DNA of 64,000 bases from a virus (lineage: Duplodnaviria; Caudoviricetes): the IMG/VR virus record IMGVR_UViG_3300021400_000103; one strand, 5' to 3'. The notes under the pieces were generated by a model. The model was not told where the DNA came from. It saw only the letters and a list, made by a program, of their open reading frames with translations, and ran no database searches. Position numbers and translations under genes: made by a program. Positions within the stretch are counted from its first letter, which is position 1, and the number at the start of each line of letters is the position of its first letter. Shown one piece after another: positions 1 to 64,000 of the stretch.

Positions 1-123
1 CCAACCGTTCTCCGCATAGAACTCACTTCCATCCATCTCATCTGCAATCTCTCTTGCTTCTTCAAATGAATTAGCTTCGACTTCTGCGGAATAATAACTA
101 CGATAAATAACAGTATACTTCAT
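1..123 (-). CDS. DpnD/PcfM-like small protein (partial, runs off window)
   Basis: GGAGG RBS; MKYTVIYRSYYSAEVEANSFEEA pattern resembles the VEA.S.EEA family. Confidence 0.5.
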   Translation of the reverse strand, partial: MKYTVIYRSYYSAEVEANSFEEAREIADEMDGSEFYAENGW

Positions 124-135
124 AATTCGTACCTC

Positions 136-576
136 CTACCACTTATGCAACTTCATATTTGCCTTGTCTTCTAACTTAAACATCACTATAAACTTTGTAA
201 CCACATCCTCTGCCATCTTCTTAAATTCCGTATATGTCATGGATTTATTGAAGTCTAAAAAATCGCCACCACCAATATAATCATACGGATACAGTTCATC
301 TTCCGGCACATCATATTTATCTTTGTATCTACCTGTTTCCATAGCATCTTTTGCTGAATAACCATATCCCGTATCAACACCACCAACGTAAACATCCCAT
401 GTAAGTGTAATATCATTTGGATCATTGTTATATTGTCTTAGTAAAAGATCACAACATATCTCACCAACTCTTATAAAACCAATACATTCATCGGCATGGA
501 GCCAAGCAGTTTCCGTTTCCATATTGCAATAGTTAATATAGTCCTTTTCCGTGAACTCATCCCAGTTAAATTCCAT
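136..576 (-). CDS. hypothetical phage protein
   Basis: ORF with GGAGGT RBS in leftward array. Confidence 0.8.
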   Translation of the reverse strand: MEFNWDEFTEKDYINYCNMETETAWLHADECIGFIRVGEICCDLLLRQYNNDPNDITLTWDVYVGGVDTGYGYSAKDAMETGRYKDKYDVPEDELYPYDYIGGGDFLDFNKSMTYTEFKKMAEDVVTKFIVMFKLEDKANMKLHKW

Positions 577-630
577 ATACATACCTCCGTCAAATTTGGC
601 TTTTATTTATAATAATTTTCCTTCTTATGT

Positions 631-888
631 TTATGCTTCCTTATAAACATATGTGAAGTTTGCTCCGTCATAATATGGATCATTTGTCATATTCCGTATG
701 TTAACCACATTCCCCAAACCATTTCTGTTAGTTCCGATCATTTCCTCAACATCATCTGCGGTTATGTCATGGTTTGCATATACATCAAAGCTATACCTTC
801 CGGATGCCGACCAGGTATCGCCGCACTCACATTCAACTTCAAACAGCATCATACCATTAACTCCGCATTCTGTGTCATTATTAAACAT
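631..888 (-). CDS. hypothetical phage protein
   Basis: ORF; GGGAGG RBS before ATG at 888. Confidence 0.75.
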   Translation of the reverse strand: MFNNDTECGVNGMMLFEVECECGDTWSASGRYSFDVYANHDITADDVEEMIGTNRNGLGNVVNIRNMTNDPYYDGANFTYVYKEA

Positions 889-926
889 ATGCCTTGCCTC
901 CCTTATCAAATTCAGATTTCATCATC

Positions 927-1184
927 TTATGTTTCAAAATATTCGTCAATAATTTCATAATCGCTTGGATCGTAAGCGCCACCAACCATAATATCGTTTA
1001 CTGTATGATCCCATATCGAGTATGTTTCTCCTTCATTTTCATCAAGCAATTCTTCCCATTTCCTTTTTAACTCTTTTGGTGTTCCACACCAAACAGACAA
1101 CTTAATATCTTCGTCCCCTGTATAATAGTCTAGGTTCATATTAAACCGTTCGTTATAAATTCTAATTTCGTATCTCCCCTTCAT
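927..1184 (-). CDS. hypothetical phage protein
   Basis: ORF with RBS. Confidence 0.75.
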   Translation of the reverse strand: MKGRYEIRIYNERFNMNLDYYTGDEDIKLSVWCGTPKELKRKWEELLDENEGETYSIWDHTVNDIMVGGAYDPSDYEIIDEYFET

Positions 1185-1211
1185 AGATACCTCCATAAAA
1201 TTTAACTTTTA

Positions 1212-1412
1212 TTACGCTACAATTTTAATATCTTTTATCCAACTGAATGGTATTACATAACCATCACAAGTAGTGGATAATCCATATAAAAATCCGTTAT
1301 CAAGAACTTCGTTTACTTTAAATCTGCGTTCAGCATTTGGAACTTTAGGAATGGGTGTTATCTCCACTGTATCTCCCGGTTTTACAAGTGCGATAATTGT
1401 TTCTTTAATCAT
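1212..1412 (-). CDS. hypothetical phage protein
   Basis: ORF with RBS. Confidence 0.7.
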   Translation of the reverse strand: MIKETIIALVKPGDTVEITPIPKVPNAERRFKVNEVLDNGFLYGLSTTCDGYVIPFSWIKDIKIVA

Positions 1413-1416
1413 AATG

Positions 1417-1578
1417 TTATCTCCCTTCAAATCTGTATTTATTTATTTTTATCGTTTCAAATCTATACATATTCTCGTCACACTTCGGGCAGTAAAACGG
1501 ATACTCTCTGCGGAGTCCTTTACTCGTTTCTCTTTTGACATATGTATTACATCTGATACATTTTCTATGTGTTCTCAT
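1417..1578 (-). CDS. small Zn-ribbon protein (not in ORF track)
   Basis: MRTHRKCIRC...YPFYCPKCDENMY, two CxxC motifs, GGAGG RBS. Confidence 0.7.
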   Translation of the reverse strand: MRTHRKCIRCNTYVKRETSKGLRREYPFYCPKCDENMYRFETIKINKYRFEGR

Positions 1579-1610
1579 TTGTTTTACCTCCTTATGAAAC
1601 TCTGCTTTTA

Positions 1611-1961
1611 TTAGAAATCAACTTCACTATCCATTTCTTTAGCAAACTGTCTAAATGCTTTCCAGATAAACCGCTCCCTTTCTGTTTCATCTATCTCTAT
1701 ATCATAATTTGCATAGTCATCCTTTTCTCCGTTATTACATTGAAACCATAATGAAATGCTCTGCTTTACCACATCTACATCAAGGTAGAAGTTGTACCAA
1801 ACATCATTATTAGAATCAACTGCCATATCAGCACAGCCGTTTAATTCTCTTATTTCGTCTGCAATTCCTATTAACTCATCCGTAGGCAATAAATCGAAAC
1901 TCAATATTGAATCTTCGACCCATTCAAAATTCTGAATTGTGATATATCCAATGTTATTCAT
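1611..1961 (-). CDS. hypothetical phage protein
   Basis: ORF with GGAGGTG RBS. Confidence 0.75.
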   Translation of the reverse strand: MNNIGYITIQNFEWVEDSILSFDLLPTDELIGIADEIRELNGCADMAVDSNNDVWYNFYLDVDVVKQSISLWFQCNNGEKDDYANYDIEIDETERERFIWKAFRQFAKEMDSEVDF

Positions 1962-1993
1962 ATAAATTGTCACCTCCATTTAGAATAAACAAG

Positions 1994-2308
1994 TTATTTT
2001 ATTGTTTCTTCCCATTCCTCATTGGATATATTCGCTTTATAATAATCGAACGCTTCTATATAATTATCACAAGGAATTTCGCTCCACATCTCATGTTCTG
2101 CCATATAATTGATCACTCCGCCAATAGGCTTTTCATTTTCAATCATAATGTCTATACTAAAGCAACTCGAATCGTACTCGTTTCCGTCTTTTTCTCTACC
2201 ATAATCTTCAAGAAATTTAGGAATGCTCCTATCTCCTCTTAAACAAACTCTTCCAATTCCTTGTACAGGACAGAAACATTCATCAAAGAATTTTTTGTCT
2301 ATAACCAT
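1994..2308 (-). CDS. hypothetical phage protein
   Basis: ORF with RBS. Confidence 0.75.
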   Translation of the reverse strand: MVIDKKFFDECFCPVQGIGRVCLRGDRSIPKFLEDYGREKDGNEYDSSCFSIDIMIENEKPIGGVINYMAEHEMWSEIPCDNYIEAFDYYKANISNEEWEETIK

Positions 2309-2335
2309 ATAATCATCTCCCTTAAAAACATTATT

Positions 2336-2842
2336 TTATACTGAAAAATTATTCACTGTATTACAAAGTTCATAAAAATCAGTAGTTTTATTACAGATAT
2401 TCGACATTTTTTTAATTAAAGCTTCTGATACTTTTTCTTCTAATTCTCTTTTAATATCTACCCAGTCTTTTAAAAGTACATCAATGTCTTTTTTATGCTC
2501 ATCTATCCTTCTAATGTCCCGCCATGAATCATCATTTCTGGATGAATAATACATGGAAAATAAAATATTCCCTTTCTCTTCTTTCGGACAATATCTATCG
2601 TCAGAAAGATTGAATCGAAAGCTAATTCCATTATAAAAATCAAGTTTATGTTCTACTAAAACTCTCATGGGAGCATCAATAGAATTTGCCATCTCATATA
2701 AATAATTTACAATTTTATCAATAGATATCTGTCTGTTATTTTCTAAATCTGTCTTATTTTCTTCAACTACCTTGTCAAGCATTTCTTTCATAGTTTTTCT
2801 CATTTCGCCCAATGCTTTAATTTTTTCTAACGACATAATCAT
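2336..2842 (-). CDS. hypothetical phage protein
   Basis: ORF; its TAA stop is part of the TAAAA arm of the boundary site. Confidence 0.8.
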   Translation of the reverse strand: MIMSLEKIKALGEMRKTMKEMLDKVVEENKTDLENNRQISIDKIVNYLYEMANSIDAPMRVLVEHKLDFYNGISFRFNLSDDRYCPKEEKGNILFSMYYSSRNDDSWRDIRRIDEHKKDIDVLLKDWVDIKRELEEKVSEALIKKMSNICNKTTDFYELCNTVNNFSV

Positions 2843-2900
2843 TTACCTCCTTTGAAAATCTTATTTTATTTGTCATTGTTACTTTCTACGTTTACACCAA

Positions 2901-3128
2901 CTATGTGATTATATTTGTTAAATCAAATCCAACTGGTTCAATCATTTCTTCATCTACTGTTTCCATTGGATTGATAAATAAGCTTGTGTTAATAGTTTCA
3001 ATCAACCACCGTGTCATCTCATTAGTAATTGGATTTAATCTGTTTTCTTTGACAATATGAAGATATTTCTCTTCGCCAGGGCTACACCATTTTGGACTGT
3101 ATCTTACTATCATACCTACCTTTATCAT
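2901..3128 (-). CDS. hypothetical phage protein
   Basis: ORF with RBS. Confidence 0.75.
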   Translation of the reverse strand: MIKVGMIVRYSPKWCSPGEEKYLHIVKENRLNPITNEMTRWLIETINTSLFINPMETVDEEMIEPVGFDLTNIIT

Positions 3129-3159
3129 TTTAACGTCTCCTTTCTATAAAATCCGTGTT

Positions 3160-3453
3160 TTATTTCTCCATTAATATATCCTCAACAATCTCAGCCAGTT
3201 TCTTTGGTGTTTCAGCCTTCAGAATTTTCTCCCACTGGCGAGGATATAATGCTTGCCATGTACTGCAATATGAATGAGCCGGACTATTGTTTTCTGCTAA
3301 AATTGTTGTCCATTTCCATCCCTGTCCAAAATCAAAATATGTCTCTCCTACTGAATATAATGTTCCATCTTTACTGTATGTCGTCATCAACTGAGCTGCT
3401 ACAATAAGCCTTTTAGTTTCTTCACTTTCATAATTCAACAATGTAGGGTTCAT
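3160..3453 (-). CDS. hypothetical phage protein
   Basis: ORF with RBS; YFDFGQGWKWTTI motif. Confidence 0.75.
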   Translation of the reverse strand: MNPTLLNYESEETKRLIVAAQLMTTYSKDGTLYSVGETYFDFGQGWKWTTILAENNSPAHSYCSTWQALYPRQWEKILKAETPKKLAEIVEDILMEK

Positions 3454-3484
3454 ATACACGCCTCCCTTGAAAACCTTGTTTTAT

Positions 3485-3931
3485 TTATTTCCAATACGTT
3501 TTATAAAAACCTTGGTCTGGATCTCCATAACTTCTCATTTCACATTCTTCATATGTTCCCTTATATGATATTGAAACTAATTTTAATGGATATTTTAATT
3601 TATCAATCTGCTCATCATAGCAACCAATATCAATCCCTTTACATCGGTTCTCTTGTAAAATTGTATTACCTCTTTTAATAATATCATCCATTGTACTTGG
3701 GTATTCGTCTCCATCATATATCATTCCATCACAACCATTCCAATAAGCAAGTATTCCATATAGGTCTGCTTCATTTTTCTCACCATAAAAAACATATCCA
3801 TAATCATAATAAGTATCTTTAATAAATCCACCACCAAATTCTTTTGGGATAAGAATTTTATACCTATCTCCCATTGTTAAATTTTTTCTTTTTGTTGTTT
3901 TATCTGCCCTTATCCAACTAAAACTACCCAT
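3485..3931 (-). CDS. hypothetical phage protein
   Basis: ORF with RBS. Confidence 0.8.
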   Translation of the reverse strand: MGSFSWIRADKTTKRKNLTMGDRYKILIPKEFGGGFIKDTYYDYGYVFYGEKNEADLYGILAYWNGCDGMIYDGDEYPSTMDDIIKRGNTILQENRCKGIDIGCYDEQIDKLKYPLKLVSISYKGTYEECEMRSYGDPDQGFYKTYWK

Positions 3932-3953
3932 ATTATTTACCTCCCTTCAAATC

Positions 3954-4187
3954 TTACCCAAGAATTACACAATTTTCTTTGGTGTGTGTACCATCGTGTT
4001 CTAATTCTAATAAATATTCAAAATCTTCTTCATCTGCATCTGTGAACTGGTAGAACAGTGTATGATAACCATTTCCTTCATCGTCACATGAGATTAGTAC
4101 ATGTTTATCTCCGTTACCTTTTTGAATCTGTTCCTTACAATACATTTCCAACTGTTTTACTGTGATTCCTAAATTAGCCATATTCAT
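3954..4187 (-). CDS. hypothetical phage protein
   Basis: ORF; DDEGNGYH motif. Confidence 0.75.
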   Translation of the reverse strand: MNMANLGITVKQLEMYCKEQIQKGNGDKHVLISCDDEGNGYHTLFYQFTDADEEDFEYLLELEHDGTHTKENCVILG

Positions 4188-4286
4188 ACCTCCCTTAAAA
4201 CCTGGTTCTATTCAACCTCATAAGCTTCGCCTTCAACCACAGTGGTTGTTAATTTCAAGTGTGATCGTTTTCATGTTGACGCCTCC

Positions 4287-4529
4287 CTACATAACTTCTA
4301 CAATTCGTACTGCGCTATAACTGCACCTTTGATCATCTGCTCCAAAATGTTTATCAACATATTCCCCAGCTTCCTTTGCAGTATCAAAAAGTTTTGTCTT
4401 TTCATTTACATTGTCTTCAAATATAAATATTTTATGTTCTCCTTTTAGAGCTAAGTACAACCACTCTTCATATTCTGTATCTGTTTTACTGTTATACATA
4501 TAATAACTGACTTGTATTGCATACTTCAT
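4287..4529 (-). CDS. hypothetical phage protein
   Basis: ORF with RBS. Confidence 0.75.
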   Translation of the reverse strand: MKYAIQVSYYMYNSKTDTEYEEWLYLALKGEHKIFIFEDNVNEKTKLFDTAKEAGEYVDKHFGADDQRCSYSAVRIVEVM

Positions 4530-4552
4530 ATTTATACCTCCATTTCAAGCTA

Positions 4553-4804
4553 CTAAGAAAAACTACAATCAGGAAGTTTAGAAACAGTGTATGCCTCAAA
4601 CCTTCCGTTATTTGACAGCGAAAGCACATAAGGAGTTCCTCCTTCCCAGGCTTCGTTGTCAATGTCTTCCAGAGTGATGCCAAAGTCATCAGCCAGCTGT
4701 TCTCTCGCGCTTAAGATCGCTGCTTCCTCATTTTCGTAGATGGTTGCCTGTCCGGCGTAAACCGCACCGTCTACATCCTGTGAAATATTGGTTAATACAT
4801 ACAT
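4553..4804 (-). CDS. hypothetical phage protein
   Basis: ORF with RBS. Confidence 0.7.
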   Translation of the reverse strand: MYVLTNISQDVDGAVYAGQATIYENEEAAILSAREQLADDFGITLEDIDNEAWEGGTPYVLSLSNNGRFEAYTVSKLPDCSFS

Positions 4805-4833
4805 ATCATCACTTCCTTTCAAATCTTGGTTAT

Positions 4834-5079
4834 TTAATAAAGGCCTCTGTCTTTTGCAAATCCACTATATGCAAGTACCTCGCCATTAGATATAACCCAA
4901 TGTCTATTTTTCGCTGTCTTCACAACCGCATACCATCCAAAGAATGCATCCCATCCTGCACTTAGAATTTTAATAGTGTTAACAGTTTCCTCTATTAAAT
5001 CACTAATTTCGTTTGCAATCTGTTCAGCGGTCATTTTTGTTTTAAGTAAATAGTTTTCATCAAGACCTTTGATTATCAT
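4834..5079 (-). CDS. hypothetical phage protein
   Basis: ORF flanked by two boundary sites with identical CCAAGA spacer. Confidence 0.75.
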   Translation of the reverse strand: MIIKGLDENYLLKTKMTAEQIANEISDLIEETVNTIKILSAGWDAFFGWYAVVKTAKNRHWVISNGEVLAYSGFAKDRGLY

Positions 5080-5117
5080 GTTATCACCTCTCTTAAAATC
5101 TTGGTTTTATTTAACTC

Positions 5118-5768
5118 TTAAATATGACAATCAACCAATGTCACAAGAACGTCGTTGTCAAACTTTTCAATTGCTTTTTTAAATTCTTCTTCCCAATTAT
5201 CTTGTTCTTTTTCGTTTGTCACTATTGCCCACCATCCCATTTTTCCTTTTTCATACCATTTTCCATTTGGTGTTATAAATGCAAATGGTATACCAGTTTT
5301 ATCCCAATCAATCTCACTTACATAATCTGAGTTTGTTTCTCTTCCTTCTTTGGTAACCAAACCTCCTGTCCATCTGCCACCAATTGTATACCAATCCCAT
5401 TTGGAGTGCGGATTGTATGTAGACAATAGATTTCCATCTTCATCAATCATGTCTTCCCCATACCACATCTTCTGTTCTTCATAACACTCCTCGTCCGTCC
5501 AATTAAGTCTCTTAGGAAACTCATTTTTAATATACTCAAGATGTTTTTTATTATCACACTTCTCTTCGTATGCAATGGGATCCGCAAGGTACTCGGCATA
5601 CAAACCATTCTTATAATCCTCAATTTCCTTGCGTGTTTTGGCTATTGCCTGTTCTTTTGTAAGTTCGATGTACGGCGGGTATGTGATAGACTCATCATAC
5701 GGTGCAAGTAACTGTTCAACATCTCTTTTATCTTTCTTTGTAAAAACATAAACTGTAAAATGGCTCAT
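5118..5768 (-). CDS. conserved phage protein (NPxSKWDWYxIGGRW family)
   Basis: Characteristic motif; ends VDCHI. Confidence 0.8.
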   Translation of the reverse strand: MSHFTVYVFTKKDKRDVEQLLAPYDESITYPPYIELTKEQAIAKTRKEIEDYKNGLYAEYLADPIAYEEKCDNKKHLEYIKNEFPKRLNWTDEECYEEQKMWYGEDMIDEDGNLLSTYNPHSKWDWYTIGGRWTGGLVTKEGRETNSDYVSEIDWDKTGIPFAFITPNGKWYEKGKMGWWAIVTNEKEQDNWEEEFKKAIEKFDNDVLVTLVDCHI

Positions 5769-5795
5769 ATTGTTACCTCCCTTAAAAAATTGGTT

Positions 5796-6041
5796 TTATA
5801 CGATACACGCTCTTTGTATCATTACTTCGCAGTGATTTTTGAAATCCATATAATTATCTTGTATTCCAGTTGCCCACTCCTTAAATACATTTCCGTTACA
5901 CAAAAGCTGTATATATACTCCTTTACGACCGTCATACATTGTGTATTCTCTAACCCGTATATCTCTACCAGTTCTTTTACTTTCTTGTTTACAACGCCTT
6001 TCTGCATACATTATTGATTTTGTCCAATCTGAATAATTCAT
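5796..6041 (-). CDS. hypothetical phage protein
   Basis: ORF with RBS. Confidence 0.75.
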   Translation of the reverse strand: MNYSDWTKSIMYAERRCKQESKRTGRDIRVREYTMYDGRKGVYIQLLCNGNVFKEWATGIQDNYMDFKNHCEVMIQRACIV

Positions 6042-6072
6042 TTTAGTACCTCCTTTAAAATATTCGTTTTAT

Positions 6073-6327
6073 TTACATCGGATATGCAGCATAAACTGCA
6101 TTTTCATTTCCATTTCTACCTTTAAATACATCATAATAGTAATGATCTGCTACTGTATCACTTTCCCTAATCCCTTGGATGTCATCAGGATATAGCCACC
6201 AATTCCAATCATTCTTCATATACTGCATAATGTAGTTTATCAATGCCTTTTTCGGTGGCTGTGTATATTCAGCCACTTTTTGTACTCCAGGTTTTCCTTC
6301 GACTAATTTATATATAACAGTCACCAT
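6073..6327 (-). CDS. hypothetical phage protein
   Basis: ORF with RBS. Confidence 0.75.
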   Translation of the reverse strand: MVTVIYKLVEGKPGVQKVAEYTQPPKKALINYIMQYMKNDWNWWLYPDDIQGIRESDTVADHYYYDVFKGRNGNENAVYAAYPM

Positions 6328-6354
6328 ATCATTTACCTCCATCAAATGTTGTTT

Positions 6355-6984
6355 TTATTTGTTCTGGAATTCTCTTCTGCGTTCCACCTCGGCATCATTT
6401 TCCGGGTCAGAATAATATTTGTACGCAAGTAACATTGGATAATCACTGTTCTTAGCTCTATCCCACATTAAGTACTCCGCCCAACAAGGCTCACCATTTG
6501 ACTCTTCACACCAGCTTGGCCATTCTTTCATCAACGAATAAGGAGAATTATAATGACATCTATCATTTATGACATACTCCTTATCATAGCCACAAATTCT
6601 TACCAATATATCCTCAATCGAAACTCGCTTGGCTAATCGGCAGAGCCAGTTCATGAATTCACGAAAAGTTTCACTGAATTCTCTGTCTCGGAAAGCACCG
6701 TTGACTACCAATATGTAGTTATCTTGTACCCTAAGCCAACCTCTTTTCTGATTATGACAACCATATGAATCGGTTAAATTATTTGTCATTTCTCCGTATT
6801 CATCGCAAGAACGACTTGAATTCGTTCCATTTTTCTGGATAATATATACATTCATATCGCCTTCAGATCCGGTTACCAACGGAAGATGATTTAATACCGT
6901 TTCTAAGATATATCTTTTTTCTGCCTGGGTTCTTCCCATCGGTTGAACTTCAATGGTTCCGTTTATATATGTCCACCAACTCAT
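6355..6984 (-). CDS. hypothetical phage protein
   Basis: 209 aa ORF with RBS. Confidence 0.8.
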   Translation of the reverse strand: MSWWTYINGTIEVQPMGRTQAEKRYILETVLNHLPLVTGSEGDMNVYIIQKNGTNSSRSCDEYGEMTNNLTDSYGCHNQKRGWLRVQDNYILVVNGAFRDREFSETFREFMNWLCRLAKRVSIEDILVRICGYDKEYVINDRCHYNSPYSLMKEWPSWCEESNGEPCWAEYLMWDRAKNSDYPMLLAYKYYSDPENDAEVERRREFQNK

Positions 6985-7079
6985 TGTTAATACCTCCTAT
7001 GAAATGTGTGTTTGATCTCTCCTATCACTACGCAATCAATCCAAGTTCTTCCAGAATGCAATCCCATTTCATTTCATTT

Positions 7080-7454
7080 TTACAATTCATCTCCGTCACT
7101 CCATGTATCAGGATTATTTAATCTCTGTCCCCAAATATTCCACCATCTACCGCAGTTAGGGCATTCACAACCGCCGAGATACTCATTGTAGAGTTCAATC
7201 GTTTCTCCGCAGTCACAAGTCCCGGAGTTATTTTCTCTATATTCCTGTTTCCATTCCACCACTTTGTTATACCGAACAAACTTTTCTGGATGTGCCAAAG
7301 CGTATTCATAATTCTTTTTAGCAGCGTCGTTAATGTCATCACTCACCTTTCCATTTTTGTCGCATGGGAAACTAAATCCGTTATTACGTCCGTCATCAAA
7401 AGTGAGTTCATACCATACTTTTTCTACTAATTCGCCTTGCTTAAAATCTTTCAT
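7080..7454 (-). CDS. Zn-ribbon-containing hypothetical protein
   Basis: CDCG...CPNCG motifs. Confidence 0.75.
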   Translation of the reverse strand: MKDFKQGELVEKVWYELTFDDGRNNGFSFPCDKNGKVSDDINDAAKKNYEYALAHPEKFVRYNKVVEWKQEYRENNSGTCDCGETIELYNEYLGGCECPNCGRWWNIWGQRLNNPDTWSDGDEL

Positions 7455-7744
7455 GATACGTAATCTCCTTTATCTTTGCTTGCAACACCGCCGCAATATA
7501 GACCACCGGATTTCCATGCTCCCTTCATCATAATCAGGAAACAGGACATTAAATCCTTAAAATTGTCGTCCTCTATGTAGTAGTCGTCGTCATCTATGTT
7601 GGCAATATCCATATCTCCGTACTCAATATCGCCGTCGGCAACACCAGACATTAACCATCCTTCAAACACTTCTTCATCATTGATCTGTCTTGCGATGTAT
7701 TCCATCGCAAGCACCATCTTCTTCCGTTCTTCCATCTTTGTCAT
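7451..7744 (-). CDS. hypothetical phage protein
   Basis: ORF overlapping the next gene by ATGA. Confidence 0.75.
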   Translation of the reverse strand: MTKMEERKKMVLAMEYIARQINDEEVFEGWLMSGVADGDIEYGDMDIANIDDDDYYIEDDNFKDLMSCFLIMMKGAWKSGGLYCGGVASKDKGDYVS

Positions 7745-7767
7745 AATGTTCTCCCCTCTTTTACACT

Positions 7768-8100
7768 TTACTCACCGAACGCATCTCTCCAAAACTGCTT
7801 CTTTTCGTCTGCATCAAGTGTTTCATAGTAGTATGCTACAACCGCATTCTTAATTGCCTTTACTGTCAACACTCCAACATAATTCAATGTCTGTAACTCG
7901 TTCCATCTATCAAGAATCTGACCGATCTTGTCAATCTTGTTCCGCCTGAGTCCGTTATAACCTCTCGCTTCCAGCCCAAGATTTCCAATATCCAGATTCT
8001 CAATTCTCTGTGATTTCCTAAACCGGAAAATGATGTTATTATCTACAGTTACATCTGCGTTCTGTGCGATTACCTCAAAATCTCTCTGAAAATTTGTCAT
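7768..8100 (-). CDS. RNA polymerase alpha-subunit C-terminal-domain-like protein
   Basis: IGNLGLEARGYNGLRRNKIDKIGQIL...VGVLTVKAI resembles alpha-CTD [21 protein letters not shown]...LGKKSLEEI. Confidence 0.7.
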   Translation of the reverse strand: MTNFQRDFEVIAQNADVTVDNNIIFRFRKSQRIENLDIGNLGLEARGYNGLRRNKIDKIGQILDRWNELQTLNYVGVLTVKAIKNAVVAYYYETLDADEKKQFWRDAFGE

Positions 8101-8113
8101 GGCGTTATTCCTC

Positions 8114-8299
8114 CTAATATTCGATTTCTGTTGCACTACAATCCGTGTGATAGAGTGTTATTTCCGCTTCAGGAAACCTGGCCTTTAATACTCGTGCCTT
8201 ATCCAATGCTACGTGTTCCCATGTATCATCAAGTTCAACTGTTGCCCAATGTTTACCACCGACGGCGATGTTGATCCAGTAATTATTTTTGATCATCAT
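8114..8299 (-). CDS. hypothetical phage protein
   Basis: ORF with RBS. Confidence 0.65.
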   Translation of the reverse strand: MMIKNNYWINIAVGGKHWATVELDDTWEHVALDKARVLKARFPEAEITLYHTDCSATEIEY

Positions 8300-8303
8300 A
8301 GGT

Positions 8304-8564
8304 TTAGTCCTCCATTCTCTTAATAATGTTCCCAAGTGCTTCAAGCTGTTCGCCTGTCAACGTGATTCCCTTACCGCATTTTTCAACACCCTCTTCGTTT
8401 GTTACCCAGCTTCGAACATCATACTTCGGATCGTTATCGCCCCACTTCACATACCGCAATTCCGTTGTCCATCCGTTCTTACCTTCACTAATGACACCGC
8501 ATTTCTCAATCACTTCGTACTTGATTCCATCGTCCTTTGCCTTACCATTCTTCTTAATTGCCAT
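8304..8564 (-). CDS. ydbC: YdbC/PC4-family ssDNA-binding protein
   Basis: GWTTELRYVKWGDNDPKYDVRSW...GKGITL signature. Confidence 0.85.
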   Translation of the reverse strand: MAIKKNGKAKDDGIKYEVIEKCGVISEGKNGWTTELRYVKWGDNDPKYDVRSWVTNEEGVEKCGKGITLTGEQLEALGNIIKRMED

Positions 8565-8565
8565 A

Positions 8566-8748
8566 TTAGTTATCCTCCTTTTTGTTAATAATACTTACCG
8601 TATAATTACTATCATAACAATTATCCGGCCCCTTCAGTTGCCCTCCATAAATGCCCTCACTTACCATGTCGATTGCTTCATCTTTGCTGTCTGCTTCGAC
8701 TACATACGTTCTTGCGTAAGACTCTGTGTAGGTAACTTCATACTTCAT
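8566..8748 (-). CDS. DpnD/PcfM-like protein
   Basis: KYEVTYTESYARTYVVEADSKDEA. Confidence 0.65.
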   Translation of the reverse strand: MKYEVTYTESYARTYVVEADSKDEAIDMVSEGIYGGQLKGPDNCYDSNYTVSIINKKEDN

Positions 8749-8753
8749 ACGCA

Positions 8754-8918
8754 TCACTCCTCCTCTTCTATACTCAACCAATAACTTCCGTTTGTAGTTC
8801 CGTCATCATATGTCCAACCCCATGACTCACACAGTTTCATCGCCTGGGCTTCTGTCATGTGCGGTTCAACTATAATCTTCTTTTTAGTTTGTTTGTGAAT
8901 CCCTATCACGTTCCACAT
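8754..8918 (-). CDS. hypothetical small protein (not in ORF track)
   Basis: 54 aa ORF coupled by TAATG to the upstream gene. Confidence 0.6.
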   Translation of the reverse strand: MWNVIGIHKQTKKKIIVEPHMTEAQAMKLCESWGWTYDDGTTNGSYWLSIEEEE

Positions 8919-9169
8919 TATGCAACTCCCCTTTCCGCTTTAATATCACATATGTACTGCATAGCATCCTCCAGCTCCGTGAAGTAATGTCCCTGCGCCC
9001 ATGATTTCCCATCTCCCTTATATCCCCATGCTGCTACCCACGGCTGATATTTACTGTTGCGGTAAATAAGTGTGTAGTCGATCTCCGGATACTCTGCGAC
9101 CACCACATAGTTTTCGCTTGTGTTGTCTACGCCGACTAACTCTTTAAGGTTGTAGAATCTCTTCGTCAT
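8918..9169 (-). CDS. hypothetical phage protein
   Basis: SWAQGHYF motif; GGAGGTG RBS. Confidence 0.75.
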   Translation of the reverse strand: MTKRFYNLKELVGVDNTSENYVVVAEYPEIDYTLIYRNSKYQPWVAAWGYKGDGKSWAQGHYFTELEDAMQYICDIKAERGVA

Positions 9170-9304
9170 ATCAATACACCTCCCCAGTTTGTTCGTTATA
9201 CACATAGCTAACATCAGGATTATTTAATAAGTCCGGCAGTATTGCGATTGTGTACCGGATTTTACGGCCGTTTTTGAATACGGCTATGATAGTTGTTGTT
9301 TCCA

Positions 9305-9505
9305 TTATGTTTCCTCCATCCTTAACTTAGGGAACGACATTACTGATCTGTATGCCTGGTCTAATGTGTTGCACTGTCTAAATCCATAACCATTCGGTGT
9401 AAAAAACTCATAGCCATAGCCAACCATACTGTTCAGCCATTTCCGTTTTCCATTGAAGAAAATACCTCGCAGTTCCGCAGCTCTCTGTACTCGTTTGATT
9501 GTCAT
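9305..9505 (-). CDS. hypothetical phage protein
   Basis: ORF with RBS. Confidence 0.65.
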   Translation of the reverse strand: MTIKRVQRAAELRGIFFNGKRKWLNSMVGYGYEFFTPNGYGFRQCNTLDQAYRSVMSFPKLRMEET

Positions 9506-9680
9506 ATCTTTACCTCCGATCAATCTCCTATCCAACCCTCGTTTTCATCGTACTCAAGATACTCTTCATCCAACACCATAAACGGTGTTTCGTACTTGCT
9601 GCCGTCCCAGTTTCCGTATGCCTTGTGATTCTTCGTTGTGTGCTTCCAATTACGTGTATAGTGCATTTTGTTTTCCTCCA

Positions 9681-9887
9681 TTAGAAATGACAATCATATA
9701 ATGTTTCGCCGTCCCACTCGGACTCGTCATCATCTTCACCACACCATTCGCAAACATGCTTACGACCAAGAGTAGCACACTCTTCTTCGTCTATTTCTTC
9801 GCCTACATAAACCCCACCACAACTTCCGCTGCTTTTGAGATAGTCGATACATCGACTACAAAGGATAATCATATCTTCCCTATCCAT
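9681..9887 (-). CDS. Cys-rich small protein
   Basis: Two CxxC motifs; RBS. Confidence 0.7.
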   Translation of the reverse strand: MDREDMIILCSRCIDYLKSSGSCGGVYVGEEIDEEECATLGRKHVCEWCGEDDDESEWDGETLYDCHF

Positions 9888-9912
9888 CGGCTCACCTCCA
9901 ATCGTTTAGCCA

Positions 9913-10203
9913 CTAAACACCCATCAGCCACCGCAATGTTTTAAAGGTTAACGGTTCATCATCCAACATCCGGCAAGCATTTTCCACTTCGCTTATGAAG
10001 TCACTGGAATACTTTGCCATTGTCATACGATCCCATGTACCATCTTCAAGTTTCCGTTCCGCAGAATACTTGCCTTGGATTGCCCCACTCCTGTATACGA
10101 TGCGTACATTTCCGTTTTTAGCTGTGCGAACAATGTCGTCGCCACGTTTTGTTTTCTCTCCGTTATAACCGCCAGACCATTCGAGATATTTCATAGTTAT
10201 CAC
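9913..10203 (-). CDS. hypothetical phage protein
   Basis: ORF with RBS. Confidence 0.7.
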   Translation of the reverse strand: MITMKYLEWSGGYNGEKTKRGDDIVRTAKNGNVRIVYRSGAIQGKYSAERKLEDGTWDRMTMAKYSSDFISEVENACRMLDDEPLTFKTLRWLMGV

Positions 10204-10213
10204 CCTCCCCTAA

Positions 10214-10468
10214 TTACAGTACAGTTAAAGGTGTATCTTCGCTTACCAATTCCATTTCGTCATAGTTACATCCGTACCACCAATATCCGGCGTTTGTGTT
10301 TGCCAACACTTTTACTGTCGGGATTACTCCAAGACTACGGATGGTGCCGACATATCCGTAACACGGCCCCTTGTCGTTGTTTTCAAACGTCCATTCTCGC
10401 TTGACAGGATCCCATATCCGTGGCGTCATTCGTACTCTCTGTCCGATTTTCGCTTCGTTTTCTCTCAT
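10214..10468 (-). CDS. hypothetical phage protein
   Basis: ORF with RBS. Confidence 0.7.
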   Translation of the reverse strand: MRENEAKIGQRVRMTPRIWDPVKREWTFENNDKGPCYGYVGTIRSLGVIPTVKVLANTNAGYWWYGCNYDEMELVSEDTPLTVL

Positions 10469-11022
10469 ACCGCCACCTCCGTAGCCTTCTTAATATCCGC
10501 AAGTAAATCTGCTTTTTCGATTGCGTAATACGTTCCGACATCCTGTTCATTTACGTAGTCCCACACATCATATGTTTCACTGAACAGGTTTACATCCGCC
10601 GTATACTGATCGTTTATATCAATACATTGTGTTACCGATTCCAAATAAAGGATTTCTTCAAACGCATTTTCCCTCTCCATTTTTACAACGAAGTCTGTAT
10701 CAAACACGATTCTTGCATCTCCGTACAGATGCACATTAACGATTGCGACAGGACAATTCTCTCTGTACCAAATTCTGATATCCTTATCTATGTTGGTATT
10801 GTAGTTATATGTATACATACCGTGCGTTTCCGTATTCTTCTTAAAGTCCTCTATAAACTTGTCCGTTGCTCCGATTTCGTATTTCTTAAGTTCCTCAAGG
10901 AACGGAATACAATCACCACAGATTACGTCTTCACGGATGTTTCCGTTATCGTCATAAATCCATTGTCTACCTGACGTTCTTGTTTCCTTTACCGCTTCAA
11001 TAACTCTGTCAAGTCTGCTCAT
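10465..11022 (-). CDS. hypothetical phage protein
   Basis: ORF flanked by a 17-bp direct repeat. Confidence 0.8.
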   Translation of the reverse strand: MSRLDRVIEAVKETRTSGRQWIYDDNGNIREDVICGDCIPFLEELKKYEIGATDKFIEDFKKNTETHGMYTYNYNTNIDKDIRIWYRENCPVAIVNVHLYGDARIVFDTDFVVKMERENAFEEILYLESVTQCIDINDQYTADVNLFSETYDVWDYVNEQDVGTYYAIEKADLLADIKKATEVAV

Positions 11023-11034
11023 ACCGCCACCTCC

Positions 11035-11664
11035 TTATGCACTATAAAAACTACGGGCTTCATTATTCAGCTTCGCCACTATATTTGCCTTATTCAACGG
11101 TTCGTATTCTCTTGGCTTACATCCGTACACCTTTTCAGCAAACCTCGGGAGTCTGGAATACCGCTTAAATATCTGTGTTATTACCTCATATCCTTTTCGC
11201 TTATCGTTCCAATTTTCGTTGTAGCGATCTTCATACTCAACACCGGCATCTGTGATTTCCTTTATCTCAAAGTGGCACGTTCCATCGTGGTGGGAACAGG
11301 TGAGATACATATGTCCGTTTTCATCGTAGATACGAATGTAATCACAGTCTGTAATTGCCTTGCTAAACAGTTCCCAAAACTCACCAACTTCGCCTACTTT
11401 ATACACTCCGTCCCATCTTCCGACTTCACCGAAGAATCCGACTGTTTTGCCTTTGAAGTGTTCGTTAAGTCTTTCCTTTTCGCAATCCCAATCTACTTCG
11501 GCTTCATCATACCGCCACTTCCAACGCATGTCGTCGGTGATTTCTTCGTCCTCGTCTACCCAGCCACATTCCCTTGCCATTTCATCGAGTTCGGAATCGG
11601 GATAGTTGTTATCAAGGTCATAGTTGTCATAGATTACTCTTGCTTTAGGCGTTCTATTCGTCAT
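11035..11664 (-). CDS. hypothetical phage protein (HHDG motif)
   Basis: ORF with RBS. Confidence 0.8.
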   Translation of the reverse strand: MTNRTPKARVIYDNYDLDNNYPDSELDEMARECGWVDEDEEITDDMRWKWRYDEAEVDWDCEKERLNEHFKGKTVGFFGEVGRWDGVYKVGEVGEFWELFSKAITDCDYIRIYDENGHMYLTCSHHDGTCHFEIKEITDAGVEYEDRYNENWNDKRKGYEVITQIFKRYSRLPRFAEKVYGCKPREYEPLNKANIVAKLNNEARSFYSA

Positions 11665-11679
11665 AATGATTTACCTCCC

Positions 11680-11967
11680 TTAGTGGTCTGTTCCGTACCC
11701 TACATCATAGGGTTCCATTTGTTCGTGCGTTGCCGGACACACCGCTTCAATCACCATTTTGAGCGGTTCCTTTGGATCATGCCATGTACCCCAGAATCTG
11801 CACTCAACTACTTTACTTCCGTCAAGTAACAATATTCGCTTAATTGTTTCGCCGTGACAGTCCGACATATCCATTGTGTTAAAGATTTGCCTTGCTGTTT
11901 GGATAACAGGTTCCATCAATTTTCCGTCACTATCTTCGTAGATAACAAGATATTTATTCTGTTCCAT
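11680..11967 (-). CDS. hypothetical phage protein
   Basis: ORF with RBS. Confidence 0.75.
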   Translation of the reverse strand: MEQNKYLVIYEDSDGKLMEPVIQTARQIFNTMDMSDCHGETIKRILLLDGSKVVECRFWGTWHDPKEPLKMVIEAVCPATHEQMEPYDVGYGTDH

Positions 11968-12167
11968 GGAATTACCTCCTAACCTTCTGTGTACGATCTA
12001 ATCTCTGTTGCTACGTCCTTAACCATCTGTTCGAAATTCTTTTCGAAGTAGAAACCATACTCCATAAGAAGTTCGTAGTCTTCCTTGTCCATTTTTACCT
12101 CGAACGTTTTTGTCATAGTATCCATAACATTGTCCTCCTCTAACGCATGAATTAAATCACGTTTCCT

Positions 12168-12416
12168 TTAGATGAAATCCCTTATACTCATTCCTGGAGC
12201 ATCCCATGGATTGCCAGGCCCATAATCACCAGCTGTTGCACTCGGACAATAATGTTCTTCATCGTAGCAATCCGGTTTGCCTTCTTCATATCTACCGCAA
12301 ACACCTAAACCAGGATCATCTTCAGTTCCCTCCATTTCATACCCCATGCAGTAGTCAATACCTGACCAACTCGTAAATGCTCTGTGCTTGCAATTACTGC
12401 ATTTCCGTTCTGCCAT
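12168..12416 (-). CDS. Cys-rich hypothetical protein
   Basis: PSATAGDYGPGNPWDAPGMSIRDFI C-terminus. Confidence 0.75.
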   Translation of the reverse strand: MAERKCSNCKHRAFTSWSGIDYCMGYEMEGTEDDPGLGVCGRYEEGKPDCYDEEHYCPSATAGDYGPGNPWDAPGMSIRDFI

Positions 12417-12428
12417 AAGCTATCCCTC

Positions 12429-12665
12429 CTAACCAGTAAAGTAGTTGTATTTTCCATATCCATCTTTCGTTAGTAAAAACTTTGGTGTCTTTTTATACCT
12501 CAAGTGTTTCCGTACTTCTCTTCCTGTCCTCACATTCGTGGTTATCTTGTAAAATCCTTCGCTGCCAAAGTAACTGTAATAGGTTATTACATTTCCCTTT
12601 TCGGCATATAACTCGTATATTCCGTATTTTTCGCAATAAATTAAAACTGCATCCGTATCAAACAT
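12429..12665 (-). CDS. hypothetical phage protein
   Basis: ORF with RBS. Confidence 0.7.
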   Translation of the reverse strand: MFDTDAVLIYCEKYGIYELYAEKGNVITYYSYFGSEGFYKITTNVRTGREVRKHLRYKKTPKFLLTKDGYGKYNYFTG

Positions 12666-12895
12666 TTCGTTTACCTCCTTATCTGAATTCGATCTCCTTC
12701 TTCCAATGCTGGATCCTCGGCCATATACATCTTTACGGCTTCAGTTGCGTTCTCCGTGTTGTATGTCTTTTCATCAATGAGTGTTCCATATTCACTCACC
12801 ACAATAATCGTCATTCCATTTTCCTCCTTTGTGTTATTGGTTAATGGCTACATCCATACCCACAAGCCGTTTCGCTTATGGGCATGGTGTGGTCA

Positions 12896-13693
12896 TTATG
12901 CTACGTTGAATGTGTACACATGGTCGGACAGATAGTCCGTCTCATTCAACACATTTTCGTTTACATCCTGAATCAGATTTGTGATTGTGGATTCATCTGT
13001 TTCACTTGCATCAAGCACAAGCATTTCGTGAATACTGGACGGAATCACGTAGTATCCATTCGGATACATTTCTGCCAGCTTTTTCTTTGCCTTAATAATA
13101 CCAATCGCTCCATTGATGTTATTCGGCGTACTAACAAACTTAAGTGGTGTGTATCCAATATCCATTCCGGGCATAAGTAATCCAAGTTTTTCTTCGAGAG
13201 ACATGATTTCGCACTCCGTATTTTTGATTGCTCTATCAATCACAGTTCGCTTGGTTACTCCCCAATTCTCCACCATACTCTCGGTGATTGTGATTGAACC
13301 TGCCTGTCCACCAATCACAACTTCAATGTACGGTACAATGATAAGGTCTGAGAATCCATATCCCTTTGCAGATCGAGTTACGGTAAAATGAGTGTTTCGC
13401 TTTTTGTTCATCAGCTTGCACTTAATCTGCCCCTTAATTGCTTCGTAATCGCTCAGTGTGCTTGCATTAAAACCAACATTACTCTGTTTCTTTACCTCTT
13501 CCCTTACCATATCAATTACCTCCTCTACACTTGTTTCGGTTTCATAATATTCATCAATATACATGGTTAATCCAATTCCGTTATCATTTTGTACAACAAC
13601 ACCAGTTTTTATGATGCCGTTATTTTTTGTGACTTCCTTTACCTCTCCGCCTACTACGTTTGCGATTGCCTGTGCATACTCCATCTTTGTCAT
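12896..13693 (-). CDS. DUF5688-like protein
   Basis: KNNG near N-terminus; YYVIPSSIHE and LSDHVY motifs. Confidence 0.75.
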   Translation of the reverse strand: MTKMEYAQAIANVVGGEVKEVTKNNGIIKTGVVVQNDNGIGLTMYIDEYYETETSVEEVIDMVREEVKKQSNVGFNASTLSDYEAIKGQIKCKLMNKKRNTHFTVTRSAKGYGFSDLIIVPYIEVVIGGQAGSITITESMVENWGVTKRTVIDRAIKNTECEIMSLEEKLGLLMPGMDIGYTPLKFVSTPNNINGAIGIIKAKKKLAEMYPNGYYVIPSSIHEMLVLDASETDESTITNLIQDVNENVLNETDYLSDHVYTFNVA

Positions 13694-13712
13694 AATTTCT
13701 CCTTTCGCTTGT

Positions 13713-13925
13713 TTAGTTGCTAAACCTCTTCGTTAGTTTCAGATGCTTTCCGTATGTGAACGGTGTTTTCCATGTGTCGTACTGCCTTTGGGTTATCTGT
13801 CCGTCTTTACACAGATAGTCAACCCAACCAGCCCATACTTCTTGAGCTGTCCAATAGTCAACTTGCCTTTCCCACAAGTCGATAAACTGGTTTCTGAATT
13901 GCCTTACGGCATCTTTGTAGGTCAT
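13713..13925 (-). CDS. hypothetical phage protein
   Basis: DYLCKDGQIT motif; RBS. Confidence 0.7.
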   Translation of the reverse strand: MTYKDAVRQFRNQFIDLWERQVDYWTAQEVWAGWVDYLCKDGQITQRQYDTWKTPFTYGKHLKLTKRFSN

Positions 13926-13938
13926 GTGGTCACCTCCC

Positions 13939-14373
13939 TTACTGAATCTCACACAGTTCGTCTATACAGTCACCGAACATCCGCATTACATTACGGTATT
14001 CCTTCTGTACTGCCTTAAAAGTGCGTTCCGTTTTCTGATAGGATTCACGATCACAAATCTCGTAGCCAAATTCCCTTGCGAAGTCCCATACATCTCCGTA
14101 TGGTTCGTATTTCTCTATACAAGCAAGCACATCATACGGACGAGGCCGCTTGTTGTTGAGATAGTTATGCAGACTGTCGCTAAACTGAAACGACCATGTT
14201 TTTCCGTTGCGGTCAATCCGTACACGGTAAAGCCATCCGTTTGTCATGGTGGATCGTTTCCATTCGGAAAATTTCCTGCGGTACACATATCCCTTTTCCA
14301 TTACATGGCTAATTGTCATCTTTGCGTTGTGCTTCTTCAGGAATTCCTTTACTTGAATATCATATTCATTCAT
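13939..14373 (-). CDS. hypothetical phage protein
   Basis: ORF with RBS. Confidence 0.75.
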   Translation of the reverse strand: MNEYDIQVKEFLKKHNAKMTISHVMEKGYVYRRKFSEWKRSTMTNGWLYRVRIDRNGKTWSFQFSDSLHNYLNNKRPRPYDVLACIEKYEPYGDVWDFAREFGYEICDRESYQKTERTFKAVQKEYRNVMRMFGDCIDELCEIQ

Positions 14374-14632
14374 CGCTATTCCTCCTCACTTTTGCGATTA
14401 CCTCGTTGTACATCGTTATCTCCACAGTTCCATCTTCCCTTACATTCATGCCGTATTCATCTAAATCTATGTCGTCCATACTGTCCCACAACCAACCTTC
14501 GTCAGTCATTATCTGCAGGACTTCCTCCATTTCTACCTTTTCCGTTTCGTAGTCGGTAACCCATGTGAAGTTGTTGGTTTCACCAAACATGTCATCACAA
14601 TATGAATCCTGTGCATAAATGCCGTACTTCAT
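14366..14632 (-). CDS. hypothetical acidic protein
   Basis: ORF with RBS. Confidence 0.7.
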   Translation of the reverse strand: MKYGIYAQDSYCDDMFGETNNFTWVTDYETEKVEMEEVLQIMTDEGWLWDSMDDIDLDEYGMNVREDGTVEITMYNEVIAKVRRNSDE

Positions 14633-14737
14633 TTCGCTTACTCCTCCTCCATTGCCTTGTAGTCGTTATACTCCTGGATTGCTGCGTAAATATCGCTTGT
14701 GTAGATGATTTCTCCCATTTCCTCTCGCTCCTTTCGC

Positions 14738-14998
14738 TTATAATGCTTCCATTCTCCTGATTATGTTTGCATGTTTAGTGACTAAACTGTCCGGTGCATC
14801 CATCTCTTCAAGCATTTCCTTGAAGTAGACGATCAAGTCTTTGCGAAGGTTTTCGTCCCACAGGTCTGAGACAATTTCGCTTGTCAATGCTTCGTAATAA
14901 TCACTTCCGTAACAATCTATTGCTTCGTAGGTATCTGCGAAATAACTGTCTGCAATTTCCCTTGCGAGTTCTTCGATCACTCCAACTCTATCCGGCAT
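14738..14998 (-). CDS. hypothetical phage protein
   Basis: ORF with RBS. Confidence 0.7.
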   Translation of the reverse strand: MPDRVGVIEELAREIADSYFADTYEAIDCYGSDYYEALTSEIVSDLWDENLRKDLIVYFKEMLEEMDAPDSLVTKHANIIRRMEAL

Positions 14999-15149
14999 TA
15001 CGCTACCTCCTTTGCATACTGGCGGAAGTATGCATCACATTCCGCCTTAGTTCCCTTTGCCTTGACAAGTTGCGTTGCCTTGTCAACCACATAATACGTT
15101 CCCTTATAGAACTCCATGCGGAGTCCACAGTATGATTTCACAAACATGC

Positions 15150-15338
15150 TCACGCTACTCCTTCATTTAACAGATTTAAGAAGTCAATATTTGCCTTTGC
15201 TTCTGCAATCGCCTGTGCCCTGGTATCCATACAGCACCGGTGTAATGCAAACCGCTTTCCGGTTTCCCTTTCTACATAGTCGGCTTGCCAACTATCGTAG
15301 GCGTTAAATACTTCGATTCCCTTGTAGTTGTACTTCAT
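15150..15338 (-). CDS. hypothetical phage protein
   Basis: ORF with RBS. Confidence 0.65.
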   Translation of the reverse strand: MKYNYKGIEVFNAYDSWQADYVERETGKRFALHRCCMDTRAQAIAEAKANIDFLNLLNEGVA

Positions 15339-15379
15339 ACGCTTATCTCCTTTCCGTTGTTCCGGTTAGTTTCGGGCAG

Positions 15380-15733
15380 TCATCGGGAAACAAAAACGTC
15401 AGTGATTTCATTTCCGTTAAAATCACAGTTGAGTGAAGTGCCTATTTCCCTATACTCATCATCATAGTATGCCCACTGTTCTCCCTTTGCATCCTCTACG
15501 GTAATCGTCCAGTATCTGTCGCCTTGTGACTTCACACATGCCGTTACCCGGACTTCACTTTCCGTTTCCGTTGCACACAGTCCCCAGAAATTGCCATCTC
15601 CATTCTCTACATGACCAGTCCATACGGCTACCGTGGATCCGATTATCCACAGCAGCACAACTATGCTGAGTACAGTGATTATGGGCATCGCCATTTCCTT
15701 TATGATTTCCCTTGTAGATAACATAACTACCAC
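15380..15733 (-). CDS. membrane-anchored hypothetical protein
   Basis: N-terminal hydrophobic helix. Confidence 0.7.
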   Translation of the reverse strand: MVVMLSTREIIKEMAMPIITVLSIVVLLWIIGSTVAVWTGHVENGDGNFWGLCATETESEVRVTACVKSQGDRYWTITVEDAKGEQWAYYDDEYREIGTSLNCDFNGNEITDVFVSR

Positions 15734-15930
15734 TCTCCTTTTATGATTTCACAGGTTGAATCCGGATATACCAAGTAAATCCGGTTTGCCTTTGCCTTCC
15801 ACATCCGCATGATTCGGGGACGTGTAAAGCGGTCGTTTCGCTTGTCTGTCGGGTAACGGTGGATGATTTCCGTTCCGAACATAGATTCGATTATTAGGTA
15901 CAACATAACACAGTCCTCCTTTCGTGTCAA
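15727..15930 (-). CDS. hypothetical phage protein
   Basis: ORF; true start probably the internal ATG after AAAGGAGG. Confidence 0.6.
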   Translation of the reverse strand: MTRKEDCVMLYLIIESMFGTEIIHRYPTDKRNDRFTRPRIMRMWKAKANRIYLVYPDSTCEIIKGEW

Positions 15931-16114
15931 TAGTTAGTTTATGGCAGTTAAAGGCAAACACAGTTTACATATCGCTTTATTTCCGGCACCCAAACCCAAG
16001 TAGCCAAATTCTCGCTCTTTTTGTGAATCTGCTTCGTGGTGCACTTATACCGCTGTCCACAACATGTTGCATATTCAAACCCGTTCCAAACCACTAAGTG
16101 CCATTTAACAGCCT

Positions 16115-16360
16115 TCATGCGATTACCTCCTTCTTCTTCCTCAAGTCTGCCAGTTTCTCACGGTGGATGGATGCTATCCGGCACTTGCCACAGTCCGTCC
16201 ACATACAGGATGGATCCATGCAACATTTATCACATGCCACCTTAAAGTTGTGTACCGCCTGACGCTCAGTCTTAGCGATGTTCTGATAGTGTATTGCTTC
16301 TCCTCGATTAAACATAGTGTATACTCCTTTCATGCAAACCAGTACCTGGTAACTATCCAC
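16115..16360 (-). CDS. Cys-rich hypothetical protein
   Basis: ORF; start likely MFNRG. Confidence 0.6.
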   Translation of the reverse strand: MDSYQVLVCMKGVYTMFNRGEAIHYQNIAKTERQAVHNFKVACDKCCMDPSCMWTDCGKCRIASIHREKLADLRKKKEVIA

Positions 16361-16521
16361 TGTTCGCCGTCACTTTTCTTCGGCATAGCACAGTATGTGT
16401 CGATCAGATACCATGTCATCTCAACGCTAAGTCGTAACGACTTAATCGCCTTCACCTTCATGTCTCTGCTGTGAAGCCGTATAATCTGTGCCACTTTTGC
16501 TGCCAATCGTATGTTCATCAT
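16330..16521 (-). CDS. hypothetical protein
   Basis: AAGGAG RBS. Confidence 0.55.
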   Translation of the reverse strand: MMNIRLAAKVAQIIRLHSRDMKVKAIKSLRLSVEMTWYLIDTYCAMPKKSDGEQWIVTRYWFA

Positions 16522-16551
16522 GTTATTACTCCTTACTGTATTATTGGGAAA

Positions 16552-16613
16552 TGGACTACTACGGAATCGAACCGCTCTGACGGATTACCGACAGACAGAC
16601 CACTGTTAGCCCA
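16552..16613 (-). ncRNA. tRNA-like element
   Basis: TGGGCTA/TAGTCCA acceptor-like stem; GCGG-TTCGATT-CCGT T-arm; no D-arm or canonical anticodon loop. Confidence 0.5.
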
Positions 16614-17339
16614 CAGTAATGTTGTAGGAATTCTATCCGGGGATTGTACCGGAAACCCTCGGTGTTGGAATATTACTGTATGTCCAACACTTCCCGATGT
16701 TTCAACACCTTCGGCAGTATCATGTTATCTGCTTGCCATTTGAGCCACCGTGGAGAGGTGCAACCTACTTCCACAAAACTCCTGCGTACGTTCAGACAGG
16801 TGTCTAAACCTCATACATCGTAGCCATTCACATGACTTACCGTAGTTACCTACGCACCTTTTATGTCCTACGAGGTATTACCGCACACCTCGATTCGTTA
16901 TCCCGTTTGAGGGGACTTCTCGATTTTTTACCGGACAGAGTTTCACACCGTACGGGCTGTTGTTCACCACCCTAATGTGTCGGTATTCTGAACCGGGACA
17001 GGATTTCCACCTGACGACTTGCCGCCACTTACTCTCTCCGAACTGTACTAACCTATGGACTTAACCGTACCTTGAGTGCTACCTCACTTGCAATTCAGCG
17101 ATCCACAGTAACTAAGCGTCTTGCATCCAACAGCCACAAGTGGCTAATGCACTCCGCAAAGCACCATTAGACCGTTATACCAAGGTCGTGATGCCATAGG
17201 GTTCCCAACACGGATACCCTCTGTTTGAAGCTATAAAGTTTGCCCTACTATTGACCGCAAGGCGTGGTCTTGAGGGTTTAGACACACCCACAAAGTCGTT
17301 TGAACTCGTGGCTTAGTACCGTCCCTAAGCCAAGGACTA
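16614..17339 (-). ncRNA. candidate large structured RNA
   Basis: No credible ORF; many hairpins; perfect 11-bp complement between 16800-16810 and 17275-17285. Confidence 0.5.
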
Positions 17340-17385
17340 TTCCCCACGTACGGACTCGAACCGTACCGTGTGCCACGGTGGGGAA
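17340..17385 (-). ncRNA. tRNA minihelix-like element
   Basis: TTCCCCAC/GTGGGGAA stem, GTACGG-TTCGAGT-CCGTAC T-arm, small CGTG/CACG hairpin. Confidence 0.55.
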
Positions 17386-17402
17386 ACACAGTAGGCTTGC
17401 GC

Positions 17403-17768
17403 CTACCGTGCGTCCTGTGCCTTGCACCACTCTGTACAAGCCTTCTTCGTGCCGAATGTCCACGCCTTGGTGTCCTTGTCATACTTAGCACCTGCCTGCT
17501 TCAGGGAGTAGGTAACGCCCTTGAAAACCTTGGTCGGGATGAAGCCGTCGTTGCCGATGGTTACGGACTTGCCGTCTTTAGCCACGGAGTACACCTTGGC
17601 GTACTGCTTAGGCTCGGATTTAGTTTCGGACTTGGGAGTGGTCTTGGGAGTAGATGCCTTAACCTCTACTTTGTACTGTGCCAGCATAGCCTCGATGCTC
17701 TGAGCGAGGATAACCGGAACGTTAGCGAACTGTGCATTGTTGATGGTGAGATTCATTGTGTTCTTCAT
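17403..17768 (-). CDS. first gene of the leftward arm, basic hypothetical protein
   Basis: AAAGGAG RBS, ATG at 17768. Confidence 0.75.
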   Translation of the reverse strand: MKNTMNLTINNAQFANVPVILAQSIEAMLAQYKVEVKASTPKTTPKSETKSEPKQYAKVYSVAKDGKSVTIGNDGFIPTKVFKGVTYSLKQAGAKYDKDTKAWTFGTKKACTEWCKAQDAR

Positions 17769-18382
17769 AAGTTTTCTCCTTTCGATATGGGCAACTGTTG
17801 TTTTCGTATTTGTCCAAGCGGTGTTGCCCTGTGTCGCTTGGACTGACCACATTGCCACTCCCGGATCGAAAATTTGTCAAATCGCCTTTTGCGCACACAC
17901 GAGGGCAAATTTTGGTATGAAAAATGTGCATTTTTGCCACCATTTATAAGGGGGCGTATTAAAAACAAAATAAGCCCAGGAAAACCGGCAACCCCCGTGA
18001 GGTGTTTCACCAACACACCACCGTCAATTTTCAATCAATTCACCCACACACCACAAAAAAAGCGAGTCAACACTTAGTTAACTCGCCTAATCAAAAATCG
18101 TAATTTATATCGTAAACCCTACCTTTTTACAACCACATTCCTAACACTTCCCCCGCCATATTTTCTTACATATTCAATATTATCCTGCCACAAACCACAA
18201 CACTTTTGTCTATATTTCCACCATTAACAACCCTGCTCTATACTATATTACCCCAATCCTTTTTCCGTGTTAATAACCCCCTTTGCGCCTTTGGCGCAGC
18301 TGGGGGAGTGAAACGACCACAGCCAAGTATCTCGGCATTATGGTAAACTCAATATATAGATTTCTCATCCAATATCTAGTAT

Positions 18383-18431
18383 TTGACAAATCACACCTAA
18401 TGTATTATCATAATATCCGAACACTCGTTCG
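18383..18431 (+). promoter_or_regulatory. sigma-A promoter with LexA (SOS) box
   Basis: TTGACA-17-TATCAT followed by perfect CGAAC-ACTC-GTTCG at 18418-18431. Confidence 0.8.
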
Positions 18432-18462
18432 ACTAACACATATACAGGGGGTAATATCTACT

Positions 18463-18693
18463 ATGCACACACTTATCGAATGGTATAACAACGAAACGCC
18501 GGTACTGATCACAATTATCATCGGAGGAGCCGTAATCTCCAACCAGATCATCATAGATACGTTCATCGATTATGGCGACACCATTATCATCGGGAATGAT
18601 CAATTCACTATGGAGTTAGAGACAGATTTATTGGTAAGTGAGAAAGAGAATAGGCTCTCGTATTCAGAATATATATACTTGACATCCGAATAG
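18463..18693 (+). CDS. hypothetical protein (putatively SOS-regulated)
   Basis: GGGGGT RBS, ATG at 18463, downstream of the LexA-boxed promoter. Confidence 0.65.
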   Translation: MHTLIEWYNNETPVLITIIIGGAVISNQIIIDTFIDYGDTIIIGNDQFTMELETDLLVSEKENRLSYSEYIYLTSE

Positions 18694-18707
18694 GTGTTTG
18701 GTATAAT
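18679..18707 (+). promoter_or_regulatory. sigma-A promoter with near-consensus LexA box in the spacer
   Basis: TTGACA-17-TATAAT with TG extension; CGAAT-AGGT-GTTTG at 18687-18700. Confidence 0.8.
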
Positions 18708-18873
18708 CGTCTTAGGCGCAGTAGGAAAATACTGCGCTTTAGACAGTTGTGATTTGCCATAAACTAATCATCAACAGTCCACAAACCCATTGAATTCCCA
18801 TATATTATACATAACCGGGCAAATTTTGACCCTCAAAAAACGCCCAGTTTTAGCCATTTTCAATTTTGGTTTG

Positions 18874-18924
18874 GTACGGGAAATGTCCCAAGAAAGTGCC
18901 ATTTAGTACGGGAAATGTCCCAAG
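18874..18924 (+). repeat. 19-bp direct repeat pair (operator/iteron-like)
   Basis: GTACGGGAAATGTCCCAAG at 18874 and 18906; internal GGGA/TCCC palindrome. Confidence 0.8.
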
Positions 18925-18985
18925 GGTTTAAAAAAGCCCCAAATTATTGGCGAAATTAAGATTTTTTGAAAGGAGAATTTGGAAT

Positions 18986-19921
18986 ATGTCCAGAAGTGTG
19001 GCAGATACAGAAACTGGAGAGATAATTGACCATGTAGTTAAGATTGTTACAGAACAGCAGGGAGAACGTAATAAAGAGTATAAAAAAAGACGTGAGCTAT
19101 ATAAAACATTAAACCGCAAATTTGGAAATTTCTTTTTTTATAAATATGACACACTACTCAAAGATATAAATGACAACGTTGCAATCGCTTTTCGATTTCT
19201 GTATATATGCGGATTTGCTGATAAAAATAGTGTTATTAAATTACCAGATGATAGAGTCTGCACAAAAAAAGATCATTTTATAGAATTATTTAATTGTCCA
19301 AAACAAAGTGCATATGATTTTCACGATCAATTATTGAATCATGAATTAATCTATGTTGATTTTGCCGGTCATTATAGAATAAATGAATCCTATTATTCTT
19401 ATGGTATTAATGATGATGGTTTTAAAAAGAACAGTGTTCGTACATTCAACAGAGCTGTTAGAGAACTCTATAATAAGCTTTCTTCAAAACAGCATGCATT
19501 AGGAGGAGAACTTATGAAGTTGGTTCCATATATTAATATCCACAATAATATCCTCTGCACAAATATAACATCAAGCATACAAAATTCTGATGAGGTATTG
19601 ACCAAAGAAGATTTACAACAAATTATTCGCCCAAGTTCTGAATATGGTAAAAAGTTAAGGCTTAAATTAGAGAAGATGACAATTCATGATGAACCCATAA
19701 TTGCTAAAGTAATATCCGGCGAAAGCTATTACTATGTTATGAATCCTCGTTTTTTTTACAGAGGAAATAATATTACAGAATTTAAGGCATTAATAGATCA
19801 GTTTAGTACTGCTACAAATATAACACGTCAAAAAAGAGAGATGAGAAAAAGAAAGGAGTTTTCGAATCATGATCAACAAACAACTCTTCATTCGCTGTAT
19901 CAATTCCCTACAGTATGTTAA
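18986..19921 (+). CDS. putative winged-helix DNA-binding / replication-initiator-like protein
   Basis: AAAGGAG RBS; DTETGEI N-terminus; YYVMNPRFFYRG C-terminal motif typical of Rep-like proteins. Confidence 0.5.
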   Translation: MSRSVADTETGEIIDHVVKIVTEQQGERNKEYKKRRELYKTLNRKFGNFFFYKYDTLLKDINDNVAIAFRFLYICGFADKNSVIKLPDDRVCTKKDHFIELFNCPKQSAYDFHDQLLNHELIYVDFAGHYRINESYYSYGINDDGFKKNSVRTFNRAVRELYNKLSSKQHALGGELMKLVPYINIHNNILCTNITSSIQNSDEVLTKEDLQQIIRPSSEYGKKLRLKLEKMTIHDEPIIAKVISGESYYYVMNPRFFYRGNNITEFKALIDQFSTATNITRQKREMRKRKEFSNHDQQTTLHSLYQFPTVC

Positions 19922-20210
19922 TGATTTCCAAACTGGAGTTAACGAACTGATTCGTAACCACAATAAGCAAAATATCAATGGAGACTATTGTGATCTCGGT
20001 GCGGTTATGTATCCTGACTGTACCAGCGCATTGCTATCACTACTCGAAGAGGTAATGGGTGACACTTCTGGTGACATCTCCTACTTTTGTTACGAACTCG
20101 ACTTCGGCAGAGATTGGCATGAAGGATGTATTACCAACGAAGACGGTACTGACATCAAAATGGCAACCGTAGATGACTTGTGGGATTATTTAACAAGTAA
20201 AGGAGCGTGA
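19869..20210 (+). CDS. conserved phage protein
   Basis: ISYFCYELDFG motif; RBS. Confidence 0.75.
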   Translation: MINKQLFIRCINSLQYVNDFQTGVNELIRNHNKQNINGDYCDLGAVMYPDCTSALLSLLEEVMGDTSGDISYFCYELDFGRDWHEGCITNEDGTDIKMATVDDLWDYLTSKGA

Positions 20211-20216
20211 TGTTTA

Positions 20217-22829
20217 TTGCAGCAACAACGACGAAGTAAATACGGTGTAAAGATTCTGAATTACCAAGCATCTTCGGTGTGGGATAAATCACTAGGTGTT
20301 CGCACTAACTACAATACTACTCCCGCAATGTTAACAAACAGTCTGTTCTTGGATTTCATGTTGGAACACGGACTCAAGGTGAATAGTCAAGGATTTTCCC
20401 GCGATGTAATTTGTCTACAGTTTGATTCAGGATCAGACTCCTATAAAATGGCATTAGACCGCATCAATCAAGCTGTAGAAAAAAACCGTATTGAGCGGAA
20501 ACGTATACGTGCCGGTGGTCATAAATTACAGATTGAAAAGATAGAACGTGCGAAGCACACCATCTCGGAGCGTAAACGGTTTATAGAGCAACATCAGGAT
20601 ATGTTCGACCGGAAGACCGCAAACGAATTACGGGAGATCTACTATGTAAATGGTATTGATATCCAGTATCAAACCAGGGGGGATAGTGTAAGTACCGTCC
20701 ATTATAAGATGTTGTACCGTACCCCGGGTAAGGCCAAGAAGGGAACCGTTATGTTTATACGGGCAGGGTTATGGCGGAAAGCTCACAACTTTCTGTGGAT
20801 GGGGTTAAAGCTGCCAAAGAAGAATGCTCCCATTGTAGAGATCGGCGCCTACTCTTCTCTCGTTACTTCCACCATTGAAGATCGCATCAAGATAGATCCA
20901 TCTGAGATTTTGGTGTTGAAGGACGTAGACTCCACATTTACCACAAATGTGATCAGTATAGAAATAGACGAACAGAAACACTGTCATGCGGTACACCGTA
21001 ATAATTACAAAGTAAAGAACACCCTCTTTGATGGACAGGCGCTGATTGACACTACCATTTTCCCCGAATGGGGAAATGGGTATATACTGTTACGACAACA
21101 CTTCTTTAAAGCCGCAGCATTCTGTTCACATATACAGGATTACTTCCGTAACTACTTTGGCGACGAATATGAAACTGCTACAGTTACTGATATGTGGGGT
21201 AACGAACATCTAGCAAAGGACATCAAGTTGATTACTACGGAGAACGCCATAAAATGGTGCAAGTTTGGAGTCACTTTTGAATATTGGTCAGACCGTGTGC
21301 GTGAGAATGGTTCTCTCTTCGGTATAGTGAAGACAGCCCATGAAAGTAAACTGGGAGACAAACAGCGTATGTCCTACCAGATGGTGAATGCTATGGCTAT
21401 TGAAGACATGGATGATATACTGGCTGATACTAAGGATTATGTGTATAAACTGAAGACGGATGATGAAGTGTTCTTTGACTACCTGCGGCGTAATGCCAAC
21501 TTCTGTAATGACTTTGAAGTTATCCTGGCACTGTGTGAGTGGAATCCGGATTTCATACGGAGTGAGTACTGTGTGGAACGTAGGCAGAATATAGTAAAGG
21601 CATATGTACGGGATGTTAAAGGCGGGCATGTGCTACAAAATGCAGACAATCTGGTGATCGTCGGAAATCCATATGGAATGCTGATGCATGCTGTTGGACT
21701 GAATGCCGAGGATGATCCTACGTTCCAAGTTGAGGATGGATGCATACAGTGTTATACCGAACGGTTTGAGGATGGAGAATATCTGGCAGAGTTTAGGAGT
21801 CCGTTTAACAGTGCTAATAACTTGGGTTATTTACACAATAAACTTCATCCATTGATAAAAAAATATTTTAATTTTGGTAGATTGATAATAGCTGTTAATG
21901 GTATTCACACCCCATTCCAAGACAGAAACAATGGCAGCGATACTGATTCAGATTCGATTTATGTGACAAACCAAACATCCATTGTGGGTCGCGCAAAGTA
22001 TTGTTATAACAATTATCCAACTGTAGTAAATAATATACCTAAAGAAAAGAATATATATGGGAATACGCCAGAACAGTATGCATTGGTTGATAATAAACTT
22101 GCAGCTGCTCAATTAGACATCGGTGAATCTTCAAATGTTGCACAGATAGGATTAAGTTATTCTTATAATGATATGACAGATGTATATGATTATGTAGCCA
22201 TTTTAGCCGTCTTGGCTCAATGTGCAATAGATAATGCAAAACGTTCCTTTGACATAGATATTCACTCAGAAATCCAGCGGATCAAGCAGGAACTCAATAT
22301 TAAATCCATCGGCTATCCTGCATTCTTTGCCGGTATCCGACCCGACCTTCGGAAGAAAGTTAATCCGAATATAGTATGCCCAATGAATTGCGTATACAAG
22401 ATGAAGAATAAAACAGTGCGAACTGATAACATAATAAGCAACTCCGAGTTTTTTGTAAAGCATGATAACAAACTTGATCGCAAAAAATCCCGGAAGGTGG
22501 AAAAGATGATACAGGATTACTCACTGGAAGTATTTAGAACACGCATAGACGATGATACAGAGGCATCTGATTATTTCCTGCTTAGAAGTGATTATGATGA
22601 TTTATTGAACACCCTACGTGGAATTACACTATCTAAAAATTATCTTGGATTAATGTCATGGCTGTTGAACAGAGCGCTTATTATCACCCCGGGACTAAAG
22701 CAAAACAGTGGTCGCATTAATACCAAACTTAGCAAAAACCGTCCATTACTACTCAAGATATTGTGGGATATGAACCCAAAAACATTCAAAAAATGCTTTA
22801 AAAGTTACCCACCTAACAAAAAATCATGA
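20217..22829 (+). CDS. YonO-like single-subunit (RdRP-like fold) DNA-dependent RNA polymerase
   Basis: 870 aa; DGQ, LRQHFFK, FRSP, catalytic NNGSDTDSD, AIDNAK motifs; upstream of HU/terminase as in SPbeta. Confidence 0.85.
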   Translation: MQQQRRSKYGVKILNYQASSVWDKSLGVRTNYNTTPAMLTNSLFLDFMLEHGLKVNSQGFSRDVICLQFDSGSDSYKMALDRINQAVEKNRIERKRIRAGGHKLQIEKIERAKHTISERKRFIEQHQDMFDRKTANELREIYYVNGIDIQYQTRGDSVSTVHYKMLYRTPGKAKKGTVMFIRAGLWRKAHNFLWMGLKLPKKNAPIVEIGAYSSLVTSTIEDRIKIDPSEILVLKDVDSTFTTNVISIEIDEQKHCHAVHRNNYKVKNTLFDGQALIDTTIFPEWGNGYILLRQHFFKAAAFCSHIQDYFRNYFGDEYETATVTDMWGNEHLAKDIKLITTENAIKWCKFGVTFEYWSDRVRENGSLFGIVKTAHESKLGDKQRMSYQMVNAMAIEDMDDILADTKDYVYKLKTDDEVFFDYLRRNANFCNDFEVILALCEWNPDFIRSEYCVERRQNIVKAYVRDVKGGHVLQNADNLVIVGNPYGMLMHAVGLNAEDDPTFQVEDGCIQCYTERFEDGEYLAEFRSPFNSANNLGYLHNKLHPLIKKYFNFGRLIIAVNGIHTPFQDRNNGSDTDSDSIYVTNQTSIVGRAKYCYNNYPTVVNNIPKEKNIYGNTPEQYALVDNKLAAAQLDIGESSNVAQIGLSYSYNDMTDVYDYVAILAVLAQCAIDNAKRSFDIDIHSEIQRIKQELNIKSIGYPAFFAGIRPDLRKKVNPNIVCPMNCVYKMKNKTVRTDNIISNSEFFVKHDNKLDRKKSRKVEKMIQDYSLEVFRTRIDDDTEASDYFLLRSDYDDLLNTLRGITLSKNYLGLMSWLLNRALIITPGLKQNSGRINTKLSKNRPLLLKILWDMNPKTFKKCFKSYPPNKKS

Positions 22830-22955
22830 CTGCCATTAACTAATTTTCTCAATGTTCTTTAGCGTTTTTTGAGGTCGGATTTTCAAGCAAAAAGTAACTT
22901 ATGAAGAGGAAGGCAAAACGTCATCCTCTATCATGAATTACAAGGAGATTCGAAT

Positions 22956-23279
22956 ATGAATAAAACCTATTACTCCTTCGACGACATTGCCGTAGAGGAG
23001 TTTGGAATGAAACCACTAAACATGAGAACGAAGGATAAACAGAAATTAGAGTCACAACGAGAAAAGCTGGAGGGTGTTTGCGTCTATTGCAAACAACGTG
23101 CCAAGTTTATACCCGGCACAAACATCGTGGTGTGTGTTAATCCTTCATGTAAAGGAAAGAAGGTTGTAGTAAAAGGAGATCCGGCGACGGAAGAACCTGA
23201 TTTTGTCAGATACGTCCCGTTTGTGCGGGTTCTTTCAGACAAAGCCGCAGAGATCGGCAACACTATATTTGATGATTAA
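22956..23279 (+). CDS. Zn-finger protein
   Basis: CVYC...CVNPSC. Confidence 0.75.
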   Translation: MNKTYYSFDDIAVEEFGMKPLNMRTKDKQKLESQREKLEGVCVYCKQRAKFIPGTNIVVCVNPSCKGKKVVVKGDPATEEPDFVRYVPFVRVLSDKAAEIGNTIFDD

Positions 23280-23294
23280 AAGGAGCAAAATGAA

Positions 23295-23579
23295 ATGGAT
23301 AGAATTAACTTTTCAACATTCGTAAAGGATGTAGCAAAATATACCGGATATTCACAGAAGAATATCAAAGAGGTGCTGGAAGCAGCGGAGGCTGTGATGG
23401 TTGAGAATCTTAAGAAAGGCAGTAACGTTAAAATTCTGCCGACAGTTAATATTATTGTTAAACAGCGTGACGCATATCAGGGGATTAATCCTCGTACATG
23501 CGAACCAATTCAGATTCCCGCGTCCAAAACAATCAAAGCAAAGTTTTCTACTTCTCTAAAGGAAGTAGTTAATGACTAA
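23295..23579 (+). CDS. hup: HU/IHF-family DNA-binding protein
   Basis: RDAYQGINPRTCEPIQIPASKTIKAKFS. Confidence 0.9.
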   Translation: MDRINFSTFVKDVAKYTGYSQKNIKEVLEAAEAVMVENLKKGSNVKILPTVNIIVKQRDAYQGINPRTCEPIQIPASKTIKAKFSTSLKEVVND

Positions 23580-23597
23580 TATTTGAGTCCCTCCTGT

Positions 23598-23642
23598 ATA
23601 CGTCTCGTGACTACCGTCCTGGTGGTTGCGGGGCGTATTTTT
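23598..23642 (+). terminator. intrinsic terminator
   Basis: ATACGTCTCGTGACTACC/GGTGGTTGCGGGGCGTAT hairpin plus T tract. Confidence 0.7.
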
Positions 23643-23668
23643 CTGGAGTTTGAAAGGAGTTAAAAGGA

Positions 23669-23836
23669 ATGGTAGAGATTACCAAGAACGAAGTTGATTA
23701 TTTATTAGAACATAGATGTTTCTGGCATACTCATATTTTCGCATCTACTACCCGTAGACATTACTATGCCAGAGAGGATAACCGAATACTGAGATTGCTT
23801 GAACAGAAGCGGTCTCATGATTTCAAAGGAGACTGA
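23669..23836 (+). CDS. small hypothetical protein (not in ORF track)
   Basis: 55 aa MVEITKNEVDYLL...; RBS. Confidence 0.6.
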   Translation: MVEITKNEVDYLLEHRCFWHTHIFASTTRRHYYAREDNRILRLLEQKRSHDFKGD

Positions 23837-23839
23837 TCG

Positions 23840-25045
23840 ATGCAATCTTATAATAGAAATCCAGGGGAAACAGAGGAAGAGTTTATCTACCGTGTTTGCT
23901 CTCTGAAGGACGAAATCGGCACATGGGCTGATGTAGCAGATATTCTGAATGATGCTTTAGAACATCGGTATACTGAAAGCGCATACCGGAAGAAGTATCA
24001 ATCGTTTTCAAAGATGATGGATACATGTTACGGCAAAACAGATACCGAGGCAAAATATCTGGCTGATATTGAGCGAACAAAAAATGAATTACGCAAGGAG
24101 CGCATGAAGTTGCAAACTCTTAATTTGGAGCGTAATCGTTTGGATCGAGCTGAGGCTAGGCAGGAACTATATTACGAATATATAGGATCTGTTGTACAAG
24201 CGTTAGATGTGCCAGAGTTCGAGCGTGAGGATTACGGAGTTGAAATATGTAATATGGATTACGTACTCGCTATAGCAGACTGTCATTATGGAGCAACGTT
24301 TAAGACTCCATTTAATGAATACTCTCCCACTATATTCAAACAGAGATTAGGAAGACTTCTCGGTAAAACGATAGCATTTATTCAGGATCGCGGATTAAAG
24401 AATATTACTGTGGTTGGTCTTGGAGATGATGTCCAGGGACTGCTACGCATGACGGATCTACAGCTAAATGATTCTTCCGTAGTTAAGGCTGTGGTTGAGT
24501 ATAGCAGGTATCTGGCAGACTTCCTACGGGAATTATCTAAATATTGCTACGTATACTACTACCACTGTCCTACAGCCAATCATTCTCAATTGCGGTTATT
24601 AAATGCTAAAGCAAATGAATTCGCCGCAGAGGATATGGAATATATTATTGGCAACTATATAGCTGATTTATTAAAAGAAAATCCGCGTTGCGAAGTTGGT
24701 TTGTCGGATGAAAATAGCGAATACATTAAAGTGCCGGTACACGATTTTAATGTAGTGGCTATGCATGGACATCGTATTAAGAATACAGAGTCGGCGATTC
24801 GTGACTTCAGCGATCTTACCGGAGAACAGGTTGATTATCTGCTGATGGGGCATCAGCATGGTAGCAAGGAACTGACTTGTAATTTGCGTGGAGGGTACAA
24901 TACGGAAATATTGGTGGCTCCTTCGTTCATCGGTAGTGATCCGTATAGTGAAACCTTGTTTAAGGGTACGAAACCCGCTTGTAAGATTTTTGGTTTTGAC
25001 CGTAAAGATGGACATACAGAAACCTATAATCTTATCTTAGGGTAG
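23840..25045 (+). CDS. calcineurin-like metallophosphoesterase
   Basis: DCHYG, GLGDD, ANH, MHGH, GHQH motifs. Confidence 0.85.
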   Translation: MQSYNRNPGETEEEFIYRVCSLKDEIGTWADVADILNDALEHRYTESAYRKKYQSFSKMMDTCYGKTDTEAKYLADIERTKNELRKERMKLQTLNLERNRLDRAEARQELYYEYIGSVVQALDVPEFEREDYGVEICNMDYVLAIADCHYGATFKTPFNEYSPTIFKQRLGRLLGKTIAFIQDRGLKNITVVGLGDDVQGLLRMTDLQLNDSSVVKAVVEYSRYLADFLRELSKYCYVYYYHCPTANHSQLRLLNAKANEFAAEDMEYIIGNYIADLLKENPRCEVGLSDENSEYIKVPVHDFNVVAMHGHRIKNTESAIRDFSDLTGEQVDYLLMGHQHGSKELTCNLRGGYNTEILVAPSFIGSDPYSETLFKGTKPACKIFGFDRKDGHTETYNLILG

Positions 25046-25251
25046 AACAGTTCTCGCAAGCCTTCTACGAAAGTAATGCGCAACCTGCGAGACATATAAA
25101 GAACTCCCCACGCCTCTCCACGATGCGTACCACGGGGAGTCATTTAATTTTTTTTGGCCGACGAGGCCGTACCATGCCCACCGAAATTTGCGGATTGACG
25201 GTGAAAGCTCGGCATTTGCCGCAACAGATGTATGAGAAAGGCATTAATTGA

Positions 25252-25324
25252 CGCGGAGCATAACGACGGACGTTTGCCAGCCCCATAAGCTGGAGGTTGC
25301 AGGTTCGAATCCTGCCTCTCGCTA
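25252..25324 (+). tRNA. tRNA-Met(CAT)-like, degenerate
   Basis: CCAGC-CCCATAA-GCTGG anticodon arm; GCAGG-TTCGAAT-CCTGC T-arm; bulged acceptor stem; C33. Confidence 0.6.
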
Positions 25325-25411
25325 ATGTATTGAAGTAAAACAAATGTTTTCTTGTAGGGGCATACGACATGGCGGTCGTATGCTCTGATTTCTTTTTTAT
25401 AAATCGCCAAG

Positions 25412-25500
25412 AAAAACAGAAGACACTCGGAAGTCATGAGCTGGGTGATGTGAGTCTACCTACCTCACTCTTCTGTTTTTTTATTTTTTTTGTAGGTAGA
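25412..25500 (+). promoter_or_regulatory. structured leader (three-way junction with loop-downstream pairing)
   Basis: 12-bp closing stem 25412-25423/25469-25480; loop TCTACCTAC complementary to GTAGGTAGA at 25492-25500. Confidence 0.5.
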
Positions 25501-25551
25501 GAAATAGAGTATGAATGGAAATATTATGAATAAAAGGAAGTAGGTGAAAAT

Positions 25552-26901
25552 GTGGCTACAAAAACCATGAGAAAAGTCGGTGAAAAAATAGTGGCTCCCA
25601 GTAGCGACAAGATTACCGGACTTAGAGATATTAAAAAACAGATTGAAAAGATTAAAGAGCTGTTTGATAAGCTTGAGGACAAAGATCAGATTCAATGTCT
25701 TGAAACAATCGGCGTCGGATCAAAGTACTATACTTGTCAACATTGTAACAAAGTAAAAAAGAAAAGTGACTTCTACTCTTCTACTGCACCAAATTGTGCG
25801 AGTCAGGTGACGGATGGTTGTAAGCAGTGTGCTGCTGAGATTGCCATACCAACTGTACGAGGCGAGAAACAACAGCCAACTAAAAAGACCGTAGATGATG
25901 CTTGTTATTTTCTTAATAAACCAATGCTTGATTCTGTATGGGACGCTTCTCTTCTCGAAGCTGCGAATCAAGCAACCGGAAAGGCGAAGTCGAATGTATG
26001 GACAAGCTATATCAAAAATATAGCTATGCAAAATTACTATACTATGACTTATAGAGATTCGGATAATTATACAGGCGGTATGTTAAGCCTGAATGATATG
26101 GCTGAAGATGCATTACCGAAAGATCAAGAAATACTCGAACAATTTGAAAAAAATAAAAATGATACATTACGGTTGCTTGGTTATCTACCTTTCGAAAAAG
26201 AAAAGTTAGCCGATCAACCGTTTTTATATTCGCAACTTATTGGCTTTTTGGATTCAGATGAAAATGGTAATGATGATATGATGAGAACTTCATCTATTAT
26301 CAGCATTGTGCGTGGATTCTTACAGATAAACCAAATTGATGATATGATTGCTGATTTAGTTCAAGATCCTCGTAATGCAGAAAAGAATATAGCAACAGTT
26401 AAAGCATTACAAGAAATGAAAAAGAATATTACTCTTAATATAACAAAATTTGCAGAGCAGAGTTGTATATCTCTTAAGAATAGTAAAAATGCTACCAAGG
26501 GAGAAAATACATGGACTGGTAAGGTTAAAAAATTAAAGGAGTTAAATCTTCGTGATGCGCAAGTTAATGGATTTGATATTGCGACTTGTCGTGGTATGCA
26601 ACAGGCTCAAGAAATTTCGGACAATTCAATAATGAAGCAGTTAGCTCTAGATGAATCTGAATGGTCAGATATGGTTGCTACAATGCGAACTGATATTGTT
26701 AAACTACGAAAAGAAAGGGATTCTTATAAGGAAATAAACAGAATAATACTTCAAGAAAATTTGGATTTAAAGGATTATCTTGAAGAAAATGAAATGGGTT
26801 CAGAAATTGAATTTAAAAATTTAAGAGACATTTATTCTGTTTTTGCCACTGAAGAATCTGAAGAGGTGGAACAAGATGAACCAGATAGTTCTACCGTATA
26901 A
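25552..26901 (+). CDS. putative terminase small subunit / packaging protein
   Basis: N-terminal CxxC Zn motifs; directly upstream of and overlapping TerL. Confidence 0.6.
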   Translation: MATKTMRKVGEKIVAPSSDKITGLRDIKKQIEKIKELFDKLEDKDQIQCLETIGVGSKYYTCQHCNKVKKKSDFYSSTAPNCASQVTDGCKQCAAEIAIPTVRGEKQQPTKKTVDDACYFLNKPMLDSVWDASLLEAANQATGKAKSNVWTSYIKNIAMQNYYTMTYRDSDNYTGGMLSLNDMAEDALPKDQEILEQFEKNKNDTLRLLGYLPFEKEKLADQPFLYSQLIGFLDSDENGNDDMMRTSSIISIVRGFLQINQIDDMIADLVQDPRNAEKNIATVKALQEMKKNITLNITKFAEQSCISLKNSKNATKGENTWTGKVKKLKELNLRDAQVNGFDIATCRGMQQAQEISDNSIMKQLALDESEWSDMVATMRTDIVKLRKERDSYKEINRIILQENLDLKDYLEENEMGSEIEFKNLRDIYSVFATEESEEVEQDEPDSSTV

Positions 26902-28784
26902 AGATGTAAGTGTTTATGATAAGGATTTTTATAAGGATTACGGAATATTCGTAAAACCTATTGATTATCCTTTGTCAACAAGAAAAATAGAGTCATTATT
27001 AGCTATTGCAGAAATGCAAAAATACTTTCAATGCAATCCGGTAAAATTTATTGACCGAATGTTCAATATAGAACTTTTTGATATGCAGGCTTTAGCAGTA
27101 CAGAGAACATGGATAGTTCCGAATAGCCTATTGGTTTGCACAAGAGGATTTGGAAAGAGTACTCTTATTGATTTAGAATTAATGTCTAAAGATATGCTAT
27201 TTTGTAATTATTGGTCATATATTGCAAGCGGTACCGGTAGTCAGGCAGAAAATACTTTTACCACGTTAGAAAAATTAGCTAATGACAATATTGATACATT
27301 TTCTGGTTCAACTGGAAAAGTATTTAAAAATGAAATAGAAATAAAGAATGCTGCCGGAGACGGATTCAGTCACAGTTCTAACGGATTTAATTATAGTCTA
27401 TATAATGGTTCGATGACTCAGACATTAAACAGTAACGTGGACGCAAAAAGAGGATTTCGCGGCTCCGTTGTATTTGATGAAAGTGGTTTTTTATCGGATG
27501 AATTAATGAATGTATATGGCGCATTTGCCATTGTAAATAAGAGCTTAAAGACTGGCAAGGATGCAAGTGGTAAGTCTATAGATCCTATTAGACAGCGTTG
27601 TTTTCCAGAGGGAATGCCTTATCAAAAGATGTATATTAGTTCTGCTAGTTCGGTAGATACTATGTTTTATAGATTATATAGAGAGTATTCAAAAAGACAA
27701 ATAATGGGTGATCCCGATTATTGTGTTCTTCATTTTGATTGTGATTTAGCATTCGCTCCGACTATTAGAGGTGAAGTTGTTGCTCCACTGCTCTCTCGCT
27801 CTACTGTTGAATCAGAAATGAGAACTAATCCCGAAAAGGCTAGGCGAGAGTACTATTGTATATTTACAACTGAAGCTGGCAGCGATGCAATAGTCAAACG
27901 TGGTGTTATTACACGAAACGAAGAAACACGTAAGCCAATTCATTGTAATGAAACTGGTGATAAGAAATACGGATTGTTTTATGATCCAGCTCGTAAAGTG
28001 GATAACTCATTCATACTTGTGGCTGAGTTTTATGATTTTGTACAAGTAGATGGAAGTATTGATAAAAGAGCAAAGATTGTTAATGGTGTTAATCTTTTGG
28101 ATGTCGGTAAACGAATTAAGAGTCCTATGAGAACACCCGATCAGATTGAATATTTAAAACAAATGATTCTTGATTATAACGCCGGTGCAGATGGATATGA
28201 AAATATTGTTGGCATTTGGATTGACGCTGGTACGGGAGGAGGCGGTGTGAACATAGCCGACTACTTGATGCCAGATTGGGAAACTTCTGATGGTATTATT
28301 CATAGAGGATTAATAGACAAAGAATACTCTGCTGATTATGTTGGAAGATTTCCAAATGCGGTAGATAAGGTTCACCTTATGGAACCGGCTAAATTCAAAT
28401 CTATAATGTATGAAGCACTAATAGAAATGCTTAATCAAGATAAGATTGGTTTCACAAGTACATATGATAATAAAGAATATCTTACTGTATTTGATATTGA
28501 CCAGAAGAAATTAGACAAAGAACGTGAAAGAATAATAGAAGAATTAAAAAAGAAAAAACTAAACGAAAAAGAATTTGAAGATAAGTTACAAGAAGAATTA
28601 GGCAAGGTACAATCAGTTAATACTAAAACTATCAAACTCGATTGGAAAGATAAAATAGCTTTAGCAAATATCGATGCTTTGAAAGAAGAATTGGTTAATA
28701 TGGTGAGAAAAAAAAGGGAGTCCGGTAAGGACTCTTTTGAGTTAACACCAGAAAAAGCCAATAAAATGCATGACGATCGTGCGT
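26876..28784 (+). CDS. terL: terminase large subunit, exon 1
   Basis: Walker A CTRGFGKS, Walker B VVFDESG, nuclease YDPAR; ends HDDRA at the intron. Confidence 0.9.
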
Positions 28785-30137
28785 TAAAAAGTATAGCGCA
28801 CTTTATAGTGAATAAATAAACTATAATAAGAAAATTCATTCTGATTAATTGGGAAAACCTAGAAGTAGGCAACCCACAGCAAGTGTAATGGCAGCTGCAA
28901 CGACTAAGTGAATGAACGCCATATTATTATGGCGATGCGATAGTCTGAACTCACACTATAACTTAATTATGAAATGTGAGAACCGAGGTCGAGTGTAAAG
29001 ACACTCTTGGAAGCACCTCGGTCTTTTTGTTGTGTACAAAAATAGCGCACGACTGTTTTTCGTGTATGCTAATGAATATAAGCTGTACTCTTATATTCCT
29101 TTATTGAAAGGAGTAAAAATATGGCTGAAAAGATAAGTGGAATTTATAAAATTAAGAACAATATCAACGGTAAAATTTATATTGGTCAATCATCGGATAT
29201 ATATTGGAGATGGACGCATCATAAATCTGATTTAAACCACAATCGTCATCATAATAGACATTTACAAAGTGCATGGAATAAATATGGCGAAGATAATTTT
29301 TGTTTTAGCATAGTTGAAAAATGCTCAGAAAAATTATTAGATGATAAAGAAAAATATTGGGTTAATTACTTTGATTCATATAATAATGGATATAACCTTG
29401 ATTTTGGTGGGCAAGGCATTAGAGGATATAAACATACTGAAGATGAATTAAATAAAATGCATAGAATTCAAAAACCCAAAATTGTTTTGCAATTTGATTT
29501 AAATTTTAATCTGTTAAAAGAATGGATTGGTGGAGTATCTCATATAAAAAAGGAATTAGGATATACAAAAGAATGTATTCTGTTAAGATGCGAACATACA
29601 ATTTTAAATAAAATGACTTCATATAAAAATAGTTATTGGATATATAAAGAGGAATATGATTCTTCGAAATTTGAATGGGATAAATATTTTTCAAATATAC
29701 GAACATGGGATGAAATTCCAATATATCAATATAATACAAAACATGAATTAATAAAAATTTGGAATAATCATTTTGAACTAAAAGAAGCTGGTTATAAAGT
29801 TACTTCAATTCTAAGAATATGTAATCATGACGGTACTCAGAAAATATATAAAGATAGTATATGGGCATACGAGGGTTATGATTTTTCAGATGGTTATTTT
29901 GGAATAGGTGAATATAAAAAAGGAATTCATAATTGTAGAAAAGTAGGAATGATGAATACAAAAGATGGAGATATAATAAAAAAATTTAATTCAATTAGTG
30001 AAGCATGTATTTTTCTTAATAAACCTGTAAAATTTAGAGGTAATATAGTTCAATCTATTAGTAAAAATCAACAATCCGCTGGTTATTATTGGATATACTT
30101 AGATTAAAATAATACACAACAAAATGTAACAAAATTG
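28785..30137 (+). mobile_element. group I intron in terL
   Basis: P1 GTGCGT/GCGCAC with U.G; P10 AAGTAT/ATACTT; R CAACGACTAAG, S GATAGTCT; terminal G30137; splicing restores HDDRAY. Confidence 0.9.
29121..30107 (+). CDS. GIY-YIG homing endonuclease (intron-encoded)
   Basis: SGIYKIKN...IYIGQS...R; NUMOD1-like repeats; enclosed by 12-bp stem 29025-29036/30113-30124. Confidence 0.9.
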   Translation: MAEKISGIYKIKNNINGKIYIGQSSDIYWRWTHHKSDLNHNRHHNRHLQSAWNKYGEDNFCFSIVEKCSEKLLDDKEKYWVNYFDSYNNGYNLDFGGQGIRGYKHTEDELNKMHRIQKPKIVLQFDLNFNLLKEWIGGVSHIKKELGYTKECILLRCEHTILNKMTSYKNSYWIYKEEYDSSKFEWDKYFSNIRTWDEIPIYQYNTKHELIKIWNNHFELKEAGYKVTSILRICNHDGTQKIYKDSIWAYEGYDFSDGYFGIGEYKKGIHNCRKVGMMNTKDGDIIKKFNSISEACIFLNKPVKFRGNIVQSISKNQQSAGYYWIYLD

Positions 30138-30277
30138 ATACTTGTTGTATGCTTGGGCATGCATTAGCCGAAGAAAGGCGAAAACTTCTTTTACAAAAAC
30201 CTAAAACTAACTCTTCTGATTTACTTCAAAAACTTGCCTCCACAATTCATGGCGGTTTAGTAACAAATAGAAAATGA
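30138..30277 (+). CDS. terL: terminase large subunit, exon 2
   Basis: (Y)TCCMLGHALAEERRK...NRK* in frame after splicing. Confidence 0.85.
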
Positions 30278-30290
30278 AAGGAGACGCATA

Positions 30291-31901
30291 ATGGCGCAGA
30301 AAAAGGAAATTGACGCAAAGAGCGTCTCAAATAAACCAGTCGCTACGGTAAAAAATACTGTTGGCAGACAAAATCAAACTGTAGCGGCAATTAGAGAACA
30401 ATTTAAACTTGAAGAAGAACGACAGATTAAAATGTACGCCAATGCTAAAGAAGATAAAGTTATGCGTACTATACGAGATATATCTCAAAATATGAGTACT
30501 CCTACAATCACGACTATTAATAGAGATATGATTCGTGGTTATTTAACCGGAAATATATATGCTAACTCGAAAAATTTGATTAATGCCAGTAGATACTTAT
30601 TTTATAGATCACCAATCTATAATAAGATGATTTATACGATTGCTGGTATGTATTGTTTAGATGCGCGGATGATTACTCCAGATTATTCGTTTGTTAAAGG
30701 TATGGATTATTCTAAGTCACTAAAACAATATGAAGATACGCTTAATTTTTTGGACATAATTAGTCTCCAAAATAATATGAATCCTGTATTGGTTAATACT
30801 TGGGTAGATGATATATCTTTTAATATATTTTTCCATGATGATGACGGCTCTACGTTTTGGCATATTGATCCAAATGAAGCTATGATTGATAGTATATATA
30901 TGTATCGCGGAGGATGGTGTTATGGTTTTGCTATAGATATGTCAAAGTGGAGGTCGGCTCAAAAACAACAGTTGATTGAATGGTTAGGAGAACCTTTGGT
31001 GTCAATGCAGAAGGAATACAAACAAACTGGAATTAAATATGTTCATGTTCCGGCTGAATACAGCATGGTATTAAAATTTCATACAGATATGATGGATGCT
31101 ATTATCCCTCCGATGTTGCATAATTTTATGCCGTTAGCAAATTTAAATGATTTGACGGACACACAGGCATCAGCAGATCAGCTCAGTTTTTATCGTATGA
31201 TATATATGCCACTTCCAACAATGTCCGGCGCAAAAAATCCAGATGAGTTTGAAGTAACGCCTGATTTAGCAATAGACTATTTTAAGATTGCAAAAGACAA
31301 TGCAATTCCATCCGGTATATCAAGTGCTGTAATTCCCGGCAAAGAATTAAAGACCATTGATTTTTCAGATAACGTTTCTGAAGATGTTAATCGAGTAGAA
31401 AATTCTCAACAACAAATTCTTGGTTCAACAGGTGGTATAGGTGCATTACTTAACGGAAACAAGTTGGTTAATAATTCCGCATTAATTAAGGCAGCGCTTA
31501 AATCAGAATCAGCCTATGTATTAAATAGTATTTTGCCTCAGATTGAAACGTGGACAAATTTACAGTTATATCTTAATATATCTCAACCATGTACTATTAA
31601 TCTTCTTCCTGTTACGATCCATACTAAGGAAGATTATCAGAAGTCGTTACTTGAAGCTAATCAATATAGTTTTTCATATAGATTGGCATATGGTACATTG
31701 ATGAATATTTCGGAACGAGAAACAATGGCTCAACTTATGTTTGAGACTCAAGCACTCAAGCTACAAGATCTTATGAAATATCCGCTCCAAAGTTCTTATA
31801 CTACAAGTAACGACGGAGAAAAAGGAACAGTGGGCGATGGTGCTCCAGAGAAGACTCCAGAAGATCTTAGTCCGAGCGGAGATAGATCCCGAAATAGATA
31901 A
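30291..31901 (+). CDS. portal protein
   Basis: 536 aa directly after TerL; SRYLFYRSPIY; SPbeta-like synteny. Confidence 0.8.
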   Translation: MAQKKEIDAKSVSNKPVATVKNTVGRQNQTVAAIREQFKLEEERQIKMYANAKEDKVMRTIRDISQNMSTPTITTINRDMIRGYLTGNIYANSKNLINASRYLFYRSPIYNKMIYTIAGMYCLDARMITPDYSFVKGMDYSKSLKQYEDTLNFLDIISLQNNMNPVLVNTWVDDISFNIFFHDDDGSTFWHIDPNEAMIDSIYMYRGGWCYGFAIDMSKWRSAQKQQLIEWLGEPLVSMQKEYKQTGIKYVHVPAEYSMVLKFHTDMMDAIIPPMLHNFMPLANLNDLTDTQASADQLSFYRMIYMPLPTMSGAKNPDEFEVTPDLAIDYFKIAKDNAIPSGISSAVIPGKELKTIDFSDNVSEDVNRVENSQQQILGSTGGIGALLNGNKLVNNSALIKAALKSESAYVLNSILPQIETWTNLQLYLNISQPCTINLLPVTIHTKEDYQKSLLEANQYSFSYRLAYGTLMNISERETMAQLMFETQALKLQDLMKYPLQSSYTTSNDGEKGTVGDGAPEKTPEDLSPSGDRSRNR

Positions 31902-31999
31902 CATCTAAATTCTCGCCAATCCCCTATTTATGCGGTCTCACCGAGATTTAGATGCTCCCAAAACAGCAAAAATATAGTTATCTAATTCCCAACCAAATA

Positions 32000-32625
32000 A
32001 TCAGAACATTTGATCGTTTCTAAGCAGCCCGTCTGGTGGCGTGGGAATTATATAGGAGTCGGCTCCCTCAACCGGCAGTACCGAGGTAAGCGAAGTTGCC
32101 GTAATGCGCAATAACTCTACTGGTGGGAAATCTCGTCCACCTTAAAATATAAGTGAGAGCTTTAGTAGTCATTTAGCGTGGCGGCGAAGTGTGCGGAGAA
32201 ATCCAAGGACGGTGCGGTAGGTGTTCCACGACCTATGCTACAATAGTGGATTATTATGAACGAAAAGCCAAAGGTTTTTCAGCGGTATCGATGTTTATAT
32301 CAATGCCGTTCTTTTCATTTTCTGCGAAAACCGGAAAATAGGTCGAAAGGTTAAAACGGTAAACGTTATGTAATCATATTGGTTACTTGTCGGCATGGAG
32401 ACGTTAAACCCAATGCAAGTGGATTGCGGATATCCTAAATCCGTTAAATCAAACAGAACCCCGTGGAACGAGGAACTCCATGACATATTAAGCCTCTTAA
32501 TTAGAACGACAGTTACGAGTACTGGGAAAAACGTAGTGCTATTTACACTAGGTTTAAAAACGCTTCGCCCTGGGGAATGGCGGATTGACAACAACAGAGA
32601 GAACCGTATTGATTACGGTTGAGGA
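32000..32625 (+). ncRNA. candidate large structured ncRNA
   Basis: Long-range helices 32183-32192/32560-32569, 32168-32174/32575-32581, 32394-32400/32476-32482; 8-bp pseudoknot 32223-32230/32462-32469. Confidence 0.7.
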
Positions 32626-32675
32626 CGAGAGTAATTATGCTCTCGTCCTTATTAATTATGAAAAGGAATGATTAG

Positions 32676-32858
32676 ATGGAAACTAATTTCATTTTAACAC
32701 AAGATCAAAAAACTAAAGATGAATTTGTAGCTGCCGGATTAACACTTGTTCAAGAAGTCGGTAACTCGTATTTGTTTTTGAATGAAAAGGCGAGGTTAAA
32801 GTTTGCTAAAGGTCGAGATGATCTGAAGTATACTTTTACTAATATGATGATGTTTTAG
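32676..32858 (+). CDS. small hypothetical protein
   Basis: ORF with RBS. Confidence 0.7.
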   Translation: METNFILTQDQKTKDEFVAAGLTLVQEVGNSYLFLNEKARLKFAKGRDDLKYTFTNMMMF

Positions 32859-32872
32859 AAAGGAGGTATGAG

Positions 32873-34651
32873 GTGAAGAGACTCTTATATCTCGAAGACT
32901 TGTGGAAATTTTATGCAAGTCAAAATAAAAATGTTAAATTCAGTTCTCGAGATAGCGATACAACTATCGTTGTTCACATAAATGAACCATTCTCATTTAG
33001 TGAACAAACAGATGACGAACTTAATTTGTACGCTCCTATTCGTCTTTGTCATATAGATAAAAATGCTAATAATTCGTCTATATCAGAAAAGGCGATGAAA
33101 GACGCTATGTCGACAGCTTATGAAATGCCGTTGCTTGCGTATATATATCCAGATCCTGACAATGAGGAGCAATACACGTTTGCTGGGCATGAATTCTACG
33201 TTGATGATAATAACGAGATGGTTTATGAGGAAGCTCCGGTGGGCGTAATTAGTACAAAGCAGAAATTGGAACTTGTGTATGATGCCGAATCCGACAAAAC
33301 ATACCTTGATGGTTTGGCAAAAGTTTGGCGTACATATACAAAGGCAGCTGAAATATTAGAACGCGAAAAGAAATTTTCTGTGTCGGTAGAAATAGCTGTT
33401 GATGATTTAGCTTATTCAGCAAAGGATAAGGTGCTTGTTATTAATGCATTCAGATTTATGGGAGTTACAATCTTAGGAAAGTCGCGCACCGATGGTTCTG
33501 AAATAAAACCAGGGATGACTGGATCTAATATTAGTATTGAGGATTTCAGCGAGAAGAACAATAGCATCTTCTCACAGAATGACAAAGTTATTGAGATGTT
33601 GTCTGCACTCAATGAGAAGATAGACAATCTTAATATAGACAAAAACTTTAGAAAGGAGGAAGAAAATCTCGTGAAGAAGGAATTTAAAGAAACACCAGAA
33701 GCTGAGGTTAAGGATACTCCTGCCGAAGTTTTTGAAGACGATCCGAAGAAAAAGAAGAAAGTCGATGATGATGATGTTGCACCCGTAGATCCAGATGATG
33801 GTGGGGACGAGTCCGGTGATGATGATCCGAAGGACGATAAGCCTACGGATGATAATCCGAAGGATGATGATCCGAAGGATGATAATCAGAACACTGACGA
33901 TAATCCTACTGGTGGAGACAATTCAGCCGAAGAGACTCCTGAAGGCGAAAATGAATCCCATGGTTCTGAGGATGATGAGTCTGGCACTGGTAATGAAGGC
34001 GATAACGGAGAAGATGTTAATTACTACTCTGCTACCGTTACTCGTGGTGATTTAACCAAGACTTTTGCAATTTCTCTCGAAGATAAGCAGATGGCCATTC
34101 TTGAGCTAGTTAACGCTACATATGGAGAAGTTGATGATGACTGGTATAACGTTATTGTTTATGAAGAGCCTCGTAAGGAAGTCGTATTCTACAGTTGGTG
34201 GTCTGGTAATGCCTATAGACAGTCTTACAAAGTTAAGAAGAACGAATATACGCTTGAGGGTGAGAGAGTTCCTGTACATGCACTCTATGTGACAGACGAT
34301 GAGGAAAATGTTATCGAGAGTATGCGTTCTAACTACTCTGCTATTGAAACCGAGTTAGCTCAGTATAAAGCAGAACCTGAGAAGGAAGCTGTTCTTGCCG
34401 AGGAGTGCTATTCTCAGATCAAGGATACCGATGCTTATAAGGCACTCGCTGAGAAGGATGCTCACTTCTCCATGTCTGTGGATGAAGTACGTGCAGAGCT
34501 GGATAAACAGTTACTTGAGTATGCCAAGGGACATGAAATCAAGTTTTCATCTAAAGAACCTGAGAAGAAACAGGTTGGTATGAAATTGTTTGGTAATCCA
34601 TCAAAGAAAACTGGCAAGACTGGTAGATACGGTGGATTATTTAGCAAATAA
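32873..34651 (+). CDS. prohead protease/scaffold protein
   Basis: Position between portal and capsid; VSVEI motif; acidic low-complexity linker. Confidence 0.7.
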   Translation: MKRLLYLEDLWKFYASQNKNVKFSSRDSDTTIVVHINEPFSFSEQTDDELNLYAPIRLCHIDKNANNSSISEKAMKDAMSTAYEMPLLAYIYPDPDNEEQYTFAGHEFYVDDNNEMVYEEAPVGVISTKQKLELVYDAESDKTYLDGLAKVWRTYTKAAEILEREKKFSVSVEIAVDDLAYSAKDKVLVINAFRFMGVTILGKSRTDGSEIKPGMTGSNISIEDFSEKNNSIFSQNDKVIEMLSALNEKIDNLNIDKNFRKEEENLVKKEFKETPEAEVKDTPAEVFEDDPKKKKKVDDDDVAPVDPDDGGDESGDDDPKDDKPTDDNPKDDDPKDDNQNTDDNPTGGDNSAEETPEGENESHGSEDDESGTGNEGDNGEDVNYYSATVTRGDLTKTFAISLEDKQMAILELVNATYGEVDDDWYNVIVYEEPRKEVVFYSWWSGNAYRQSYKVKKNEYTLEGERVPVHALYVTDDEENVIESMRSNYSAIETELAQYKAEPEKEAVLAEECYSQIKDTDAYKALAEKDAHFSMSVDEVRAELDKQLLEYAKGHEIKFSSKEPEKKQVGMKLFGNPSKKTGKTGRYGGLFSK

Positions 34652-34865
34652 AAATGTGGTGAGACTGTTAGTCTCATAAAGAACATTGCGGGTAAGTTGC
34701 CCGGTTCTACTTCTATATGGAGGTTTGTCGGATAATTACCGATCACCTCTTTAAATGACTTAGGAGATTGCAGAATGCGGTCTCTTATTTTTATGGTGCT
34801 CGATGTGAATCGATAATAAATCCATAACAATTATTATTTCGAAAATACGAAAGGAGATTATAGCA

Positions 34866-35342
34866 ATGGCTGTTGATATTTCAAAAAACAATAACCATAT
34901 TATTGTATTCCCTACATTTGTAGCAAGTGCGATGGGGCAGTATGGTCATATTATTAACCTTGTAATGCAAGCAAATACAGATAATGGAACACTTGCAACT
35001 AAGGGTGCATATGTAAAATTTGAGCAGTATAAGGCTGCCGCTGTTGCCGCTAATGCGGTTGAAGTAACTGTAAGAGAGAAGGCTGCTGAGAAGGATTGTT
35101 GGATTGTAGAATTTACAAAACTTCCGAGTGATCCGGTATTCCTTGTATATAACACTCCGAAGAGTCCGTATCCCGAGCAGGAACTTAGAGAAGAAGGATT
35201 ATTTTACAATGAAACTGGCGATGTAACACAGGGTATGGAACTTCATATTGGTGATTGCATCTCGCTTTCCTCTAGTGCGTTTACTGGAACGATTGCCGAT
35301 GGTGCTGTTGCAGTGTATACCGCTGGCAAGTATGTGATCTAA
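34866..35342 (+). CDS. head decoration/capsid-associated protein
   Basis: Position directly before the major capsid gene. Confidence 0.55.
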   Translation: MAVDISKNNNHIIVFPTFVASAMGQYGHIINLVMQANTDNGTLATKGAYVKFEQYKAAAVAANAVEVTVREKAAEKDCWIVEFTKLPSDPVFLVYNTPKSPYPEQELREEGLFYNETGDVTQGMELHIGDCISLSSSAFTGTIADGAVAVYTAGKYVI

Positions 35343-35363
35343 TAGAAAGGAGGGAATAACACT

Positions 35364-36476
35364 ATGAAGAAGTTTGGTACTCATACAATGGCTGTATTTT
35401 CAGATATGAATACAAATTATGATGAAATGAACAATCTTATGCAGGATCTTGCTCTTGGCCGTGAGATTTATGATGACGAGAATGATAGAGTAATTTCAAA
35501 GGCCGAAGCAAACAAGAAGGTTCTTGATTTCTCTCACAAGGTACTTGGTATTACCGATCCGAGAGACGTTAGAGAAGTTAGACGCGCAATGCGTGATAAC
35601 TCTCGTGAGTGGTTTGACATTATTGAGGATACCGTATCTATGGTAATCGAGGTTGGACTGAAGGAGTCTGATTGGTTCAATGAGCTTGTTGAGCGTAAGA
35701 GTATTGCTTATGGTGATAGACAGGATTTCGTTATTGAGCGTCCTGATGCTATTCTGTCCGTAGCAAAGGCTGGTGAGCAGCACAACGATCACTTCCTCCA
35801 GAGACTGAGAAAGGGAGAGACAATCTCCGTTCCTACAAGTCTGTGGGCAGTAAAGGTTGGTGCTGACATCAACAAGTACATCCTCGGTGATGTAGACTGG
35901 GCAAAGTTTGTTAATGCAATTGCTATCGCATTTACAAATCAGATTCAGACTCAGGTATATGCAGAGGTTGGTACTGCAATCAGCCAGCTTCCTACACGTT
36001 TCAAGGGTACTGGTACTCTTGTAAAGGCTGACTTTGATAACATCATTCAGGACGTTGCAGCTTACAACTCCAGCGAGGTTGTTATCATGGGTACAAAGGC
36101 TGCACTGTCCAAGCTGTCTGCAATTGCAGATGTACAGTGGGCACCCGCAGAGCAGAAGGTATCTGTTATGAATAGTGGTAATATTGGTATCTACGAGGGT
36201 ACAAGACTTGTTACTATTCCGACAAGATTTAAGGATTATAACCTTGGTAATGTATCTCAGCCTTCCGATTTTATCTTCCCGACAAACGAGATTCTTATCA
36301 TGCCTGTTATTGGCGATGCTGGAAAATTCGTTAAGATGATTGACGAAGGTGATGTTGAAATCATTGAAAAGATGGAGAAGGGTGATTATCTCAGCGATCT
36401 TCAGACCTATCAGGCACAGAGACGCTATGGTATCGCTACGGTTCTTGGCCGCTACTTCGGCTCTTGGATTATGTAA
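35364..36476 (+). CDS. major capsid protein
   Basis: 370 aa, strongly biased codon usage, position, followed by a terminator. Confidence 0.8.
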   Translation: MKKFGTHTMAVFSDMNTNYDEMNNLMQDLALGREIYDDENDRVISKAEANKKVLDFSHKVLGITDPRDVREVRRAMRDNSREWFDIIEDTVSMVIEVGLKESDWFNELVERKSIAYGDRQDFVIERPDAILSVAKAGEQHNDHFLQRLRKGETISVPTSLWAVKVGADINKYILGDVDWAKFVNAIAIAFTNQIQTQVYAEVGTAISQLPTRFKGTGTLVKADFDNIIQDVAAYNSSEVVIMGTKAALSKLSAIADVQWAPAEQKVSVMNSGNIGIYEGTRLVTIPTRFKDYNLGNVSQPSDFIFPTNEILIMPVIGDAGKFVKMIDEGDVEIIEKMEKGDYLSDLQTYQAQRRYGIATVLGRYFGSWIM

Positions 36477-36486
36477 TAGCAATTAT

Positions 36487-36515
36487 TAGGAGAGGTTCAT
36501 TCCTCTCCTATTTTT
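36487..36515 (+). terminator. intrinsic terminator
   Basis: TAGGAGAGG/CCTCTCCTA plus T tract. Confidence 0.75.
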
Positions 36516-36537
36516 ATGAATAAAAGGAGAAAATAAA

Positions 36538-37074
36538 ATGGCAAGAACAATGCAAAGAAAGGTTGTGACGGAAACGGAACAACCAGTAAAAGAAAATGTT
36601 CAGAAGAAAACATTTGACCAGAGTGACGGTATTCTTTGTGCTTCAATCACTCAAGGCATTCTTAATGTTGAGGGTGCACGAACAAAGATGATTTATCGTT
36701 TTTCTGATTATGGTGATGAAACAGAAATTGAGTATAGAGATTTGGTTGGAATGATCCGGTCTAAAGATAAGTCGGTATTTGAGCCTCGTTTTGTTGTGGT
36801 AGACGAGGATTTTATTGCAGAGTATCCTGCGCTTAAGAAATTCTATGATGATGAGTTTTCATTGCAGAATATTAAAAGTATTCTAGATTTGCCAAATGAC
36901 AAGATGGTAGAGGCGATTAAGAAACTGCCGACAGGTGCATTAAATTCTCTCAAATCTATTGCTGCTGAACAGGTTTATACTGGTGAAATTGACTCGGTTC
37001 GTAAAATTAAAGCTCTCGATTCTGCTTTTGGAACTGATCTGAATCTTATTGGCGAACTGTTTTCAGAACAGTAA
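36538..37074 (+). CDS. virion morphogenesis protein
   Basis: Synteny after the capsid gene. Confidence 0.6.
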   Translation: MARTMQRKVVTETEQPVKENVQKKTFDQSDGILCASITQGILNVEGARTKMIYRFSDYGDETEIEYRDLVGMIRSKDKSVFEPRFVVVDEDFIAEYPALKKFYDDEFSLQNIKSILDLPNDKMVEAIKKLPTGALNSLKSIAAEQVYTGEIDSVRKIKALDSAFGTDLNLIGELFSEQ

Positions 37075-37091
37075 TTTAAGGGAGGTGTACT

Positions 37092-37553
37092 ATGACCTCT
37101 ACTTACAATGATATTTATTCAAGATTCCTAATTAAAATACGGGACTATGAGTTTGCGGGATTACCCGAACCCAATGCTACTGAGCAGATGTTAGAATGGC
37201 TTCGCTCTGCTCTAAGCCAGCCGTATATAAATAGAATCTTTGCCACATTCTCGGCAGATGATGAAATTGCCGAACTTGAATATACTCTTACTACTTCCGT
37301 TAATGAATATACAGATAAAAACTTTGTTGAGGAATTACTTAGTTATCAAATGGTAGTTGCTTGGGTCACACCCAAGGTACAGACCACTACCTTACTCCAT
37401 CAGATGGTGACCAATAGTAAGGAGGCTAAGTATTACTCCCAGGCAGCACATATTACCGAGCTTCGAGGTTTATTGGAAGATGCCGAAAACAAAGTTAGAT
37501 CAATGCTAAGGGATAAGGGTTACATCTATAACTCTTACTTGGGTAATGTCTAA
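37092..37553 (+). CDS. head-tail adaptor-like protein
   Basis: MTSTYNDIYSRFL..I.DY N-terminus; synteny. Confidence 0.6.
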   Translation: MTSTYNDIYSRFLIKIRDYEFAGLPEPNATEQMLEWLRSALSQPYINRIFATFSADDEIAELEYTLTTSVNEYTDKNFVEELLSYQMVVAWVTPKVQTTTLLHQMVTNSKEAKYYSQAAHITELRGLLEDAENKVRSMLRDKGYIYNSYLGNV

Positions 37554-37921
37554 TGGTGCCCTATAAGTATGGTGAGTTTGCAGATATGCAACTCACGGAA
37601 GTAACGGAAATACTACGTAAGCGTATATTCTTTCTGCTTCTTGTAGCAGAAGATCTGGAGACCAAAGAACGGTTTCCTGATGTTAATTTAGAGACGGCTA
37701 ATACTACCCTGCTTTGGAAAATATCAGGACTCAATGAGTTGCTTGGTGAACCTCCAGAGTTGGTAACAGTACTTAGTCTACTCGAAGAAGCCAAATCAAC
37801 GATAAAACATGACTTTGATTTTGCAAAGTATCGCAAGTTAATACTGGACGCTGGTAACGAAATCACCAAGATTTCACCACGCTATAAATCTCAAAGTGCA
37901 AAAATTGCACCTCAAGAATAG
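37553..37921 (+). CDS. hypothetical protein
   Basis: Translationally coupled ORF. Confidence 0.7.
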   Translation: MVPYKYGEFADMQLTEVTEILRKRIFFLLLVAEDLETKERFPDVNLETANTTLLWKISGLNELLGEPPELVTVLSLLEEAKSTIKHDFDFAKYRKLILDAGNEITKISPRYKSQSAKIAPQE

Positions 37922-37934
37922 GAGGTGTTGCAAT

Positions 37935-38475
37935 ATGAATTTTAATGATTATAAGCGTAGTCTTGGTATTGTCGGTGTTCATACTAATGGGCAACGTCAT
38001 AGTTATGAAGCACAGGGTGTGATTGAGAATACCTGGTATGACGATCCGGCAAGTATGATAGCGTATGTCTATGACTATTATCACGATGATGAGGTAGACA
38101 AGAATGTTGGGATGCATCCTGAGTGTTCAAAAACAAAAACACCAGTAGAAATAAAATATATAATTTCAGCGTATCAATCTCTTTCGAAAGATACTGTCGA
38201 TTATAGAATAATGTTCAAACCATCGTATAAGTGTAATGTACCGTATTATAAAGAAGCTTTTGAAGAAACTTGTCATAGCGAATATCCTTTAGGAATGTAT
38301 CTTGATATTCAAGACGAGAAAGGTATTTGGCGCAAATGGTTAGTTGTTGCAGAAGCTAATAAGTATAATGGAGATTTTCCTAATTGGTCTATTCTCCCAT
38401 GTACCTATAGATATTGTTGGGTACACGACGGGAAGAAATATAAAATGTGGGGTGCGCCACGCTCCCAGAATTCGT
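37935..38475 (+). CDS. head-tail joining/closure protein, exon 1
   Basis: Ends RSQNS at the intron. Confidence 0.75.
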
Positions 38476-39733
38476 ATAAGTTATGCGCTTCATAGGGAAA
38501 ACCTTATGTCGAAAGTTCTCTAATTGCGGGAAGTTCCTTAGAGCCAATATGCTACAACGTAGAAATGAAATAAGTTCAGGCGTGAACGCTTTAAAAAGTT
38601 ATTGGATTGGATAATCGACGCAACGAAGTTCCGAATAGGAATGTGTTCAACGAGTATATGGTCAAGTGACCTTAACGGGAACCACCTAAGTCTTTATTGA
38701 TATGGTGTTGATGTACTCTGACCATCTATCGAAAGGTAGAGAAAAATTATTTATATTAAAACAGGTAATAAAGACAGGACATGGGGTAGCTCCCCTTTCT
38801 TTGTGCTCCGAAAACAAAGATTACTGTCTTTTTTATATTGTTTATTTTTCGGAGGAATAAACTTATGAACAAATTTACAAAACAACAATTATTAGATATT
38901 CGTGAATCATATATTAATGGAGAATCTTCAGTTAAAATAGGAAAGAGATACGGTGTATCTCATAAACCGATATTAAAAGAATTACATAATATGGGGATAG
39001 AAGTAGATCAAAAAAGATTCGCTAGAAAATACAAAATAGAGGAATCTTTTTTTGATGAGATAAATACTCCTAATAAAGCTTATATTATGGGTTTGTTACA
39101 TTCTGATGGTTCAAATAATATGAATAAATCAACAATATCTATTTCTTTGCAAGAAGAAGATAAAGATATTTTGGAGCAAATAAGAACAGAAATAAAAAGT
39201 GAAAAACCTTTGGAATTTTTAGATTATTCTAATAAACATGATTTTGGATATACATATAAAAATCAGTATAGATTAACTATGTTTAGTAAACACATGTGCA
39301 AGGAGTTAAATAATAAAGGTATTACGCCTAACAAAAGTCTAACAATAGGTTTTCCACATTGGCTAGATAAGGAATTATTATCGCATTATATACGCGGAGT
39401 TTATGATGGAGATGGAAGTATATATAGAGCATATAGAAACGATAATAATTTACCAATCACTGTTACTATTACTGCCACAGAATCTTTTTGCAAGGATTTA
39501 AAAGATATTTGCAACGAAGAATTAAACATATCAGCCGGAATATATGATGCTTCTTGTCATAATGGAATAACAAAAGTATTTACATTAAGCGGTAGGAATA
39601 TAGCAAAAAAATTTCTCGATTGGATATATCAAGATGCTGATTTATTTCTTCAACGTAAATATGAACGTTATTGTAAATATTATAATATAAATAATTCTTT
39701 ATCAGCTTAACGAACTGATAAAGTAACACAATG
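38476..39733 (+). mobile_element. group I intron
   Basis: P1 CGT/GCG with U.G; P10 AGTTAT/ATAACT; CAACGAGTA/TGTACTCT P7; terminal G39733; restores SQNSYNYGEW frame into ORF 39835. Confidence 0.85.
38865..39710 (+). CDS. LAGLIDADG homing endonuclease (intron-encoded)
   Basis: KAYIMGLLHSDGS and HYIRGVYDGDGS motifs. Confidence 0.9.
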   Translation: MNKFTKQQLLDIRESYINGESSVKIGKRYGVSHKPILKELHNMGIEVDQKRFARKYKIEESFFDEINTPNKAYIMGLLHSDGSNNMNKSTISISLQEEDKDILEQIRTEIKSEKPLEFLDYSNKHDFGYTYKNQYRLTMFSKHMCKELNNKGITPNKSLTIGFPHWLDKELLSHYIRGVYDGDGSIYRAYRNDNNLPITVTITATESFCKDLKDICNEELNISAGIYDASCHNGITKVFTLSGRNIAKKFLDWIYQDADLFLQRKYERYCKYYNINNSLSA

Positions 39734-40380
39734 ATAACTATGGGGAGTGGCAGGAATATAAAGTATCGTTTCAAGAAAACCAAACTAAGTTTGTTGTACC
39801 ATACAATAAGGAAACCGCTACTTTATTCCACAATATGAGAATGATTGTGTCTCCACAAATTGAGATTCCAATTTGCTGGCGCATTACAAAAGTGGAAGGC
39901 ATTAATCCTTTTGGATTAATGAATATAACTTTATATCAAGATGAATTTAATCAACATACGGATGTTATTGAGAAAGATGAAAACGGCAATTGGATTGCCG
40001 CATGGGCAGACCTTCTTGCCGAAGACAATCTCCCATCTCAACTTACTCCTACTCCATCACCAGAGGAATACGGAACATATGCAACAATATCTTATGCTGG
40101 TGCAAAACCGCAGATCAAAGTTAATGGTAGTTATAAGGCAGTAACTATTACCTATCTCAACTCTAATGAAGTATTAAAAGATCAAACTCCTGGTGAATGG
40201 TCGTACTGGATAGACGACATAGATGCTTCGGATTTGGTTAAAGTTCTCTCTCAAGAATCATCGAATACCATTAAGGTAAAGTTTATTGGAGATGAGGAAT
40301 ATTTGGGTAAAGTACTGACCGTAAGAAATACAAAAGATAATATAGTTGCTGAGTTGCAACTTGAAATTATAAGTTTATAA
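39734..40380 (+). CDS. head-tail joining/closure protein, exon 2
   Basis: Open frame from the 3' splice site through ORF 39835-40380. Confidence 0.8.
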
Positions 40381-40391
40381 GGAGGTGTAAG

Positions 40392-40961
40392 ATGGCAAAA
40401 AGGAAACGCAACTTAACACCTGAAGACAAACAGTACCTTATAAGCTTAAAGAAAAAACCAAACGAAGATGATATACGTTACAAAGAAATAATTAAACAAA
40501 AGTTATTAGAAGATGATATTCTTATATGGCTTTTAAATAATAAAGAGTTAGAAGATGCTGACGCGGGAAATGACGAATACTTCGGTATTAATATTCGACC
40601 GCAATTTTTATTGCCTGAAACACAGACAAATGTTCAAAACTATCTTTGTTTTGAAGTATCATTTGATTCAGAGGCTCGTTATAACCCTGATATCAAATAT
40701 CAGCAAATCATATTCTATATTCTTTGTCATCAAGCAACATCTATCGTTCAAGAGATTGGTGCTGCGAGGCACGATCTTATTGCCGGTATTCTTATTGATA
40801 AATTCAATGGCTCAAATCTTTTTGGTAATCAATTAAAGCTGGTGTCTGATAAACCTAGTGTTACTGATACTGCTTATTCAACAAGGACGTTAATTTTCGA
40901 ACAAAAGGCAACAAACTCACTAACCAAGAAAGACGGGACTGCGTTTAATTTAAGACGATAA
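40392..40961 (+). CDS. tail terminator-like protein
   Basis: Synteny; RHDLIA motif. Confidence 0.55.
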   Translation: MAKRKRNLTPEDKQYLISLKKKPNEDDIRYKEIIKQKLLEDDILIWLLNNKELEDADAGNDEYFGINIRPQFLLPETQTNVQNYLCFEVSFDSEARYNPDIKYQQIIFYILCHQATSIVQEIGAARHDLIAGILIDKFNGSNLFGNQLKLVSDKPSVTDTAYSTRTLIFEQKATNSLTKKDGTAFNLRR

Positions 40962-40964
40962 TAT

Positions 40965-41816
40965 ATGGAAGTAGATCGTCTTAAGTTACTGAGAGGTAGA
41001 CCCATTAAGATTAGTGATTTGTTGACAATATATCAACCGACACTCGGCCAGATTGAAGAAGTCGGGGAACAAAAGTTTTTTAATACTGTTTGGTTGATGT
41101 GTTCGTGTGCTTGGGATATGCCGAGTACATTTGCCGATGCCGGAATTGATTTTATGTCTGTTCCAGATTGGCAATTCTTTATTCAAACTATATATAGTTT
41201 TGATATTGAAGATACAAGACTTATATTTGGTGATTTGGATTTTAAAAAATTAACGCCGATGAATTATCAAAAAAATGATGACGATACTGAACCTCAGATC
41301 GTACTCGTTAATGCAGAGCCTATGATTGTTAATAATAAAGAATATCAGCCAGCACAATATATTTTCACGGAAGAATTGTATCATCAGATGATACCATACG
41401 TTCGTGAGATGATAGGGTTTTCTCATAAAGGAAGAAAAGCCGCAAATAAAGCAACTGCAAAAATACTCATCATGGATGATCGTAGAAACAGAGAAAGACA
41501 TAAGAATGACCAATATGAATCAATGTTTCATAATGGGATAATTACATTGGTCAATACAGAGGAGTTTCCATATACGTATGAAACCGTCTTTGAAATAACA
41601 ATGTATCAGTTTACAAAATCATTAATTCAGATACAAGGTAAGAAGAACGCTTGTGCGATGCTTCAAGGATCTATGTCCGGATTTGTTGATATGTCTAAAA
41701 TCCCGTCTAGTCGTTTCGATTGGACGTACAGTGATGAGAAATATAATAAGAATCATAGCAAAACGCTTAAAGATTCACTCTCGCCTAACGGTGGAAATTT
41801 AAATATAAAAAAATAA
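40965..41816 (+). CDS. tail-region hypothetical protein
   Basis: YQPTLGQI motif; synteny. Confidence 0.6.
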   Translation: MEVDRLKLLRGRPIKISDLLTIYQPTLGQIEEVGEQKFFNTVWLMCSCAWDMPSTFADAGIDFMSVPDWQFFIQTIYSFDIEDTRLIFGDLDFKKLTPMNYQKNDDDTEPQIVLVNAEPMIVNNKEYQPAQYIFTEELYHQMIPYVREMIGFSHKGRKAANKATAKILIMDDRRNRERHKNDQYESMFHNGIITLVNTEEFPYTYETVFEITMYQFTKSLIQIQGKKNACAMLQGSMSGFVDMSKIPSSRFDWTYSDEKYNKNHSKTLKDSLSPNGGNLNIKK

Positions 41817-41831
41817 TAAAGGAGAACGACT

Positions 41832-42573
41832 ATGATTACAAGTTTTGATAATCTTGTTATTGATCGAGTTGTAGACGGTTGGTTTGAGTCTAAGTCTACC
41901 GGCGACCTGCTTGCTGTTCTTGATCAGATTTCTAACTTTTCTATCAATACAACTTCTGAGACTAAGGATAAGACAGACGCTCAGGGCGCTCTGCTTAAGA
42001 GATATTTTACTTCCAAGTCAGTAGAGGTTTCTGGTGAGAATGCAACATTCTCTATGAACCTGTTTGCACTTCAGAATGGTGTATCTAAGGTAACAGGAAC
42101 CGATGTTGTCATCCCGAGAATTTATCTCGCAGAGAAAGGTACTGGAACCATCACTCTTCCCGAGGAGCCTATTGAGGGTACATTTAAGCTTTACGGAACA
42201 ACTCCGAATGGCAATGCTGATCTTGAGAAGAAGTATTCTCCGGCTGAGGGAGATGATCCGGAACCGGGCGCTGGTACATATGTCCTTAATGGAACAACTC
42301 TTCAGCTTCCTACCGACGTAACTGATTCTGTACAGATTAAGTATGAGCGTAATGTAGGCGCAGCAGATGTAGCTGCAAGAGTTAACGTACAGGGTGACAA
42401 GTTCCCGAAGGAGTGCAAGGCTACATTCCGTGTACTTTGCTCCGATCTTTGCGAGTCTGAGGAAGTACTTGCACTTTACATCGTATTTGAGAAGTTCCAG
42501 ATGAGTCCTGATTTTGATTGGACTGTAGACACAGAGTCAACTCAGAACTTCTCTGCTACGGCATTCAAGGATT
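41832..42573 (+). CDS. major tail protein, exon 1
   Basis: Capsid-like codon bias, position; ends AFKD at the intron. Confidence 0.75.
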
Positions 42574-42966
42574 TTCAAAAAGCAGAATACAATCGAGCTG
42601 CATAAGATCCCGTATTCAGTAATGAGTATGAAAAAAAATAACACATTGAATTGCTGGAAAACCGTAAAGCCAAATAAACCACAACGCAATATCTTAAATG
42701 GTATAATCGTGATGGTGACGAAAGTAGAAAAAATTATTTGGATGATATATGGTTAAACCCTAAGTATCGTAAGAATTGGCAATCAGCAACCAAGCCCGAA
42801 AGGGAAGGTTCAACGACTATCCTTATATAGGAGTAGATAACAAGCGATTGGTTATCGAAGTGGTGTGCGCCCGGTTTATGGGTGATGATATAGTCTAGTC
42901 TCTTGATGAAAGTCAGAGGTGTATATACACGAAATAGTGTAGCGAACTATTTTAAATATTATAACG
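42574..42966 (+). mobile_element. group I intron without ORF
   Basis: P1 GGATT/GATCC with U.G; P10 ACAAT/ATTGT; AATTGCTGGAAA, AATCAGCAAC, CAACGACTA, ATATAGTCT core; terminal G42966. Confidence 0.9.
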
Positions 42967-43049
42967 ATTGTGCAAAGAATCAGGTTCTGTATTACATCGC
43001 AGTTGCAGATGATACGGATGATTATGACACAAAGCAGTTTGTTGGCTAA
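42967..43049 (+). CDS. major tail protein, exon 2
   Basis: (Y)CAKNQVLYYIAVADDTDDYDTKQFVG*. Confidence 0.8.
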
Positions 43050-43184
43050 TTTAGAACAAACTGTGAAATTATAGTTATCATACCTGATTTTTAAATTGTA
43101 TTACTGTATAATATGAGCAAGAGGGGCATACGCCCCTCTTGTCTTATAGTATAGCCAAAATATTCTAGTATAGGAGAGTTAAAA

Positions 43185-43655
43185 ATGGCTAAAGAGCGAA
43201 ATTGCATTTTTTGTGGGAAGTCATACGTATACTGCCCAAACTGTAAAGAATATAGTTTAAATCCAAAATGGATGTTTAATTTTGACAGCGAGAAATGTCA
43301 TGACTTATATGATGCGATTTCTGGATATAATATAGGTGTAAAAACAAAGGAAGATATAAAGCTTGTATTGGATAAATACGGCATTACGGATTATTCGGAA
43401 TTCTCTGAGAAACTCCAGAGAAAACTGAACGGTATGTTCGGAGGAGATGTGAGTAATATAAACGTTTCCAAGCATACAGTTGAAGAGCCAATTGTATCAG
43501 ACGAAGTCAATGAAGATGTCGTTGTTGATGTAACTGCAGAACCTGAAATTATATCCGTCGTAGAAGAACCGACTGTTGATGAACCGGTTATTCCACAAAG
43601 AAGTCGCAGAATGCGAAGAAAAAACTATGGGAAGACAGCCAATACTGAAGAGTAG
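43185..43655 (+). CDS. Zn-finger protein
   Basis: CIFCGKSYVYCPNC. Confidence 0.75.
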   Translation: MAKERNCIFCGKSYVYCPNCKEYSLNPKWMFNFDSEKCHDLYDAISGYNIGVKTKEDIKLVLDKYGITDYSEFSEKLQRKLNGMFGGDVSNINVSKHTVEEPIVSDEVNEDVVVDVTAEPEIISVVEEPTVDEPVIPQRSRRMRRKNYGKTANTEE

Positions 43656-43689
43656 TATTGGCTCTTCTTTTTACTTGTAGGAGGGATTA

Positions 43690-43863
43690 ATGATAATTAA
43701 ACCAAATTTTTACACACATGATTATGATCCAAAGAAAGTAATCAAGGTTGTAAATCAATCCAAACAAAAACTATATATATCATTTGGGTTATATCCATGT
43801 GATATATATGTAAATCTTGATGGTCAATTAGTAATGTTGTTTGAAAAATCAACATTATCATAA
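43690..43863 (+). CDS. small protein, paralog-like to the next ORF (not in ORF track)
   Basis: VVNQSKQKLYISFGLYPCDIY...LVMLFEK resembles 43887-44090. Confidence 0.6.
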   Translation: MIIKPNFYTHDYDPKKVIKVVNQSKQKLYISFGLYPCDIYVNLDGQLVMLFEKSTLS

Positions 43864-43886
43864 TTACAGTGATTGAGGTGAGCTAA

Positions 43887-44090
43887 ATGGAAAAAAGAAT
43901 TATTAATCTAGATAAATATATATGTATTCTCAATCCAAAACAAGCAGCCTTCTATTGGGGCGAAAAAGGAATTGAGCCTAAAGACATATATCCGAGTGTT
44001 GATAATAGAAATGAACAACCGATTATAGTGTTTGTTTTTAATCGAATAGATACCCAGGAAGCATATAAAGAATGGGTCGAGAGAAGGTAG
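43887..44090 (+). CDS. small hypothetical protein
   Basis: GAGGTG RBS. Confidence 0.7.
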   Translation: MEKRIINLDKYICILNPKQAAFYWGEKGIEPKDIYPSVDNRNEQPIIVFVFNRIDTQEAYKEWVERR

Positions 44091-44098
44091 GTGGACAA

Positions 44099-45214
44099 AT
44101 GAAACCAATATACTTGGACAATGCTGCATCTACGCCAGTACGTCCACGCGTATTGGCAAAATTTGTAGAAATTGCCGATAGTTTGTATGGCAATCCAAGC
44201 TCGAAACATATAGAAGGGCTAGATGCTTATGAAGAAGTTTCGCACACAAAAGATAAGATTTCGGAGTTTCTATCGTGTGCAAGTGATGAGATATATTTTA
44301 CATCTGGCGCAACAATGTCTAACAACATTTTGATTCAAGGCATGTTTCGTAAGCATCCAGAAACAATGTTAATCATATCCAATGTTGAGCATAACGACAT
44401 TATGGAGTTATATAATTGGTTACCATATACAAAGCGCATAGTGCCAGTAAATAAAAGCGGAATAATTGATTTAGCAATATTAGATGATCTAATAAATGAA
44501 TGTAAGGAAACAGGTAGATATAGCCTTGTCAGTGTTCAGTTAGCTAATTCGGAGACAGGGATTATACAACCTGTTAGGGAAATCTCTGAAATAGTACACA
44601 AACATGACAAGGCTTTTTTTCATTCAGACGCGACGCAGTATATACCATATTATCCTGTTAATACGGATGAAATGGGCATCGATGCTTTATCAATGTCTGG
44701 TCAAAAGATCAATGGGCTAAAAGGAAGTGGAATACTTGCTCTACGACGAGGTATGCAAGAACATGTCGCTCCAATTATATTTGGTGAACAAGGATTAATT
44801 GGCGGTACTCCTGCCACTCCACTTATTTCAAGTCTTGGAGAAGCATTTGAATTATTGAATTATAACAATATTGAACTCAAACATAAAAGAGACATTTTAT
44901 TACGGCATCTTGAAGATCTCGGAGGTGTCTTAGTGGGTACTATAGAAAACCGTTTACCAAACAATATCTATATCCGGTTTCCTGGGGTTGGCGGTATGAC
45001 ATTGTTAAATCTTTTGAATGACTATGGTATCTATATCGGTACAGGATCTGCATGTTCTACCGATTCTGATAAACCAAGTCATGTAGCAATGGCGTATGGA
45101 TTGAGTCCGGAAGAAGCTCTGGAATGTGTAAGATTTACCCTGAGTAACGAAAACACCTATGAAGAGATCGAGTATGTAGTAAAGGTAATAAAAGCAATAT
45201 TATGTTTATTCTAA
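44099..45214 (+). CDS. iscS: cysteine desulfurase (IscS/NifS family)
   Basis: IYLDNAASTP, FTSGAT, HSDATQ, SGQK (PLP lysine), GSACS catalytic Cys. Confidence 0.9.
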   Translation: MKPIYLDNAASTPVRPRVLAKFVEIADSLYGNPSSKHIEGLDAYEEVSHTKDKISEFLSCASDEIYFTSGATMSNNILIQGMFRKHPETMLIISNVEHNDIMELYNWLPYTKRIVPVNKSGIIDLAILDDLINECKETGRYSLVSVQLANSETGIIQPVREISEIVHKHDKAFFHSDATQYIPYYPVNTDEMGIDALSMSGQKINGLKGSGILALRRGMQEHVAPIIFGEQGLIGGTPATPLISSLGEAFELLNYNNIELKHKRDILLRHLEDLGGVLVGTIENRLPNNIYIRFPGVGGMTLLNLLNDYGIYIGTGSACSTDSDKPSHVAMAYGLSPEEALECVRFTLSNENTYEEIEYVVKVIKAILCLF

Positions 45215-46248
45215 GGAGGGATCTTGTGGATACAATTGCAAAACGAAGTGACGAGATTACAGATGAAATGTGGCAAAAAGTTAACAAGTTTAATCGGGAT
45301 CTCTCACAAGAATTTATGGACAGTAAAATTGAATTGTCAGAAAAATCAAAGATACAGTATGCGTCTGGATTACGGATTTTTTTCTGGTGGGTTCATGAGA
45401 ATTTAGAAAACAAAAAATGTATAGATATAAAGAAAAAAGAGTTTGTTAAATATCTAAATTGGTTGACCAATCGAGGATTGTCTGACTCTGCCATTAAATT
45501 AAAAAAATCCGTAATCAGTTCATTGTGTAGTTATATATCTGAATTCTATGAAGATGAGTACCCAACATTTAGACCATTTGTAACATCGAGTATGAAAGTT
45601 ATACAAACGGGCTTTGTCCACGAAAAGCAGCCATTAACAACAAAAGAATACGAAGATTTGTGCAAAAAGCTTGAAGAGATGGAAAAATGGCAAATACTTG
45701 CATGGTTAAAATTTTCTTATTCAACTGGATGTCGGAGAGCGGAGTCTCGACAGCTATTAAAGGAAGTGGTTAACTACTCTCCTATTGTTAAAACTTTAAC
45801 CATAAAAGACAAAGATGGAAACGAAGTAGAAACTCAATCTATATCCTACAAAACACATAAGATTCGTTGCAAAGGGAGAAGTATGGCTGGAAAAATTCGT
45901 CAGTTACAGTTTAGCGAAGACGCCATGAAGGCGATAAAGAAATGGTTGGAGATCAGAGGTGACGACGATTGTCCTTATGTATTTGTTTCTAAACATAGCG
46001 ACGGATCTATACATCAGGTAAGTGAAACATGTTTCAATGATTGGTGTAGTGACTTATTGACAAAATTAGTTGGCAGGAGAATACATCCGCATTTGCTTAG
46101 AGAAAGCAGAGCAACCAATATAGTTGTCGAAGAGGGGAAATCCGTAGAAACAGCACAAAAGCTTCTCGGACACGAAAGTTCTGAAACAACAATTAAGCAT
46201 TATATTATTAGAGAAGATACAGATGATGCCGACGAGGCATTTGTTTAG
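45202..46248 (+). CDS. tyrosine recombinase
   Basis: STGCRRAE, HPHLLRES, LLGH, HY catalytic residues. Confidence 0.9.
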   Translation: MFILRRDLVDTIAKRSDEITDEMWQKVNKFNRDLSQEFMDSKIELSEKSKIQYASGLRIFFWWVHENLENKKCIDIKKKEFVKYLNWLTNRGLSDSAIKLKKSVISSLCSYISEFYEDEYPTFRPFVTSSMKVIQTGFVHEKQPLTTKEYEDLCKKLEEMEKWQILAWLKFSYSTGCRRAESRQLLKEVVNYSPIVKTLTIKDKDGNEVETQSISYKTHKIRCKGRSMAGKIRQLQFSEDAMKAIKKWLEIRGDDDCPYVFVSKHSDGSIHQVSETCFNDWCSDLLTKLVGRRIHPHLLRESRATNIVVEEGKSVETAQKLLGHESSETTIKHYIIREDTDDADEAFV

Positions 46249-46262
46249 AAAGGAGATAGAAT

Positions 46263-46532
46263 ATGGATTTAGCAGAGATTATTCAAAAGTTTAGTTCTCC
46301 GATAATCGTACTAATCTGTTTAACAATTGGTTATGTGGTAAAGAAATTATCCTTTGTGCCGGATAAGTTTATACCGTTAATTATGTTTGTTTTGGGCAGC
46401 ATATTCGGATTTATTACGAATGGGTGGAGTTTTAATTCCTTTGTCCTCGGAGCTGTATCCGGCGTAGCGTCAACCGGATTACACCAGTTATTTAAGCAGT
46501 TAATCGAGAAGGATTCAGATGACCCTCGGTAA
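46263..46532 (+). CDS. holin
   Basis: Three hydrophobic segments; DKFIP; SGVASTGLHQ. Confidence 0.85.
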   Translation: MDLAEIIQKFSSPIIVLICLTIGYVVKKLSFVPDKFIPLIMFVLGSIFGFITNGWSFNSFVLGAVSGVASTGLHQLFKQLIEKDSDDPR

Positions 46533-46995
46533 TATTTGGGATGTAATAACCCATAACCCCGGATGGATAACAGTAATCATAGTATTACTCTTCTCTCTCG
46601 TTGAAGTATCTAAAATTAAACTTAATCCTTGGTCGGCAATAGGAAGAACAATCGGTAAGTTTTTAGGGGTTAAGGAAGTAAGGGATAAAATAGACGCAGT
46701 TGAGAAAAAGGTAGACAATTTAGAAAATAAGGTAAATGAAGTCGAGAATACAGTTGAGGAAGGCGAGGCAATTGATGCTAGGGCGAGGATTTTGCGATTT
46801 TCAAGAGAAATCCAAGACGGAATATTCCACGACAAAGGAATGTGGGATCATATAATGGCTGATATCGTTAAGTATGACCATTATGTAGATACCCACGAGG
46901 ACTTCAAAAATGGTATTACAGAGCCAACTGCTGAGTACCTACAGGAACAATATAAGGAGAGGTTGAGAAAGAGAGATTGGGACAAAAGATCATAG
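46519..46995 (+). CDS. membrane/coiled-coil protein (lysis-region)
   Basis: N-terminal TM; KIKLNPWS; RARILRF. Confidence 0.7.
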   Translation: MTLGNIWDVITHNPGWITVIIVLLFSLVEVSKIKLNPWSAIGRTIGKFLGVKEVRDKIDAVEKKVDNLENKVNEVENTVEEGEAIDARARILRFSREIQDGIFHDKGMWDHIMADIVKYDHYVDTHEDFKNGITEPTAEYLQEQYKERLRKRDWDKRS

Positions 46996-47471
46996 GTAAA
47001 CTACTCTCCTTCGACTGCTCAACGACATGTACTGGGTTAGCCTATTGGGAAAAAGGGAAATATAAAGAATCATATATTATTGACTGCCGTAAAATGAAAG
47101 ACTCGGAAGAACGCTGTCAATATATGAGTGAGATGATATGGAAGGCTTTAGATTACTATAAGCCTTCCATTGTTGTTATGGAAGATACTTACTACAAGCG
47201 CAATCCTGACGGATATAAAAAACTTAATCGTTTACAAGGAATTATATGGGGATGGTGTATAGGGCACAATAAGGAATTTAATATATTGATGCCCAGCGCA
47301 TGGCGTAAGTATATTCCTGAATGTCCCAATGGTAGGAGCGCGAAGAGAGATGAACAAAAAGCATTTGCTATAAATTATGTATCAAAACAATATAAAGTAA
47401 AGGCGAAAACCGATGATGAGGCAGAAGCAATTCTAATCGGAGAGGCTTTACTTCGGAAACAAACGGGGTAA
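46977..47471 (+). CDS. RuvC-like Holliday junction resolvase
   Basis: SFDCSTTCTG, VVMED, PSAWRK, DDEAEAILIG. Confidence 0.85.
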   Translation: MGQKIIGKLLSFDCSTTCTGLAYWEKGKYKESYIIDCRKMKDSEERCQYMSEMIWKALDYYKPSIVVMEDTYYKRNPDGYKKLNRLQGIIWGWCIGHNKEFNILMPSAWRKYIPECPNGRSAKRDEQKAFAINYVSKQYKVKAKTDDEAEAILIGEALLRKQTG

Positions 47472-47495
47472 ATAGAACGCTGAAGAGGTTGGACT

Positions 47496-47690
47496 ATGTA
47501 CTCATATGAAATGAAAGATTTTTTAGAACAACGAAATTATCGACTAACACCACAGGAATGTTTATCAATTATAAATCCGTATGCAAATACGCAGATTAGT
47601 AGCATCAAGCATTACTCTTCTGATAATCAATATATGGTTGATACGGACGACGGATATCATTTTAGATTCTGGGTGGAAAAATATAATTAA
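47496..47690 (+). CDS. hypothetical protein
   Basis: ORF with RBS. Confidence 0.7.
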   Translation: MYSYEMKDFLEQRNYRLTPQECLSIINPYANTQISSIKHYSSDNQYMVDTDDGYHFRFWVEKYN

Positions 47691-47708
47691 TGATAAAAAG
47701 GAGAATAA

Positions 47709-48131
47709 GTGATTATGAAAATCGAAAAATTATTAGATTACAACAACAGCATTAAAGCCATTATAGACAATGCAAAAGATGTTAATGCGCTGGTGAAGTT
47801 TAGACTACTCAGTATGTGCAAGCAAATCGAACCAATCGAAGAGATTGTCGAGAAGGTTAGAATTGAAAAGTTAAAACAGTATGGGTCTACGACAGCAGAT
47901 GGTAGCATAGGAATCTTTGAACCTGTTAAAGAGGATTATGAGAATGATGCAGATTATAATGATGCAATCAAGAAATATGAAAAAGATGTGTCGAGTTTTC
48001 AAAAAGATATGAATGAGTTATTAAGCTCGGAAGCAGACATTGAAATAAAGAAATTTAAGCCATCAGATATTTTCGACGCTGGTCTTCCGGCTGATTATTT
48101 GCTAGTAATTTATGATTTAATTGAAGAGTGA
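47709..48131 (+). CDS. hypothetical protein
   Basis: ORF with RBS. Confidence 0.7.
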   Translation: MIMKIEKLLDYNNSIKAIIDNAKDVNALVKFRLLSMCKQIEPIEEIVEKVRIEKLKQYGSTTADGSIGIFEPVKEDYENDADYNDAIKKYEKDVSSFQKDMNELLSSEADIEIKKFKPSDIFDAGLPADYLLVIYDLIEE

Positions 48132-48144
48132 TTTGGAGGGACAT

Positions 48145-48657
48145 ATGAATAAAATATCAGTAGAAATGTTTTGTAAAACATTTAAGGTACAAGCAAAGGG
48201 TGCAGAGAAAACATTTAAAGATTTTTTGAATAAACATATAGTAACAGATTATGTTGACATTTTAAAAAAAAGTGTAATTTGCCAGGGAATTGTTAAGGCA
48301 ACATGTTATGCAAAAGATGGAAACAGAGAATTTGTAAAGTTCAATCGAGTAGGGCAATACATATTTTTCATTATGAAACTGATCGAACTATATACGGATA
48401 TCGAAATCGACGGAAATAGGCTTTCCGATCAGTATGATGAGTTAAATAAGGTTGGCGCTATTGATGCTCTTATCTCTGCTATTCCAGAGTCGGAATATAA
48501 GGAATTTTATACCATCTTAAATATGTGTATAGATGATATGAGGGATAATGAATATAGTATTACCGCTCTACTCTACAACCTTAAACAGAGTTTTTCATTA
48601 TCTGAGGAAGTTATTTCTTCCGTACTTAAACAATTAGAAGAAACTAAAAGCGAATAA
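48145..48657 (+). CDS. hypothetical protein (possible tail chaperone)
   Basis: GGAGG RBS before MNKIS. Confidence 0.65.
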   Translation: MNKISVEMFCKTFKVQAKGAEKTFKDFLNKHIVTDYVDILKKSVICQGIVKATCYAKDGNREFVKFNRVGQYIFFIMKLIELYTDIEIDGNRLSDQYDELNKVGAIDALISAIPESEYKEFYTILNMCIDDMRDNEYSITALLYNLKQSFSLSEEVISSVLKQLEETKSE

Positions 48658-48678
48658 AATCAACGGAGGGCTATTGGC

Positions 48679-49062
48679 ATGGCTTATAAATACTACAATC
48701 CAAATAATAGAACAAAAGACGATCGTGGGGATTGCGTGATACGAGCAATCTCAAAAATAATGAATCAATCATGGGATAAAACATATCTTGAGTTATGTGT
48801 GCAAGGTTATCTTATGGGAGATTGGGGAAATAGTAATCGAGTTTGGGATTCTTATTTAAAGGGTTGTGGTTTTATACGGAGAGTCATTCCTGATATGTGT
48901 CCAGATTGTTATACCGTAGAAGATTTTTGCCATGATAATCCTTATGGTAGCTATATTCTGGCAACAGGCTCACACGTTATTGCAGTTATAAATGGTAGTT
49001 ATTATGATGCATGGGACTCCGGTGACGAAGTCCCTATATATTTTTATGAACGGAGGTCATGA
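48679..49062 (+). CDS. putative Cys-His peptidase-like protein
   Basis: YNPN..GDCVIRAIS ... GSHVIAV ... YDAWDS. Confidence 0.6.
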   Translation: MAYKYYNPNNRTKDDRGDCVIRAISKIMNQSWDKTYLELCVQGYLMGDWGNSNRVWDSYLKGCGFIRRVIPDMCPDCYTVEDFCHDNPYGSYILATGSHVIAVINGSYYDAWDSGDEVPIYFYERRS

Positions 49063-49613
49063 CAATGGCATACGCAACAAATCCTTATCTCTATGGGTAC
49101 AATACGTTTGGTTACTACCCAACGGTGCAGCCTACAATACCTGCACCAATTGTTGAACAGCCACAAGCACAGACTATGTATCCGACACAAATGTCGGGAA
49201 CATCGCAACCAAAATCAGATAATTCTTATATTATATGGGTTCAAGGCGAAGCTGGCGCAAAAGCATATCCAGTAGCCCGTGGTACTACTCTCCCGCTGTT
49301 TGATACTGAGGGAGATTTTGTCTATTTTAAGTCTGTTAACGAAAATGGTATACCAATGCCTTTGGTAACCATGAAGCTCGTTTCGGTCGAAAAGGATGAA
49401 ATTCCCGCACCGCAAGAAACGGTTGTTGTTGAACAGCCGCAAATAGACATGAGTATGTATGTAACCAAAGAAAAGTATGAAGAGCTGGCGGATCGAGTAT
49501 TAGAGTTGGAAACGAAACCGGATCCTGTCACGTCGGTAACTTCAAACTTTACAGGAAACACATTTAATAATACGAGAAAGGAGAACAAAGATGGGAATAA
49601 GTTCACTTTTTAA
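49059..49613 (+). CDS. Gln/Pro-rich cassette protein
   Basis: IIWVQGEAGAKAYPVA motif. Confidence 0.75.
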   Translation: MTMAYATNPYLYGYNTFGYYPTVQPTIPAPIVEQPQAQTMYPTQMSGTSQPKSDNSYIIWVQGEAGAKAYPVARGTTLPLFDTEGDFVYFKSVNENGIPMPLVTMKLVSVEKDEIPAPQETVVVEQPQIDMSMYVTKEKYEELADRVLELETKPDPVTSVTSNFTGNTFNNTRKENKDGNKFTF

Positions 49614-49818
49614 CATGTTTGGTAAGCAACAACCGCAGATGAACAACGGCTTACTAAATATGGTGAGCCAGTTCAATCAGTTTAAGAGTTCGTTTAAAGG
49701 CGATCCAAGACAGCAGGTACAGCAGTTATTGAATTCCGGACAGATGACTCAACAGCAGTTTAATCAACTTTCTCAGGCCGCCACGCAGTTTCAGCGGATG
49801 CTGAACGGTAGGCGGTAA
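49591..49818 (+). CDS. Gln-rich cassette protein
   Basis: DPRQQVQQLLNSGQMTQQQFNQL. Confidence 0.75.
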   Translation: MGISSLFNMFGKQQPQMNNGLLNMVSQFNQFKSSFKGDPRQQVQQLLNSGQMTQQQFNQLSQAATQFQRMLNGRR

Positions 49819-49901
49819 TTTTAATTAGGTTTCAATCCATTGCGCAAGGATGAAATATAAAAACACTTATTAACTAATTTCTTCACGAAAGGAGAAAAAA
49901 C

Positions 49902-50645
49902 ATGGCAATTTCAGATGGTTCTTTAAGTGCTGCAGATGTAGCAGCTGTAACTGGCAACGGCGGCTGGGGATTTGGTAATGGCGATGGCTCATTCTGGATT
50001 ATCATCCTATTCCTGTTCTTATTCGGAGCAAATGGATGGGGAAATGGTGGATTCGGCGGTAACGGTGGTTACGGCGGAGTTCCATATGTAGTTAATGATG
50101 TTCAGCGTGGATTTGACCAGTCCGCAGTAATGAGCGGTATCAATGGAATTCAGACATCGCTTTCTAATGGATTCGCAAATGCCGAGGTATCAAGATGTAA
50201 TACCCTCGCAAATCTCACCAATCAGATGAATTCAATTGCGATGGCACAACAGCAATGCTGCTGTGATAATCGCGCAGCCACAGCCGACCTGAAATACACT
50301 GTTGCAACTGAAGCTTGTGCAGACAGACAAGCGGTAACAGATGCACTTCAGGTAGTAACAAACACTGTAAATAGTGGTATTCAGTCCATCAAAGACCAGC
50401 TCTGCCAGGATAAGATTGACTCTAAGAACGAGGAGATTGCAAATCTTCGTACTCAGATTAATCTCTCTAATCTTGCTGCTTCTCAAGGAGCGCAGACGGC
50501 TGCTCTTATAGCTGATAATAATGCACAGACACAGGCTTTAATTAATAGAATAGCACCATATCCCGTACCTTCATATTCAGTTCCAGCTCCTTTTTACTAC
50601 GGTGTTGGATGTAATATGGGATGCGGTTGCGGTTATGGCGCATAA
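49902..50645 (+). CDS. Gly-rich, TM, CCC coiled-coil cassette protein
   Basis: GWG..WIIILFLF, VQRGFDQ, QQCCCD, C-terminal GCGCG. Confidence 0.8.
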   Translation: MAISDGSLSAADVAAVTGNGGWGFGNGDGSFWIIILFLFLFGANGWGNGGFGGNGGYGGVPYVVNDVQRGFDQSAVMSGINGIQTSLSNGFANAEVSRCNTLANLTNQMNSIAMAQQQCCCDNRAATADLKYTVATEACADRQAVTDALQVVTNTVNSGIQSIKDQLCQDKIDSKNEEIANLRTQINLSNLAASQGAQTAALIADNNAQTQALINRIAPYPVPSYSVPAPFYYGVGCNMGCGCGYGA

Positions 50646-50712
50646 CAATCATAACTCCTAAGGTAACATATTTTCATAAAGAAATTTTCGGTTTAAACCG
50701 ATTTTGATACCG

Positions 50713-50742
50713 ACCCCTACCTTGACCAAGGTAGGGGTTTTT
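50713..50742 (+). terminator. intrinsic terminator
   Basis: ACCCCTACCTTG/CAAGGTAGGGGT plus T tract. Confidence 0.75.
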
Positions 50743-50764
50743 ACAAGAATGGAGGATCAACAAA

Positions 50765-51220
50765 ATGGCGGAATACAGAGAAAACGCTGTACAGACCGTG
50801 GCTCCTGGAGCGACGGTTGTTTTTAGTAATGACTTCTTCCCGTGTAATAAGGGATATATTGTACACCAAAATGATTCTGGGTTATTTCAGGTTCGTGGAA
50901 TTGTGAATAACCCGTGTGCTATGTATGGTAGATTATCCATAGATTTTAGCGCCAACATCGCAGTTCCTTCTACCGGTACTGCTGAGGCAATAAGCCTTGC
51001 AGTGACCGTCAACGGAGCAACAGAACCTGCAACTTCAATGGTTGTTACTCCAGCAGCTGTCGCTACAGACCCACCGACAGATGCTAATTTCTTCAATGTT
51101 GCACGTATGGTAGAAATACCCATTCCTCGTGGTTGTTGCCAAAATGTGGCAATCACAAATACTTCAAATCAGGCGATTTTGGTAAAGAACGCCATCATAG
51201 ACCTGGATAGAATAGCGTAA
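50765..51220 (+). CDS. beta-rich cassette protein (BclA-C/TNF-like fold possible)
   Basis: MAEY..AVQTV..G; FSANIA; NFFNV. Confidence 0.65.
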   Translation: MAEYRENAVQTVAPGATVVFSNDFFPCNKGYIVHQNDSGLFQVRGIVNNPCAMYGRLSIDFSANIAVPSTGTAEAISLAVTVNGATEPATSMVVTPAAVATDPPTDANFFNVARMVEIPIPRGCCQNVAITNTSNQAILVKNAIIDLDRIA

Positions 51221-51239
51221 GGAAGGAGGTATTTTTGCA

Positions 51240-51656
51240 ATGGATGTATTAGATATTATTTATGACAAAGCATGTTGCGAACTTGAAGAGATTGGAAAGA
51301 AAGAAAAACTGGACAGCAAAGACGTTGAGCTTATGGACAAATTTGTAGACATTATGAAGGATATTGAGGAAATGTCTGGATCACAGGATCAGATGGGATA
51401 TTCTCAGACTGGCGGTGGCTATAATAACGGCAGCAGTTATGGCAGAGGAATGCGTATGAATCGTATGAGTCCAATGTATAATCGTAGCTATGGTAGCCGT
51501 GGGTCTTACGGTCGAGGTATGACTGGTGGATATTCCCGTGATGAATCTAAAGATATGATGCTTGAGCGTCTTCAGGAAGTAATGGATATGGCTGTGGATG
51601 AGAAGGATCGAAAGGCTGTATCGAGATTAATGGAACAGATGGATAGTCGTAATTAA
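51240..51656 (+). CDS. cassette protein with Gly/Ser/Tyr/Arg-rich linker
   Basis: CCELEEI; repeated SYGRG; GYSRD. Confidence 0.75.
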   Translation: MDVLDIIYDKACCELEEIGKKEKLDSKDVELMDKFVDIMKDIEEMSGSQDQMGYSQTGGGYNNGSSYGRGMRMNRMSPMYNRSYGSRGSYGRGMTGGYSRDESKDMMLERLQEVMDMAVDEKDRKAVSRLMEQMDSRN

Positions 51657-51668
51657 ATAGTGATTTAT

Positions 51669-51704
51669 AGCCCAAGGGTGTGTAATCACTCTTGGGCTTT
51701 TTTT
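51669..51704 (+). terminator. intrinsic terminator
   Basis: AGCCCAAG/CTTGGGCT plus T tract. Confidence 0.75.
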
Positions 51705-51736
51705 AAATTAGAAAACAACCTGAGAGGATTCTATAT

Positions 51737-51928
51737 ATGATAATTAATAAATTGATCAAAGAGATGGTGGATAGATTAAATCTATCCGTTGACGAAATCT
51801 CACACAAGACGGGATATACGGTCGAAGAAATTGAAGCTGTGCTTAATGGTACAGCAGTGTCTACAAAAAAGGCTTTTAATATTTGTAGAGCTATAGATGT
51901 GGATTTGGAAGATATACTAAAAGCCTAA
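51737..51928 (+). CDS. XRE-family HTH protein
   Basis: LSVDEISHKTGYTVEEIEAVLNG...ICRAIDV. Confidence 0.75.
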   Translation: MIINKLIKEMVDRLNLSVDEISHKTGYTVEEIEAVLNGTAVSTKKAFNICRAIDVDLEDILKA

Positions 51929-52132
51929 ATCTTATTTAAGAATAGAAACAAATCACATCCGGATTGAATTGTCAGGTATTTCTGTGGCTACATATAGAGA
52001 AATAATCTTATCTGTAAATGTATCTAGGATGATTACAGTAAACATGGACAAATACTCATGCTAATATTTGTTCTCCTACCCCACTCACTATTGAGGTGGG
52101 TGGGGGATATTATGAAAGGAGAAAAAACGGTA

Positions 52133-52633
52133 ATGGATGAGATAATAGATCAACTAATTTCTGATATAAATAAATTCAAGTATAACATAGGTAAGAATTT
52201 TGCAGAATTAGTAGCAAATGAATTAACAAAAGAAGCGAAGAACGCCATAGATGATTTTTACAATCAATATGATCCAGAGGATCCAAGTATGCATAATGGC
52301 AGGGTTTATTATTATCGTCACTGGAACTTTAGGAAGAGTTTTAGGACGTACTATAAAAACAGGTCTCCAAAATTTGTTGGTGGAGTTGAATTATTACAGG
52401 ACGAGTTGCCAGATGTGTATAGCGGAAAAAACTCATCACCTCAAAGTGTATTCGATAGAGTATATTTAGGGCTTCATGGAATAGCATCATTACAAGATCT
52501 TGGAATTCCACGCTTAAAACCAACACCAATACGTAGGATACTTGAAAAGCAAAAATATATTGTTGAAAATCAAGACTTATATACGAATAAGGCAATAAAT
52601 ATTGCCTTGCGTGATACATACAATTATTTATAA
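52133..52633 (+). CDS. tail completion/neck-like protein
   Basis: IDDFYNQYDP...YYR motif; directly before the tape measure gene. Confidence 0.55.
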   Translation: MDEIIDQLISDINKFKYNIGKNFAELVANELTKEAKNAIDDFYNQYDPEDPSMHNGRVYYYRHWNFRKSFRTYYKNRSPKFVGGVELLQDELPDVYSGKNSSPQSVFDRVYLGLHGIASLQDLGIPRLKPTPIRRILEKQKYIVENQDLYTNKAINIALRDTYNYL

Positions 52634-52655
52634 ACCATAGGAGGTGAATATATAT

Positions 52656-55600
52656 ATGTCCAATCGCAAAGTAACAATAGAAGCCGATGTCAAAGTAAAT
52701 GAAAAGAAAATCAGGCAGCAGTTTCAGACAGTATCTAAGACTATCGAAAACTTGAAAGGACAAGTCAGAGATATAAACAATTCACCAAAGGGTGGTTCGG
52801 ATGTTGCTCAAAAACTTATCGATAGTATGAAAAAGGCCATTTCTGAAATGGAAGTGATGAAACAACAATATCAAAATGTCTTACAAGGAATTGAATCACA
52901 TAAAATCAGTTCTAAACAATTAAATGATTTTGTTAAAGTATTTGAAGAGCGATTTCAAGTAATTGAAAATAGAATGGCTTCAGTAGAAGAAATGGGTTCA
53001 AAATTAACAAAATCCATGAAAGCCTTTTCATTAGATAAGCTTAACGAGCGTATCAAAATAATTGAAGAGACTGTTAATAAATTCACCACAACAATTGGAG
53101 GTGCTGTCAATGCGCTTTCGACTTTTAATCAAATGGTTGATGTGTCAACCTCAAAGCCAAAAGAGATTACAATCAAAGCCGATACAAGCCAGTTGAAAAG
53201 GGTGGAAGAATTACTTAATAAAATGCAGGACTCTGATAATATTTTAGGTGGAAAATCAGGACTTAAAATAAACACAGCAACTGCAATTAAGAATCTGTCA
53301 GATTTATACAGTAAATATCAAATATTATCTGATGAATTAAACAAGCAAAAAGATCCGCAAGAATTGACTAATATAAAAATACGAATGGCTGAATTAATTT
53401 CTCAAATGGGTAGTTTCATAAATCGTATTTTAGAGTTAAAAAAGATAAGCGGAGATGATATATCCGGTGGAGCAATTGAAAAATTAGGATTCGATATAAA
53501 TGGAATAGATTTTGCAGATTTTTATATTAATATTGAGAACCTTGTAGGAAAAACCTCAACTATATTGTCATCGTTAAGAGACAATATAAAAGACAACATG
53601 GAAATTGCTGTCAATGAGGCTACAACCGAAGTTTCTCAATTCACGTTTAAAAACGGTGGTATACGTATTCCAGTAACAGTTGATGCAAAGTCAAAGCATG
53701 CATTAGAAACAAAATATAATGAAATAGTAAATACATTACAAGAGTATGCAAATGTTCACCCAGTTAATGTTACAATGAGGCTGTTCCCTCTAAATACAAA
53801 CAGAGCAGATGCCACGGAAATAACAAATGAATTAAGAAGAATTCAAACAGACATTTCTAGTGTTACAGACGAAGAACTTCGAACCAAATTAAATTCTTTA
53901 TATGACGATTTGGAATCTCAGTTTCAAAAAGCATTAAATTTAAAGATCAAAGTAGATCTTGGTGATACAGAAGCCAGCTTAAGGCAAAGGATAAAAGAAT
54001 TAAATGAAACCGTAAGAGGTGAAGGATTTACAATTTATCCTAAATTTGAAATTCCAGACGAGGAAGCAGATAAGATCTCCTCAAAATTGGCTGAAATACA
54101 GAAGGATTTTACATTTAGTGCAACATCTGAAATAAAAACAATGGCAGACTCATTAAACAAATTGTTTTCAATTGAAAATGTTGAAGCGTGGAAATCTGCT
54201 TTTGTCAACGCTTTGGATGAGATTAATGGAAAACTTACATCATTTCATAACATGATCAATCCATTGTTGGAATCGATCAAATATACATCTGCAAAGAACA
54301 AATCGGCTACTCCAAATATTGGTGATGTAAATGTCATAATTGAGTTTACAAATGCAATGTCTGCATTACAGAACGCATTAAAAAAACAACAGGAATATAA
54401 GCTTGATATTGATATAAGTCCAGTCTCAGAAAAATTAGATATTTTAAAAGCCACAATTCAGATGATAAGCGGAAAATTAAGTATATTGCCTACCTTGTTA
54501 AATGAGTTAAAGAGTTTTAAAAATATCGATGCTGATTCGTTAATTCAAAATATTCAGAACAGCGTAAGTTCAGAATCTCCGGTTTTAATACCAATAACAC
54601 CAGATTTATCAAATATAGAAGATTTTGTCGAACAAATTCGTGTGGCGCTGTCTGATTCTAAACTAAATATCGGCATAAACAATATACGGTTGAATCAATC
54701 GAAGCAGACGAGTTTAAAAGATCAATTACAAAATGCGGATTATGCAAATTTATTGTATCATCAAATTGACTCAAAACTCGAAGAATCTTCTGGGAATATT
54801 GGTGAAAAACTACGAAAAAAGATATCAGAGTCTTTAGTTGCCGGATTAAGAAACGGTCTAACATCTGTAAGTGAAATGATTGATGTTGGATTAAAAGGCA
54901 CACAATTTGAGAGTATTACCCAACAAATAATCGGCGACAGTGATACTATAGATACAATCAAAAATATTGCTAACGAGGTTGCTATTTCGTTCAAAAAAAC
55001 ACTTGGTGATGATAATTCAGACATTAAAATGCTTTTAAATAGAATCGAAAGCGACATTCAATCGTCAGGAAAAGAAATAACAATACCTATTTCTCCATCG
55101 CAAAATAATGTAAATCAATTTGTTGATAAAGTGCAGTCGATGATTGATTCTCGTAGCGTACATTTAAAAATTAGTGATGAATCCATAAATCAAAATAATC
55201 TTCCATCGGATAATACGATATTCAATGAAACTCCAGTTTCAACTGAATCTACTAATGTTGAGACAAAAGCTCTTCTTTCTAAAAAAGACGTTGTCGAACA
55301 ACTTCGTGCCGAACTTAATTTAACTAAAAAGGCTGCTGAAGATTTATTTAATCAACAGGGCTATACCAAAACAAATAATAAATATCAAATAGAGCAAATT
55401 GCAGTTAACGAATTGATAGCTTCTCTTAAAGAGAAAAAACAAATAGAAGCATCTCAAAATCCCTCTACTACTTCTCCAACTATAAATGCTATGCAATCTG
55501 AAGTCGAGGCTGTTAATCAAGCTGTCGATACAGAAAAGAAAAAGTTTGATGAATTAAAAAATAAGATATCAAAAACTATTCCAAAGGCTATAGAAACCAA

Positions 55601-57227
55601 AAATAAATCCTTTGAAAAAGAGGGAAATTTAGTAGCTAAAATAGTTGATGATGAAATTACTTATTTCGAAGTTTTAAAGGACACTGTTGATGGTGTAACC
55701 GAATCTATAAGCAAACAGGAAAATGTTGCTAAGGATTTGAAACAAAAAAATGAAACACAAAAGCAGAAAAAACAAGATAAACCAACAAGCGATAGAGACA
55801 AGGCGACATTATTGCAAGAACATTATACCGACCTAAGAAGGAGCGCTTATCAATCATTTGGGCAGAAAAGTGACATACAGCAAGAGATGTCAAAATACTA
55901 TTCACAAATAGCCAAAGAATCAGAGATTGCCTATTCTAAAGCAGAGAATAAGGCGAATAGTTTAATTGTTCAGGTAGATAATATTAAACGGTTTGGAAAA
56001 TACACTTCTGACTTTGTTGCCGAATTAGACTCTGCTAGAAATGAATTAGATGCGTTCCTTGAAGAATTGAGATCTGGAGATATTCCATTCGAGACTATTG
56101 ATCAAAGGATTAAAACATTAAGTCAAGATATTGAAGGTACATTATCAAAAAAGGCATTTAGTAGTGTCAAACAAGCTGCTGAAAAATCCTTAACCAATGT
56201 AGGATTAAAAATAGATCAGATTATCGCAAAAAACTCTGCTATGGGAAAGGATTTTGAATCAAGATTTAAAAATCTTCGCAGTGATTTGGGGTTGGCAGAA
56301 AGCGTCGAAGACGTACAAAGAATAATAGCTGAGGTCAATAAGCTTGAATCTGAATTAATTTCAACCGGGAATACTGGCAAAAGTTTTATTGATCAGATTA
56401 AACAAAGAATGAGGGATATAAATACGAAATATATCGCTCAATATTTTAGTTTTCAAGATATTATTAGATACGCAAGGCAAGCAGTTACGAACGTAATCGA
56501 ACTCAATGATGCATTTATAGAATTATCAAAAGTATCTAACACAACAGTAAAAAATCTTGAAGCAGATTTTCAGTCATATGCTGATATCGCAAAAGATATT
56601 GGTGGAACTATAACAGATACAATTAATGCAACTGCCGATTGGGCAAGGATGGGTTACTCTGTTCCAGATTCAAAGCAATTAGCAGAAGTTGCTATGTTAT
56701 ATAAAAATGTCGGAGATGGTATTGATATTACCGCTGCAAACGAATCGCTTATATCTACTCTGCAAGGTTTTCAGATGCAAGCAGATGAGGCAGAACATAT
56801 TGTAGACGTATTCAATGAGGTAGCAAATAACTACGCTATTGGTAGTGGCGGAATTGGTGAAGCTCTTCAACGGTCTGCTGCGTCTTTGAATGCTGCGAAT
56901 ACATCGTTAGAAGAATCTGTTGCATTGGTAACTGCGGCTAATACTGTAGTTCAAAACCCGGAAAGTGTCGGAACAACATTCAAGACATTATCAGCCCGTA
57001 TACGTGGCGCAGATACCGAATTGCAAGAACTTGGAGAAGATGCCGATGAATTTACCGAAACAACATCAAAACTTCAAGGATTAGTTAAATCATTAACTGG
57101 CTTTGATATACTTGAAGCTGATCAGAAAACATATAAATCTATATATGAAATTCTTATAGGTATAGGTAAAGAGTGGCAAAATCTTAGTGATATTGAAAGA
57201 GCATCTCTTGGAGAAGCTCTTGCTGGT
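52656..57227 (+). CDS. tape measure protein, exon 1
   Basis: Long coiled coil plus TP901-like core (ADWARMGY, VDVFNEVANN, GTTFKTLSARIRG); ends ALAG. Confidence 0.9.
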
Positions 57228-58583
57228 AAATTCTATTACCAGGATATGTAGTAATACATATTAAAGAATATATTTAATTGCAGGTAAAACCTAAAGCCTT
57301 ACACCACAATAAAAGGGAAACTATTTTATGATGGTACGAAAGTAGAAACAACGTAAGGATGGTATATGGTTAAAAACCTAAGTACTGCTCTTGTATTTTT
57401 TGAAGAGAAAATGGTAGTTCATGCAACGAAGCACCCTAACGTATTCTGGAGACCGTCCAGTACTTGAGTCGAGGGTGAACGCTCAACGATCATTCCCTAT
57501 GAGGGATTTAGGAAAGGTGTTAATCACCATAAAATAAAGGTGGAAATCCTGAATACCTAAATCATTAGAAGTAGAGCCACAATCGCAAACGGTGGCGGTG
57601 AAAAACCATAAGTCGAAAAGGTATACTCCTACTCTATTTAGAAAGGATGAAGAAATGATCTATTCTCATATGAAAGTATGAGTTTTAATTGGTTATCAAA
57701 AATATGTAATGAAACAAAATAGATGGTCAGATTTGGAAATACAATTATTAAAAGATAATTATGACAGTACTTCCAAAGAAGAAATGTTAGAGTTATTAGC
57801 TCCACGATCATGGAGTTCGATACTTACAAAAGCCAATAAGCTTGGTATAAATAAAAGGTTAAATTGGACTGATTCCGAAGACAAATTATTAAAAAACACA
57901 TACTCAACAACTGATATAAATGAAGTTGTAAGACTATTTCCTGATAGAACAAAACACAGTATAATTGCAAGAGCAATAAAATTAGGATTGAATTCTTTTA
58001 ATCACCCAATTTGGACTGATGAACAAGTTCAATATATAATTGATAATTGGCAAATATTACCAGATGAAATTATAGGTCGAAATATAAATAAAACCAAAAA
58101 TGCAGTCAAAAGAAAACGTAATCTATTGGGATTACATAGGCAGCAAAAAGGTTGTTATTATAATTATGAAAATATATCAAAATATATACGTGGACAAATA
58201 TGGGATTGGAAGAAAAAATCTATGGAAAATTGTGAATATAAATGTGTTATCACTGGAAGTAAAGATTTTGAAATACATCATATTTATCCAGTCAACAAAA
58301 TAATAAAAGATATATATGAAAAATATAACATTGAATACAAGAATTATGAAGATTATTCAAAAGAGGAACTATCTAAAATAGTTACTCTTTTTTGTATTGA
58401 ACAAAATACACACCCATTAGGAGAATGCACAAGAAAAGATTTACACAAATTGTTTCATGAATTATATGGACAATATAATACAACCTATGAACAATGGGAA
58501 CGATTCAAACTCGACATTAAGAAAGGAGTTTATGATAACCATATTAAAATAGATATTGTTGCGTAATATCTAAAATGTAAAAG
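57228..58583 (+). mobile_element. group I intron 1 of the tape measure gene
   Basis: Core similar to intron 42574; P1 CTGGT/ACCAG; P10 TTCTATT/AAGAGAA; terminal G58583; restores LAGKRNAN. Confidence 0.85.
57709..58566 (+). CDS. HNH homing endonuclease (intron-encoded)
   Basis: Three W(S/T)D.E..L repeats; CVITG...HHIYP...HKLFHELYG. Confidence 0.85.
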   Translation: MKQNRWSDLEIQLLKDNYDSTSKEEMLELLAPRSWSSILTKANKLGINKRLNWTDSEDKLLKNTYSTTDINEVVRLFPDRTKHSIIARAIKLGLNSFNHPIWTDEQVQYIIDNWQILPDEIIGRNINKTKNAVKRKRNLLGLHRQQKGCYYNYENISKYIRGQIWDWKKKSMENCEYKCVITGSKDFEIHHIYPVNKIIKDIYEKYNIEYKNYEDYSKEELSKIVTLFCIEQNTHPLGECTRKDLHKLFHELYGQYNTTYEQWERFKLDIKKGVYDNHIKIDIVA

Positions 58584-58904
58584 AAGAGAAACGCAAATAC
58601 TCTATACGCCGTACTTGATAATATTGAAACTCTCGAAGCTGCATACCAAACAGCCGAAGAATCTGCTGGATCGGCACAACGAGAACAAGAGAATTATCAA
58701 AAGGGTATTACATATTCGATTAATCAGGCCAAGGCAGCGCTTGAAGAGTTGTCTTATGATGCTATAAATTCTGACTTTTTGAAAGGACTTGTTGATTCTG
58801 GTACAAAATTAATTGAAGTATTAGACTTTATCATTGATAAGGTTGGTCTTCTTAAGACCGCCCTCATCGCCATCGGAACCATATGGGGTTCCCAAAAGCT
58901 GGGT
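58584..58904 (+). CDS. tape measure protein, exon 2
   Basis: KRNANTLYAVLDN...SAGSAQRE...GSQKLG, in frame with ORF 58749. Confidence 0.85.
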
Positions 58905-59382
58905 TACTGTGTATCAAGTAGGCTCAGGTACCACCCCGCGCCACGGCTAAAACCCGTGGGTAAAACGCAAAGACCATCATTTCGTCAAACAACCGTTTCA
59001 CGAAATGGTGTAGGGTGTACAAGTAAAATCAAACGATGTGGGATATCCCACTCTCGTACCGCTGATATGACTGCGTGGAGCTACGCAGCCTAGGATGTCC
59101 GTGAGGCTCCTACAAGGACTGGAAAGGGTTATGGATCTCACTATAACGGTGTACCGTTATACCTAACCATAACTCCAATCAGCAGGGAAGCGTACTACTC
59201 TCCCACTACTGGTGAGCAAGTGCTGCCCCCAGAGGCTCCCAAGCGGGCGCGGACGAAGTGCTATGCATAAGTACGCGAAGGTAGAGTCCAAACACCGGAT
59301 TTGAGACGTCCGGTAAAAAGCCCCGGCTAGTAGGCATACTGCTCTGTATTACTAGCGGCTTGTGCGAGAGCAGAAATTGATG

Positions 59383-59517
59383 TTTACAACTAAATAATAA
59401 TGTGATACAATATTTAACAGAAAAAGGTGCTACCGTAAAGCAAGCGGTTAGCCCCTGAAACTATTAGTTATAAATAATAACCGCCGAGTTTTCTCAGGAC
59501 TGTGGGCGGTTATTTTT
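59383..59517 (+). ncRNA. putative type I antitoxin sRNA with promoter and terminator
   Basis: TTTACA-17-TACAAT with TG extension; terminator AATAACCGCC/GGCGGTTATT overlapping the 3' end of the peptide gene. Confidence 0.65.
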
Positions 59518-59574
59518 ATGTTCTTTCACGAGTTCAATAAGTAACATCGCTATAGCATAAATAGTTTGAACCAT
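59494..59574 (-). CDS. putative type I toxin peptide (26 aa)
   Basis: MVQTIYAIAMLLIELVKEHKNNRPQS; RBS AAGGAGG held in the GCCCTTC/GGAGGGC hairpin. Confidence 0.6.
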   Translation of the reverse strand: MVQTIYAIAMLLIELVKEHKNNRPQS

Positions 59575-59635
59575 TTTACTGCCCTCCTTTCCGAAGGGCG
59601 AACATAAGAAGCCCTTCTAATGAAGGACTACTCCC

Positions 59636-59866
59636 CTACCACTTTGCGCCACAGGATCCGCACTGCATGGTTTTCCCGAGGTTCGAAGATGCTAAACCAA
59701 ACATCCCTGTGCTAACCCATCTCTTACCGGCTCCAATCTTCTTCACGTTGGTGGATCCGCAGGTGGGACATTTGGGGACGTTGGTAATATGATTGGTTGT
59801 TTCCGCATTTTTATAATCGTTAATCGCATTACTAAATTCCTTATTAAATTGGTCACTAAATCCCAT
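59636..59866 (-). CDS. Zn-ribbon protein (intron cargo)
   Basis: CPTCGS...CGSCG; GGAGGTG RBS; leftward TTGCTC-17-TATAAT promoter at about 59887-59915. Confidence 0.8.
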   Translation of the reverse strand: MGFSDQFNKEFSNAINDYKNAETTNHITNVPKCPTCGSTNVKKIGAGKRWVSTGMFGLASSNLGKTMQCGSCGAKW

Positions 59867-59922
59867 AAAATTCACCTCCTTAATCTATTATATAATATAC
59901 GCTTCACAAGAGCAATCATTAG

Positions 59923-62900
59923 CTACTACCTGGAGGAATAAAACAGTTATTTAGCGATAATCCAATTGGAACAAACGAAGATAATATTGGGCTTATGCAA
60001 GCATATGATATGCTTCGTAATAGTAACGGGCAAGGTTTTACAAGCAACGACGGCAGTAAAGTAATCAAGTCTGTTGATGATTTAAAACAGCTCGCAAAGG
60101 AATTGGGTGGATGTGATGACGAGGCATTAAAATTCTTAGACACTTGCGAAAAGATACCGGAAACTATCAAAGAAGGCGAAACGGCGTCTGAAGCATTTGC
60201 AAGAACGTATGGCAGTGGAATAAAGAACCTTGGTTCCAGCATTGCAAAACTTGGTAAAACCATCTTGTCATCTCTTGGTAAAGCAGCTCTTTCTGCTGGT
60301 ATAACATGGTTGGCGACTACCGGCATAGAATTAGTTGCCAAAGGTGTTGGCTGGTTATGGGACGAGGTACTTACCGATAACGCCGAAAGAGAACGTAGAA
60401 CACAGGCGGTAACATCAACAAGCGAGAATATTAAGACATATCAGCAAAATACAGAAGTCGTTGATGACGCTATAAAGAAGTACGAAGAACTTAATAAAAA
60501 GATAAACGAAACCAACATAACGTTTGAAGAAGAAGTTGGGTATCGTAAAGAATTAAACGAGTTACAAAAAAGCTTAAATGAAAAATTTGGCACTGCAGCA
60601 GAAGGACTTGATCTTGTTAATAAGGGATACGAAGGCCAGATTAAAGCGTTAAAAGAACTCCGAAAAGAACAAGCGAGAACTTTCTTGTATGACTCAAAGA
60701 CCGGTGCGTTAATTTCAAAAGATGGAAGTACTGACTTTCAACGTAATCTTGATTTGATAAATCAAAAAGTAGAACATGCTGTAGCCTCACTAAATACTGG
60801 TGCATCTGATACTCTAAACGAATATACCGGAGTTGATATACAATCTATAATAGATAAATATCCGCAGTTGAGACAAGCAATAATTGGAGGAGGTGCAGAA
60901 CTTACAAAATTCCAGTTTTCTCTTGATCCAAATTTAACGCAAAAAGAAGCGGATGAAATCCTAACAAGATTATATGAGGAACTTGACAAACAGTTTCCAG
61001 ATAATCCAGCGGTTCAAGAGTTTAAAAAAACATTGCAAGAATCTCTTAATCCTGGATATGACTCATCTCAGTATTATACCGCTGTTGAGAATTCAAAACA
61101 AACAATACGTAATATTCTTGCCTACAATTCAGACGATGGAGAAGATATATTAACAAAACTTGAAAATGCTACCAATGCGTATAACACAGCTTTGGCTAGA
61201 TATGAAAAAGATAATACGGCTAAGAATAAAGAGGAACTTGATGAAGCCAAGAAAAATCTTGATGAGATATCAAACACCGCAGAAACTATATTGACTGATT
61301 CTAATTCATATGAACATCGATTAATTAGCAGCAGAACTGGTGGTCTCGATGTGTATGGTCAAATGATAAATGAGATCCAGGATAAAAAGAGCGGCGGTGT
61401 TAATGGTCGTATACTTGGAATGTTTGATGGTCGCCTCGAAATGTTTGGAAAGCTTAGAAGTGAGCTTGATAAGATGACAGACGAGGAAAAACTTGCATTA
61501 GAGGTAGAACTTGATGGGAATTCAGAAGTTGTTACGCTCGATAATTTAGATAAATTTATCAATCAGGCAAAGAAAAATGCGGCAAAGAATCCTATTGATT
61601 TGGAAGTTGGTATCAAAGCATCCGACGCCGTAGACTCTATGGCCGACATGAAGACTGCAGTGGCAAGTCTGGGCGATTTGTACGGTCAGGTTGTTAAACT
61701 TCCGGCTGATGCTACTGATGATGCGAAGTCTGCATTTGGTTTTGCGGATCCTGCTACGCTCAATAGTATTGAGTCTGCGTTCTCAAAGTTCTCAAAAGAG
61801 CTTGAGGACTCTGGAAACAAAACCGGTGCTACTCAAATTAACGAGGCACTTGAAAATCTTGAAACCACAATGCTTAAGTATCCTGGCGAGACAAAGAAAG
61901 CGGAGGATGCAATCGATGAGTTGATAGGTGCATATCTCGATCAAACATCCGCACTTAAGAATCTTAACAAAGAGAATAAGGCGTGGTCAATAGCACAGCT
62001 TGAGGCTATGGGTGTTACCAATGCAAAACAGGTCGTAGAGAGTAGATTAGCAAAAACAAACAAACAGCTCTCAAAATCCTATTCTATTCTTGAAGAGTCT
62101 ATCAAAAATTATAAAGATGCGGTTTCTCGAAATGACGAAGAAACGCAAACCAAAGAACTCGACAAGATGGCTACTGCCCTTAAAGATTTGTACAGCAACA
62201 ACGAATCAAGCGGTATTATCAATGCAGATTTTGTGAAGAATAATCTTGATCTTATACAAGCTGCTTTGGACGATACGTCTGGTAAGTTTAACGACCTTGA
62301 TCGTCTGCTCTCTCATGAGTATGTAACTAAGATTAGAACAGAAACCAACGATGATGAGTTAAGGGTAATGTTATCTGATCTTGATTTAGCGATTCAAAAT
62401 TTTGACGGTTCTTCGATTGATATTGGTACAAGTATGGATGGCGGCCCGATATTTGCAACACTTGAGGCTATTCGCAAGAGTACCAAGATGACGCTTGAAG
62501 AATTCCAACGTCTCGTCTCTGAAGCATCCGGCGGAACAATCGAGGCAAAGGCTACTTATGAGTTAAAAGACACAAACGTTGAGGTTCCTGATTTAACCGC
62601 CATTATGCATGGTAATGCAAGTAACCTTAATGGTGTTAAAAAGATGAAACTGAAGACTCGTATTCCAAAGTGGACATATGAATACACCGGTAAAGGTAGA
62701 GGTGTTACACCCACATACAAACCGTCGAGTTCCAGTTCAACTGGTAGTGGTGGCGGTGGCGGCGGATCCAGTTCTGGTTCAGATAACAAACTCCAAGAGG
62801 ATACAAAAGAAACGTTTGACTGGATTGAGGTAAAAATCAAACGCCTTGAAGAGGCTGTATCCAGATTAGATGAAATTGCTGGTAGTACATACAATAACTG

Positions 62901-64000
62901 GACTAAGCGTAATAAGGCTCTGAGAGACGAAATCGGTAAATTAACCGAAGAGATTGAAGCTCAGGAACATGCACAGAAGCGTTATCTGGAAAATGCTAAT
63001 AGTCTGAAAAATTCAAATGTCAACATTAAACCAACTGAGGAAGAATCTGGAAGTAAGAAGCAGTATCAGTATGACCTTGGTAAATATAATGCTGCAGAGA
63101 AAGAATGGAATTCTGGTAAGTATCAAAAACTGATTCGTGAGGGTAAGTTAGGAAAGGATGATATTGAGAGGATTCAAAATAAGTATCTTGTCGAATTAAT
63201 CAACCAATATACAGAATTATACCAGAAATCAGTCGATGCGGGTGTTGCGGCAAACACTTTGCGAGAAACACGAAAAAGTAAGTATGCTGAACAGTTCAAT
63301 AACATTAAAGCCGAATTCGAAGGTATTATCAGTTTATTTGAAGATGCTTCTACTATTATCGACAAACAGATTGAGCGCACTGAAGAACATGGTTATTTTG
63401 TAGCTTCAAACTATTATAAGAAACAGAAGGAACTTACAGAGAAGGTACTCGCAGACCAACGTTCGGAATATGCAAAACTCGTAAAAGCAAGAGATGAAGC
63501 TGTAGAGCAAGGAAAGATTGATAAATACAGTGAAGAATGGTATACCATGACGAATGACATTAATGCCGTAGAAGCTGCTATCAACGACTCCGCTACTGCT
63601 CTTGTCAAGTTTGATAATCAACTTCGTCAGCTCAAGTGGGATGCATTTGACTATGCTCTCGGGCGATTAGATATGATCACCACAGAGGCTGAGTTCCTGA
63701 ATGACCTGCTTAATTCGCAACCGTTATTCGAGGAGGATGGTAACTTTACCGATCGTGGTCAGACTTCTGCTACTCTTATTGGCATCCAGTTTGACACTGC
63801 CATGAAGAAAGCCCAGGAATATGGTAAGGCGATTAAAGAAGTTCAAGCCGATCTTGCGAAAGACCCGAACAACAAAAACTACCTTGAACAGCAAGAAGAA
63901 CTTATCAAAGCACAACAGGATGAGATTAAGAACGCTAAGTCTCTGAAAGAGGCGTATAAGGATCTTGCAAGCGAAGGTATTAATAAGAATCTGGAGTTCC
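59923..64000 (+). CDS. tape measure protein, exon 3 (runs off window)
   Basis: Open frame from LLPGGIKQ to the window end; ETFDWIEV motif. Confidence 0.85.

Follow-up and report, generated by a model that had tools for sequence, protein, structure and literature searches.

Introduction

In a 64,000-nucleotide stretch of phage DNA (the window), small genes on the minus strand follow one another from position 6984 down to 136, and nearly every junction between them carries the same short mirror-like site, TNAAA-N6-TTTNA. Why should unrelated genes be joined by one kind of site, and why should its six central bases differ from junction to junction? A first-pass annotation had proposed that the array is an integron, in which each gene is a promoterless cassette captured or shuffled by site-specific recombination.

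The window belongs to a large SPbeta-related phage, and an 870-aa open reading frame at 20217-22829 is similar to YonO, the RNA polymerase of SPbeta. The array runs in one direction and consists of 19-20 unrelated small ORFan genes (41-216 aa), each with its own GGAGG. No array gene matches a Pfam family at the curated cut-off, none has a paralogue within the array, and the only PHROG match is that of gene 5118-5768 to phrog_10079 (unknown function). Enrichment of sigma-70-type promoters was not found in the array. The genes past 7015 and past 136 lack the site, so that the array ends sharply on both sides, and the GC content of 0.31-0.36 gives way to 0.42-0.48 beyond about 8 kb, in agreement with the initial impression that the motif stops after 7015 and that the sequence then becomes richer in GC.

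Number, position and form of the sites

A scan of the window found 23 strict sites, against 6.8 +/- 2.9 expected from 100 dinucleotide-preserving shuffles (maximum 18), and 13 of them lie within 590-7015. A ribosome site follows none of the other ten. Together with degenerate copies at five more junctions, the array thus holds about 18 sites, which is the number first noticed by eye; only the junction before gene 4287-4529 is devoid of any copy. Every array copy is on the coding (minus) strand, between the stop codon of one gene and the GGAGG ribosome site of the next, directly before the GGAGG.

Read in the direction of transcription, the first junction is the strict site TCAAA-CACACA-TTTCA (7000-7015), and strict sites follow with the centres ACAACA (6342-6357), CGAATA (6056-6071), CCAATT (5783-5798) and CCAAGA (5094-5109). 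The last of these centres recurs in a degenerate copy (4819-4834), so that two CCAAGA joints flank the single gene 4834-5079. Next come a degenerate TAGAA-CCAGG-TTTTA (4196-4211) and a degenerate copy that has lost its left arm and retains TTTGA on the right (3947-3962), and then strict sites with the centres CAAGGT (3468-3483), CACGGA (3147-3162), TAAGAT (2853-2868) and TAATGT (2323-2338). A degenerate copy with the centre TAACTT and an aberrant right arm, GTTTA (1986-2001), precedes the strict GCAGAG site (1595-1610), the degenerate ATAAA-TACAGA-TTTGA (1427-1442) and three strict sites with the centres GTTAAA (1196-1211), TCTGAA (906-921; GCTGAA at the matching place in the relative G001) and GCCAAA (590-605), which closes the array.

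When the junctions of the window and of three IMG/VR relatives (G001-G003) are pooled, the element appears as an AT-rich stretch of 15-16 bases whose two halves are unequal. TAAAA forms the left arm in 50 of 82 junctions. On the right, TTTTA accounts for only 29, TTTGA for 21 and TTTCA for 12, with no co-variation of arm position 2 with its mirror position. This corrects the first reading of the element as a palindrome. The TAA of the arm is the stop codon of the upstream gene in 27 of the 82 junctions, including the four cases originally named, and where the stop is found farther upstream, by 3-83 nt, the left arm is still kept. On the other side, 3-5 nt separate TTT from GGAG or GAGG in 65 of 81 junctions. 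Comparison with shuffled orders confirms the resemblance between neighbouring centres, noted at first by eye, for the window (P=0.004) and for G001 (P=0.02); the remaining arrays show no such effect. We found no published description of the element.

Order of the centres and exchange of genes

What do the centres specify? We compared 11 arrays, those of the window, of the three relatives and of seven metagenome contigs. Their centres occur in a common order, GTAAGA-ACAACA-CGAATA-CCAAGA-CAAGGT-TAATGT-TAACTT-GCAGAG, the last being present in five arrays. The longest common ordered run between arrays is 6-9 centres, whereas 5000 composition-matched draws gave at most 3-4. The seven metagenome arrays were retrieved via one joint only, and their other joints follow the same order.

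The genes attached to a given centre are nearly always unrelated between arrays. Downstream of CAAGGT, nine gene families are found in 11 arrays (with ten families upstream); the corresponding figures are eight in nine arrays for TAATGT and seven in seven each for CGAATA (again seven upstream), CCAAGA and TAACTT, and the upstream families per centre are as diverse as the downstream ones. Among proteins occupying the same slot, 32 of 37 pairs have a Smith-Waterman z below 2.5. Between these unrelated flanks, identity is confined to a 15-nt island, A-TAAAA-N6-TTT, with values of 0.85-1.0 and chance level on both sides. It reaches beyond the ten positions fixed by the search, being 0.85-1.0 at -1, 0, +1, +12 and +13; at +14 it is down to 0.26, and the flanks show about 0.3. 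The kept centres do not reflect neutral retention, since a comparison of the window with G001-G003 gives only 29-65% identity at the four-fold degenerate sites of core genes.

Cassettes shared between the window and its relatives show where exchange has taken place. Positions 1206-1614 are 97% identical to G001, and 1988-2339 are 96% identical to G003, although core genes are only 57-84% identical, and both blocks terminate inside sites. The former, a two-gene block that includes the 1427-1442 site, has its upstream edge at the GCAGAG site and stops just past the left arm of the GTTAAA site; the latter stops right past the TAACTT centre. A third block shared with G003, containing gene 6355-6984, crosses the ACAACA site up to TTT. 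In addition, G001 and G003 share a gene that is 91% identical and is followed by TAAAA and then by differing centres, which places the break at the border of arm and centre. As the window has only four cassettes in common with its relatives, the statistics of breakpoints at the single-base level are thin. Alignment of relatives had been expected to place breakpoints inside the N6 spacer; on the contrary, the spacer is retained, and exchange took place at or in the arms. Where a joint is duplicated, its copies flank single extra genes: CCAAGA occurs twice in the window and TAACTT two to three times in G002.

Because the order of the centres is kept while the genes around them are unrelated, the identity island is sharp and shared cassettes end in sites, we consider it probable that the sites are ordered crossover joints, whatever the mechanism. 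The proposed shuffling of cassettes is thereby retained in part: the sites mark exchange of single genes or gene pairs between related phages, in an array lacking sigma-70-type enrichment, but its assignment to integrons is not upheld.

Proposed molecular mechanism of exchange

In the best explanation available, fixed address-coded joints would form a gene-exchange system common to SPbeta-related phages. Each joint would combine arms common to all (A-TAAAA ... TTT) with a 6-bp centre of its own. If one cell contained two related phages, exchange would occur between joints with the same centre, connecting one side of a joint to the opposite side from the other phage so that gene order remains unscrambled, and rarer exchange between unlike joints would bring a gene into a new slot or duplicate a joint. 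The most likely catalyst would be the phage's own YomM-family tyrosine recombinase (45202-46248, plus strand), which would attach to the two inverted arms and cleave where they border the centre. Tyrosine recombinases require identical overlap regions, and thus the centre would serve as an 'address'.

The candidate is recognized by PF00589, by a complete set of catalytic residues (R-K-HxxR-H-Y) and by full-length homology to SPbeta YomM (34% identity over 349 aa, E 3e-62). SPbeta itself has 54 TNAAA-N6-TTTNA sites, mostly perfect TAAAA-N6-TTTTA, many of them at or just past stop codons; they lie 8-25 nt from the ribosome site and are not tied to it. Both the arms and a YomM-type recombinase are therefore conserved from SPbeta to the window phage. 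YomM may be inactive, as the alignment places Lys at the expected second catalytic Arg. We infer that a protein binds the arms, that it is the recombinase and that it catalyses the exchange, and we hold this version with somewhat less than even confidence. The conserved arms, only 5-6 nt long, are shorter than known recombinase arms, and the right arm is relaxed to TTTGA or TTTCA in 33 of 82 junctions, both of which count against it. Presence of the recombinase does not track site density among relatives. Outside the array, in the site-free stretch from 7 to 18 kb, genes turn over at an equally high rate, with 4 of 33 proteins shared with G001, and in another pair of relatives (G006/G010) block boundaries fall at ribosome sites and stop codons with no palindrome; thus, the sites are not required for gene replacement.

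Could the joints play the same ordered role with no dedicated enzyme? As the 15-nt identical cores, together with the ribosome-site consensus, are the only homology shared between arrays, general or phage-encoded homologous, single-strand-annealing or template-switch recombination would resolve there, and the primary job of the palindrome would lie elsewhere, for example in docking a regulator. Every mapped breakpoint falls inside identical sequence or at its edge, and fits a crossover in 15 nt of plain homology equally well. The syntenic recombinases of G001-G003 are only 25-26% identical to that of the window, though the joints are letter-identical, which also counts against the recombinase version. 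An exonuclease gene (phrog_284) is present at 23840-25045, and the relatives that lack the palindrome have their block boundaries at the conserved ribosome site. Efficient homologous exchange, however, usually needs more than fifteen nucleotides. Moreover, plain homology leaves unexplained both the conservation of TAAAA-N6-TTTTA from the Bacillus phage SPbeta to the distant window phage and the abutting of 7-9 unrelated genes on one core with the break always left of +14. Exchange of this kind has a published precedent, having been proposed for the PeSL elements of T4-type phages (PMC2839356, PMC4122927), and we regard it as a serious though rather improbable account of the joints.

It is unlikely that the sites are instead stoperator-like operators or roadblocks for a dimeric DNA-binding protein that silences or times accessory genes, with no part in recombination. 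The inverted 5-N6-5 geometry would fit a dimer, sites stand at nearly every junction of a one-directional block as do the stoperators of mycobacteriophage L5, and the untied position of the SPbeta palindromes indicates a role at the DNA level. In addition, the recombinase-fold protein MrpR of SPbeta acts as a repressor at a repeated element (PMC10516654), although its operator has a different sequence. Shared centres would then be relics of a recently shared array backbone, on which genes were swapped by illegitimate recombination and selection. An operator, however, needs its arms and not its centre, yet the centres are letter-identical while neutral sites of core genes are near saturation. 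Random breakpoints would also often import the donor's centre and scramble the order, which is kept in 11 arrays.

A signal at the RNA level, whether a small hairpin, an AU-rich translation enhancer, a spacer that allows re-initiation past the stop codon, an RNase site or a phage-polymerase promoter, has very little probability in our estimate. Here the 'palindrome' would be a by-product of stop context (TAAAA) and a U-rich leader (UUU), as the fixed spacing to GGAG and the frequent use of the arm's TAA as a stop codon would suggest. The linkers are predicted to be unstructured, which would favour initiation (in four of six, most shuffles fold equally well or better; z +0.1 to +1.1), and the phage encodes a YonO-like RNA polymerase. 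On the other hand, a TAAAA/UUUUA hairpin is predicted in none of the six folded linkers, so that a stable hairpin is rejected, the arms do not co-vary and there is no Rfam family match. The left arm persists where the stop is distant, the SPbeta sites lie 8-25 nt from the ribosome site, and no expression signal explains ordered, slot-specific centres.

A true integron, in which an IntI-type enzyme captures circular cassettes via folded attC sites, can practically be dismissed in spite of the one-directional cassettes, the want of recognizable promoters and the intervening inverted repeats: the sites are 16 bp long against 57-141 bp for attC with its R and L boxes, the GTTRRRY core is absent, the 5-bp AT stem is not predicted to fold as RNA, neither end of the array has an integrase, attI or Pc, and the 45202-46248 recombinase scores 20.7 bits on the IntI model TIGR02249, whose cut-off is 265 bits.

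Comparison with known systems

The window array shares with integrons a one-directional series of promoterless single-gene cassettes between inverted-repeat sites, without IntI, attI, Pc or attC anatomy. The variable attC of an integron moves together with its cassette, whereas here the variable centre stays and the genes change.

SPBRE, the operator of MrpR (PMC10516654), is likewise a repeated intergenic element of SPbeta-type phages, and it is bound by a protein of the tyrosine-recombinase fold. Its roughly ten copies are all in promoters, and the 10-mer core AATATGTATA, common to nine of ten MrpR-bound promoters, is absent from the window array except for one match inside a gene at 1464. 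The window site differs in sequence and is therefore not this operator.

The pattern also resembles that of short elements in other phages and plasmids. Like the window sites, stoperators recur many times in narrow gaps between the genes of a one-directional block, and they often overlap stop codons. In cluster A mycobacteriophages (L5 gp71) they are repressor sites of 13 bp that lack both symmetry and a variable centre, and they are not known to act as ordered exchange points. The pdif/dif modules of Acinetobacter plasmids (XerC/XerD) have 11-bp arms that resemble chromosomal dif and alternate in orientation. They too are bounded by short arm-6 bp-arm sites, occur in varied contexts and contain no recombinase gene. 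Unlike them, the window site has conserved arms of 5-6 nt, is its own mirror image and has a centre that would act as an address.

The promoter-early stem-loops (PeSLs) of T4-type phages (Arbiol et al., 2010, PMC2839356; Comeau et al., 2014, PMC4122927) likewise lie, as short conserved elements, between the small ORFan genes of plastic regions in a large phage, where insertions, deletions and replacements that distinguish relatives begin or end. They are composites of sigma-70 promoters and terminator hairpins, whereas the window element, which is not a PeSL, is 15-16 bp long with neither promoter nor terminator. PeSL copies are all alike, and homologous exchange between any two yields mini-circles; the window copies have their own centres in a fixed order.

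A further parallel is provided by heterospecific lox or FRT sites in recombinase-mediated cassette exchange, which have identical inverted arms and different short spacers. That exchange is engineered, with 13-bp arms and a known enzyme, whereas the arms here are 5-6 bp and the enzyme is a candidate. Only sites with the same spacer exchange, and a cassette is replaced in register; both this site anatomy and this comparative pattern are exactly matched in the window arrays.

A palindromic joint in an array of small genes

All genes from window position 1 to ~18000 lie on the - strand, and among them is an array (136-6984, -) of 19-20 small genes for products of 41-216 aa, every gene having its own GGAGG ribosome site. 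The strict palindrome TNAAA-N6-TTTNA is found at 23 window positions, where shuffled sequence gives 6.8 ± 2.9, and 13 of these 23 sites fall within 590-7015, every one directly 5′ of a ribosome site, a position taken by none (0/10) of the others. Degenerate copies mark five more array junctions, and one junction has no copy at all. The limits of the array are sharp at both ends, with higher GC beyond. Several observations of the first-pass annotation are thus borne out: small genes bounded by about 18 inverted-repeat sites (13 strict and five degenerate), a motif run that ends near 7015, beyond which GC rises, and a likeness of neighbouring spacers, as adjacent centres (the 6 bp between the two arms) are more similar than chance in the window (P = 0.004). 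Its description of the cassettes as promoterless also agrees with the count of sigma-70-like sites in 1-19000, which shows no enrichment (58 found vs 59.9 expected); terminators are likewise not enriched in this region.

On the coding strand the consensus reads A-TAAAA-N6-TTT-N-A, followed by an extended Shine-Dalgarno sequence, ~7 nt and ATG. When junctions of the window and three relatives are pooled, the gap from TTT to GGAG is 3-5 nt in 65/81, and the TAA of the arm is the actual stop codon in 27/82. The left arm is TAAAA in 50/82 copies, and the right arm is TTTTA in 29, TTTGA in 21 and TTTCA in 12. None of the 20 array proteins scores above the Pfam cut-off, and there is a single PHROG match, of unknown function. 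No paralogy was found among these proteins, which rules out tandem duplication as the origin of the repeated linkers. Between genes 4287-4529 and 3954-4181 lies an ORF of 22 codons (4208-4276, -), which has a GGGAGG ribosome site of its own and a junction without the palindrome. Downstream of the array there is a small dispersed duplication, in which window 1-124 is repeated at 96.8% identity ~1.9 kb further on its own scaffold (locus L163:13389-13512).

Centres keep their order between unrelated genes

Relatives were located via the terminase, and three IMG/VR genomes (G001, G002 and G003), the TerL of which is 82-90% identical to that of the window at the amino acid level, have the element as well, each in two arrays and invariably on the strand of the genes. 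The DNA identity of core genes between the window and G001 is 63-84%, and the arrays of these two have only 2/19 window proteins in common. The centres of one array follow the order GTAAGA, ACAACA, CGAATA, CCAAGA, CAAGGT, TAATGT, TAACTT, GCAGAG, and those of the other array follow a second kept order, TGAGTC, TCAGAC, TAGAAC, TGAAAC, TAAACT, GTACAA. In comparisons of the arrays with one another, the longest ordered run that they share is 6-9 centres, and 5000 composition-matched draws gave no run longer than 3-4. Seven further arrays were pulled by a metagenome scan for the CAAGGT joint only, and their other, unselected joints stand in the same order; no relative came up when metagenomes were scanned at the protein level with gene 1994-2308, and a search of viral contigs with a broad motif gave mostly chance matches.

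The genes that follow a given centre are in nearly all cases unrelated: over the 11 arrays, downstream gene families number 9/11 for CAAGGT, 8/9 for TAATGT, and 7/7 each for CGAATA, CCAAGA and TAACTT, and upstream genes are as diverse as downstream ones. Proteins in the same slot, i.e., after the same centre, differ in length up to two-fold and score z < 2.5 in 32/37 pairs, and because of these length differences and lack of similarity, rapid divergence of homologous genes between the linkers is ruled out. In same-centre joints with unrelated flanks, and leaving aside the ten positions that the search itself imposed, identity is 0.85-1.0 at -1, 0, +1, +12 and +13, drops to 0.26 at +14, and is ~0.3 farther out on both sides. 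Core-gene four-fold degenerate sites are only 29-65% identical. Since six identical neutral bases are expected in roughly 1% of pairs, the centres are evidently not passively retained. On the strength of this comparative pattern, the sites probably serve as ordered crossover joints.

Gene families occasionally switch slot; one of them lies after TAATGT in the window and G003 and after CAAGGT in another array (L295). Duplicated joints flank single extra genes, as with CCAAGA twice in the window and TAACTT two to three times in G002, and together with the likeness of neighbouring centres in the window they suggest that new slots arise through joint duplication. Three further relatives (G004, G005 and G013) have in common a different group of perfect palindromes, the centres of which are identical (among them TCCGTC, GTCTAT, TCTAAA and ATCCCA), at different coordinates, and the kept-centre pattern appears to hold in this second sub-clade as well. 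In an unrelated-looking 61-kb phage contig (IMGVR_UViG_3300028610_001469), about ten junctions on the reverse strand (400-5100 and 13600-14100) have the form GATAAAA-N6-TTTTAT followed by CTTGGAGAAA; this is the same element, here with arms of 6 bp and joined to a ribosome site of another flavour.

Exchange points lie at the arms

Edges were checked by hand for three cassettes common to the window and a relative, in addition to the identity profile; automated mapping of BLAST block ends against the sites yielded only nine ends, which the consensus sequence made diffuse. The block with genes 1212-1578, 97% identical to G001, has its start at the GCAGAG joint's left edge and stops one base past the left arm of the next joint, the centre of which differs. 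With 96% identity to G003, the block of gene 1994-2308 reaches from the TAATGT joint up to and including the TAACTT centre. For gene 6355-6984, identity to G003 is 77%; the upstream centres differ, and the block crosses ACAACA up to TTT. Behind a gene that is 91% identical between G001 and G003, both genomes have TAAAA, after which the centres differ. From these edges, the exchange points are placed at or in the arms, and the centre is the part that stays. The identity profile likewise shows that it is the core rather than the spacer that is bounded by exchange points. The first-pass annotation had expected breakpoints inside N6, and the mapped edges do not support this.

The arrays of two other relatives, G006 and G010 (L216/L217), which are close to each other, differ by >10 insertions or replacements of single genes, and these end at a ribosome site or stop codon, mostly without a palindrome.

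A distant relative of SPbeta

The window is part of a 150,841-bp metagenome scaffold without a near match in the GenBank phage collection, and the phage encodes a terminase, a portal, a tape-measure protein, two homing endonucleases and an exonuclease. An ORF of 870 aa (20217-22829, +; phrog_8308) is colinear with SPbeta YonO (20% over 323 aa, E 4e-5), has no Pfam or NCBIfam match and is kept in all relatives examined. YonO is a single-subunit RNA polymerase akin to multisubunit polymerases, and the ORF is probably a very divergent polymerase of this type. Of the G001 proteins, 13 match SPbeta. Taken together with the YomM homologue described below, these similarities identify the phage as a distant SPbeta relative.

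The SPbeta genome itself has 54 TNAAA-N6-TTTNA sites, the majority of them perfect TAAAA-N6-TTTTA, and many are at or just past stop codons, yet 8-25 nt from the ribosome site. In the window's clade the right arm is relaxed and the joint is fused to the ribosome site. Because of the distance seen in SPbeta, this tight fusion is considered a trait of the window's clade, and the element itself no translation signal. No paper describing the element was found in the literature, and the SPbeta review (PMC8270828) does not mention it; its extension to a distant clade of uncultured phages in ribosome-site-fused form is new here.

The GIY-YIG endonuclease gene lies between terminase and portal (29121-30107, +) and the LAGLIDADG endonuclease gene in the head region (38838-39710, +); both look like mobile insertions, because G001 has no DNA matching window 28782-32052. 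The site-free early block includes genes for a protein with a PC4-like ssDNA-binding domain (8304-8564, -; PF02229, a precomputed contig hit) and a DUF5688 protein (12896-13693, -).

What might act at the joints

The window encodes a tyrosine recombinase (45202-46248, +) homologous over its full length to SPbeta YomM (34% over 349 aa, E 3e-62), with the catalytic set R, K, HxxR, H and Y kept in full. A comparison with SPbeta MrpR/YopR gave no meaningful similarity to MrpR and one with YopP only a 43-residue N-terminal match, so that both are ruled out as its counterpart. Directly upstream of and overlapping the recombinase gene, in the late region, is a full-length class-V aminotransferase or cysteine-desulfurase-like gene (44072-45214, +; PF00266, E 1e-56), unusual phage cargo that is kept in G001-G003. 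A perfect TAAAA-N6-TTTTA lies inside its frame (44884-44899), 300 bp before the recombinase start, and is kept in G001 and G002 and not in G003; it is probably no joint but a coincidence, because it is conserved as coding sequence for KHKRDILL.

As a tentative and rather doubtful proposal, SPbeta-related phages may carry a natural address-coded cassette exchange, in which an orphan YomM-family tyrosine recombinase reads the arms and pairs same-centre joints only. The recombinase would recognise the TAAAA/TTTTA arms, DNA would be exchanged solely between joints with an identical 6-bp centre, and co-infecting phages would thereby trade single accessory genes slot by slot with gene order intact. 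A site-specific enzyme is a candidate catalyst in view of the arm-6 bp-arm geometry of the joint and of the occurrence of the same arms from SPbeta to the window phage, which implies recognition by a conserved protein; the address behaviour, moreover, would follow from the overlap-identity rule of such enzymes. SPbeta itself integrates with a serine recombinase. Its record annotates SprA (yokA) as a site-specific recombinase, and integration is by SprA (review PMC8270828); in such a phage family, a conserved YomM-type recombinase with no described role that we could find in the literature also counts in favour of a site-specific enzyme.

Against such an enzyme, however, the arms are merely 5-6 nt long and the right one is relaxed, and YomM of SPbeta has Lys at the second catalytic Arg position. 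The joints are identical, yet the recombinases of G001-G003, 73-83% identical among themselves, are only 25-26% identical to that of the window; a candidate recombinase of YomM type so strongly diverged among genomes with identical joints is new here. The G001 recombinase is the only G001 protein that matches all motif-bearing genomes and SPbeta and neither of the two motif-free relatives, but those two do match the window's version, more weakly, and site density does not track the strength of the recombinase match, so that the phyletic pattern marks a candidate binder as a lead only. Furthermore, the site-free block at 7-18 kb shows just as much gene turnover, and the G006/G010 boundaries lie at ribosome sites.

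Exchange through short homology, in the style of PeSLs (PMC2839356, PMC4122927), fits as well, being compatible with every mapped breakpoint, although the deep conservation of the arms is left unexplained. Reading the sites only as operators accounts for the arms but for neither the conservation nor the order of the centres. Among known operators, the 15-bp SPBRE bound by MrpR is ruled out: a ChAP-seq study lists ten MrpR-bound SPbeta promoters (PMC10516654), and the core common to nine of them, derived here as AATATGTATA, is unrelated to TAAAA-N6-TTTTA, absent from the array junctions and matched only once in the window, inside a gene at 1464. A phage sigma factor (PF04542) is absent in the four relatives searched. 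An RNA hairpin or translational-coupling element is ruled out, as a five-pair AU arm stem is predicted in 0/6 linkers folded (in 4/6, most shuffles fold at least as well as the real sequence), the arms do not co-vary (left position 2 is mostly A, its mirror T, G or C) and no Rfam family matches.

Significance and comparison with known systems

Phage gene shuffling is an old question, in which conserved linkers at module boundaries have been set against random illegitimate recombination with selection. To our knowledge, few concrete linkers are known apart from the PeSLs in T4-type phages. In the present arrays the linker is explicit, with a length of 15-16 bp and an address, and it is kept from SPbeta to uncultured metagenome phages. 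Because SPbeta is a model phage that is genetically tractable in Bacillus subtilis, the linker question becomes directly testable. If an enzyme is involved, the joints would represent a new, natural means of cassette exchange and would supply orthogonal recombination sites. The exchanged ORFan genes likely form an early host-takeover or anti-defence repertoire, and the joints would then set the units of its evolution.

Integrons are recognised by an IntI-type integrase and by attI and Pc at the array head, and their attC sites are imperfect palindromes of 57-141 bp with R″/L″-L′/R′ boxes and a GTTRRRY core. The present array shares with them promoterless cassettes in a single orientation (136-6984, all on the - strand), and it had at first been annotated as integron-like. 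This assignment is ruled out, as the sites are only 16 bp with arms TAAAA and TTTNA, no recombinase lies within or adjoining 136-7015, and the sole one found, 38 kb off at 45202-46248, scores 20.7 bits on the IntI model TIGR02249 against a cut-off of 265 bits. Like a PeSL, the joint marks the ends of gene insertions or replacements between related phages; however, a PeSL combines a strong early promoter of sigma-70 type with a terminator stem-loop, and a promoter-terminator element of this type is ruled out here by the lack of enrichment of either. The pdif/dif modules of the Xer system have two 11-bp dif-like XerC/XerD arms round a 6-bp spacer, whereas conservation of the joint covers only -1 to +13 (A-TAAAA-N6-TTT), with flanks at chance level. 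Stoperators are asymmetric 13-mers, whereas the joint is a palindrome with a variable centre. The pattern resembles cassette exchange between heterospecific sites, with common arms, differing spacers and same-centre joints that keep their order across 11 arrays between unrelated flanks. If the proposal is true, these phages would possess a viral counterpart of integrons, working like engineered heterospecific lox/FRT exchange.

What the first reader, a model, noticed from the sequence alone, without database searches (positions are those of the whole stretch)
58905..59922. Group I intron carrying an antisense cargo operon with a type I toxin-antitoxin-like module instead of a homing endonuclease
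Seen: after the ribozyme core (about 58905-59375) the 3' region, possibly closed by CTTGTG(59359)/CACAAG(59905), holds a leftward promoter (TTGCTC-17-TATAAT), a 76-aa Zn-ribbon gene and a 26-aa hydrophobic peptide with a sequestered RBS. A convergent ~100-nt sRNA has its own promoter and a terminator overlapping the peptide's 3' end. Known: this layout is typical of Firmicutes type I TA loci. Inference: the intron is a splice-out landing pad that lets lysogeny-expressed cargo (addiction, defence or exclusion) sit inside an essential gene, and the TA pair may retain the intron without homing.
Basis: partly seen in the sequence, partly recalled or inferred. Interest (0 to 1): 0.88.

Follow-up and report, generated by a model that had tools for sequence, protein, structure and literature searches.

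The report
Tail-gene intron carrying backwards passenger genes
A self-splicing (group I) intron in a gut phage's tail tape-measure gene carries, on the opposite strand, a small zinc-ribbon gene found in every relative of this intron, plus an optional small-RNA/toxic-peptide-like cassette, so the intron serves as a place to keep extra genes inside an essential gene.

Summary
58905-59922 is a group I intron of the phage-typical IA kind that Rfam misses. P1 has a U.G pair at the 5' splice site, the last base is G, and P10 is present. In 10 relatives, 64 of 115 base pairs show compensatory changes.

The interpretation needs two corrections.

First, the antisense Zn-ribbon gene is not swappable cargo. 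It is the constant resident in all 14 copies of this intron family long enough to tell. It also lies head-to-head with the downstream tape-measure part in about 60 of 80 IMG/VR loci examined. It has no nuclease motif and no known family; its function is unknown.

Second, the sRNA/26-aa peptide cassette is the variable part. It is absent from a 97%-identical twin intron, present three times (one copy sRNA only) in another and once in a third, and also found in ordinary intergenic sites of other phages. It therefore cannot explain retention of the intron family.

The "cargo bay" idea is supported: one relative carries PemK-like and GmrSD-like genes in the same loop. Splicing, transcripts and toxicity remain untested. 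Earlier follow-ups of this scan reported the intron/Zn-ribbon layout on other DNA; the TA-like cassette inside it is new here.

The parts
58899..58904 (+). Last six bases of tape-measure exon 2 (CTGGGT), the 5' strand of P1; U58904 forms the U.G wobble
   Evidence: Pairs with GCTCAG at 58922-58927. Invariant in 9 sequences. L027 has CUGAGU, which turns the G.U pair into A-U.
58905..59375 (+). Ribozyme core of a subgroup IA-like group I intron. IGS 58922-27; multibranched P2; optional P2.1; P3 59059-63 with 59242-46; P4/5 hairpin; P6; P7 59116-20 with 59285-89; P7.1 and P7.2 between P7 and P3'; P8 about 59248-77; P9; P9.1
   Evidence: RNAalifold gives 106 pairs, 61 compensatory. The manual structure with the P7 pseudoknot has 96.6% of cells paired and 64/115 pairs compensatory. 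R/S-like motifs CAAGGACUGGAAA and GAAGGUAGAGUCC are read directly.
59359..59364 (+). 5' strand (CTTGTG) of the long-range stem that closes the cargo loop
   Evidence: Pairs 6/6 with 59905-59910. Five covarying variants occur among relatives.
59383..59518 (+). Predicted sRNA gene (candidate antitoxin): -35 59383-88, -10 59406-11 with upstream TG, transcript about 59418-59518, terminator 59473-59518
   Evidence: Promoter scan 10/12 with TG. Fold z-score -3.4. Homologous copies occur in L011 (x3), L007, L107, L123 and others.
59494..59574 (-). 26-aa hydrophobic peptide ORF (MVQTIYAIAMLLIELVKEHKNNRPQS), the candidate type I toxin; SD 59582-59589 is sequestered by 59593-59599
   Evidence: ORF list and 5' UTR fold. 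Relatives of 33-42 aa share the KNNR tail encoded by the shared terminator. RNA-library contigs cover 59450/59505-59630.
59377..59625 (.). The whole TA-like cassette as an insertion/deletion unit
   Evidence: Replaced by about 60 nt in the 97%-identical twin intron L002.
59636..59866 (-). 76-aa Zn-ribbon gene, the conserved antisense resident of this intron family
   Evidence: 106 homologues down to E 1e-45 and 255 IMG/VR contigs. Invariant PKCPTCGS...C..C. Present in every intron copy long enough to tell.
59887..59915 (-). Promoter of the Zn-ribbon gene (TTGCTC-17-TATAAT); it overlaps the 3' strand of the closing stem
   Evidence: Read from sequence. Equivalent promoters lie at the same place in L001, L003 and L002. 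It falls below the scanner's -35 threshold.
59905..59922 (+). 3' strand of the closing stem (CACAAG 59905-10) and the 3' terminal segment ending in the terminal G (59922)
59923..59927 (+). First bases of exon 3 (CTACT), which pair with AGTAG 58917-21 (P10)
   Evidence: P10 of 5-7 bp in 8 of 9 relatives, with covariation: CUGUUUG/CAAAUAG, CUAUUUA/UAAAUAG, CUUGCAC/GUGCAAG.

Best explanation
58905-59922 is a self-splicing group I intron of the IA type, as is usual for phage introns. It is specific for one site (…AAGCTGGGT|CT…) in the conserved core of a large gut-phage tape-measure gene.

The ribozyme occupies the first 470 nt. A long-range stem (59359-64 with 59905-10) then closes a terminal loop, which RNA splicing removes from the tape-measure mRNA. 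That loop is used as an expression site for genes read from the opposite strand.

(1) A Zn-ribbon protein gene with its own sigma-70-type promoter sits in the last ~55 nt of the intron. It is the constant resident of the intron family. It has no nuclease motif. My inference is that it is a small nucleic-acid-binding factor made when late genes are silent; its role is unknown.

(2) In this phage there is also an autonomous ~250-bp cassette with type I toxin-antitoxin architecture. The short membrane-type peptide's mRNA hides its ribosome-binding site. A convergent ~100-nt sRNA shares a bidirectional terminator with it, so the two RNAs would pair over their 3' ends. The cassette is a facultative passenger gained or lost by insertion/deletion, not the reason the intron persists.

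Shown: the ribozyme structure by covariation, the in-frame junction, conservation of the Zn gene, and recurrence and polymorphism of the cassette.
Inferred: splicing itself, both transcripts, peptide toxicity and the timing of expression.
For: Intron:
- P1 with U.G, terminal G and covarying P10.
- 64/115 pairs compensatory, 96.6% of cells paired, slid controls 7-11.
- P3 covaries (CCGCU/AGCGG versus CCACU/AGUGG).
- P7.1/P7.2 lie between P7 and P3', as in subgroup IA.
- 15 distinct copies are all at the same tape-measure site.
- The spliced product aligns without a gap across the junction to the uninterrupted tape-measure proteins of Brevibacillus phage Sundance and Enterocloster phage CB473P3.

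Loop closure: five covarying variants of the stem, spanning 0.4-2.8 kb of cargo.

Zn gene:
- In every copy, antisense and next to the 3' splice site.
- 255 IMG/VR contigs; about 60 of 80 loci have a giant opposite-strand ORF, mostly under 100 nt upstream.
- No nuclease or other domain in Pfam, PHROGs, NCBIfam, PADLOC or the PDB.

Cassette:
- Homologous copies in L011 (two with 39- and 33-aa peptides plus one sRNA only) and L007 (42 aa), each with promoter, SD/anti-SD and a terminator over the ORF end.
- Absent in twin L002.
- Also present outside introns, for example L123 after the true end of a 2214-aa gene.
- Contigs of 128-206 nt from three bovine-gut RNA libraries of two studies cover just 59450/59505-59630.

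Cargo bay: L027, of the same family with intact P1, P10 and closing stem, carries GmrSD_N (4.8e-12) and PemK-like (8.7e-9) genes.
Against: - Rfam RF00028 gives no hit, even at E<=10.
- P7 is almost invariant, so it is untested by covariation. It has a C.A mismatch in L003/L022 and G.G in L001.
- The P4/P5 hairpin has no obvious J4/5 internal loop.
- No splice junction was seen in any run.
- The sRNA terminator is a strong intrinsic terminator on the same strand as the tape-measure pre-mRNA. It should impede transcription into exon 3 unless late transcription reads through it.
- The window's peptide is the shortest of its family (26 aa, about 16 hydrophobic residues) and could be a decayed copy.
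- No clear promoter for the peptide mRNA was found.
- The RNA-library contigs are unstranded and could stem from DNA carry-over or from related cassettes elsewhere.
- The AlphaFold model of the Zn-ribbon protein is of low confidence (pLDDT 66).
Confidence: 0.72

Rival explanations
1. First reader's version. The Zn-ribbon gene and peptide form one swappable cargo operon, and the type I TA pair acts as an addiction module that keeps an endonuclease-less intron in the phage population.
For: Both ORFs are on the same strand and 59 nt apart, downstream of one good promoter. No separate peptide promoter was found. The intron has no endonuclease.
Against: The cassette is missing from 12 of about 15 copies, including a 97% twin. 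The same cassette family also sits in plain intergenic DNA. The Zn gene is never missing. A terminator-like hairpin (59629-59610) separates the ORFs. A TA module cannot prevent precise intron loss by recombination with an intron-less allele in a co-infecting phage.
Confidence: 0.12
2. The Zn-ribbon protein is the intron's mobility or maintenance factor: a non-canonical homing or targeting protein tied to the tape-measure site rather than to one ribozyme.
For: It stays next to the downstream tape-measure part even where the IA core is undetectable and other group-I-like cores or larger inserts lie between the exon homologues (L063, L071, L056, L085). Homing endonuclease genes behave this way. 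Tourasse & Kolsto (PMC2504315) found the spread of HEG-less tape-measure introns puzzling.
Against: No conserved acidic or histidine residues and no nuclease domain in any of 10 long variants. Minimal forms are 47-76 aa. In L017 it lies upstream of the giant gene with no ribozyme found within 1.6 kb.
Confidence: 0.15
3. The peptide ORF is a chance ORF and the 'sRNA' is only a bidirectional terminator with a chance promoter; there is no TA function.
For: The peptide is only 26 aa. The shared KNNR tail is dictated by the terminator sequence. No Pfam or PHROG family matches. The terminator stem sequence is common in phage DNA.
Against: Full-length cassette homologues (nhmmer E 1e-9 to 1e-61) keep a hydrophobic ORF with strong SD, an anti-SD and an upstream sigma-70 promoter in at least 8 places. 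Peptide sequences diverge while hydrophobicity is retained. Short RNA-library contigs match the predicted mRNA span.
Confidence: 0.15
4. It is not a splicing intron. The tape-measure function is supplied by separate polypeptides, and the structured RNA is a decayed or different element.
For: No Rfam hit. No junction reads. Some relatives of the Zn gene lie upstream of a giant gene with an ATG start and no ribozyme nearby (L015, L017).
Against: Exon 3 has no start codon or SD at 59923 and is in frame with exon 2. P1 and P10 covary with the exons. There is heavy compensatory change throughout the core. Alignment to intron-less homologues is ungapped.
Confidence: 0.05

Closest known systems
Group I introns in prophage tape-measure genes of the Bacillus cereus group (TMP-IVS1/2, class IA2; TMP-IVS3a/b, class IA1; Tourasse & Kolsto 2008, PMC2504315)
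   Same: Same host gene. IA-type ribozymes, several insertion sites in the conserved core, and mostly without a homing endonuclease gene.
   Different: No opposite-strand gene and no cargo other than HEGs is described there. There is no detectable sequence similarity: blastn against the phage collection found nothing.
Phage IA2 introns with homing endonuclease genes (T4 td, nrdB, sunY; SPO1; Twort); from my own knowledge
   Same: P7.1/P7.2 peripheral elements. The ORF is housed in a peripheral loop and has its own promoter.
   Different: Those ORFs are on the sense strand and are nucleases (GIY-YIG, HNH). Here the resident is antisense, 76 aa, and has no nuclease motif.
IStrons (CdISt1 of Clostridioides difficile, BcISt1 of B. 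cereus); from my own knowledge
   Same: A group I ribozyme whose 3' part carries foreign genes that are spliced out with it.
   Different: IStron cargo is an IS200/IS605-type element with transposase genes. No transposase or IS ends are present here.
3'-overlapping type I TA systems of Bacillus subtilis prophages (txpA/RatA, bsrG/SR4, bsrE/SR5, yonT/SR6) and par/Fst of pAD1; from my own knowledge
   Same: Short hydrophobic peptide with a charged tail. Convergent sRNA sharing a bidirectional terminator. Toxin mRNA with a sequestered SD. Residence in phage DNA.
   Different: No sequence or Rfam/Pfam match to any of them. The location inside an intron loop is unreported: no paper links the two. 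The antitoxin sequence is also part of every tape-measure pre-mRNA.

Membership tests
Group I intron | 5' splice site after a U that forms a U.G wobble in P1 with an internal guide sequence | tested here: met
   CUGGGU/GCUCAG in 9 of 9 sequences; L027 has CUGAGU, which still pairs.
Group I intron | Terminal G, and P10 pairing of the 3' exon with the guide | tested here: met
   All 10 defined 3' ends finish in G. P10 is 5-7 bp in 8 of 9 tabulated relatives (3 bp in L007) and 7 bp in L027, and it covaries with the exon sequence.
Group I intron | Core of P3-P8 and P4-P6 helices with the P3/P7 pseudoknot topology | tested here: met
   P3, P4/5, P6 and P8 all show compensatory changes. The order P3-P4/5-P6-P7-P7.1-P7.2-P3'-P8-P7' matches subgroup IA.
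Group I intron | P7 with the guanosine-binding site | tested here: inconclusive
   GGACU/AGUCC pairs in 94% of cells but hardly varies. The R/S-like motifs resemble the consensus.
Group I intron | Match to Rfam RF00028 | tested here: not met
   No hit at the gathering score or at E<=10. The same model does find another intron at 42606-42918.
Group I intron | Exon ligation restores a colinear protein; self-splicing with GTP | tested here: inconclusive
   In frame and ungapped against intron-less tape-measure proteins. No junction reads. Catalysis is not testable here.
Type I toxin-antitoxin system | Small hydrophobic toxin ORF with a translation signal | tested here: met
   26 aa with AGGAGGG 7 nt upstream; relatives are 33-42 aa.
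Type I toxin-antitoxin system | Antisense sRNA gene complementary to the toxin mRNA | tested here: inconclusive
   Promoter, terminator and a 3' overlap of at least 25 nt with the ORF are present and conserved in homologues. No strand-specific transcript data.
Type I toxin-antitoxin system | Peptide toxic when expressed without the sRNA | not testable with these tools
   Needs an expression assay.
Type I toxin-antitoxin system | Membership of a described toxin or antitoxin family (Fst, TxpA, BsrG, SprA1, Rfam antitoxin RNAs) | tested here: not met
   No Pfam or PHROG hit for four peptides, and no Rfam hit.
Homing endonuclease (HNH, GIY-YIG, LAGLIDADG, PD-(D/E)xK, EDxHD) | Nuclease catalytic motif in the intron ORF | tested here: not met
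   Only Zn-ribbon matches below the cut-offs. There are no conserved His, Asp or Glu among the invariant columns.
IStron | IS200/IS605-type transposase genes in the 3' part of the ribozyme | tested here: not met
   No transposase domain in any ORF of the intron.

The most novel reading that the evidence does not exclude
The terminal loop of tape-measure introns is a conserved antisense expression platform of large gut phages, in three respects.

- The universal Zn-ribbon protein is a new kind of intron-associated factor (mobility, maintenance or phage-phage competition) that works without a nuclease domain.
- The loop serves as a hotspot where defence and addiction genes (type I TA cassettes, PemK-like, GmrSD-like) are swapped.
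- Because the antitoxin sRNA lies in the sense orientation, every tape-measure pre-mRNA and excised intron also carries the antitoxin sequence. Toxin control would then be wired to late transcription and splicing.
Probability: 0.2. Interest if true: 0.88.

Novelty: new variant of a known kind. Interest (0 to 1): 0.72.

Why it matters
Group I introns in phages are regarded as ribozyme plus homing endonuclease, or as bare ribozyme. Here a whole family keeps a non-nuclease gene on the opposite strand and also accepts toxin-antitoxin and defence-type genes in the same loop.

This would be a way for phages to park accessory genes inside an essential late gene at no cost to the protein. It may also bear on the open question of how endonuclease-less tape-measure introns persist and spread (PMC2504315).

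The finding also adds an undescribed small-RNA/peptide cassette family, and a widespread phage Zn-ribbon protein (255 IMG/VR contigs) whose strict linkage to the tape-measure gene calls for a functional test.

Tried and rejected
- Rfam at the gathering score and at E<=10 on 57100-60100: nothing for this intron.
- blastn of the region and of the cassette against 50,697 phage records: no match.
- No whole genome is held for the window.
- The exact 21-mer in genome contigs gave only a chance hit inside a glycine dehydrogenase gene (L005).
- AlphaFold2 of the Zn-ribbon protein with 61 homologues gave pLDDT 66 and pTM 0.41. This is too poor for a fold search, so none was run.
- The PDB profile search gave only generic Zn-knuckle matches (E >= 0.08). 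The ESM Atlas returned only viral hypothetical clusters.
- PADLOC: no credible hit.
- The recurrent weak Lar_restr_allev matches (16-20 bits against a cut-off of 28.6) were not accepted as membership.
- The terminator-stem pattern in viral contigs was too unspecific (over 110 hits). It became useful only after filtering with an nhmmer profile of the cassette.
- Sequencing runs: contigs of four RNA libraries showed no exon-exon joint. They gave no cover of the ribozyme, the Zn gene or the exons. The RNA run from the probable source sample held nothing. None of this is evidence of absence.
- Rfam on 23 Zn-ribbon loci without the IA core found no group I hit. The same model also misses the intron studied here, so this says little.
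- A separate promoter for the peptide mRNA inside the end of the Zn ORF was looked for by eye and not found.

Full report
**Setting**

The window is phage-like DNA with no host genome held. Its parts occur in ruminant and other gut metagenomes.

A very large tape-measure gene is split into three exons:
- exon 1 runs from 52644 to about 57233;
- an intron of about 1.35 kb follows, with a sense-strand HNH-like ORF (57709-58566; PHROG HNH endonuclease, 6e-9);
- exon 2 is about 58587-58904;
- the flagged insert is 58905-59922;
- exon 3 starts at 59923.

**Is it a group I intron?**

Rfam says no. RF00028 finds another intron at 42606-42918 but nothing here, even at E<=10.

The sequence and its relatives say yes.
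- The exon ends in CUGGGU, which pairs with GCUCAG (58922-27). U58904 faces a G.
- The insert ends in G59922.
- The first exon-3 bases, CUACU, pair with AGUAG directly 5' of the guide (P10).

I collected 15 distinct relatives, from exon homology, from homologues of the antisense protein, and from a core DNA pattern. All sit at the same site, AA(G/A)CUG(G/A)GU|.

On ten of them RNAalifold predicts 106 pairs, 61 with compensatory change. My structure adds P1, the P7 pseudoknot and a loop/3'-segment pseudoknot. It has 96.6% of cells paired and 64 of 115 pairs with changes on both sides. Versions with the 3' partners slid by 1-3 columns give 7-11 such pairs.

The long-range P3 (59059-63 with 59242-46) covaries: CCGCU/AGCGG against CCACU/AGUGG. 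The motifs CAAGGACUGGAAA and GAAGGUAGAGUCC resemble the classical R and S elements. Two extra helices lie between P7 and P3', the hallmark of subgroup IA, to which most phage introns belong.

P10 covaries with the exon:
- CUGUUUG/CAAAUAG in L001;
- CUAUUUA/UAAAUAG in L009 and L010;
- CUUGCAC/GUGCAAG in L027.

The joined exons read …IWGSQKLG-LLPGGIKQLF…. They align without a gap across the junction to the uninterrupted tape-measure proteins of Brevibacillus phage Sundance and Enterocloster phage CB473P3.

Weak points:
- P7 hardly varies, and it has a mismatch in three relatives.
- There is no clear J4/5 loop.
- No junction read was found.

I put the intron reading at about 0.93.

**The cargo loop**

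The stem is 6/6 paired in eight relatives and occurs as CUUGUG/CACAAG, CUUCUG/CAGAAG, UUUGUG/CACAAA, CUUGCG/CGCAAG and, in L027, UUUGUA/UACAAA. It spans 0.4 to 2.8 kb. Everything between is therefore a terminal loop of the ribozyme.

**The Zn-ribbon gene**

The 76-aa ORF (ATG 59866, AGGAGG 8 nt upstream) is a real gene.
- It has 106 database homologues.
- 255 IMG/VR contigs encode a relative.
- The invariant core is PKCPTCGS…I…G…C..C.

Every copy of this intron long enough to tell has it, antisense, with its start 50-70 nt from the 3' splice site. A sigma-70-like promoter lies in the last bases of the intron. N-terminal parts vary from 30 to about 150 residues and often contain a second Zn ribbon.

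No nuclease or other domain is detectable in Pfam, PHROGs, NCBIfam, PADLOC or PDB sequences. The AlphaFold model is poor.

Only 5 of the 80 IMG/VR loci kept contain this IA core. Yet in about 60 of them a giant opposite-strand ORF starts mostly under 100 nt upstream of the Zn gene. Several also have an exon-2 homologue 0.4-2.9 kb beyond it, separated by other group-I-like cores and other genes (L056, L063, L071, L085).

The gene is thus tied to this place in the tape-measure gene rather than to one ribozyme. It is the constant, not the cargo. I cannot assign its function. A homing role without a nuclease, a regulator made before late transcription, and an exclusion or anti-restriction factor all remain open.

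**The sRNA/peptide cassette**

All the parts described are present:
- a TTTACA-17-TACAAT promoter with an upstream TG (the best promoter match in the region);
- a ~100-nt RNA with a 5' hairpin and a strong terminator (z = -3.4);
- on the other strand, a 26-codon ORF whose AGGAGGG is locked in a 7-bp stem and whose last eight codons lie in the terminator.

Comparison decides the issue.
- A twin intron (L002) is at least 97% identical elsewhere, with identical exons. It has 60 nt in place of 59377-59625.
- L011 has three copies. One lies in the P8 loop with a 39-aa peptide, one has a 33-aa peptide, and one is an sRNA alone.
- L007 has one copy with a 42-aa peptide.
- A profile of these copies finds full-length relatives in other phage contigs with no intron or Zn gene nearby. 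One example is L123, just after the true end of a 2214-aa gene. These relatives again encode hydrophobic peptides.

The shared KNNR tail simply reflects the conserved terminator stem.

In three bovine-gut RNA libraries from two studies, the only contigs that lie on the 1.6-kb stretch are 128-206 nt long. They cover 59450 or 59505 to 59630, the span predicted for the peptide mRNA. Two of them continue into an L011-type terminator variant. This is suggestive only: contigs carry no strand, and DNA carry-over is not excluded.

No known toxin or antitoxin family matches. No paper links type I TA modules with group I introns.

I rate 'genuine sRNA-controlled peptide cassette' at about 0.6-0.65. I rate 'it retains the intron' at about 0.1, because most copies of the intron lack it.

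**Cargo bay**

The same intron family occurs in four states:
- with the Zn gene alone (L001, L003, L010, L020, L022);
- with extra small Zn-finger ORFs (L007, L009);
- with TA-like cassettes (window, L007, L011);
- in L027, as a ~3.3-kb intron with intact P1, P10 and closing stem. It carries a GmrSD_N-domain gene (4.8e-12) and a PemK/MazF-like toxin gene (8.7e-9) on the sense strand.

**Open problem**

The sRNA terminator, and a similar hairpin in L002, is on the same strand as the tape-measure pre-mRNA. It should hinder transcription into exon 3 unless late transcription is termination-resistant.

The sense orientation also means that every pre-mRNA and excised intron contains the antitoxin sequence, and is complementary to both antisense mRNAs.

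**Known and new**

Group I introns in tape-measure genes, mostly without endonuclease genes, are published for Bacillus cereus-group prophages (PMC2504315). An antisense resident gene or TA cargo is not mentioned there or in the other papers found.

Earlier follow-ups of this scan had already reported the intron/antisense Zn-ribbon layout in at least six other genomes. I confirmed it independently here. The TA-like cassette as polymorphic intron cargo is the addition.

Noticed in passing
window 57234-58586: A further intron-like insert in the same tape-measure gene, 320 bp upstream, with a sense-strand 285-aa ORF (57709-58566). The ORF matches PHROG HNH endonuclease (6e-9) and a D5-like regulator family (3.9e-19). 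Its cleavage could co-convert the endonuclease-less intron studied here. Rfam does not detect this ribozyme either.
   Followed up: partly
window 42606-42918: Canonical Rfam group I intron (72 bits, E 2e-16) interrupting another late gene (ORF 41832-42605 stops at its start).
   Followed up: no
window 25104-25140: abiF RNA motif (RF03085, 44 bits against a gathering score of 37) on the + strand.
   Followed up: no
window 59473-59518: The sRNA terminator (a 14-bp stem followed by a run of U) is in the sense orientation of the tape-measure pre-mRNA, inside the intron. The twin L002 has a different plus-strand terminator-like hairpin at the same place. How late transcription passes it is unexplained.
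   Followed up: partly
window 59316-59364: The conserved A5 run between P9 and P9.1 gives, on the minus strand, a P9.1 hairpin followed by CUUUUU. In relatives where the Zn ORF abuts the ribozyme (L003, L020, L022) this may act as the terminator of the antisense gene.
   Followed up: no
L011:590-1020 (intron P8 loop): A 430-nt insertion in loop L8 of an otherwise near-identical intron holds a complete TA-like cassette (39-aa peptide). Cassettes therefore enter at least two different loops of the ribozyme.
   Followed up: partly
L017:3818-5100 and L015:3884-7326: Here the Zn-ribbon gene lies upstream of a giant tape-measure-like gene that starts with ATG. It is followed by a PemK toxin gene with its own promoter, an sRNA-like unit and Bro-N (L017), or by DUF3800 and GmrSD_N genes (L015). 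No ribozyme was found within the flank held. These may be very large introns or truly split genes.
   Followed up: partly
L071:2560-4420 and L063:2640-5330 (minus strand): Other, different group-I-like cores (for example AAUCAGCAACCAAGCCC…GGAAGGCUCAACGAGUAGAC in L071) lie at about the same tape-measure position. They have sense- and antisense-strand cargo, and the Zn-ribbon gene is next to the downstream exon.
   Followed up: partly
L001:3150-3860: The related phage has a further ORF-less insert at another site of the tape-measure core (after …VGTVFKT). The conserved core of this gene is therefore an intron hotspot, as reported for Bacillus cereus prophages.
   Followed up: no
L035:5676-5749: RAGATH-18 RNA (RF03064, 72 bits) lies 2.5 kb from a Zn-ribbon gene in a 186-kb phage contig.
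   Followed up: no
window 45202-46248: A tyrosine recombinase (Phage_integrase, 4e-19) sits among late genes. It is the only hint in the window that the phage may be temperate.
   Followed up: partly
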